From Pseudomonas aeruginosa (lineage in GTDB: Bacteria; Pseudomonadota; Gammaproteobacteria; Pseudomonadales; Pseudomonadaceae), in the NCBI RefSeq assembly GCF_001457615.1, contig NZ_LN831024.1, positions 2,460,001 through 2,492,000 of the forward strand: 32,000 bases of DNA. Reading direction: 5' to 3'. This document shows positions 1-32,000 of this stretch, in pieces (positions within the stretch are counted from its first letter, which is position 1; each line of letters opens with the position of its first letter). Position numbers and translations under genes: made by a program. The notes below the pieces were generated by a model. That model was not told the DNA's origin and did not search any database. It saw only the letters and a list, made by a program, of their open reading frames with translations.

Positions 1-3000
1 GATTTCGCCCTGGCGGCGCCGGACACCTTCACCTTCGCCCGTGGCTACCTGTCGAGCAACCCCCGTATCGGCCGGCTCGGCCGGGGCTGGTGGCTGCCGG
101 GCGAGAGCATGCACCTGGAACTGAGCGAAGACGCCTGCGTGCTGGTCGACGCCCAGGGCCGCCGGATCGGCTTTCCTGCGCTGGCTCCCGGTGCCCAGCA
201 TTATTCCGGCAGCGAGGAGCTGTGGCTGCGCCGTGGCGGTTCGAGCGGCGGCGAAGCGCAGGCCTGGCGCGGGCGCTGGGCGGCGGTGCCGGCCGAACTG
301 CAGACGCAGGAGGGCTCCGTGCTGGTGCTGTCCGGCCACAGCTACCTGCATTTCCAGCGTTGCCCCGACGGTATCTGGCGCCTGCAGGCCAGCTTCGGCC
401 GCGCCGGCTACCGCACCGAGTTCCGCTGGAGCGGACGTGGCCTGCTCACCGGCGTGCGCGACAGCGCCGGGCGCAGCTATGCGCTGGTCTACCAGCAAGC
501 CTGCGAGCCGAGCGAGGGCGACGACGGCCTGCGTCTGTTCGGCGTGATCCTGGCCAGCCACGACGGACCGCCTCCGGACTACATCGATCCGCAGAGCCCG
601 GGGCTCGACTGGCTGGTGCGCTACCAGTTCAGCGACAGCGGCGATCTGATCGCCGTGCGCGACCGTCTTGGCCAGGTGGTCCGGGTATTCGCCTGGCGCG
701 AGCACATGCTGGTCGCCCACGGCGAACCGGGCGGGCTGGAGGTTCGCTACGAGTGGGATGTCCATGCTCCGCACGGGCGGGTCGTGAAGCAGATCGAGGC
801 GGGCGGCCTGACCCGTACCTTCCGCTACCTGCGCGATGCCACCGAGGTCAGCGACAGCCTCGGCCGCGTCGAACGCTACGAGTTCGCCGGCGAGGGCGGG
901 CAGCGGCGCTGGACCGCGCTGGTCAGGGCCGACGGCAGCCGTAGCGAGTTCGACTACGACCTGTTCGGCCGCCTGGTCGCCATGCGCGATCCGCTGGGAC
1001 GGGAGACGCGGCGCCGGCGCGATGGCCAGGGGCGGATGCTCGAGGAGGAGTCGCCGGGCAAGGCGCGCTATCGCAAGCGCGTCGACGAAGAGACCGGGCT
1101 GCTGGTCGAGCTGGAGGACGCGATGCAGCGCCGCTGGACCTTCGAGCGCGACGAACGGGGCAATGCGACGACGGTGCGCGGCCCGGCCGGCAGCACCCGC
1201 TACGCCTACGAAGACCCGCGCCTGCCCGACCGGCCGACGCGAATCGTCGACCCGCGCGGCGGCGAGCGGCGCCTGGAGTGGAACCGCTTCGGCCTGTTGG
1301 CCGCGTTGACCGATTGTTCCGGCCAGGTCTGGCGTTACGACTACGACAACGAAGGACGTTTGGTCGCCAGCAGCGACCCGCTGGGACAACTGACCCGGCG
1401 CCGCTACGACCCGCTGGGGCAACTGATCGGCCTGGAATTGGCCGACGGCAGCGCCCTGAGCTATGAATACGACGCCCTTGGGCGGCAGACCCGTATCGCC
1501 GATGCCGAGGGGCACGCCACGCTGTTTTCCTGGGGGCACGGCGATCTGCTGGTGCGGGTTTCCGACGCCGGCGGCGGCGAATTGTCCTACCTGCACGACG
1601 AAGCCGGCAGGCTGGTCGCCCTGACCAACGAGAACGGCGTCCAGGCGCAGTTCCGCTACGACCTGCTGGACCGTCTGGTGGAAGAGACCGGCTTCGACGG
1701 TCGTCGCCAACGCTATCGCTACAACGCCGCTGACGAACTGATCGCCCGCGAGGATGCCGACGGTCGCGAGACCACCTATGCCTACGACCGCGACGGCCGC
1801 CTGGCGAGCATCCGGGTTCCCGCCACCGAGCACGCACCGGCCCTGGTCGAGCGTTACCGCTGGTTGGCCGACGGCCGCCTGGCCAGCGCCGGCGGGGCGG
1901 ATTGCGAGGTGCGCTATACGTACGACGAGGTCGGTAACCTGCGCCTGGAAAGCCAGGTACATGCCGACGGTTGGGTCTACAGCGTCGAGCACAGCCACGA
2001 CGCGCTAGGCGTGCGCCAGACCAGCCGCTATGGCGACGCGCCGCCGGTCGCCTGGCTGACCTATGGCCCGGGTCATCTGCACGGCGCGCTGGTCGGTGCG
2101 GTCGAGCTGGCCTTCGAGCGCGATGCCCTGCACCGTGAGGTGCGTCGCGACGCCCGCCGCGACGGGCAGGATGACGCGTTGTTCACCCAGGAGCGCCAGC
2201 ACGCGCCGCTGGGACGCCTGCAGCGCAGCCGCCTGCGTCTGGCCGGCGGTTTCGACTGGCAGCGCGGCTATCGCTACGACGGACTTGGACAACTGGTCGG
2301 CATCGACGACAACCAGTATCCGTCGGTGCGCTACGAATACGACCTCGGCGGTCGCCTGCTGGCCAGCCGGCGCGCTGGCGCGGCGGCCAGCACCTACCGC
2401 TACGACGCCGCCGGCAACCGCCTGGAGGGCGTCGGCGAGTACGCGCGCGAGGACGCTCGCCAGGCATTCGCCGAGAACGAACTGTACCGCTCCGGTTTCA
2501 GTCGCTCCGAGGCGCGCGCGAACCAGGCCGGCGAAGGCCCGGCGCGCTGGGCCGGCAACCGCGTGGAGAGGATCGCCGGCAACCGCTATCGCTTCGATGC
2601 GCTGGGCAACCTGGTCGAGCGTATCGGCGCCGACGGCGAGCGCCTGCGCCTGGCCTACGACGGCGCGCAGCGCCTGGTCCATCTGACGCGCGATTACGCC
2701 GACGGCACGCGGCTGGAGGCGCGCTACCGCTACGACGCGCTGTCGCGACGGATCGCCAAGGTGGTGCTGCGCGACGGTGTCGAGCAGCAGGTGCGCTTCG
2801 GCTGGGACGGCGATCGCCAATGCGCCGAAGCCTTTGCGCGGGAACTGCGCACCACCGTTCACGAACCGGGCGGTTTCGTCCCGTTGCTGCGCCTGGAGCA
2901 GGCCTGCGAGCCCGATCCCCCGGAGCTGCTGCAACTGCGCCAGGCGTTCGCCGCCGAAGGCCAGCCGCTGCCGGCGCAATGCGTGCCGGCGCTGGGCGAG

Positions 3001-3768
3001 GCGCGGATCGCTTTCTTCCACACCGATCACCTCGGTACCCCCCTGCAGCTGAGCGACGAACGTGGCCAACTGCGTTGGCAGGGCGTTCCGGACGACTGGC
3101 GGGCGGTAGCGCCGGAACGACAGCCGGGTGCGCAGCCGATCCGCTTCCAGGGGCAGTACCACGATGAGGAAAGCGGCTTCTACTACAACCGCTACCGTTA
3201 CTACCTGCCGGAAGCCGGGCGCTATGCCAGCCAGGACCCGCTCGGCCTGGGCGGTGGCCCCAACCCCTATGCCTACGCGCTGAACGCGCCCACGCTGGCC
3301 TACGATCCCACCGGCCTGATCATCCCGCTGGTGGTGATCGGCGCCTTCGCCGCCCGCGCCGCGATCGGAGCGGCGCTGGGCGCCGGCATCGAGCTGGGGA
3401 TGCAGACCGGCAAGCAGGTGCTGGGGCAGATGAAGGACAACTGGGACAGCGATCGCGACCTCACCGATATCAAGTGGAAGTGCATCGACATCAACTGGAA
3501 ACACGTCGGCGCCTCGGCGGCCATCGGCACCGTGGCGCCGGGCATGCTCAGCACCGGCAAGACCGTGGTGCAGTCCGCCAAGGCGATCAGGACCCTTTCC
3601 GGACAGGCGGCCAACACCGCCAACCGCGCGGCCAAGCTGGCCGCGCGCAAGGCCGCCCATGCCGATACCATCAAGAAGGCCGTGGCCACCCAGGCCGCCT
3701 GGCAGACGGGCAAGCAGATCGTCAAATGCCCGCTGAAGGACGAAGAAGAGGAGTGTCCGCCGCAATGA
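1..3768 (+). CDS. tse5: Rhs-family T6SS polymorphic toxin, 5'-truncated by the window edge: YD-repeat shell, DPxGL-x18-DPxGL autocleavage motif and a C-terminal glycine-zipper (pore-forming type) toxin domain
   Basis: Frame 1 is open from nt 1 (DFALAAPDTFTFARGYLSS...), so the start lies outside the window. There are many YD repeats (YDLFGRLVAMRDPLGR, YDNEGRLVASSDPLGQ, YDRDGRLASI, YDALGRQTRI). The conserved Rhs core end is FQGQYHDEESGFYYNRYRYYLPEAGRYASQDPLGL-x18-DPTGL. The last 149 aa begin IIPLVVIGAFAARAAIGAALGAGIELG (Gly/Ala zipper). Identity with Tse5/RhsP2 is from memory and synteny. Confidence 0.9.
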   Translation, partial: DFALAAPDTFTFARGYLSSNPRIGRLGRGWWLPGESMHLELSEDACVLVDAQGRRIGFPALAPGAQHYSGSEELWLRRGGSSGGEAQAWRGRWAAVPAELQTQEGSVLVLSGHSYLHFQRCPDGIWRLQASFGRAGYRTEFRWSGRGLLTGVRDSAGRSYALVYQQACEPSEGDDGLRLFGVILASHDGPPPDYIDPQSPGLDWLVRYQFSDSGDLIAVRDRLGQVVRVFAWREHMLVAHGEPGGLEVRYEWDVHAPHGRVVKQIEAGGLTRTFRYLRDATEVSDSLGRVERYEFAGEGGQRRWTALVRADGSRSEFDYDLFGRLVAMRDPLGRETRRRRDGQGRMLEEESPGKARYRKRVDEETGLLVELEDAMQRRWTFERDERGNATTVRGPAGSTRYAYEDPRLPDRPTRIVDPRGGERRLEWNRFGLLAALTDCSGQVWRYDYDNEGRLVASSDPLGQLTRRRYDPLGQLIGLELADGSALSYEYDALGRQTRIADAEGHATLFSWGHGDLLVRVSDAGGGELSYLHDEAGRLVALTNENGVQAQFRYDLLDRLVEETGFDGRRQRYRYNAADELIAREDADGRETTYAYDRDGRLASIRVPATEHAPALVERYRWLADGRLASAGGADCEVRYTYDEVGNLRLESQVHADGWVYSVEHSHDALGVRQTSRYGDAPPVAWLTYGPGHLHGALVGAVELAFERDALHREVRRDARRDGQDDALFTQERQHAPLGRLQRSRLRLAGGFDWQRGYRYDGLGQLVGIDDNQYPSVRYEYDLGGRLLASRRAGAAASTYRYDAAGNRLEGVGEYAREDARQAFAENELYRSGFSRSEARANQAGEGPARWAGNRVERIAGNRYRFDALGNLVERIGADGERLRLAYDGAQRLVHLTRDYADGTRLEARYRYDALSRRIAKVVLRDGVEQQVRFGWDGDRQCAEAFARELRTTVHEPGGFVPLLRLEQACEPDPPELLQLRQAFAAEGQPLPAQCVPALGEARIAFFHTDHLGTPLQLSDERGQLRWQGVPDDWRAVAPERQPGAQPIRFQGQYHDEESGFYYNRYRYYLPEAGRYASQDPLGLGGGPNPYAYALNAPTLAYDPTGLIIPLVVIGAFAARAAIGAALGAGIELGMQTGKQVLGQMKDNWDSDRDLTDIKWKCIDINWKHVGASAAIGTVAPGMLSTGKTVVQSAKAIRTLSGQAANTANRAAKLAARKAAHADTIKKAVATQAAWQTGKQIVKCPLKDEEEECPPQ
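3235..3318 (+). other. Rhs C-terminal aspartyl autoproteolysis motif DPLGL-(18 aa)-DPTGL, marking the shell/toxin boundary
   Basis: Read directly: gac ccg ctc ggc ctg at 3235-3249 and gat ccc acc ggc ctg at 3304-3318. Exactly 18 codons (GGGPNPYAYALNAPTLAY) lie between them. Confidence 0.85.
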
Positions 3769-3956
3769 TCAAGCATTACCTGCTGATGACCCTCGTCTGC
3801 ATACCGCTGGCGTTGCTCTACGTCTGCCTGGAATGGTTCTTCGGCAACACCTGGGTGACCGTCGGGGTGTTCTTCGGCGTGCTCGTCGTGCTGCGCCTCG
3901 GGCTCTACCTCTACCGCCGCTCGAAGGGCATCAGGGACGGCTACCTGGACGAGTGA
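3765..3956 (+). CDS. tsi5: 63-aa two-helix membrane immunity protein for the Rhs C-terminal toxin
   Basis: The ATG at 3765 overlaps the Rhs stop (ATGA at 3765-3768). The protein MIKHYLLMTLVCIPLALLYVCLEWFFGNTWVTVGVFFGVLVVLRLGLYLYRRSKGIRDGYLDE has two hydrophobic helices. It sits in the classic position immediately 3' of a polymorphic toxin. The 160-aa upstream extension in the ORF track (3474) is out-of-frame overlap with the toxin and was rejected. Confidence 0.75.
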   Translation: MIKHYLLMTLVCIPLALLYVCLEWFFGNTWVTVGVFFGVLVVLRLGLYLYRRSKGIRDGYLDE

Positions 3957-4118
3957 GGCCGACCCGGCATCGCGGAGCATCGACCCATGCAGGGCCTCTT
4001 CGTCAATGGCTCCGCCAGTCTTCCGCCGCCGATGCTGTCGCGCAGGCGCTGCTGGCGGCGTTCGCCTGGTAACCTGGCGAACTGCCTGTCTTCTTTGCCA
4101 AGGTCCGAGGAGCCGACC

Positions 4119-5081
4119 ATGCACGACCTGCCTACCTACGACGATGTGATCGCCGCCGCCGCGCGGATCGCCGGGCATGCCAACCGCACGCCGGTGATGT
4201 CCTCGCGTACCCTCGACGAAGAACTCGGCGCGGAAGTCTTCTTCAAATGCGAAAACCTGCAGCGCATGGGAGCGTTCAAGTTCCGCGGCGCCTTCAATGC
4301 GCTGTCGCGGTTTTCCGCCGAGCAGCGTGCCGCCGGGGTGGTGGCGTTCTCCTCCGGCAACCACGCCCAGGCCATCGCCCTCTCGGCGCGCTTGCTGGGG
4401 ATCCCGGCGACCATCGTGATGCCGGCCGACGCGCCGGCGGTGAAGATCGAGGCGACCCGTGGCTACGGCGGGCAGGTAGTGCTCTATGACCGCTATACGG
4501 AAGATCGCGAGCAGATCGGCCGCGACCTGGCGCAGCGCCATGGCCTGACCCTGATCCCGCCCTACGATCACCCCGACGTGCTGGCCGGGCAGGGCACCGC
4601 GGCCAAGGAACTGTTCGAAGAAGTCGGTCCGCTGGACGCCTTCTTCGCGCCCCTCGGCGGCGGCGGCTTGCTCTCCGGCTGCGCCCTGGCGATCCGCGCG
4701 CTGGCGCCGGCCTGCCGGATCTACGGGGTGGAGCCGGAGGCCGGCAACGATGGCCAGCGTTCGCTGCGCAGCGGCGCCATCGTGCATATCGATACGCCGC
4801 AGACCCTCGCCGATGGCGCCCAGACCCAGCATTTGGGCAATCTCACCTTCCCGCTGATCCAGCGCAACGTCGATGACATCCTCACCGCCAGCGACGCCGA
4901 ACTGGTGGATGGCATGCGCTTCCTCGCCGCGCGGATGAAGCTGCTGGTCGAGCCCACCGGTTGCCTCGGCCTGGCCGCCGCCCGCCAGCGCAAGGACGAA
5001 TTGCGCGGCAAGCGGGTCGGGATCCTGCTCAGCGGCGGTAACGTCGACCTGGCGCGTTTCTGCGCCTTGCTCGGCGGCTAG
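4119..5081 (+). CDS. PLP-dependent serine/threonine dehydratase family enzyme (serine racemase / hydroxyaspartate dehydratase-like)
   Basis: ATG at 4119 preceded by the SD-like sequence ccGAGGAg (4105-4112). PLP-lysine motif FFKCENLQRMGAFKFRGA and glycine-rich loop GGGGLLSG. 320 aa. Confidence 0.85.
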   Translation: MHDLPTYDDVIAAAARIAGHANRTPVMSSRTLDEELGAEVFFKCENLQRMGAFKFRGAFNALSRFSAEQRAAGVVAFSSGNHAQAIALSARLLGIPATIVMPADAPAVKIEATRGYGGQVVLYDRYTEDREQIGRDLAQRHGLTLIPPYDHPDVLAGQGTAAKELFEEVGPLDAFFAPLGGGGLLSGCALAIRALAPACRIYGVEPEAGNDGQRSLRSGAIVHIDTPQTLADGAQTQHLGNLTFPLIQRNVDDILTASDAELVDGMRFLAARMKLLVEPTGCLGLAAARQRKDELRGKRVGILLSGGNVDLARFCALLGG

Positions 5082-5088
5082 CCGGCCG

Positions 5089-6330
5089 CTAGAGGCCGAG
5101 TCCTTCGCTGGCTGCCCAGCGCGCCATCAGGCGGTTCGACGGCAGGCTTTCGTCGAGCAGCTTGCGCGCGCTTTCCACCCCCGCGACCGGCAGGCCCTGC
5201 GGGTCGAGCAGGCCGATCTGCACCAGCACGCCGGCCTGGTCCCAATAGATGTGCTCGTGGTAAAGGCGGTCGCCGCGAAAGCGCACCACGCCGAGCATGG
5301 GGATTTCCACGAAGCGCCCGGTGGGTGGGACGCCGGGCAGCAGCCAGTCGATCTCGCAGCTGTGGGTGAAGCGCATGACGAACTCGTCGACCACCTGCAG
5401 CGCCCCCACCGTCCGCGAAATCGGCGTGAGGGTCATGTCCGGCGGGTTGCCGTGGATGAAGTGATGGCGGTAGAAGCGGCTCAGTTCGCGCTGGCCGACG
5501 CCGCCGGTGAGGGTCGGGACATGGTTGACGTAGGGCTCGGCGACCATGGTCGCCATGGTCGCGGCGACGTCGCGGGTATCGAACTCGTGGCGCACATGCT
5601 CGTCCCACAGCGCGGAGAGGTCGAAGTTCGGCCCGATCTCCCGCTTCAGGGCGGCGATGCTGCGTTCGTGAGCCATCAGGTAGGCCGGTTTGTCGAAGTG
5701 CATGCCGCCGACGCGGGCGAAGGCGTGATCGACGCCGGGGTAGAGGTACAACTCGGTCTTGGGCAGGTTGCGCAGGCAGGGCAGGATCGCGTCGCGGGCC
5801 TGCTGCGGGCAGTAGGCGTCCTGTTCGGCGAAATGCAGCACCAGCCGGCCCTTGATCTGTTTCGCCTCGTCGAGCAGCGCCTCGATGCCCATGCCGTAGT
5901 AGCCCACCGAGCAGGAGACGTCGGTGCGCGTCGCGGCGAGGTAGGCCAGCTTGCCGCCCATGCAGAAGCCGACGAAGCCGATCCCGGCGTGGACCACCTC
6001 CTCGCGTTGGCGCAGGTGCTCGATACAGGCGGCGATGTCGTCCACCGCGGCGTCCAGGTCGATGCGCTGGAACAGCTCGATGGCCTTGGCGAAGGCCGCT
6101 TCGTCGTAGCCCAGGTCGACCCCCGGCTGCAGCCGCCAGAACAGGTCGGGGACCAGGGCCACGTAGCCCTCTTCGGCGTACAGGTCGGCCACCGCGCGCA
6201 TGTTCGCGTTGACGCCGAAGATTTCCTGACCGATCACCACGCCCGGCCCCTTGCCGCTGGCGGGGAGCGCGAGATACGCGTCGAACCGGCCGCTGCCGTC
6301 GGACGCGGCGATGCTGACGTACTGTCCCAT
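5089..6330 (-). CDS. Dienelactone hydrolase-family domain fused to a C-terminal SnoaL/NTF2-like domain
   Basis: The N-terminal half has a DLH-like nucleophile elbow GFCMGG and a His motif GVDHAF. The C-terminal ~170 aa (LWDEHVRHEFDTRD...HEHIYWDQAGVLVQIG) look SnoaL/NTF2-like. The start was chosen at the ATG at 6330 because GAGGAA lies 7 nt upstream; the ORF-track start at 6417 has no SD. Confidence 0.7.
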   Translation of the reverse strand: MGQYVSIAASDGSGRFDAYLALPASGKGPGVVIGQEIFGVNANMRAVADLYAEEGYVALVPDLFWRLQPGVDLGYDEAAFAKAIELFQRIDLDAAVDDIAACIEHLRQREEVVHAGIGFVGFCMGGKLAYLAATRTDVSCSVGYYGMGIEALLDEAKQIKGRLVLHFAEQDAYCPQQARDAILPCLRNLPKTELYLYPGVDHAFARVGGMHFDKPAYLMAHERSIAALKREIGPNFDLSALWDEHVRHEFDTRDVAATMATMVAEPYVNHVPTLTGGVGQRELSRFYRHHFIHGNPPDMTLTPISRTVGALQVVDEFVMRFTHSCEIDWLLPGVPPTGRFVEIPMLGVVRFRGDRLYHEHIYWDQAGVLVQIGLLDPQGLPVAGVESARKLLDESLPSNRLMARWAASEGLGL

Positions 6331-6512
6331 GCCTGGATTCCTCATCGGGTTGTTGTTGGAGTGGGAAAACGGGAAAGCGAAGCGAACCAGCCTAGTAGGA
6401 ACCGGCCGGCGGGTCATTGGCTATCCGCATGCTGGCGGGAGGGTATCCGGATTGTCCGGGAGCGAGGGGCGGGAGGCGGCGCGATCCTCGGCGAGCCGCT
6501 CGCGGATACCGC

Positions 6513-7442
6513 TCAGGCCCGCTGGCGCTGCCAGGGCGGGCCAGCGGCGAACCGCGCTTCCACCCATTGGCGGAACGCGCTGGCCGCCGCCGTGGCGTAG
6601 CGCGCCGAGGGGCGCACCAGGTAGACGCCGGCGTCGGCGTCCAGTTGCCACTCCGGCAGCACCCGTACCAGCCTGCCGGCTTCGAGGTCGCGGCTCATCA
6701 GCCACTCGCCGGCGGCGAAGATGCCCAGGCCCTGGCGTGCGGCGCAGAGCAGGGCCTCGTTGTCGTTGCTAACCATCGAGCCGCGTACCCGCACGGGCTG
6801 CTGTTCGTCCTGGCGGGTCAGCTTCCACTCCGGGTACGAGTGCAGTCCGCTGAAGCCGAGGCAATTGTGTGCCGCCAGGTCGGCCGGGATACGCGGTACC
6901 CCATGCCGCTCCAGGTAGTCGGGAGCGGCGCCGAGGATGCGCCGATGGGCGCACAGCCGCCTGGCCACCAGGCGGCTGTCGGCCAGTTCGCCGACCCGGA
7001 TCGCGAGGTCGAAGCCTTCCGCGATGATGTCGACGAAGCGCTCCGAATAGTCGGTTTCCAGCACCACCTGCGGATGCGCCAGGGCGAACTCCGCCAGCAG
7101 CGGACCGAGCCAGAGCCGGCCCATCGCCGACGGCAGGGCGATGCGCAGGCGTCCGCGCAGTTGCGCGGCGCCCAGGCTGGCTTCGTGCTCGGCCTCGTCG
7201 AGCAGGTCGACGGCCTGGCGGAAGCGGCTCGCCAGGCGCTCGCCTTCATCGGTGAAGCGCAGTTGCCGGGTGGTGCGTTCGACCAGGCGGATGCCGAGGC
7301 GACGCTCCAGTGCGCCGAGCCGCTTCGAGAGCACCGAGGGATGGCGTTGCAGGGCGCGGCCGGCGGCGGCGAACGAACCGTGCTCGGCCAGGGCCAGGAG
7401 CGTGGCGACTTCATCGGCCTGCCGGCTGTCGAACGGTTGCAT
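6513..7442 (-). CDS. LysR-family transcriptional regulator
   Basis: The N-terminal wHTH MQPFDSRQADEVATLLALAEHGSFAAAGRALQRHPSVLSKRLGALERRLGIRLVERTTRQLRFTDEG is typical of LTTRs. An AAGAGG SD lies 7 nt upstream, inside the 22-nt gap after the oxidoreductase gene. 309 aa. The longer ORF-track version (to 7811) runs into the upstream gene. Confidence 0.85.
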   Translation of the reverse strand: MQPFDSRQADEVATLLALAEHGSFAAAGRALQRHPSVLSKRLGALERRLGIRLVERTTRQLRFTDEGERLASRFRQAVDLLDEAEHEASLGAAQLRGRLRIALPSAMGRLWLGPLLAEFALAHPQVVLETDYSERFVDIIAEGFDLAIRVGELADSRLVARRLCAHRRILGAAPDYLERHGVPRIPADLAAHNCLGFSGLHSYPEWKLTRQDEQQPVRVRGSMVSNDNEALLCAARQGLGIFAAGEWLMSRDLEAGRLVRVLPEWQLDADAGVYLVRPSARYATAAASAFRQWVEARFAAGPPWQRQRA

Positions 7443-7464
7443 GCATGCGCCTCTTGCGGGTGGG

Positions 7465-8439
7465 TCAGGGCAAGAGTACCAGCGCGCCTTGCGAGCGTCC
7501 CTCCAGCAGATCGGTATGCGCCACGGCCGCCTCGGCCAGCGGGTAGCGCCGCCAGACCCGGGGCTGGATGACACCGTCTGCATGGGCGCGCAGCACAGCC
7601 TGCGCGCGTAGCCGGTATTCCTCCGGGTTGGCGGTGTGGGCGGCGAGCGAGGGACGGGTGAGGAACAGCGAACCCTTGGCGTTGAGGGTGGCGACTTCGA
7701 CGGCTGGCGGCACGCCGGAGGTAGCGCCGAAGGACACCAGCAGGCCGCGCGGACGCAAGCTGTCCAGGGACGCCTCGAAGGTAGCGCGACCGATGGGGTC
7801 GTAGACCACATCGACCTTGCGCCCGGCGGTCAGCTCGGCGACCTGGGCGGCGAGACTGGCCGCGTCGAACACCAGCACCTCGTCGCAGCCGGCAGCCCTG
7901 GCCCGTTCGACACTTTCCGCCTTCGACACCACGCCGATCACCCAGGCGCCCAGGTGCCGGGCCCAGGCCGCCATCAACTGGCCGACGGCGCCCGCCGCGC
8001 CGTACAGCAGGATGCGTGTGCCGGGCCCGACGGGGTAGGTGGCGTGCAGCAGGTAGTGCGCGGTGATGCCCTTGAACAGCAGCGCCGCCGCGTCCTCGAA
8101 AGCGAGTGTGTCGGGCAGCTTCAGCAAGCGCTCGGCGGGGTAGAGCCGGGCGCTGGCATAGGCGCCCAGCGGGCCGGTGGCATAGGCGACGCGGTCGCCC
8201 GGCGCCAGTCCGGAGACTCCCGGACCCAGCGCGGCGACCACTCCGGCGCCTTCCAGGCCGAGGCCGGACGGCAGCGGAATCGGTACCGCTCCCGAGCGCT
8301 GGCCGAGGTCCAGCGGATTGACGCCGATGGCGGCCTGCTCCAGCCAGACCTCGCCGGGGCCCGGTTGCTGCGCCTGGACTTGCTCCAGGCGCAGGACCTC
8401 GGGGCCTCCGTTTGCGTTGAGGGTGATGCGACAGGGCAT
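7465..8439 (-). CDS. MDR-superfamily NADPH:quinone oxidoreductase (zeta-crystallin type)
   Basis: 324 aa. Typical Qor N-terminus (GGPEVLRLEQV...PGPGEVWLEQAAIGVNPLD) and nucleotide-binding motif LLYGAAGAVG. Probably co-transcribed with the downstream LysR gene. Confidence 0.85.
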   Translation of the reverse strand: MPCRITLNANGGPEVLRLEQVQAQQPGPGEVWLEQAAIGVNPLDLGQRSGAVPIPLPSGLGLEGAGVVAALGPGVSGLAPGDRVAYATGPLGAYASARLYPAERLLKLPDTLAFEDAAALLFKGITAHYLLHATYPVGPGTRILLYGAAGAVGQLMAAWARHLGAWVIGVVSKAESVERARAAGCDEVLVFDAASLAAQVAELTAGRKVDVVYDPIGRATFEASLDSLRPRGLLVSFGATSGVPPAVEVATLNAKGSLFLTRPSLAAHTANPEEYRLRAQAVLRAHADGVIQPRVWRRYPLAEAAVAHTDLLEGRSQGALVLLP

Positions 8440-8664
8440 GGCGGTCTCCTTGGCTGCGTTCGTCGTTCCGGCAGTCTAATGAAGCATCCGGGGATGACCA
8501 GGTAGGTTCTTTGCAGTTGATTGCTGCACCGCATGCAGTAGTGAGGCGGTGCTCCAAGGTGACCGAAAGTCGTGTTTCCGTATCGACAGGATTCGCCTAG
8601 TGTAAGGCGGCAGCCTGGACGGCCATGGTCCCTGTGGTCGCCGGGATCATTTCGGGAGAGTCCC

Positions 8665-9417
8665 ATGACGGTACCTTTCAAGGATCATTTCTCCACGGGG
8701 TCGGCGAACTACGCCGCACATCGTCCGACCTACCCGGCGCGGTTGGTCGACGAGCTGGCCGCGCTCTGCCCCGGCACCCGCCTGGCCCTGGACTGCGGCT
8801 GCGGCACCGGACAGCTCACGGTGCTGTTGGCCGAGCGTTTCGAACGGGTGGTCGGTACCGACGCCAGCGCCGCGCAGATCGACAAGGCGCAGGCTCGCGA
8901 GCGGGTCGAGTATCGCGTGGCATTGGCCGAGGACAGCGGGCTGGCGGCAGCCAGCGCCGACCTGGTGACGATCGCCCAGGCCGCCCACTGGCTGGACCTG
9001 CCGCGCTTCTACGAGGAGGTCCGGCGTGTGGCCCGCGCGGACGCCATCCTGGCTCTGGTTACCTATGGCGTATTGCATGTCGACGGACCCATGGAACCGC
9101 TGGTCCAGCACTTCTACCACCAGGTCGTCGGCCCCTACTGGCCTGCCGAGCGGTGCCACGTGGAGGAGGGCTACCGCAATCTGCCGTTCCCCTTCGAGGA
9201 GCGTCGCCTGCCGGACCTGGCCATCGAGGTGGCCTGGACCCTGGACGAACTGCTGGGCTATGTCGGTACCTGGTCGGCGGTGAAGGAAGCCGGCAAGGCC
9301 CTTGGCCAGGATCCGGGCGCCGCGTTCGTCGATGAGCTGCGCGAAGCCTGGGGCGACCCGCAGACGCGCTATCGGGTCAGTTGGCCGCTGACGGTGCGCG
9401 CCGGGGTGATCCGCTGA
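8665..9417 (+). CDS. Class I SAM-dependent methyltransferase
   Basis: ATG at 8665 with a GGGAGAG SD at 8654-8660. SAM motif I is LDCGCGTGQLT. 250 aa. Confidence 0.8.
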   Translation: MTVPFKDHFSTGSANYAAHRPTYPARLVDELAALCPGTRLALDCGCGTGQLTVLLAERFERVVGTDASAAQIDKAQARERVEYRVALAEDSGLAAASADLVTIAQAAHWLDLPRFYEEVRRVARADAILALVTYGVLHVDGPMEPLVQHFYHQVVGPYWPAERCHVEEGYRNLPFPFEERRLPDLAIEVAWTLDELLGYVGTWSAVKEAGKALGQDPGAAFVDELREAWGDPQTRYRVSWPLTVRAGVIR

Positions 9418-10005
9418 GCCATCGGACGCAATCCGAAACTCAACCATGACGGCGGGGAGAGCGCCGATCGCGTCCGCCTGCCGTCTACGCAGGTCGCTGC
9501 AACCCCCTGGCAGCCGCGGCGTCGCTTGAGCGCGGGCAGGGGGCAGGTGGTGCGCCGAGTCGTATTCGTCGAACTCGCCATGCCGCCCCAGGCCGGATCG
9601 GCGTGCAGGTTGCCAGTCCCTGGCGTACGGGCCGCTCAGTGCGTGCTTTCGTTTCACTGAGCCAGGTTTTCCAGCGCTATGAAGAAATCGCCCCGATTGC
9701 AGGATGAGTCTTGCTTTCGTCCCGGTTTCACTGCCGCTGGCTGCTGAATCGAGGGTGCACTCCGCGCAGTCCGGCCCCTCACCTTGAGAGCCGTTGCCAT
9801 TGTCGGGGTTACCCACGTGCTTTCCAGCAGGTACGGAGCCGATGGGAGATCGAGTTGGCGAGAGTGCCGGCTTGCTCCGGCCTTCTGAAGACTCTTCTTG
9901 AATCAGAAAAACCTTACGCCAGAAGTAGTGGGGGCTGATGGCCCCGCTCGTTTCGATCCTTCATGGTTAGCGGGTTCTGTTCTTCTTCGCCGTGGAGAGT
10001 TTTCT

Positions 10006-10809
10006 GTGAGTGGTTCCCTCTTGGTACCGGCCAGTCTCGCCAGTCGCATCAGGCTCCTGCTGGTCATGACCCGGCGCGAGGTCGAACTGCGTTATCGCGA
10101 CGCCATGTTGGGCCGCATCTGGATCATCGTCTCGCCGTTCCTGCTCTTGCTGATCTATACGTTTGTCTTCGGCTTCGTGCTGAAGTCGCGCTGGGGCGGA
10201 AGCCAGAGCACGCTCTCCTTCGCCTTGACCCTGTTTTCCGGACTCCTGCTGAACGGGATCCTCGCTGAAAGCCTGTCCAGGGCCCCGACTATCATCCAGG
10301 CCAACGCCAACTACGTGAAGAAGCTGGTTTTTCCCCTGGAGATACTTCCCCTCACACCGCTGCTGGCCGCTTTCTTCAACGCCATGCTCGGCTACCTGGT
10401 GCTCTGTATCTTTCTTCTCTTCAGCGGCGTCGAGCCGGGCTGGCAACTGGTTCTGCTACCGCTTGCCCTGCTCCCCTTCCTGCTCTGCGTGACGGGGCTG
10501 GCGTGGTTCCTCGCGGGGCTCGGGGTCTATGTTCGCGACATAGGGCAGTTCGTCCAGTTTCTCCTGGTGCTTCTGCTATTCATCAGCCCGGTGTTCTATC
10601 CGCTGTCTTCCTTGCCACCGGTAATGCAGCCCTACCTGTACCTCAATCCGCTGACGATCCCGGTGGAAATGGTCAGGGCGATCCTTTTCGATGCTCCCTA
10701 TCCGACCCTTGGGGTCTTCAGCGTTTATTGCGTTGCGTCTCTGCTGGTCTGTTCATCGGGCTTCCTCTGGTTCCGTCGGGTTCAGGAAGGTTTTGCAGAT
10801 GTCCTCTGA
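10006..10809 (+). CDS. ABC-2 type (Wzm/TagG/KpsM-like) transporter permease with no cognate ATPase gene nearby
   Basis: Polytopic hydrophobic protein with the ABC-2 N-terminal signature (RREVELRYRDAMLGRIWIIVSPFLLLLIY) and about six hydrophobic segments. GTG at 10006 was preferred because GGAGAG lies 6 nt upstream. The ORF track begins at TTG 9898, so the start is uncertain. Confidence 0.75.
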   Translation: MSGSLLVPASLASRIRLLLVMTRREVELRYRDAMLGRIWIIVSPFLLLLIYTFVFGFVLKSRWGGSQSTLSFALTLFSGLLLNGILAESLSRAPTIIQANANYVKKLVFPLEILPLTPLLAAFFNAMLGYLVLCIFLLFSGVEPGWQLVLLPLALLPFLLCVTGLAWFLAGLGVYVRDIGQFVQFLLVLLLFISPVFYPLSSLPPVMQPYLYLNPLTIPVEMVRAILFDAPYPTLGVFSVYCVASLLVCSSGFLWFRRVQEGFADVL

Positions 10810-12526
10810 GGCCGTTTCCCCGGGCCCGCAGATGACGGCCGAGTGGATACCGCTGGGGCAGCGTTTGCTCGAACGCGGGTTGGTGAGCGGCCAGGAACTC
10901 GAGCGGGCGCTCGACCTGCAACGCCGGCTTGGCGGCCGTCTGGGAGGCATTCTCGTGCGTTCCGGAGCCATCTCGGAAAATACCCTCATGCAGGTGCTGG
11001 CGGAGCAACTGCGGTTGCCGCTGGTGGGGGACGACCTGCGGAAGCCGAGCGAAGAGTCCATCGCCGCATTCCTGCTCAGTACCCCGATCAATACCGACTG
11101 GTTCGTCGAAGAGCAACTGGTGGTCTGGGAGGAGGGCGAGCAACTGCTGTTCGCGGCGCGTGATCCGTTATCTCCTTCGATACGCGAAACCCTGGGCTAT
11201 TTCTATCCGGAGCGCTCGATTCAAGCAGTGCTGTGCCGCTCCCAGGATCTGGACGGCTGGTTGGAGCACTCCCTGGACCTGGCCCGGCAAGGTGCGGATC
11301 GGCACGCCTACGGCAGCGAAGACATCCGCTACCTGCGGGAGTTGGCGGAGGAGGCGCCGGTAGTCGAACTCGTCAACAACGTGATGAGCCAGGCCATGGA
11401 AAAGCGCTCTTCGGATATTCACATCGAACCCCGGGAGTTCGACTTCCGTATCCGCTTCCGCGTCGACGGCGTCCTGCACGACCAACTGAGCCTTCCCCGC
11501 GAGCGATTCGCGGCGGTTGTCTCGCGGATCAAGCTGATCTCCGCCATCGACATCGCGGAGCGACGGTTGCCGCAGGATGGACGCATGAGCATCCGGGTCA
11601 GCGGTACGGAGCTCGACGTGCGGGTCTCCACCTTGCCAGGGGTGCATGGCGAATCGGTGGTCATGCGCCTGTTGCCGAAGGAGCGCGAGGGGTTGCGCCT
11701 GGACCGGCTCGGGATGCTCCCGGACCACTTGCGGAGGATGCGTGCATGGGTAGCGGAACCCCACGGCATCATCCTGGTGACCGGCCCCACCGGATCGGGC
11801 AAGTCCACCACGCTCTATGGCGCGCTGGAGGAAATCAATGATGGCGTGCGCAAGCTCATCAGCGTGGAAGATCCCGTGGAATACCAGGTGCCCAATATCA
11901 CCCAGGTCCAGGTCCATGCCGACATCGGCCTGACCTTCGCTGCCGCCTTGCGCTCGATCCTGCGGCAGGATCCCGATGTGATCATGATCGGGGAGATACG
12001 CGACCTGGAGACGGCGGAGATCGCCGTACAGTCCTCGCTCACCGGTCACCTGGTGCTTTCGACCCTGCATACCAACGATGCGGTGAGCGCCTTCACGCGC
12101 TTGATCGACATGGGCGTGGAACCCTTCCTGGTGGCTTCGCCGGTGCGCGGTGTCCAGGCCCAGCGACTGGTGCGCAGGTTGTGCGCCCACTGCGCGGAAC
12201 CTTGCGAGCCAACCCTTGCTGCGGCCGATCTGGCAGCGACCGAGGCGGCCACCGCGCGGCTGTTCCCGGGGCAGGCAGCGCAATGGCGCGTGGCGCGAGG
12301 CTGCGGCCGCTGCGAAGGTACCGGCTACAGCGGCCGTGTGGGCATCTACGAACTCGTCGATCTGTCTTCCGAGATGCGCGACCTGATCGTGCAGAGAGCT
12401 TCCCTCGAACAGATGCATCGGCTTGCCGCCAGCCAGGGACAGCGCAATCTGCGTGAAGATGGCTTGATCAAGGCCTGGTTGGGTATGACCAGTCTTGACG
12501 AGGTGCATCGCGTGACCAGCGGCTAA
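10799..12526 (+). CDS. GspE/MshE-family secretion ATPase with an N-terminal MshEN (c-di-GMP-binding type) domain
   Basis: Walker A GPTGSGKST, Walker B/Asp box DPDVIMIGEIRD, His box TGHLVLSTLHTN, and tetracysteine CAHCAEP...CGRCEGTGYSGR. ATG at 10799 with a cAGGAAGG SD, overlapping the permease stop (10807-10809). Confidence 0.9.
   Translation: MSSEAVSPGPQMTAEWIPLGQRLLERGLVSGQELERALDLQRRLGGRLGGILVRSGAISENTLMQVLAEQLRLPLVGDDLRKPSEESIAAFLLSTPINTDWFVEEQLVVWEEGEQLLFAARDPLSPSIRETLGYFYPERSIQAVLCRSQDLDGWLEHSLDLARQGADRHAYGSEDIRYLRELAEEAPVVELVNNVMSQAMEKRSSDIHIEPREFDFRIRFRVDGVLHDQLSLPRERFAAVVSRIKLISAIDIAERRLPQDGRMSIRVSGTELDVRVSTLPGVHGESVVMRLLPKEREGLRLDRLGMLPDHLRRMRAWVAEPHGIILVTGPTGSGKSTTLYGALEEINDGVRKLISVEDPVEYQVPNITQVQVHADIGLTFAAALRSILRQDPDVIMIGEIRDLETAEIAVQSSLTGHLVLSTLHTNDAVSAFTRLIDMGVEPFLVASPVRGVQAQRLVRRLCAHCAEPCEPTLAAADLAATEAATARLFPGQAAQWRVARGCGRCEGTGYSGRVGIYELVDLSSEMRDLIVQRASLEQMHRLAASQGQRNLREDGLIKAWLGMTSLDEVHRVTSG
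10850..11008 (+). other. Tandem 24-residue MshEN motifs separated by a 5-residue spacer
   Basis: PLGQRLLERGLVSGQELERALDLQ - RRLGG - RLGGILVRSGAISENTLMQVLAEQ. Both fit RLGxx(L/V/I)(L/V/I)xxG(L/V/I)(L/V/I)xxxxLxxxLxxQ, except P for R at position 1 of repeat 1 and A for L/V/I at position 11 of repeat 2. Confidence 0.75.
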
Positions 12527-12530
12527 GCCC

Positions 12531-13718
12531 ATGAATTTCATCTACCAAGCCGTCGATCGCAAGGGCAGGCGCGTTCGTGGCGAACTCTGCCTCCCAACGC
12601 GCCAGGATGCGCTGCGGCAGTTGCAGCGCCAGGGGCTCACCCCGCTCAGCCTGGAGGTGAAACGCCGCAACCTGGGCTCGCGACGTCGGCTCAAGGCCGA
12701 GGAATTGAACATGGCCATCCATGAGCTGGCCACCATGCTCGCGGCGGGAGTGAGCATGGCCGACGCGGTGGAGGCCCAGGAGCGAGGCGCGCGCCACCCG
12801 AAGTTGATTTCCGCCCTGCAGGAGATGGCCAATGGTCTGCGCCAGGGGCAATCCTTTCCCGTGGTGCTGGAGAGCGCCGGCCTCGACCTGCCGCGCTATG
12901 TATATCAACTGGTGGCGGCCGGCGAGATGACCGGAAACCTCGCAGGAGCCCTGAGGGACTGTGCCACGCAGATGGAATACGAACGGCGAACCCGCGCCGA
13001 GTTGCAAGGGGCGCTGATCTACCCTGCGATTCTGGTGCTCAGCGGGGTGCTCGCCGTGGCGACCCTGTTCGTCTTCGTCGTTCCGAAATTCGCCAATCTC
13101 CTGAACGAGACCGCCCAGCTCCCGTGGCTTGCCTGGGCAGTGCTGAGCATCGGGGTATGGAGCAACGAGAGTTCCGGCTTGCTGGCGTTCGCCGTCCTGC
13201 TGCTTGCTGGCGGCATTGCCGTGGCGCTGCGCAATCCGGCGCTCCGCGCCCATGCGCTCGACCAGTTGGTGCGCCTGCCCGTAGTCGGGGAATGGTTGAT
13301 GCAGGCGGAAATAGCGCAATGGTCGAAGGTGCTTGGAACCCTGCTGGGAAATCGTGTGCCGCTGGTGGAGGCCCTGGCGCTTTCCGCCGCTGGCGTCCGC
13401 ATTGCCCGGCAGCGCCGGACCCTGGAGCGAGTCACCCAGGATGTGCGGGCCGGCATCGCCTTGTCGGCAGCGTTGGAGGAGCGCCAGGCGGTCACGTCCA
13501 TCGGTTCGAGCCTGGTGCGGGTTGGAGAGGCCTCCGGGCAGCTCGCGGAGATGCTGCAGAGCCTGGCGACGCTCTATGGAGAGGCCGGGCAGGCGCGAAT
13601 GAAAAAGGCCCTGGTACTGATCGAGCCTTTGGCGATCCTGCTGATCGGCTCTGTGTTCGGCCTGATCATTACCGGCGTGGTACTGGCGATTACCAGCGCC
13701 AACGACATGGTGCTTTGA
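12531..13718 (+). CDS. GspF-family inner-membrane platform protein
   Basis: 395 aa, starting 4 nt after the ATPase stop. Typical duplicated GspF architecture (cytoplasmic helical domain followed by hydrophobic segments, twice), with the N-terminus MNFIYQAVDRKGRRVRGEL. Confidence 0.9.
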   Translation: MNFIYQAVDRKGRRVRGELCLPTRQDALRQLQRQGLTPLSLEVKRRNLGSRRRLKAEELNMAIHELATMLAAGVSMADAVEAQERGARHPKLISALQEMANGLRQGQSFPVVLESAGLDLPRYVYQLVAAGEMTGNLAGALRDCATQMEYERRTRAELQGALIYPAILVLSGVLAVATLFVFVVPKFANLLNETAQLPWLAWAVLSIGVWSNESSGLLAFAVLLLAGGIAVALRNPALRAHALDQLVRLPVVGEWLMQAEIAQWSKVLGTLLGNRVPLVEALALSAAGVRIARQRRTLERVTQDVRAGIALSAALEERQAVTSIGSSLVRVGEASGQLAEMLQSLATLYGEAGQARMKKALVLIEPLAILLIGSVFGLIITGVVLAITSANDMVL

Positions 13719-13771
13719 ATGCCGGGTATCGATGCCGCGGCTGGTTGGATGAGACGTGAAGTGGAAACCGT

Positions 13772-14206
13772 ATGAACAGAGCTGCACAACAGGGCTTCAC
13801 CCTGCTCGAGATGATTGTGGTGTTGGTGATTATCGGCATGCTGATGGGGCTCGTCGGGCCGCGACTGTTCAATCAGGCCGACAAGGCGAAGGCGCAGACG
13901 GCGGATACCCAGGTGAAGATGCTCAAGGGCGCGTTGCTCACCATGCGCCTGGACATCGGCCGGCTGCCGACCGAAGAAGAAGGCCTGGCGCTACTCAACA
14001 CGCCGCCTTCCGATGAACGTCTCGGGGCCTTCTGGCACGGGCCCTACCTCGAGGGCGGCGTACCGCTGGACCCCTGGAACCGGCCTTACCTGTACAGCGA
14101 CAGGCCGAGTGCCGAACAACCCTTCACTCTCTACAGTCAGGGCGCGGATGGGCAGCCCGGTGGGAAAGGCCTGGATGCCGATGTCGGTTACGCGCCCAAA
14201 CGTTGA
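13772..14206 (+). CDS. GspG-type major pseudopilin
   Basis: Prepilin leader MNRAAQQG/FTLLEMIVVLVIIGMLMGL with E at +5. GspG body motifs are present (LPTEEEGLALL, GPYLEGGVPLDPWNRPYLY, LYSQGADGQPGG). Confidence 0.9.
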   Translation: MNRAAQQGFTLLEMIVVLVIIGMLMGLVGPRLFNQADKAKAQTADTQVKMLKGALLTMRLDIGRLPTEEEGLALLNTPPSDERLGAFWHGPYLEGGVPLDPWNRPYLYSDRPSAEQPFTLYSQGADGQPGGKGLDADVGYAPKR

Positions 14207-14585
14207 CCAGGCCGCGTTCACCTTGCTCGAACTGCTGGTGGTGCTGGTGATCGTCGGGGCCATTGCTGCGGTGGCGTTGCCCGGCCTGGTGAGGATGCAG
14301 GAGACCTGGGCGCGCAGGACCGCGCTGGACGATCTGTTCAATCAATTGCAGACCTTGGGCTATCGCGTGCGCAGCGATGGGCGGGAGCTGCTCATTGGTG
14401 AGAGCGGGGCGGTTCCCGAGCAGTTGCTGCGACTGCCCGATGGCTGGACGGTTACTGCTCGGCCGCCGATACGTTACATGGCAAACGGAGTTTGCCTGGG
14501 CGGAAAGTTGCAGGTCCATCATGGGCGCGCGACACATACGCTGCTGCTTCAGCCCCCCCTCTGCGCGCCCGGGACGATCCGCTGA
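14175..14585 (+). CDS. Minor pseudopilin, GspH-like
   Basis: ATG at 14175 (GGGAAAGG SD 5 nt upstream) overlaps the end of gspG. Leader MPMSVTRPNVDQAA/FTLLELLVVLVIVGAIAA. The H-like assignment rests on size (136 aa) and position. Confidence 0.65.
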   Translation: MPMSVTRPNVDQAAFTLLELLVVLVIVGAIAAVALPGLVRMQETWARRTALDDLFNQLQTLGYRVRSDGRELLIGESGAVPEQLLRLPDGWTVTARPPIRYMANGVCLGGKLQVHHGRATHTLLLQPPLCAPGTIR

Positions 14586-15010
14586 TGCCGGCGCGGCAGG
14601 AAGGCTTCACGCTCCTGGAGGCGGTGGTTGCGCTGACGCTCCTGGCAGTGGTCGGCGGTGCGCTTTTCGCCTGGCTCAACAGTGCCTTTCGGAGCATGCA
14701 GCGGGTCGAGGCGGCCGAGCTGCGCATCGAGACGGCTTGGGTGGCGATGGCCTATCTGGAGCGCATGAACCCTGCGCTCGAACCCGCAGGCAGGGTCCGG
14801 CTGGGGCATTACCGGCTGGAGTGGCGAAGTTCGCCGCTGTCCGCGTCGAAAGCGGCGGTGGGCCGCCATAGCGGCAGTCCGGGCATCTACGACGTGACCT
14901 TGTTCAGGGTCGTCGCCAGCATCCGGGCCGGCGATGGAACGCCGCAGACGCTGCAACTGGAGCTTCCCGGATACGTGGTCATCCCAGCGCGACTGGGTGA
15001 TGGACCATGA
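14585..15010 (+). CDS. Minor pseudopilin, GspI-like
   Basis: TGATG junction at 14583-14587. Leader MPARQEG/FTLLEAVVALTLLAVVGG. 141 aa. Confidence 0.65.
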   Translation: MPARQEGFTLLEAVVALTLLAVVGGALFAWLNSAFRSMQRVEAAELRIETAWVAMAYLERMNPALEPAGRVRLGHYRLEWRSSPLSASKAAVGRHSGSPGIYDVTLFRVVASIRAGDGTPQTLQLELPGYVVIPARLGDGP

Positions 15011-15597
15011 TCCGCTCGCGACGAAAACAGGGTGCATTCACCCTGCTCGAGATGATCGTGGTGCTGCTGGTCGTTTCCTTCATCGGCACGTTGCTCATGC
15101 AAGGGTTGAGCTATGCCAGCAAGGCCAACCAGTCCTTGCACCAGAGCCTGGGGCGCGGACAGGTCCGGGCGCTGACCTTCGATTGGTTCCGTGATGCGGT
15201 GGAGAACCTGGTCGCTCCCGAGGCTGGCGAGGTCCGCTGGCGTCTGCGAGGGGACGAACTCAGTTTCGAGGCCATGTCTGCCGCGGCCCTGGATCGCCGT
15301 GCGGGCATCCCGACGCCCTTGGCCTTCCGGCTTGAGCGGCGGGCAGGAGAGGACCGGACCGAGTTGATCTATGTGCGAAGGCTGGAGGACAGTCGCTGGC
15401 CCCTCCTGCATCTGCGCGGCGAAGCTCGCTTCCGCTATCTGGACGGTCACGGCCAGTGGCACCGGGACTGGCCGCCGAGCGCGCAACTGGCCGATACCCT
15501 TCCCGAGGCGATGGCACTGGCGGCTCCCGAGGAGCGTCTGTTTGTCCTTGTCGCGGTCGCACTGCCCAGAGCGAGGCCCGCCGAACATGATTTCTGA
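15007..15597 (+). CDS. Minor pseudopilin, GspJ-like
   Basis: ATGA junction at 15007-15010. Leader MIRSRRKQGA/FTLLEMIVVLLVVSFIG. 196 aa. Confidence 0.6.
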   Translation: MIRSRRKQGAFTLLEMIVVLLVVSFIGTLLMQGLSYASKANQSLHQSLGRGQVRALTFDWFRDAVENLVAPEAGEVRWRLRGDELSFEAMSAAALDRRAGIPTPLAFRLERRAGEDRTELIYVRRLEDSRWPLLHLRGEARFRYLDGHGQWHRDWPPSAQLADTLPEAMALAAPEERLFVLVAVALPRARPAEHDF

Positions 15598-16666
15598 TGG
15601 CGCACGCCGACATGCGGCGTCTGCCCGCTCGTCTGGCTTCGTTCTGGTCGGAGTGGTCTGGTTCCTGGCCATCATGACCCTGCTGGCCAGTGCCGCTGTA
15701 CTCTGGGTCGGGCGCTCGCTGGATGCCACGGAAAACCGGCGCAAGGCGCTGCTTCGTGAGCTGGAGGAGCATGCCTTGCTGGCGCGGGTCCAATGGCTGG
15801 TGGCTACCCAGCGCTATACCGTCGCGGGCCTGAGCGTACCGGGAAATGCTGGCGCCGCGCCGAGCAAGGTGGACATGGACACTTCGATCCTGCCCATTGG
15901 CGGGGAGCTGCCTCTGGATGGCCGGGAGTTCTGCATGGCCAATGGCTGGTGCGTTGCGCTGCTCGATCGCTCTGCGCGCCTCAGTCTTTCCGGCATCGAT
16001 CCGCGGGTACTGTCCAGGCTGCTGGCGGGGTTGGGGGTTCCCGCCGAGCAGGTGCAGGTCATGGTCGCCCAATGGTTCAGCTATCTCTATCCCGGCGCCG
16101 CTCCACGACTGGGTAGTGCCGCGCAAGCCAGCGACAGGTCCTCTCCGGGCCAGGCCCGGCGCCGTCCGTTGCGCTCGGTGATGGAAGTCTTCCGGCTGGA
16201 GGCCTGGCGCCCCTGGGAAGCGCATTTGCTCGACGCCGGTTGGCGCGATCTGGTCGCGGCGGACGAGGCGGCGCTGAACATCAACACCGCGGATGCCCGA
16301 ATCCTGTCTCTTGCCTGGGGACTACCGGAGGACGCTGTCGGCCGACTGCTGCAAGCCCGCTGGCAGCGTCCGTTCACCCGGATGTCGGACCTGCATGACG
16401 TCCTCGGGGGTCATGCGAGGCTGGTTCCCGAGGATGGATGGGCGCGCCTGGCCAGTCCGGTCCTGTCGATTCGGCTCTACCCGCCAGGAGCCGAGCAGGG
16501 GACGGAATACGAGGTCCGCTTCAACTCAGAGCACCGCCTGCTGCCACCCTGGCAGCTTCTCTCGAAGAGGTCCGTGAAGATAAATGATCGCTACTCGAAT
16601 CCTCCGTTGCATCCCGATATCGCCCCCGGGGTTCTTGCCGCCCCGCTTGTGGCAAGGCCGTGGTAA
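15587..16666 (+). CDS. Minor pseudopilin, GspK-like (tip complex cap)
   Basis: ATG at 15587 overlaps the gspJ-like end by 11 nt. The hydrophobic N-terminus SSGFVLVGVVWFLAIMTLLASAAV lacks E+5, as in GspK. GspK-like motifs are LDRSARLSLSG and ALNINTADARILSLAWGLPEDAVGRLLQAR (helix-hairpin-helix region). 359 aa. Confidence 0.65.
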   Translation: MISDGARRHAASARSSGFVLVGVVWFLAIMTLLASAAVLWVGRSLDATENRRKALLRELEEHALLARVQWLVATQRYTVAGLSVPGNAGAAPSKVDMDTSILPIGGELPLDGREFCMANGWCVALLDRSARLSLSGIDPRVLSRLLAGLGVPAEQVQVMVAQWFSYLYPGAAPRLGSAAQASDRSSPGQARRRPLRSVMEVFRLEAWRPWEAHLLDAGWRDLVAADEAALNINTADARILSLAWGLPEDAVGRLLQARWQRPFTRMSDLHDVLGGHARLVPEDGWARLASPVLSIRLYPPGAEQGTEYEVRFNSEHRLLPPWQLLSKRSVKINDRYSNPPLHPDIAPGVLAAPLVARPW

Positions 16667-17696
16667 GGATGGCCGGGCGCAGCTTGAGTGGGTACGTAGA
16701 GGTACAGGGTTGGCGCGGCGCGCCCCAGCGCAGTGGATCGTGGATCGGGCGTGGTGTGTCTATCGCTGTCTCGATCTCAATCATGTGCCGCGCTCTGACC
16801 GGTATCAGGCACTGGCGTTGAAGCTTGCCGCCCTGGCGCCTTTTCGCCGCGCGGGCCATTACGTAGCCTGGCGGGGTGGCCATGCTCTGGTCTGGTTCTG
16901 GGATGAGGAGGTCCGGGAGGCCGTTGCCGAAGACTGCGTCGACCAACCTCGGCGTTATCGCTGTATCCCCGAATCCCTGCTGCAGGCTCCCCCTCGGTCG
17001 ATCGCGGAAGGCGAGACGGTTCGGCTGCTTCGGGTTCGCTCCGGGCTGGATCTCCAGGTCTGGAGAGATGACTGCCTTGTCCTGAGCCATTTCTTTCCCA
17101 GCCCACCCCAGCCAGAACAATGGGTTCGGTTGCTCCGGGGGCTGGCGGGAATACGCATCCCGGAGAGCCTGGTTGCCGAGCCTGGAGAGTCACTGGGCCG
17201 TCCCTGGGCCGTTCCGGCGGCGGAAGCAACGCTGCTGCGATGGGAGCGTTGGTTGCCGCATGGGCTCATAGCCACCCTGTTGCTGGGATGCGGATTCAAT
17301 CTGGGGGAAGGTTTGTCCTGGTGGTGGGCCGAGCGTGCGCTGCGAACGCAGTACGACCAGCTGAGCGGCCAGGTCTCGCCGATCCTCAGCGCACGCAACC
17401 AGGCCTTGCAGACCAATCGGATGGCCACGGAGCTGGGGCGCGCTTTGCAGCATCGCTCGCAGGTGGCGCTGCTGGGACAGGTAGCGGAACTGTTGCCGAA
17501 GGACAGTCGGTTGCTCGCCTGGCGCTATCGAGGCTCCGAGCTGGAGTTGCGGATTGGCACCGACAGTGTCGACCCGCGTCTCTATGTGAGGCGTTTCATG
17601 GAGTCGGGGAGTTTCGAAGATGTCAGGGTGGAACCTTCGCAGAGCGAGGGGCTATCGCTGAGCCTGGTCCTGCGTACGCCGGGGGAGGGTGCCTGA
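16584..17696 (+). CDS. GspL-like bitopic assembly-platform protein (start uncertain)
   Basis: Cytoplasmic region of about 200 aa, one TM helix (LPHGLIATLLLGCGFNLGEGLSWWW), then a coiled region plus a C-terminal periplasmic domain, placed between the K-like and M-like genes. I saw no strong family motif, so the call is by architecture and synteny. The only ATG (16584) overlaps the upstream gene by 83 nt; in-frame TTGs at 16647 and 16710 are alternatives. Confidence 0.45.
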   Translation: MIATRILRCIPISPPGFLPPRLWQGRGKDGRAQLEWVRRGTGLARRAPAQWIVDRAWCVYRCLDLNHVPRSDRYQALALKLAALAPFRRAGHYVAWRGGHALVWFWDEEVREAVAEDCVDQPRRYRCIPESLLQAPPRSIAEGETVRLLRVRSGLDLQVWRDDCLVLSHFFPSPPQPEQWVRLLRGLAGIRIPESLVAEPGESLGRPWAVPAAEATLLRWERWLPHGLIATLLLGCGFNLGEGLSWWWAERALRTQYDQLSGQVSPILSARNQALQTNRMATELGRALQHRSQVALLGQVAELLPKDSRLLAWRYRGSELELRIGTDSVDPRLYVRRFMESGSFEDVRVEPSQSEGLSLSLVLRTPGEGA

Positions 17697-18280
17697 TGTC
17701 GGACTTCCAGCGATCACTGCAGTTCCAGGGGCGGAACCTGCAACGACAATGGCAGGAAAAACCACTCTTGCGCATGGCCATCTGGAGCCTGTGCCTGCTG
17801 CTGGTTGTGCATCTGGTCATGCTCAGCATGGATTGGAGGGAGGAACGAGGGGAGGAATATCGTCGTCTGGCCGGGGAATGGCTCAAGCTCCAGGACGTTT
17901 CCCGGCAGATCGCCTGGCCGGAGCGGGCGATGCAGGCGGAGCAGGTCCTGAACCTTCAGCGAGAGCGCTTCTGGCAGGCGCCGAATGCGTCGCAGGCGAG
18001 GGCCGATGTGCAGGCCTGGCTGACCGAGCGGGTTCGCCTGGCGGGCGTCCCTGACGCGGAAGTGAGCGTACTGCTTCCTCGCGGCTTCGAGAAGCAAGGG
18101 ACGATCGCGCGTATCGAGGCCCAGGTTCGCGGGCAGTTGCAGCCAGCCTCGTTCAGTCGGTTGTTGCAGGATATAGAAGCGGAGCAGCGGCAAGTATCGG
18201 TGGAGTTTCTGGAACTGAACAATATGTTGTCGCCCATGCTCAATCTACAATTGTCGTTCCTGTTCGTAGCGGCCTATTGA
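17696..18280 (+). CDS. GspM-like bitopic protein
   Basis: TGATG junction at 17694-17698 with a GGGGGAGGG SD. 194 aa with a short cytoplasmic N-terminus, one TM helix (MAIWSLCLLLVVHLVMLSM) and a periplasmic domain. The call is by architecture and position after the L-like gene. Confidence 0.5.
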   Translation: MSDFQRSLQFQGRNLQRQWQEKPLLRMAIWSLCLLLVVHLVMLSMDWREERGEEYRRLAGEWLKLQDVSRQIAWPERAMQAEQVLNLQRERFWQAPNASQARADVQAWLTERVRLAGVPDAEVSVLLPRGFEKQGTIARIEAQVRGQLQPASFSRLLQDIEAEQRQVSVEFLELNNMLSPMLNLQLSFLFVAAY

Positions 18281-18558
18281 AGCGGATGCGGATCGGGCAG
18301 CACCCGTTTGCCGGAAGAGTTCGGCGGAGGGCGGTGCCCTTCGATGGAGCGAGTTGCCGCCAGGCGGCCGGGAAACCGAATCCGCTCGGGACGCCTGCGA
18401 TTCGGCTCTCCGGCCCGCCATTGTCGCATTCGCGCAGCGAAGAACGGCCAGTCTGGTCCGCCCTGTAAACAAGTGCAAAATTTTACTTCATGGTCGGCTT
18501 GGCACTCCGAGCCGGCTCGTCCATGCTGGAGCACAACTTTCCCATGGATACCATTGCC

Positions 18559-18840
18559 ATGAAGTTCCTGCTGCCCCTGCTGCTGTTATTCCCGCTTTCC
18601 GCTCTCGCCGACGACAAGGACTACGACCAATGCATACTCGACTACCAACGCACGGCGAAGAGCGGGGTGGCGGTTCACTTCATCACCCAGGCCTGCGACA
18701 AGTTGTATAACGACGGCTCCTTCCTGCTGTCGCGGGAAAAGGCTTATTACGAGTGTCTGCTGGAGAACCTGCCGGGGGTGGAGAACAACCTGGCGGCGCA
18801 GAAGATCAGGAGCGCTTGCGAATCGAAGTCGCAGAATTGA
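18559..18840 (+). CDS. Small exported protein of unknown function (four Cys after the signal peptide)
   Basis: MKFLLPLLLLFPLSALA/DDKDYDQC... has a Sec-type signal peptide and no lipobox Cys. The four Cys are in DQC, QAC, YEC and SAC contexts. An alternative ATG lies at 18544. Lower GC than the flanks. Confidence 0.55.
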   Translation: MKFLLPLLLLFPLSALADDKDYDQCILDYQRTAKSGVAVHFITQACDKLYNDGSFLLSREKAYYECLLENLPGVENNLAAQKIRSACESKSQN

Positions 18841-18875
18841 TCTGGCGAGGAGGGGAGCGAAAGTAGCCAGTGGGG

Positions 18876-18908
18876 TTTCCGACGGCATCGGCAGGATGCC
18901 GTCGGGAA
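18876..18908. terminator. Perfect 11-bp stem-loop between convergent genes (possible bidirectional terminator or RNA stabiliser; no U-tract)
   Basis: CCGACGGCATC (18879-18889), loop GGCAG, GATGCCGTCGG (18895-18905), extendable by T/A pairs. It lies between the stop at 18840 (+) and the stop at 18916 (-). Confidence 0.45.
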
Positions 18909-18915
18909 AACCGGC

Positions 18916-19269
18916 TTAGCGTTGCAGCCAGGATTCGACGGTTTCGGAACCGTACTGTTCTTTCCAGGCTTTCAGAACCTTGTGGTTGCCGCCCTTGGTT
19001 TCGACGACTTCACCGTTGTTCGGGTTCTTGTAGACCTTCAGGGCGCGGGCACGGCGCTGCGGAGCGGCGCTGACGGTGACCGGAGCCTTGGGGTCGAGGA
19101 TGGCGATGATGTTGTGCAGGGTCATGCCGTACTTGTCCATCAACGCCTGCAACTTGTCCTTGAATTCCAGTTCCTGCTTCAGGCTGCTGTCGCTTTTCAG
19201 CTTTTCCAGCAGGGCCAGTTGCTCCTGAAGTTTGCGCTCTGCCTCGCGGAACTCGGCAAGTTTGGACAT
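18916..19269 (-). CDS. mvaU: MvaT/MvaU-family H-NS-like nucleoid-associated xenogeneic silencer
   Basis: MSKLAEFREAERKLQEQLALLEKLKS... has an N-terminal coiled coil, and the C-terminal DNA-binding region contains KVYKNPNNGEVVETKGGNHKVLKAWK. ATG at 19269 with a GGGAG SD 8 nt upstream; the ORF-track GTG at 19278 was rejected. 117 aa. Confidence 0.9.
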   Translation of the reverse strand: MSKLAEFREAERKLQEQLALLEKLKSDSSLKQELEFKDKLQALMDKYGMTLHNIIAILDPKAPVTVSAAPQRRARALKVYKNPNNGEVVETKGGNHKVLKAWKEQYGSETVESWLQR

Positions 19270-19576
19270 TCGTTTCACTCCCGTTCTAAAAATATGGTGC
19301 TGGGTTTTGGTGCATTTATAGTGGATTTACGGACTTTCCGTGTCCGCGGCAAAGGATAAGTCTTTATCTACTGGAAGAACAATATAGTTGCACGGTTTTA
19401 TTGACTAACGGACTGTAGGGACAGCTTGCCGGATGTTTCCCGGAAGAATATGAAACCTTTATGTCCGTGGGGATAATGCTTCGTACAACCCATGGGAGAG
19501 AGACGGCAGAACGGGCCCGTTGTGTGGAAGCCCGTTTTAGAGCAGATGGCGAAGCGCCAGGGGAGAGTCGGGCGAA
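19270..19576 (-). promoter_or_regulatory. AT-rich mvaU upstream region (promoter and probable MvaT/MvaU autoregulatory target)
   Basis: Hand count of three 60-nt lines: 19261-19320 has 23/60 G+C, 19321-19380 has 28/60, and 19381-19440 has 27/60. A typical flank line (2041-2100) has 45/60. The region contains the small palindrome GATAA-N4-TTATC (19355-19368). Confidence 0.5.
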
Positions 19577-19933
19577 TCAATCGCCCCGATATTCGCAACC
19601 GCTGGTGCAAGTTTCGTGGACGCGGACCTTGGAGAGTTCCGGCAACAGCGGCTTGAGTTGTTGCCAGATCCAGCGGCAGAGGTTTTCGCTGGTGGGGTTT
19701 TCCAGGCCTGGAATATCGTTCAGATAATTGTGGTCGAGTTGCTCGTAGATCGGCTTGAAGATCGCCTTGATTTCCGCGAAGTCGCGGATCCAGCCGGTAT
19801 GCGGATCGACCTCGCCTTCGATGTGGATGGCGACACGGAACGAGTGGCCGTGCAGGCGCCCGCATTTGTGGCCTTCGGGGACGTGGGGCAGGCGATGGGC
19901 GGATTCGAAGGTGAATTCTTTGAAGAGTTCCAC
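19577..19933 (-). CDS. queD: 6-carboxy-5,6,7,8-tetrahydropterin synthase / 6-pyruvoyl-tetrahydropterin synthase family (QueD)
   Basis: [56 protein letters not shown]...[12 protein letters not shown] is nearly collinear with E. coli QueD as I remember it, including the Zn-binding His residues. The GTG start at 19933 gives 118 aa; the in-frame ATG at 19984 (135 aa) is the alternative. Confidence 0.75.
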
Positions 19934-20033
19934 TGTAGTGCGCTCTGGATCGGGGTTATCGGACAACCGGAATGGGGGCGCCATGGTAGCAGGTTTGCGC
20001 GCCGGACCCGGTCTGCTCCGACCGGGCGGTCGT

Positions 20034-21587
20034 TTACCTGAGTTGCAGGCGGCGCGCCAGGCGCGCCAGGTTGGCGCGATCCAGGCCCAGCTCGCGTGCA
20101 GCCGAGGCCCAGCTTCCCTGGTGACGGGCCAGGCAGTCCTGGATAAGGTGGCGTTGGTAGGCGTCGGTGGCCGCGCGCAACGAGTGACCGGTCGTTGGCG
20201 CGGCGGGCGCGGGCTCGACCACGCTGCGAGGTGGCGCGGGGGTTTCCGCGGGCAGGTCGAGATCCTGCCGATGCAGGGTGACGATCCGCGACCGCTCCGG
20301 ATTGTGGCCGAGGGCCTTGAGCGAGGCGCGGCCGACCAGGTGCTCGAGTTCGCGCACGTTGCCCGGCCAGCGATAGTCGAGGAGCGCGGCCTGGGCCTCG
20401 TGGTCCAGGCGCAGGCTGCGCAGTCCCAGGCGCGGTCGGTTTTCCTCGAGGAAGTAGCCGGCCAGCAGGAGGATATCGCGGCCGCGCTCGCGCAGCGGCG
20501 GCACGCGCAAGGGATAGACGCTGAGGCGATGGTAGAGATCGGCGCGGAAGCGCCCGGCACGCACTTCCTCGGCCAGGTCGCGGTTGGTGGCTGCGATCAG
20601 GCGTACGTCGACGCGGTGCTCGCGATCGGAGCCGACCCGCTGCAACTGCCCGCTCTGCAGCACGCGGAGCAGCTTGGCCTGCACCGCCAGCGGCAACTCG
20701 CCGACCTCGTCGAGGAACAGGCTGCCGCCGTCGGCCAGTTCGAACTTGCCGCGCCGTTCGTTGACCGCGCCGGAGAAGGCGCCGCGCACATGGCCGAACA
20801 ATTCGCTTTCCACCAGGGTCTCGGGCAGCGCGGCGCAGTTGAGACTGATCATCGGCTTGCCGCTGCGCATGGAATGCCGGTGGATGGATTGCGCCACCAG
20901 TTCCTTGCCGACCCCGGTCTCGCCGGTGATCAGTACGCTCAGGTCGCTGTTGGCGACCAGGCGGATTTCTTCCAGCAGCGCCTTGTGCGCGGCGCTCTGG
21001 CCGATCATTTCCCGTGGCCGCTCGCCAGCGGCTTCGAGATAGGCCTCGGCGCGCTGGTGCTCGTCCTCGGCGCGGCGGGTCAGGTCGCGCATCCGCTCGC
21101 TGGCCTTGACCGTGGCGGCGGCGAGGCTGGCGAAGGCCTCCAGGGTATCCAGGTCGGCGCTGGCGAAGCGCGACGGATCGAGGGTATCCAGGGTCAGCAA
21201 GCCCCAGGGCTGGTCGTCGAGGTACAGCGGACAGCCCAGGCAATCATGGATTTCCAGGTGGCCGTGGAGGCCTTCCACCAGACCGTCGTAGGGATCGGGC
21301 AGGCCGCAGTCGGCGGGGAAGCGGGTCGGCCCGCGGCGCTCCAGGAGGGCCTCGAGGCGCGGATGTTCGCCGACCCGGAAGCGCCGGCCGAGGGTGTCCG
21401 GGCTGAGGCCGTCCACCGCCAGCGGGATCAGGTATTCGCCGTCCAGGCGCAGCAGCGCGGTGGCGTCGCAGGGCAGCAGGTCGCGCAGGGCCTGGAGCAG
21501 GCGGCGGTAGCGTTCGTCTTCCGGCAGGTCGCGGGACAGGTCGGCAACCAGCGGGATCAGGGTGGCAAGCAAGGGATTGGTGGTCAT
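20034..21587 (-). CDS. fhpR: NorR-type NO-responsive sigma-54 enhancer-binding protein (GAF - AAA+ - HTH)
   Basis: N-terminal GAF-like domain. AAA+ Walker A GETGVGKE, sigma-54 contact loop GAFSGA (a GAFTGA variant), and a C-terminal Fis-type HTH ([21 protein letters not shown]). Divergent from the flavohemoglobin gene. Confidence 0.9.
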
Positions 21588-21638
21588 TTCGACCTCTTTG
21601 CAGTCCTAATGACTCTGAATGGTTGCAGTCATTATGAC
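21583..21638. promoter_or_regulatory. Three GT-N7-AC (NorR/FhpR-type) enhancer boxes
   Basis: GTCATTTCGAC (21583-21593, overlapping the fhpR start codon), GTCCTAATGAC (21603-21613) and GTCATTATGAC (21628-21638). The last two are each preceded by TTGCA. Confidence 0.65.
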
Positions 21639-21680
21639 CTATGCCGGTCTGCAAGGCCCGTGAATTCTGGTAGTTTGCCT

Positions 21681-21695
21681 TGGCACGCTTCCTGA
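21681..21695 (+). promoter_or_regulatory. Sigma-54 promoter candidate for fhp (perfect -24, degenerate -12)
   Basis: TGGCAC-gcttc-CTGA versus the consensus TGGCAC-N5-TTGC. The spacing is correct, and T and G of the -12 element are retained. It lies 47 nt upstream of the fhp ATG and downstream of the enhancer boxes. Confidence 0.5.
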
Positions 21696-21741
21696 AATGC
21701 TTCGAGGTGAAACAAAACCTTGCATGCGTCAGGAGTCATCT

Positions 21742-22923
21742 ATGTTGTCCAATGCCCAACGTGCCCTCATCAAAGCCACCGTACCGCTGCTGGAGACCGG
21801 CGGTGAAGCGCTGATCACCCATTTCTACCGCACCATGCTCGGCGAGTACCCCGAGGTTCGCCCGCTGTTCAACCAGGCCCACCAGGCCAGCGGCGACCAG
21901 CCGCGGGCGCTGGCCAATGGCGTGCTGATGTACGCCAGGCACATCGACCAGTTGCAGGAACTCGGCCCGCTGGTGGCCAAGGTGGTGAACAAGCATGTCT
22001 CCCTGCAGGTGCTGCCCGAACACTATCCGATCGTCGGCACTTGCCTGTTGCGGGCGATCCGCGAGGTCCTCGGCGAACAGATCGCCACCGACGAAGTCCT
22101 CGAAGCCTGGGGCGCGGCCTACCAGCAACTGGCCGACCTGCTGATCGAGGCCGAGGAGTCGGTGTATGCCGCCAGCGCCCAGGCCGATGGCGGCTGGCGC
22201 GGCGTGCGGCGCTTCCGCGTGGCACGCAAGCAGGCGGAGAGCGAGGAAATCACCTCGTTCTACCTGGAGCCGGTGGACGGCCAGCCGCTGCTGGCGTTCC
22301 AGCCGGGACAGTACATCGGCCTGCGGCTGGACATCGACGGCGAGGAAGTGCGCCGCAACTATTCGCTTTCCGCTGCCAGCAACGGCCGCGAATACCGCAT
22401 CAGCGTCAAGCGCGAGGCGGGTGGACGGGTCTCCAATTACCTGCATGACCGGGTCGCCGAGGGCGACGAGCTGGATCTGTTTCCGCCGGCTGGCGATTTC
22501 GTCCTGCGTGACAGCGACAAGCCGCTGGTGCTGATCACCGCCGGCGTCGGCATCACCCCGGCCCTGGCCATGTTGCAGGAAGCGCTGCCGCAGGCGCGGC
22601 CGATCCGCTTCATCCATTGCGCCCGGCATGGCGGCGTGCATGCCTTCCGCGACTGGATCGAAGACGTGTCGGCGCAGCACGAGCAGGTCGAGCACTTCTT
22701 CTGCTACAGCGAACCGCGCGCCGGCGACAGTGCCGACGCCGAGGGATTGCTGAGCCGCGAGAAACTGGCCGACTGGTTGCCGCAGGAGCGCGACCTGGAC
22801 GCCTACTTCCTCGGACCCCGGCCTTTCATGGCGCAGGTCAAGCGCCACCTGGCCGACCTCGGCGTACCCTCGCAGCAATGCCACTACGAGTTCTTCGGTC
22901 CGGCCGCCGCGCTGGACGCCTGA
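21742..22923 (+). CDS. fhp: Flavohemoglobin (NO dioxygenase): globin + FAD + NAD(P)H domains
   Basis: ATG at 21742 with an AGGAG SD at 21731-21735. Globin N-terminus MLSNAQRALIKATVPLLETGGEALITHFYRTML, FAD motif RNYSLS, and NAD-binding motif LVLITAGVGITPALAM. 393 aa. Confidence 0.92.
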   Translation: MLSNAQRALIKATVPLLETGGEALITHFYRTMLGEYPEVRPLFNQAHQASGDQPRALANGVLMYARHIDQLQELGPLVAKVVNKHVSLQVLPEHYPIVGTCLLRAIREVLGEQIATDEVLEAWGAAYQQLADLLIEAEESVYAASAQADGGWRGVRRFRVARKQAESEEITSFYLEPVDGQPLLAFQPGQYIGLRLDIDGEEVRRNYSLSAASNGREYRISVKREAGGRVSNYLHDRVAEGDELDLFPPAGDFVLRDSDKPLVLITAGVGITPALAMLQEALPQARPIRFIHCARHGGVHAFRDWIEDVSAQHEQVEHFFCYSEPRAGDSADAEGLLSREKLADWLPQERDLDAYFLGPRPFMAQVKRHLADLGVPSQQCHYEFFGPAAALDA

Positions 22924-22929
22924 AGCGAC

Positions 22930-22959
22930 GGGCCGGCGCGAGGTGCGTCGGCCCTTTTT
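22930..22959 (+). terminator. Rho-independent terminator after fhp
   Basis: GGGCCGGCGC (22930-22939), loop GAGGT, GCGTCGGCCC (22945-22954; 10 bp with one G-U pair), followed by TTTTT (22955-22959). Confidence 0.75.
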
Positions 22960-22977
22960 CGGAAAAAGGAGATCGAG

Positions 22978-23235
22978 ATGAACGCTCTGTTCGATTGTCC
23001 ACGGCGGGTGCTGCGGATCGGTCACGGGCTGCTGGCGGCCGGCCTGGCGCTGCTCGTCGCCGGCGTGATCGCCGCCTATTTCCTCGACCGCTACCTGAAC
23101 ATGCCGGCGCTGGTGTTTTCCCATGCGCTGGTGATCCTCGGCCCGACCCTGTTGAAGATTGGCTACGTGATGCGCCTGAGCGCGCTGTTCCGCATGCGTC
23201 GACCCGGTTGGGAGGTCTGCTGTGCAAGTGCTTGA
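22978..23235 (+). CDS. 85-aa small integral membrane protein (possibly the gene named ppyR in PAO1; not certain)
   Basis: AAAGGAG SD upstream of the ATG at 22978. Two hydrophobic helices (HGLLAAGLALLVAGVIAAYFL; ALVFSHALVILGPTLLKIGYV). Its end overlaps the nnrS start. Confidence 0.6.
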   Translation: MNALFDCPRRVLRIGHGLLAAGLALLVAGVIAAYFLDRYLNMPALVFSHALVILGPTLLKIGYVMRLSALFRMRRPGWEVCCASA

Positions 23236-24415
23236 TCGTTCCAGGCTGATGGCCATACCGCCGATCTGGCGCCTGGGCTTCCGCCCGTTCTTCCTCGGCG
23301 GCGCGCTGTTCGCGGTCCTCGCCATCGCGCTCTGGCTGGCGGCGCTGGCCGGGCTCTGGAGCGGCTGGCAACCGGTCGGTGGCTGGCTGGCCTGGCATCG
23401 TCACGAAATGCTCTTCGGTTTCGGCGTGGCGATCATCGCCGGCTTCCTGTTGACCGCCGTGCAGACATGGACCGGCGTACCCGGCCTGCAGGGCAAACCC
23501 CTGGCCCTGCTCGCCGGGCTCTGGCTGGCGGCGCGCCTGGCCTGGCTATTCGATGCGCCGCTGGCGCTGCTGCTGGTGCTGCAACTGAGCTTCCTGCCGC
23601 TATTGGCCTGGGCTATCGGTCGCAGCCTGTGGCGGGTGCGGCAGAAGCGCAATTACCCGGTGGTGGGCCTGTTGCTGCTGTTGACCCTGGCCGACGCCCT
23701 GGTCCTGCTCGGCCTGTTCGAGGGCAACGACGACTGGCAACGGCGTGCCTCCATCGCCGCGCTATGGCTGATCGCCGGGATGATGAACCTGATCGGCGGG
23801 CGGGTGATCCCGTTCTTCACCCAGCGCGGTCTCGGCCGTCAGCAGCAGGTGCCGGCGATCGCCTGGCTGGACAATGGCATCCTGCTGGGCTGCGTGCTGG
23901 TGGCGCTGCTCACCGCCGCGGGCGTCACGACGCAGCCGACGCCCTGGCTTGCAGGACTGTTCGCCGCCCTCGGTGGTGCGCAACTGTGGCGCCTGTGGCG
24001 TTGGCGCGATCGCGGCATCTGGCAGGTGCCGCTGCTCTGGTCTCTGCACCTGGCATATTTCTGGATCGCCGTGGCGCCGCTTGGCATGGCGCTCTGGAGC
24101 CTGGGCCTGGCGCTGGCGCCGAGCCAGGCGCTGCACGCGCTGGCGGTGGGCGGCATGGGCGGGTTGATCCTGGCGATGCTGGCACGGGTCACTCTCGGCC
24201 ATACCGGTCGCGCGCTGCAACCGCCGGCAGCGATGCCCTGGGCTTTCGCTCTGCTCAATCTCGGCTGCGCGGCGCGGGTGTTCCTGCCCAGCCTGTTGCC
24301 GGCGAACTGGGCGCTGCCCCTGGCAGGCGGACTGTGGGCTTTGGCGTTCCTGCTGTTCGCCTGGTTCTATGCGCCGATGCTGTGTCGTCCGCGGGTCGAC
24401 GGCCATCCCGGTTGA
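23222..24415 (+). CDS. nnrS: NnrS-family heme/copper membrane protein (NO-stress associated)
   Basis: Polytopic protein with the NnrS N-terminal signature PIWRLGFRPFFLGGALFAVL...WHRHEMLFGF. The GTG at 23222 has a strong GGGAGG SD 6 nt upstream; the ATG at 23249 is an alternative. Confidence 0.85.
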   Translation: MQVLDRSRLMAIPPIWRLGFRPFFLGGALFAVLAIALWLAALAGLWSGWQPVGGWLAWHRHEMLFGFGVAIIAGFLLTAVQTWTGVPGLQGKPLALLAGLWLAARLAWLFDAPLALLLVLQLSFLPLLAWAIGRSLWRVRQKRNYPVVGLLLLLTLADALVLLGLFEGNDDWQRRASIAALWLIAGMMNLIGGRVIPFFTQRGLGRQQQVPAIAWLDNGILLGCVLVALLTAAGVTTQPTPWLAGLFAALGGAQLWRLWRWRDRGIWQVPLLWSLHLAYFWIAVAPLGMALWSLGLALAPSQALHALAVGGMGGLILAMLARVTLGHTGRALQPPAAMPWAFALLNLGCAARVFLPSLLPANWALPLAGGLWALAFLLFAWFYAPMLCRPRVDGHPG

Positions 24416-24796
24416 TCAGGGGGCTTGCCGCAGACGCCGCAGCTCCTGGTTCAGCCAGTCGGCGGAGTTGCGCGTCTGCGTGGCGCAGCGCACCTGGTAG
24501 GGCTTGCCGCTGAGGCTGCTCTGGGTCGCGGCGCGCTCGATGAAGTCCTCGCTGCTGGCGACCAGGTCCTTGCGCTCCAGGTAGTCGAGCTTCTTCTGCA
24601 GGTGGGCGCGGGCTTCCGCGGCCGGGTATTCGCTGCCGTTGCGGATGAAGGTGCAGCCGCTGTCTTCAACAAAGCTCAGCAAGCGGCCGATCTCCTGGCT
24701 CGCCTGCGGGGAGGGCGCGGCCAGCGCCGGCAGGCTCGAGGCCAGCAGCCAACAGGCGGCGCAGGTAGTCCGCCAGGTAATCGTGAAAGCGCGCAT
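24416..24796 (-). CDS. Exported DUF5329-like protein of unknown function
   Basis: Signal peptide MRAFTITWRTTCAACWLLASSLPALA/AP. The core EIGRLLSFVEDSGCTFIRNGSEYPAAEARAHLQKKLDYL...SSLSGKPYQVRC resembles the DUF5329 family from memory. Its first 131 nt overlap the upstream hydrolase gene. Confidence 0.6.
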   Translation of the reverse strand: MRAFTITWRTTCAACWLLASSLPALAAPSPQASQEIGRLLSFVEDSGCTFIRNGSEYPAAEARAHLQKKLDYLERKDLVASSEDFIERAATQSSLSGKPYQVRCATQTRNSADWLNQELRRLRQAP

Positions 24797-25559
24797 CGTT
24801 CCAGTACTCCATGTGGCTCAACGGGGTGTGCCGCTTGTACCAGGGACCGACCGGCAGGGCGAGGTCCTCGTGGACGACCGCGGCGTAGTTCTGCAACGGC
24901 CGCAGCGGATAGCCGAGCGGATCGGCCGGCGCGTAGACGTTCAGCCAGCGTGCCTGCTGGCGGATGGCCGGGGGCAGGCAGTGGCCGGGAAAGCGGATCG
25001 GACAGACCTTCTCGTAGGCGAAGGTGAACAGCGGGATGTTGCAACCGAAGGTGACCAGCCCGGCCAGGGTTTCCAGGCCGAGGAAGGGGTCGATCGAGCA
25101 ACTCGGCGTGCGGTTGAGTTTCTGCTGGTCCCAGATGAAATTGGACACGATGTGCCCGCCCAGGGAGTGGGCGAGGATCACCAGCGGCGTCTGCGGCCCG
25201 ACTTTCGCGCGCAGGGCCATGATCCCGCTGCGCACGTGCTGGTGGACCTGCTGGTAGGTGGTGTCGTAGGCGGCGCTGACCTTGCGGTAGCCGCTGGCGT
25301 CGCCGAGGAACAGCGTCACCGCCCGGCGCAGCCAGCGCCAGCCCAGCGGCTCGCGCTCGATGCGCTTGAGGTAGTCCAGCTCGCGGGCGTCCAGTACGCT
25401 GGCCCAGTACAGGCTCTGGAAGGCCACCTCGCCGGCTTCCGCGCCGAGACGTCGGCGCAGCGCCGCCACCAGTTCGCGGGCGTAGCTGTGCAGACCGTCC
25501 TCGTCGCGGCTATCGGGCTGGTCGCCGATGCCGTGGATCAGCGCTACGGCCAGTTTCAT
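24666..25559 (-). CDS. Alpha/beta-fold serine hydrolase (lipase/esterase-like)
   Basis: GAAGGA SD 6 nt upstream of the ATG at 25559. N-terminal oxyanion-type HGIGD and nucleophile elbow LAHSLGGH. 297 aa with a low-complexity C-terminal tail. Confidence 0.75.
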   Translation of the reverse strand: MKLAVALIHGIGDQPDSRDEDGLHSYARELVAALRRRLGAEAGEVAFQSLYWASVLDARELDYLKRIEREPLGWRWLRRAVTLFLGDASGYRKVSAAYDTTYQQVHQHVRSGIMALRAKVGPQTPLVILAHSLGGHIVSNFIWDQQKLNRTPSCSIDPFLGLETLAGLVTFGCNIPLFTFAYEKVCPIRFPGHCLPPAIRQQARWLNVYAPADPLGYPLRPLQNYAAVVHEDLALPVGPWYKRHTPLSHMEYWNDARFHDYLADYLRRLLAAGLEPAGAGRALPAGEPGDRPLAELC

Positions 25560-25585
25560 GCAGGATCCTTCTCGTCGGTGGCGGC

Positions 25586-26668
25586 TCAGTCCAGCGCTTG
25601 CAGGCGTTCGCCGAGCCGGCCGCCGTCGACCAGTTCGAGGAATTCGTCGCCGAGCCTGCGGCTTTCCGCCATCGCCTGGCGCCAGTAGCGCTCGCGGCCG
25701 TCGTCGTCGCCGAGGTAGCGGGTGAAGTCCTTGCGGTCCGGCAGCTTGGCGTGCGGCAGGCGCGCCAGGTACTCGCGCGACGGCGCCAGCAGCAGCACGT
25801 CCTGCAGGCGCCCGGCGTCGCCACGGCGCCAGGGCAAGCCCTTGTCGAACCAGCCGGGGATCACCTTGTCGGTGAAGTGCGGGTAGAGCACCACGCCGCG
25901 GTCCTCGTAGGGCAGGTCGAGATGGTAGTCGAGCAGGCCGCCGTCGCGGTAGGTGCCGGGGCCGGCGCCAGGCAGGTCGCGGACGCCTTCCATGACCATC
26001 GGGATCGAGCCGGAGGCGAGCAGCGCCTGGCGCAGGTTGCCGCCGTCCAGGTGCAGGTAGCGCGACGGGAAGTCGGTCAGCGCGGCCAGCGGCGGCGCCT
26101 GGCGGGCGTCATGCAGGATCACCCGTTCGAAGTGGCGGTGCAGATGGCGGCGGCCGATCAGGTTGTCGCGGATCACCGAGGACAGCCCCAGGCCGAGGCT
26201 GGCCTTGTGGTCGTGGGCGAGGCGCCCGTGGCTCTTCACCACCACCACGTTGAGGCGGTACAGCGGGTTGTCGAGGATCCGCGCGTCCTGGCCGGCGAGC
26301 AGGTCGTCGAGCATCGCCGCGCACTTGCGCGAGACTTCGGCGATGCTCACGCCCTTGGGAAAACGCTGCCGGGTGTACAGCTCGCCGAGGCGGGTGAGGC
26401 CGGCCACGGCGTCGGGCAGGCAGGCACTGGCGAAGCGCCAGGAACCGATGGAGGCGCCGATCAGCGAGCGTTCACGCGGGGCGCGCGGCAGCCACTCGCC
26501 GAAGATCGCCAGGTCCAGTCCCTGGATGCCCAGCGCCTTTGGCCCGCCGGCGGCACCGGGGACGATGCCGACGTCGGCCGGCTGCAGGCCGCGTTCGCGG
26601 ATGCGGGCGAGGGCGCGGCGACCGGCCTTGAGGGTCAGTGCGGGGGACTTGATCTGGATGGCTGGCAT
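25586..26668 (-). CDS. Patatin-like phospholipase
   Basis: Glycine-rich oxyanion region VPGAAGGPKALG, GxSxG lipase motif GASIGS, and the catalytic Asp context YRDGGLLDY. GGGAGA SD upstream of the ATG at 26668. 360 aa. Confidence 0.8.
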   Translation of the reverse strand: MPAIQIKSPALTLKAGRRALARIRERGLQPADVGIVPGAAGGPKALGIQGLDLAIFGEWLPRAPRERSLIGASIGSWRFASACLPDAVAGLTRLGELYTRQRFPKGVSIAEVSRKCAAMLDDLLAGQDARILDNPLYRLNVVVVKSHGRLAHDHKASLGLGLSSVIRDNLIGRRHLHRHFERVILHDARQAPPLAALTDFPSRYLHLDGGNLRQALLASGSIPMVMEGVRDLPGAGPGTYRDGGLLDYHLDLPYEDRGVVLYPHFTDKVIPGWFDKGLPWRRGDAGRLQDVLLLAPSREYLARLPHAKLPDRKDFTRYLGDDDGRERYWRQAMAESRRLGDEFLELVDGGRLGERLQALD

Positions 26669-26804
26669 GCTGGTCTTCTCCCTTGCGGACCGGCGATTAT
26701 AGGACGAGTTGTCGCAGGACCAAGCGCTTTCGAACGCCGGCGAGCCCCATCGCAGAGGCTTTCCGTTACCCTATGGCGCGCCCCGGCCATGTCCTTGCGG
26801 CAAA

Positions 26805-26820
26805 TTCAGCTTCAATTAAG
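26805..26820 (+). promoter_or_regulatory. Candidate BqsR (OmpR-family) tandem-repeat box
   Basis: TTCAG-cttcaa-TTAAG: 5-bp direct repeats with an N6 spacer (11-bp periodicity), 63 nt upstream of the bqsP-like ATG. It is one mismatch from the TTAAG-N6-TTAAG consensus as I recall it. Confidence 0.4.
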
Positions 26821-26882
26821 AGCGCCCGGTTAATCTGCAAACCGTCGAAAGCAACACGATTGATTCCCACGGAGAGATTCCC

Positions 26883-27191
26883 ATGAAGAAACTGACTGCC
26901 CTGTTCGCCGCCACCGCCATCGCCCTGACTGCCGGCCTGGCCCAGGCCCGCGACCTCGGCCCGGACGAGGCGCTGAAGCTGCGTGACGCCGGGACCATCA
27001 AGTCCTTCGAAGAGCTGAACAAGAACGCCATCGCCAAGCATCCCGGCTCGAGCGTCCACGATACCGAGCTGGAAGAGGAATACGGCCGCTACATCTACCA
27101 GGTCGAGTTGCGCGACCCGCAGGGCGTGAAATGGGACCTGGAGCTGGATGCCGCTACCGGCGCCGTGCTCAAGGACCACCAGGACGACTGA
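26883..27191 (+). CDS. bqsP: Exported PepSY-domain protein
   Basis: GGAGAG SD and signal peptide MKKLTALFAATAIALTAGLAQA/RD. PepSY-like core YIYQVELRDPQGVKWDLELDAATGAVLK. Acidic C-terminus. Confidence 0.75.
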   Translation: MKKLTALFAATAIALTAGLAQARDLGPDEALKLRDAGTIKSFEELNKNAIAKHPGSSVHDTELEEEYGRYIYQVELRDPQGVKWDLELDAATGAVLKDHQDD

Positions 27192-27505
27192 TGAAGTGGC
27201 TCATGCGCTACGCCGGGATCGTCGCACTGGTCCTGGCGGTCATCAGCCTCGAAGCGATGGCGCGCGACCTGGACCAGGACGAGGTCCTGCGCCTGCGCCA
27301 GGACGGCGTGATACAGCCGCTCGAATCCCTCATGCAGGAAGCCCTGGGGCGTTACCCCGGGGCGCGCCTGCTGGAGGTCGAGCTGGAAGAGGAAGACGAC
27401 GTGTATGTCTACGAGGTGGAGTTGCTCACCCGCGACGGCGTCGTGCGTGAACTGGAACTGGATGCCCGCAACGGCCGCATCCTGAAGGACGAGGAAGACG
27501 ACTGA
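27191..27505 (+). CDS. bqsQ: Exported PepSY-domain protein, paralog of the preceding gene
   Basis: TGATG junction at 27189-27193. Signal/anchor [26 protein letters not shown]. The core [28 protein letters not shown] parallels the upstream gene. Confidence 0.75.
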
Positions 27506-28176
27506 TGCGGTTGCTGCTGGTTGAGGATCACGTTCCCCTGGCCGACGAACTGATGGCCAGCCTGACCCGCCAGGGCTACGCGGTGGACTGGCTGGCCGAC
27601 GGCCGCGACGCGGCGGTGCAGGGCGCCAGCGAACCCTACGACCTGATCATCCTCGACCTCGGCCTGCCCGGGCGTCCCGGCCTGGAGATACTCCAGGAGT
27701 GGCGTGGGCTGGGACTCGCGACTCCGGTGCTGATCCTCACCGCGCGCGGTTCCTGGGCCGAACGCATCGATGGGCTCAAGGCCGGTGCCGACGACTACCT
27801 GACCAAGCCGTTCCATCCGGAAGAGTTGGCCTTGCGCATCCAGGCCCTGTTGCGCCGCGCCCATGGGCTGGCCAACCAGAGCCAGCTGGAGGCCGCTGGG
27901 CTGCGCCTGGACGAGCAGCGCCAGTGCGTGTGCCTGAACGGCGCCGACGTCGACCTGACCGCCGCCGAATTCCGCCTGCTGCGCTATTTCATGCTGCACC
28001 CCGGCCAGGTCCTGTCCAAGGGGCACCTGGCCGAGCATCTGTACGACGGCGAGACCGAACGCGATTCCAACGTCATCGAGGTCCACGTCAACCACCTGCG
28101 GCGCAAGCTCGGCCGCGAGGTGATCGAGACCCGCCGTGGCCAGGGCTACCGCTACGCCGGGGTGGCCGCCGGATGA
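27505..28176 (+). CDS. bqsR: OmpR-family response regulator
   Basis: TGATG junction at 27503-27507. Receiver domain MRLLLVEDH...[11 protein letters not shown]...LTKPF, and a winged-helix output domain ending RGQGYRY. Confidence 0.88.
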
Positions 28177-29510
28177 GGTCGATCCAGCGGCGCCTGAGCG
28201 TCGGCCTGTTCGCGGTGCTGCTGGTGGTCGGGCTGGTCCTCGCGCAGACCGGCCTGTGGCTGTTCGACCAGGGCCTGCGGCGCTATTTCGCCGGCAATCT
28301 GCGCGAGGAGGCGGAGAACCTGCTGGTGGCCATGGTGCGCGGGCCGAACGGCATGCAACTGGACGAGCAACGCCTCAACCCGGCGTTCCAGCGCCCGTAT
28401 TCCGGGCGCTATTTCGTCATCGAGCTGGAAAAGGACACCTGGCGCTCACGCTCCCTGTGGGACAGCGAGCTGGAAGTGCCGCACAAGAAAGGGCTGGTGC
28501 AGGGCCTGGTCGATGGGCCCGAGGAGCAGCGACTGCTGGTGTTCCGCGGCCACTACAAGCGCATGGGCCAGAAGCTGCGGATCGTGGTGGCGCAGGACTA
28601 TACGCCGATCCTGGAAAGCTTCGCCCGTGTGCAGTGGATGGGTCTGGGCGCCGGCGCCCTGGCGCTGCTCCTGGTATTGCTGTTGCAGCGCCTGACCGTG
28701 CGTCGTTCGCTGCGTCCGCTGGAGGAGGTGCGCCTGCAGATCGCCCAGCTGCAGCAGGGCCAGCGCAGCCAACTGGACAACCAGGCTCCCGAGGAACTGG
28801 AGCCGCTGGTGGAGCAGATCAACCACCTGCTGGCGCACACCGAGGAGACCCTGAAGCGTTCGCGCAACGCCCTGGGCAACCTCGGTCACGCCCTGAAGAC
28901 GCCGCTGGCGGTGCTGGTCAGCCTCGCCGAGCGCGAGGAGATGGCGCGCCAGCCGGAGTTGCAACAGGTCCTGCGCGAACAGCTGGAACAGATCCAGCAG
29001 CGCCTCGGTCGCGAGTTGGGCAAGGCGCGCCTGGTCGGCGAAGCCCTGCCTGGCGCACATTTCGATTGCGCCGAGGAGTTGCCGTCGCTGTGCGACACCC
29101 TGCGCCTGATCCACGGCCCGCACCTGCAGGTGAGCTGGAGCGCGCCACCGGGGCTGCGCCTGCCATGGGACCGCGAGGACCTGCTGGAGATGCTCGGCAA
29201 TCTGCTGGACAACGCCTGCAAGTGGGCCGATAGCGAAGTCCGCCTGACTGTCGCGCAGGGCGAGGGCATGGTCCGCCTGAAGGTCGACGATGACGGCCCC
29301 GGCATCCTCCCCGACCAGCGCCAGGCGGTGCTCGAGCGGGGTACCCGGCTCGACGAGCAGGTCAGCGGCCATGGCCTGGGCCTGGGCATCGCGCGCGACA
29401 TCGCCGAGGCCTGCGGTGGCCGCCTGAGTCTCGAGGACAGCCCGCTGGGCGGCCTGCGGGTGAGCGTCGAGTTGCCGTTGCAGAAGAGCGGCCGCGCCGC
29501 CAGGGCTTAA
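28173..29510 (+). CDS. bqsS: Sensor histidine kinase (2 TM, periplasmic loop with RExxE, HAMP, HisKA, HATPase_c)
   Basis: ATGA junction at 28173-28176. H-box [16 protein letters not shown]-box [10 protein letters not shown]1 DDDGPGI and G2 [13 protein letters not shown] lies at 28302-28316, just after TM1. Confidence 0.88.
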
Positions 29511-29600
29511 CAGTTCTTCACCATTTGCCGACAGTCCCGGCAAGATTTCCTCCTGCGCTTTCCCTAGCATCCCGGGCTTCTTGCAAGGAGGTCTTGGACG

Positions 29601-29909
29601 ATGAAACGGCGGACGGGTACGGGCCGCTGGCGCTGGGCGCTGATGCTGCCGGTGCTGGTGTTCCTGTTGGGCGAGTCCAGTGGACAGCGAGAGGAGGGGC
29701 GGTCGCCGCGGTTACCCGCGCAGGCTCGCTACGAGCAGGCCGTGGAAAACGCGTTGCGCAGCGAGCGCGGCGAGCCGCGACAGGCCGGGACAGCGGCAGC
29801 GAAGGTGGCCGAGGCGGGAGCCCCGGCGCGTCTGCGTGGCTGGCTGCGCTCGCTGGCCCGCCTGGCGATCTGGGGGACCTACGGCCCCCCGGCGCTATTC
29901 AGGCCGTGA
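29601..29909 (+). CDS. bqsT: Hypothetical small membrane/exported protein, last gene of the bqs-like operon
   Basis: Strong AAGGAGG SD 7 nt upstream of the ATG at 29601. N-terminal hydrophobic segment WALMLPVLVFLLG. The rest is low-complexity and Arg/Ala-rich, so coding status is less certain. Confidence 0.5.
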   Translation: MKRRTGTGRWRWALMLPVLVFLLGESSGQREEGRSPRLPAQARYEQAVENALRSERGEPRQAGTAAAKVAEAGAPARLRGWLRSLARLAIWGTYGPPALFRP

Positions 29910-29913
29910 ACGG

Positions 29914-32000
29914 TCAGGCCTTGAACTGTTCCATCAGGCCCTGCTGGTGGTTGGCCAGGCGGTTCAGCGACTGACTGACCTGGGCCGATTCCTCGGCCTG
30001 GCTCGACAGCGACTCGGTGACGTCACGGATCGCCGCGACATTGCGGTTGATCTCCTCGGCTACCGAGCTCTGTTCCTCGGCGGCGCTGGCAATCTGCAGG
30101 TTCATGTCGTTGATCACCGTCACCGCCTCGCCGATCCGTTGCAGCGCGGCCACCGCTTCATCCACCTGCTCGACGCTGCCCTGGGCCTGGCGATGGCTGC
30201 CATGCATGGCGTCGACCACGTCGCGGGTGCCCTGTTGCAGGCCTTCGATCACCCCGCGGATCTGTTCCACCGAGTCCTGGGTGCGCCGGGCGAGGTTGCG
30301 CACTTCGTCGGCGACCACCGCGAAGCCGCGGCCGGCGTCGCCGGCGCGGGCCGCCTCGATGGCCGCGTTGAGCGCCAGCAGGTTGGTCTGCTCGGCGATG
30401 GCGCGGATCACTTCCAGCACCGAACCGATTTCCTCGCTGCTGCTGGCCAGTTGCTCGACCTGGCCCATGGCGCTGGTCAGGTTGGCGGCCAGGCTGTCGA
30501 TGCTCTGGGTGGTGCGGTCGATCAGCGCCAGGCCGTCGCGGGTCGCCTGGTCGGCACCGCGCGCGGCGTCGGCGGCCTGGGCGGCGCTACGGGCGACGTC
30601 CTGGGCAGTGGCGGTCATCTCGTGGGATGCGGTGGCGACCTGGTCGATCTCGCGGAACTGCTGCTGCATGCCGGCGCTGGTCTGGCTGGAAATCGCCGCC
30701 GACTGGTCGGCGGTACTGCGCGCATCGCGCACCGAGACCTTCACGTCGCGGATGATCGGCTGCAGCTTGTCGAGAAAACGGTTGAACCAACCGGCCAGTT
30801 CGCCCAGCTCGTCGCGCCCGGTGTGCGGCAGACGCTGGGTCAGGTCGCCTTCGCCGCTGGCGATGTCGCGCAGCATGTGGGCGACGCCGAGGATCGGCCG
30901 GGTCACGCCGCGGGCGCTCAGCCACAGCACCAGCAGGCCGAGCACCGCGGCGCCGAGGCCGAGGCCCAGTTCGACCCAGGTGCCTTCGCGACGCATGTCG
31001 TCCAGTTGCCGCTCCAGCGCCAGGGCCGGGCCGAGCAGGGCGCTCTTCGGCACTTCGAGGAGCACGCCCCAGGGCTTGGCGCCGGGAATCGGCTGCAACG
31101 GTTGCAGCACCTTGAGGTCGTCGTTCTCGTTGAACAACCGGCTCTTGCCGGCGGCCAGCAGTTGCAGGAGTTCGCCGGCGTGCTGCGGATCCGCCTTGGC
31201 CAGGTTCTTGCCGAGCAGGCCGGCGTCGCGGCTGTTGCCGGCGAACAGCCCGGCGGGGCTGAGGATGCCGACCTGGCCGACGCCGTCGTAGAGTTCGCGG
31301 TTGCCCTGTTCGCTGAGCGCCTGCAGGTTGCTCAGGTTGATGTCCAGGCCCATCACGCCGATCACCTTGCCATCCAGTTCGAGGGGAAAGGCGATGCTGG
31401 TCATCAGCAGTTGGCGTTCGCCGACCTTGTCGAAGTAAGGATCGAGCACGCAGGGTTGCCCGCTTTCCTTCGGGCAGGTGTACCAGGCGTTGTAGGCCGC
31501 GCCGCTGGGCCCGCTGCTGGTGTCGGCGAGTTCGGACTCGATCATCGACTCGGATTCCAGCTGTCCCGGCGTGGCCTGCGCCCAGTACAGGGAGAAGCGT
31601 CCCTTGTCGTTGCTGCCCAGGGCGGGCTGGTCGACGAACAGTTCGTCCTTGCCGTCCAGCGCATTGGGTTCGAAGACCACGTACAGGCCGAGCACCTCGG
31701 GATTGGCGGCGAGCGCGGTGCGCACCTGGCGGGTCAGGTCTTCGCGCAGGTCGTAGGCATCGAGGAAGCGCTTCTGCGCCTGGTCGCGGAGGAACAGGAT
31801 CTGCCGGGAGAAGCCCTTGCCGTACTGGAAGGCATCCATGAAATAGCGCTGGATGCGTAACGCCTGCAATTCCCCGCGGGCTTCCAGGCGCAGGCGCGCC
31901 GATTCGTCGAGCATCTGCGTACTGGCGCTTTTCACCAGCACGCTGCTGTGCTGCATGCGGTAGACCGAAAGGCCGACCAGCAAGGCGACCACGCCGAGCA
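29914..32000 (-). CDS. tlpQ: Methyl-accepting chemotaxis protein with a periplasmic dCache-type sensor; N-terminus outside the window
   Basis: Conserved MCP hairpin [42 protein letters not shown] follows the TM helix [22 protein letters not shown]. The large periplasmic region is Cache-like. The frame stays open to nt 32000 (the track start at 31992 is an internal GTG inside TM1). The TlpQ assignment is by synteny and memory. Confidence 0.8.

What the first reader, a model, noticed from the sequence alone, without database searches (positions are those of the whole stretch)
10006..18280. Secretin-less, GspC-less type II secretion-like (pseudopilus) block with a complete E-F-G-H-I-J-K-L-M core
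Seen: nine tightly packed + strand genes are joined by overlapping or abutting stop/start codons (10799/10809, 14175/14206, 14583-14587, 15007-15010, 15587/15597, 17694-17698). They encode a GspE-type ATPase, GspF, a GspG major pseudopilin, four minor pseudopilins with prepilin leaders, and L-like and M-like bitopic proteins. No ORF on either strand shows secretin (GspD), GspC (HR/PDZ) or prepilin-peptidase character. Both flanks are unrelated genes (a methyltransferase and mvaU). Inference: the locus can build an inner-membrane platform and a pseudopilus but has no dedicated outer-membrane conduit. It must therefore borrow a secretin and peptidase in trans (P. aeruginosa has complete Xcp and Hxc systems and orphan secretins elsewhere), or it does something other than classical secretion, such as a periplasmic or surface fibre. 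I recall this cluster being listed as an incomplete third T2SS-like set in P. aeruginosa with no assigned function or substrate.
Basis: partly seen in the sequence, partly recalled or inferred. Interest (0 to 1): 0.8.

Follow-up and report, generated by a model that had tools for sequence, protein, structure and literature searches.

The report
Half of a split secretion system
The "incomplete" third type II secretion gene set of Pseudomonas aeruginosa (Hpl) is the machine half of a larger island; its matching outer-membrane channel, likely cargo protein and sugar-export partner sit at a second place in the same genome, so it is probably a complete, c-di-GMP-controlled system resembling the surface-layer secretion system of Aeromonas.

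Summary
Window 10006-18280 carries ten co-directional, overlapping genes: an ABC-2 (Wzm-like) permease, GspE, F and G, four minor pseudopilins, and L-like and M-like proteins. No secretin, GspC or prepilin peptidase lies anywhere in the 32 kb. This is the named but uncharacterised P. aeruginosa Hpl cluster (PA2678-PA2669). Its ATPase is a published c-di-GMP receptor.

The interpretation needs revising. In 13 of 14 related loci outside P. aeruginosa, the M-like gene is followed directly by a short GspC-like gene and a secretin. In the fullest loci these are followed by a 600-aa signal-peptide protein, galE, glycosyltransferases, a Wzt ABC ATPase and a sulfotransferase.

P. aeruginosa has exactly this tail block, in the same order, at a second locus (PA1381-PA1391). 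In one assembly the two blocks lie in the same genome. Both halves are intact and under purifying selection.

Gene order and sizes match the Aeromonas S-layer secretion cluster (wzm, SpsE-M, Orf2, SpsD, VapA, wzt). So the block most likely works with its own secretin, encoded elsewhere in the genome, to export PA1383. That function is inferred, not shown.

The parts
10006..10809 (+). ABC-2 (Wzm-like) transport permease, PA2678. It is the first gene of the block and overlaps the ATPase start by 11 nt. No ABC ATPase partner lies in the window.
   Evidence: Pfam ABC2_membrane, E 2.8e-28. Weak Wzm/KpsM NCBIfam hits. Present at the head of every orthologous locus whose upstream end is held, with the same overlap where genes were called. 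A Wzt-type ATPase (ABC_tran + Wzt_C) lies in the tail block of contiguous islands and at PA1386 in P. aeruginosa.
10799..12526 (+). GspE-type secretion ATPase HplR (PA2677, equivalent to PA14_29490), with an N-terminal MshEN c-di-GMP-binding domain and a C-terminal CxxC...CxxC motif.
   Evidence: T2SSE, E 3.4e-135. MshEN 28.8 bits (cut-off 23.1). NF053729 61.8 bits (cut-off 38). TIGR02533 571.9 bits, below the equivalog cut-off of 630. The tandem MshEN motif is conserved in all orthologues. PA14_29490 binds c-di-GMP; its N-terminal fragment has a Kd of 480 nM (PMC4624772).
12531..13718 (+). GspF-type polytopic platform protein (HplS, PA2676).
   Evidence: T2SSF, E 3.6e-47, two repeats. TIGR02120, E 3.6e-68, below the equivalog cut-off.
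13772..14206 (+). GspG major pseudopilin. Prepilin site QQG|FTLLE.
   Evidence: T2SSG, E 1.8e-32, plus N_methyl. TIGR01710 192 bits (cut-off 88.85).
14175..14585 (+). H-like minor pseudopilin. Prepilin site DQAA|FTLLE, with Ala instead of Gly at position -1.
   Evidence: N_methyl 28.3 bits (cut-off 21.2). GspH, E 1.1e-7, below cut-off. Gly at -1 in all 10 non-aeruginosa orthologues compared; Ala in both P. aeruginosa lineages.
14585..15010 (+). I-like minor pseudopilin. Prepilin site QEG|FTLLE.
   Evidence: N_methyl 30 bits. XpsI NF047828, E 3.1e-8, below cut-off.
15007..15597 (+). J-like minor pseudopilin. Prepilin site QGA|FTLLE.
   Evidence: N_methyl 23.8 bits. T2SSJ 22.9 bits (cut-off 28). 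Ala or Gly at -1 varies among orthologues, including secretin-linked ones.
15587..16666 (+). K-like minor pseudopilin. Leader SSG|FVLVG, with no Glu at position 5, as in GspK.
   Evidence: T2SSK, E 0.012. NF037980 GspK, E 7.2e-8, below cut-off. The orthologue in L010 carries T2SSK_1st. Public sources name it GspK.
16710..17696 (+). L-like bitopic protein: cytoplasmic domain, one transmembrane segment and a periplasmic alpha/beta domain. An alternative ATG start lies at 16584.
   Evidence: No Pfam or NCBIfam hit. The family is large: at least 1000 representative clusters at E<=1e-3, of which 245 are at E<=1e-30. 4 of 61 members hit GspL_C. In a low-confidence AF2 model (mean pLDDT 58), the C-terminal domain has pLDDT about 80 and best matches the PulL, EpsL and XcpY periplasmic domains (target TM 0.5-0.66, E>0.001).
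17696..18280 (+). M-like bitopic protein. It is the last gene of the block.
   Evidence: T2SSM_b 21.2 bits (cut-off 21.7). NF040576 GspM/XpsM, E 1.6e-8, below cut-off. 47-66% identical to the gene that precedes the GspC-like gene in contiguous islands.
18281..18489 (.). Breakpoint region. Homology with contiguous islands stops at the M stop codon. In relatives a GspC-like gene and a secretin follow here.
   Evidence: blastn of the L025 M-C junction matches the window only up to the end of M. It resumes at the start of the GspC-like gene in L017 and L021, the PA1381 locus. There is no secretin remnant in the window.

Best explanation
The block is the inner-membrane and pseudopilus half of a complete T2SS-plus-glycan island. 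That island is contiguous in related pseudomonads and split into two chromosomal loci in P. aeruginosa.

The window holds the head: the Wzm-like permease PA2678 and Hpl E-F-G-H-I-J-K-L-M. The tail lies elsewhere in the genome. It comprises PA1381 (a short GspC with TM and HR regions but no PDZ), PA1382 (the secretin), PA1383 (a 601-aa Sec-exported protein), galE, glycosyltransferases, PA1386 (a Wzt ABC ATPase) and a sulfotransferase.

Proposed mechanism (inferred):
1. The housekeeping prepilin peptidase matures the five pseudopilins.
2. HplE-F-L-M together with PA1381 form the platform under the PA1382 secretin.
3. c-di-GMP binding to the MshEN domain of the ATPase licenses the machine.
4. The pseudopilus pushes periplasmic PA1383 out through PA1382.
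5. In parallel, PA2678 (Wzm) pairs with PA1386 (Wzt) to export a possibly sulfated undecaprenyl-linked polysaccharide made by the tail enzymes. By analogy with the Aeromonas A-layer, this polysaccharide would tether or accompany the secreted protein on the surface.
6. Both halves have lower G+C than their surroundings. At least PA1383 is repressed by MvaT and MvaU, so the system is probably silent under standard conditions.

Shown here: the anatomy; the orthology and collinearity of head and tail; their presence in one genome; and purifying selection on both. Taken from the literature: c-di-GMP binding, MvaT/MvaU control of PA1383, and the Aeromonas system. Inferred: that head and tail still work together, that PA1383 is the cargo, and that the system is S-layer-like.
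For: (1) 13 of 14 orthologous non-aeruginosa loci have a GspC-like gene plus a secretin directly after M. They are L002-L008, L010, L011, L015, L016, L025 and L026. Only L001 lacks them.

(2) L005-L008, L011 and L025 continue with a PA1383-like gene, galE (no match in L011), GT4, Wzt and a sulfotransferase. L025 holds E through the second GT4 in one contig. Its identity to the P. aeruginosa proteins ranges from 62 to 86% (E 83%, D 77%, PA1383 86%).

(3) A search with the M. resinovorans Hpl-linked secretin found P. aeruginosa secretins at 71% identity. Their two clusters hold 1249 and 15 sequences. Their context is AraC, a 163-aa GspC-like gene, the secretin, a 601-aa protein, galE, GT4, Wzt, a sulfotransferase, GT2 and GT4.

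(4) Published PA1383 primers match the 601-aa gene at +172 and +278. This fixes the numbering PA1381-PA1386.

(5) The head (L013) and tail (L021) come from the same assembly, GCA_022553055.1.

(6) The ABC-2 permease has no ATPase in the head, and the Wzt has no permease called within the 10 kb held downstream of the secretin. Together they make one transporter.

(7) dN/dS between two P. aeruginosa lineages is 0.03-0.27 in the head, 0.03-0.20 in the tail and 0.40 for the short C gene. There are no stop codons.

(8) PA1381 gives a weak T2SSC hit, and its L011 orthologue scores 24.1 bits against a cut-off of 27.

(9) The Aeromonas clusters run wzm, SpsE-F-G-H-I-J-K-L-M, Orf2 (166 aa), SpsD, VapA, wzt, sulfotransferase. 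Order is the same and most sizes are close (PMC4413209, PMC4483657).

(10) The ATPase binds c-di-GMP (PMC4624772), and the motif is conserved in all orthologues.

(11) PA1383 is transcribed, translated, carries a signal peptide and is regulated by MvaT/MvaU (PMC8850804). Transcripts of hplR, hplS and PA2678 are detectable (PMC8619066).
Against: - No experiment links the two loci.
- No sequence comparison with Aeromonas Sps or VapA proteins was possible, so the S-layer parallel rests on gene order and sizes taken from papers.
- PA1383 matches no known family or solved structure. P. aeruginosa is not known to make an S-layer.
- The H-like pseudopilin has Ala at -1 only in P. aeruginosa, which could reduce its processing.
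- The minor pseudopilins and the L and M proteins score below curated family cut-offs.
- M. resinovorans, M. furukawaii and OTU5201 have C and D but no PA1383 or Wzt block within 6-8 kb. The T2SS module can therefore exist apart from the glycan and cargo module.
- The tail locus of the window's own strain was not seen directly. It is inferred from PAO1 gene numbering in the literature.
Confidence: 0.6

Rival explanations
1. Evolutionary remnant. The island was broken, and the head block is a non-functional leftover, silent or decaying. It is kept only by chance or by linkage.
For: The block lacks C, D, cargo and the Wzt partner. P. paraeruginosa lacks Hpl altogether (PMC12369383). Pseudomonas sp. 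ATCC 13867 also ends after M. The H-like prepilin site has Ala at -1. G+C is lower than in the flanks, and the block lies next to mvaU.
Against: All ten ORFs are intact in two lineages separated by dS 0.06-0.23, with dN/dS 0.03-0.27. These ratios resemble those against the secretin-linked M. resinovorans cluster. The tail genes are equally constrained. The ATPase still binds c-di-GMP, and transcripts are detected.
Confidence: 0.15
2. The block has no secretin of its own and either borrows XcpQ, HxcQ or XqhA, or builds a periplasmic or surface fibre that does not secrete proteins.
For: No C or D lies in the window. From established knowledge, P. aeruginosa has orphan GspC/D pairs (XphA/XqhA) that can substitute in Xcp. 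The c-di-GMP-binding ATPase is the reciprocal best hit of the MSHA pilus ATPase MshE.
Against: A cognate C/D pair exists. It is orthologous to, and collinear with, the pair linked to Hpl clusters in relatives. The major subunit is a GspG equivalog, not a pilin.
Confidence: 0.08
3. The machine exports the glycan itself rather than a protein. On this reading the pseudopilus and secretin replace the missing OPX/PCP proteins of an ABC-transporter-dependent polysaccharide pathway, as proposed for cyanobacterial Hps pseudopilins.
For: The T2SS genes sit between wzm and wzt, among glycosyltransferases, galE and a sulfotransferase. No Wza/KpsD- or KpsE-like gene was seen in the loci. A distant relative, L030, also sits among rml and GT2 genes.
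Against: In the Aeromonas system, which has the same architecture, the glycan is an LPS O-antigen, vapA mutants keep it, and the T2SS is assigned to VapA export (PMC4483657). PA1383 is the most conserved gene of the island, with dN/dS 0.03. All 5 PA1383 homologues found in metagenomes lie directly after the secretin.
Confidence: 0.1

Closest known systems
Aeromonas S-layer secretion system (SpsE-M, Orf2, SpsD) with vapA, embedded in the ABC-2-dependent O-antigen cluster (A. hydrophila AH-1, A. salmonicida A450)
   Same: The gene order is the same: wzm, E, F, G, H, I, J, K, L, M, a small protein of about 165 aa, the secretin, a signal-peptide surface protein, then wzt and a sulfotransferase-domain gene. 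Most sizes are close, Aeromonas versus here: E 551/575, F 399/395, G 144/144, M 198/194, Orf2 166/163, D 743/758; J, K and L vary more. Both are second, dedicated T2SSs beside a general one.
   Different: Sequence homology to the Sps and VapA proteins was not tested. PA1383 (601 aa) has no recognised family. In P. aeruginosa the island is split into two loci. The ATPase carries a demonstrated c-di-GMP-binding MshEN domain. No S-layer has been reported in P. aeruginosa.
P. aeruginosa Xcp and Hxc type II secretion systems
   Same: E, F and G, four minor pseudopilins and L and M are all present. Reliance on a shared prepilin peptidase (PilD/XcpA) is assumed from established knowledge. The secretin belongs to the GspD family.
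   Different: The Hpl proteins other than G fall below NCBI equivalog cut-offs. GspC is short and has no PDZ. There is an ABC-2 permease as first gene. The C/D pair is encoded at another locus, distinct from the head block. The ATPase binds c-di-GMP, whereas XcpR and HxcR did not.
Xanthomonas Xps type II secretion system
   Same: The best NCBIfam hits for the I-like and M-like proteins are XpsI and GspM/XpsM, and the Pfam M hit is subtype b. XpsE conserves the MshE c-di-GMP-contact residues Arg9 and Gln32 and is proposed to bind c-di-GMP (PMC4624772).
   Different: All these hits are below cut-off. Xps is a general secretion system, contiguous with its own secretin.
MshE-type c-di-GMP-binding ATPases (V. 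cholerae MSHA pilus)
   Same: The N-terminal MshEN domain carries the tandem motif. Binding was shown experimentally for the P. aeruginosa protein PA14_29490.
   Different: MshE drives a type IV pilus. Here the ATPase lies in the GspE branch and is linked to GspG and GspK pseudopilins.
NpdA- and Slr4-linked T2SS clusters (S-layer proteins of Comamonadaceae and marine Gammaproteobacteria)
   Same: An S-layer protein gene is physically linked to a dedicated gsp cluster (PMC10765051). One distant relative of the secretin, in L028, lies 2 kb from a protein with a weak Slr4 hit.
   Different: PA1383 did not match the Slr4 Pfam model. Any relation to NpdA is untested.

Membership tests
Type II secretion system (Gsp) | GspE-family hexameric ATPase | tested here: met
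   Pfam T2SSE, E 3.4e-135. TIGR02533 scores 571.9 bits, below the equivalog cut-off of 630.25. It is therefore a family member but not a canonical GspE equivalog.
Type II secretion system (Gsp) | GspF polytopic platform protein | tested here: met
   Pfam T2SSF, E 3.6e-47, two repeats. TIGR02120 scores 230.6 bits, below the cut-off of 424.
Type II secretion system (Gsp) | GspG major pseudopilin with a prepilin leader | tested here: met
   TIGR01710 scores 192 bits against a cut-off of 88.85. T2SSG and N_methyl also match. The site is G|FTLLE.
Type II secretion system (Gsp) | Four minor pseudopilins H, I, J and K forming the tip | tested here: inconclusive
   H, I and J pass N_methyl. The family-specific models all score below cut-off: GspH E 1e-7, XpsI E 3e-8, T2SSJ 22.9 against 28, and T2SSK 16.4 against 24.2. 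K lacks Glu5, as GspK does. Order and sizes fit.
Type II secretion system (Gsp) | GspL and GspM bitopic platform proteins | tested here: inconclusive
   L has no hit itself, but 4 of 61 family members hit GspL_C. The confident C-terminal domain of an otherwise poor model best matches the PulL, EpsL and XcpY periplasmic domains, though with E>0.001. M scores 21.2 bits on T2SSM_b against 21.7, and E 1.6e-8 on GspM/XpsM, below cut-off.
Type II secretion system (Gsp) | GspD secretin and GspC encoded with the system | tested here: not met
   Both are absent from the window. They are present in trans: PA1382 has Secretin_N and Secretin and is 71-77% identical to Hpl-linked secretins. PA1381 gives T2SSC at E 0.0046, and its L011 orthologue scores 24.1 against 27 bits. 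The feature is met for the genome, not for this locus.
Type II secretion system (Gsp) | Prepilin peptidase (Peptidase_A24) | tested here: not met
   None was displayed for any ORF of at least 150 aa in the window, and none was called in any orthologous locus. A shared PilD/XcpA elsewhere in the genome is assumed from established knowledge and was not tested.
Sps-type S-layer secretion T2SS inside an ABC-2 O-antigen cluster (Aeromonas) | Gene order wzm, E-F-G-H-I-J-K-L-M, small ORF, D, surface-protein gene, wzt | tested here: met
   Met by the contiguous orthologous islands (L005-L008, L011, L025) and by P. aeruginosa head plus tail, compared with the tables in PMC4413209 and PMC4483657.
Sps-type S-layer secretion T2SS inside an ABC-2 O-antigen cluster (Aeromonas) | Sequence homology of the components to SpsE-M and SpsD, closer than to general Gsp systems | not tested
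   No Aeromonas sequence was obtainable.
Sps-type S-layer secretion T2SS inside an ABC-2 O-antigen cluster (Aeromonas) | The cargo forms a paracrystalline surface layer tethered by the O-polysaccharide | not testable with these tools
   PA1383 has a Sec signal peptide. The mature protein is about 61 kDa with pI 5.1, is rich in Gly, Ala, Asn and Thr and has few Cys or Met. It has no family or structure match.
MshEN c-di-GMP receptor ATPases | N-terminal MshEN domain with the tandem c-di-GMP-binding motif | tested here: met
   NF053729 scores 61.8 bits against 38, and PF05157 scores 28.8 against 23.1. Binding was measured for PA14_29490 (PMC4624772). The equivalence of the window protein with PA14_29490 rests on species, length (575 aa) and operon context.
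Wzm/Wzt ABC-2 glycan exporter | An ABC-2 permease paired with a Wzt ATPase carrying a Wzt_C domain | tested here: inconclusive
   The permease is in the window. The Wzt (ABC_tran + Wzt_C) is only in the tail block. The pairing is inferred because each lacks a partner at its own locus and both lie in one island in relatives.

The most novel reading that the evidence does not exclude
P. aeruginosa carries a cryptic surface-coat system split between two chromosomal loci. A dedicated T2SS (Hpl plus PA1381/PA1382) would export PA1383 as an S-layer-like protein. PA2678 and PA1386 would export a matching, possibly sulfated, O-polysaccharide. The system would be xenogeneically silenced by MvaT/MvaU and gated by c-di-GMP.
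Probability: 0.3. Interest if true: 0.8.

Novelty: new member of a known kind. Interest (0 to 1): 0.6.

Why it matters
Hpl has been carried in reviews and annotations as an incomplete third T2SS with no function. That is puzzling, because its ATPase is one of the few proven c-di-GMP-binding secretion ATPases.

Showing that its missing parts exist, intact and under selection, at PA1381-PA1391 turns an orphan into a complete system that can be tested. The missing parts are a GspC-like protein, a secretin, a likely cargo, a Wzt partner and glycan enzymes.

The result also names a candidate substrate (PA1383) and candidate regulators: c-di-GMP, MvaT/MvaU and the adjacent AraC-type PA1380. It gives a role to the 'orphan' secretin PA1382, whose loss was reported to change phage sensitivity.

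It raises the possibility that a major pathogen can switch on a surface protein and glycan coat like the Aeromonas A-layer, which is a major virulence factor there. More generally, it shows that 'incomplete' secretion clusters should be checked against contiguous orthologues before unusual mechanisms are invoked.

Tried and rejected
- A megablast of the block against plasmids found nothing. tblastn of PA1383 and of the L-like protein against plasmids also found nothing.
Only the close alignment A1 worked, and it reached only the P. aeruginosa-group pseudomonads.
- A word-based homologue search with the 61-sequence profile added almost no distant relatives.
- Profile searches of the L-like, GspC-like and PA1383 alignments against PDB sequences gave no meaningful hit.
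- The AF2 model of the L-like protein was poor (pLDDT 58, pTM 0.33). Only its C-terminal domain was usable, and the fold matches had E>0.001.
- Naming ten distant L-like representatives through cluster look-up returned no organism names.
- Contexts of three distant secretins (L028, L029, L030) were only loosely informative.
- Promoter and terminator scans were at chance level. Rfam gave no match in the window. No ops/JUMPstart octamer lies near the block.
- A literature search for further hpl gene names returned only unrelated papers.
- Considered and rejected: PA2668 (VF_A0006 family) or the upstream methyltransferase as parts of the system. Neither is present at any orthologous locus.
- A secretin pseudogene downstream of M was also rejected.

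Full report
**What is in the window.** The region is G+C-rich and comes from P. aeruginosa. The ATPase is identical to a protein that public sources label as PAO1. Between 10006 and 18280 there are ten genes on the + strand, with overlapping or abutting stops and starts.
- An ABC-2 permease (ABC2_membrane, E 2.8e-28).
- A GspE-type ATPase (T2SSE, E 3.4e-135) with an N-terminal MshEN domain.
- GspF (E 3.6e-47) and GspG (T2SSG, E 1.8e-32; TIGR01710 192 bits, cut-off 88.85).
- Three proteins with prepilin leaders that pass N_methyl (H-, I- and J-like).
- A K-like protein with a Glu5-less leader.
- A 328-370-aa bitopic protein with no family hit (L-like).
- An M-like protein just under the T2SSM_b cut-off.

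A Pfam scan of all 74 ORFs of at least 150 aa on both strands displayed no secretin or prepilin peptidase. tblastn with orthologous secretins and GspC-like proteins found nothing in the window (best E 1.3). The flanks are a methyltransferase and, after the small VF_A0006-family gene PA2668, mvaU. The only corrections are that the block has ten genes, and that the L start is ambiguous (16584 or 16710).

**What is already known.** The cluster is the 'putative incomplete Hpl T2SS, PA2669-PA2677', absent from P. paraeruginosa (PMC12369383). HplR, HplS and PA2678 appear in a transcriptome table (PMC8619066). The ATPase (PA14_29490, 575 aa) was shown to bind c-di-GMP through its N-terminal domain (Kd 480 nM). 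XcpR, HxcR and PilB did not bind (PMC4624772; PMC5013675). The window protein passes the NCBIfam MshE-type c-di-GMP motif model (61.8 bits against 38), and the tandem motif is conserved in every orthologue.

**Orthologous loci.**
- The L-like protein was used as a family-specific marker.
- Word-based searches found it only in the P. aeruginosa group of pseudomonads.
- An exhaustive profile search showed a much larger family: at least 1000 representative clusters, 245 of them at E<=1e-30. Four of 61 members hit GspL_C.
- Gene neighbourhoods were read for M. furukawaii, M. resinovorans, P. jinjuensis, P. schmalbachii, P. delhiensis, P. citronellolis, Pseudomonas sp. OTU5201, Pseudomonas sp. ATCC 13867 and several metagenomic contigs.
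- The ABC-2 permease is the first gene of all 13 orthologous loci whose upstream end is held; where genes were called it overlaps the ATPase by about 11 nt.
- In 13 of 14 non-aeruginosa loci, the M-like gene is followed by a gene of about 150-200 aa with one transmembrane segment and an HR/PilP-like domain. This gene gives weak T2SSC or PilP hits (alignment). After it comes a secretin of 724-772 aa where the gene is complete.
- Only ATCC 13867 stops after M.
- In P. jinjuensis, P. schmalbachii, P. delhiensis and P. citronellolis (L005-L008), and in L011 and L025, the island continues. It carries a conserved 600-aa signal-peptide protein, galE (no match in L011), a GT4 glycosyltransferase, a Wzt ABC ATPase (ABC_tran + Wzt_C) and a sulfotransferase-domain protein.

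**The missing half in P. aeruginosa.**
- A search with the M. resinovorans secretin returned two P. aeruginosa secretin clusters at 71% identity, holding 1249 and 15 member sequences.
- Their neighbourhood is aceK, several unrelated genes, an AraC regulator, a 163-aa GspC-like gene, the secretin, a 601-aa protein, galE, GT4, Wzt, a sulfotransferase, GT2 and GT4.
- Primers published for PA1383 match the 601-aa gene at exactly +172 and +278. The genes are therefore PA1380 (AraC), PA1381 (GspC-like), PA1382 (secretin), PA1383, PA1384 (galE) and PA1386 (Wzt).
- This block is collinear, gene for gene, with what follows M in the contiguous islands.
- The closest contiguous relative, L025, carries E through the second GT4 on one contig. 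Its identity to the P. aeruginosa proteins ranges from 62 to 86%: E 83%, L 68%, C 62%, D 77%, PA1383 86%, Wzt 75%.
- Head and tail occur in the same assembly: L013 and L021 are both from GCA_022553055.1.
- Homology with L025 stops at the M stop codon in the window. It resumes at the start of PA1381 in the tail locus, so the break lies in the spacer of about 160 nt between M and C.
- All five PA1383 homologues recovered from metagenomes sit directly after such a secretin.

**Is the split system still maintained?**
- Two P. aeruginosa lineages were compared. Both have the split arrangement, and they are 95.9% identical over 21 kb.
- In the head, dN/dS is 0.058 (ABC-2), 0.063 (E), 0.10 (F), 0.034 (G) and 0.21-0.27 (H to M), with no stop codons.
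- These values resemble those obtained against the secretin-linked M. resinovorans cluster.
- In the tail, dN/dS is 0.064 (D), 0.032 (PA1383), 0.058 (Wzt) and 0.40 for the short C gene.
- This argues against a decaying remnant.
- Both halves have lower G+C than their surroundings: 64.3% against about 69% for the head, and 56.4% against 67.9% for the tail. The spacer upstream of PA1383 is 44.6% G+C.
- PA1383 is reported to be repressed by MvaT and MvaU, yet it is transcribed and translated and carries a Sec signal peptide (PMC8850804).

**What it resembles.** Two papers on Aeromonas describe the S-layer (A-layer) genes lying inside the ABC-2-dependent O-antigen cluster. The order is wzm, SpsE (551-552 aa), SpsF (395-399), SpsG (143-144), SpsH, SpsI, SpsJ, SpsK, SpsL, SpsM (198), Orf2 (166), SpsD (743), vapA, then wzt (438) and a sulfotransferase-domain gene (PMC4413209, PMC4483657).

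This is the order of the contiguous Hpl islands, and most sizes are close; J, K and L vary more. Here they are E 575, F 395, G 144, M 194, GspC-like 163 and D 758 aa.
- In Aeromonas, wzt mutants lose the O-antigen.
- vapA mutants lose the S-layer and keep the O-antigen.
- The Sps T2SS is regarded as dedicated to VapA export.
- Other S-layer proteins, NpdA and Slr4, are also linked to dedicated gsp clusters (PMC10765051).

Mature PA1383 is about 61 kDa with pI 5.1. It is rich in Gly, Ala, Asn and Thr and poor in Cys and Met. It matches no Pfam or NCBIfam family and no PDB sequence.

The parallel with Aeromonas rests on architecture taken from the papers. I could not obtain Aeromonas sequences, so direct homology is untested.

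**Mechanism proposed.**
- Shown here: the anatomy of the block, the orthology and collinearity of head and tail, their co-occurrence in one genome, and purifying selection on both.
- From the literature: c-di-GMP binding by the ATPase, MvaT/MvaU control of PA1383, and the Aeromonas system.
- Inferred: Hpl E-F-L-M with PA1381 form the platform beneath the PA1382 secretin. The G/H/I/J/K pseudopilus is matured by the housekeeping peptidase. c-di-GMP licenses the ATPase. PA1383 is the cargo. PA2678 and PA1386 form the Wzm/Wzt exporter of a glycan made by the tail enzymes.

I put about 0.9 on 'two halves of one ancestral island'. I put about 0.6-0.7 on 'they still work together', and about 0.4-0.5 on 'PA1383 is the cargo and is S-layer-like'.

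**Rivals.**
- A dead remnant is disfavoured by the selection data.
- Borrowing a foreign secretin, or building a non-secretory fibre, becomes unnecessary once a cognate C/D pair is found.
- Direct export of the glycan by the pseudopilus is possible. It is disfavoured by the Aeromonas genetics and by the tight linkage and strong conservation of PA1383.

**Caveats.**
- The minor pseudopilins and the L and M proteins fall below curated cut-offs.
- The L-like model was poor. Only its C-terminal domain resembled the PulL, EpsL and XcpY periplasmic domains, at non-significant E-values.
- The H-like pseudopilin has Ala at -1 only in P. aeruginosa.
- Three relatives have C and D but no PA1383 or Wzt block within 6-8 kb.
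- No paper in the searchable library mentions both PA1382 and PA2677. The library is incomplete, so prior publication of this link cannot be excluded.

**Verdict.** The finding is real, and the locus is already known by name. Its 'secretin-less' status reflects a split genome arrangement rather than an incomplete machine. It is best filed as a new, split, c-di-GMP-sensing member of the dedicated T2SS kind linked to a surface protein, as described in Aeromonas. Interest is 0.6.

Noticed in passing
L009 (NZ_GG666179.1, 239 bp): A 239-bp scaffold of the 'Anaerococcus lactolyticus ATCC 51172' assembly is 100% identical to the P. aeruginosa L-like gene. This is almost certainly contamination of that public assembly.
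   Followed up: no
window 14175-14250: The H-like pseudopilin has Ala at position -1 of the prepilin cleavage site in both P. aeruginosa lineages. All ten non-aeruginosa orthologues compared have Gly. The J-like protein varies between Ala and Gly across orthologues. This may affect processing.
   Followed up: partly
window 14175-18280; L013, L017, L021: Between two P. aeruginosa lineages, both island halves are more diverged than the flanking housekeeping genes. H to M are about 91% identical at the protein level, and galE, GT4, Wzt and the sulfotransferase are 93-94%; dS is 0.06-0.43. The flanks have dS 0.01-0.10. The pattern resembles surface-antigen loci or past recombination.
   Followed up: partly
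window 18490-18840: PA2668 is a small signal-peptide protein of the VF_A0006 four-cysteine family (NF041602, E 8.7e-31). It sits with mvaU in a 57.8% G+C stretch just after the breakpoint and is absent from all orthologous loci.
   Followed up: partly
window 109-3768: A 1219-aa Rhs-repeat protein (RHS_repeat, E 1.8e-75, plus the RHS core) lies at the left end of the window. It is probably a T6SS-associated toxin and is unrelated to the finding.
   Followed up: no
L021 12278-12813: The spacer between the secretin PA1382 and PA1383 is only 44.6% G+C in a genome of about 67%. It is a likely MvaT/MvaU binding region and a likely promoter of the candidate cargo gene.
   Followed up: no
L001 versus L011: Pseudomonas sp. 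ATCC 13867 (L001) and a metagenomic relative (L011) share the same upstream neighbours, tyrA/aroA and cmk. L001 ends after M, whereas L011 keeps C, D, the PA1383-like gene, GT4 and Wzt. This points to a second, independent truncation or split.
   Followed up: no
L028 10001-15578: A secretin 36% identical to the Hpl-type secretin lies 2 kb from a 457-aa protein with a weak Pfam Slr4 (S-layer protein) hit. This is another possible link between a secretin and an S-layer protein.
   Followed up: no
L030 and L010: Two distant relatives (L-like protein 29-30% identical) keep L, M, a GspC-like gene and D in order. L030 sits among rml and GT2 sugar genes, keeps the MshEN motif on its ATPase and lacks the ABC-2 gene. 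L010 lacks E, F and G at the locus.
   Followed up: partly
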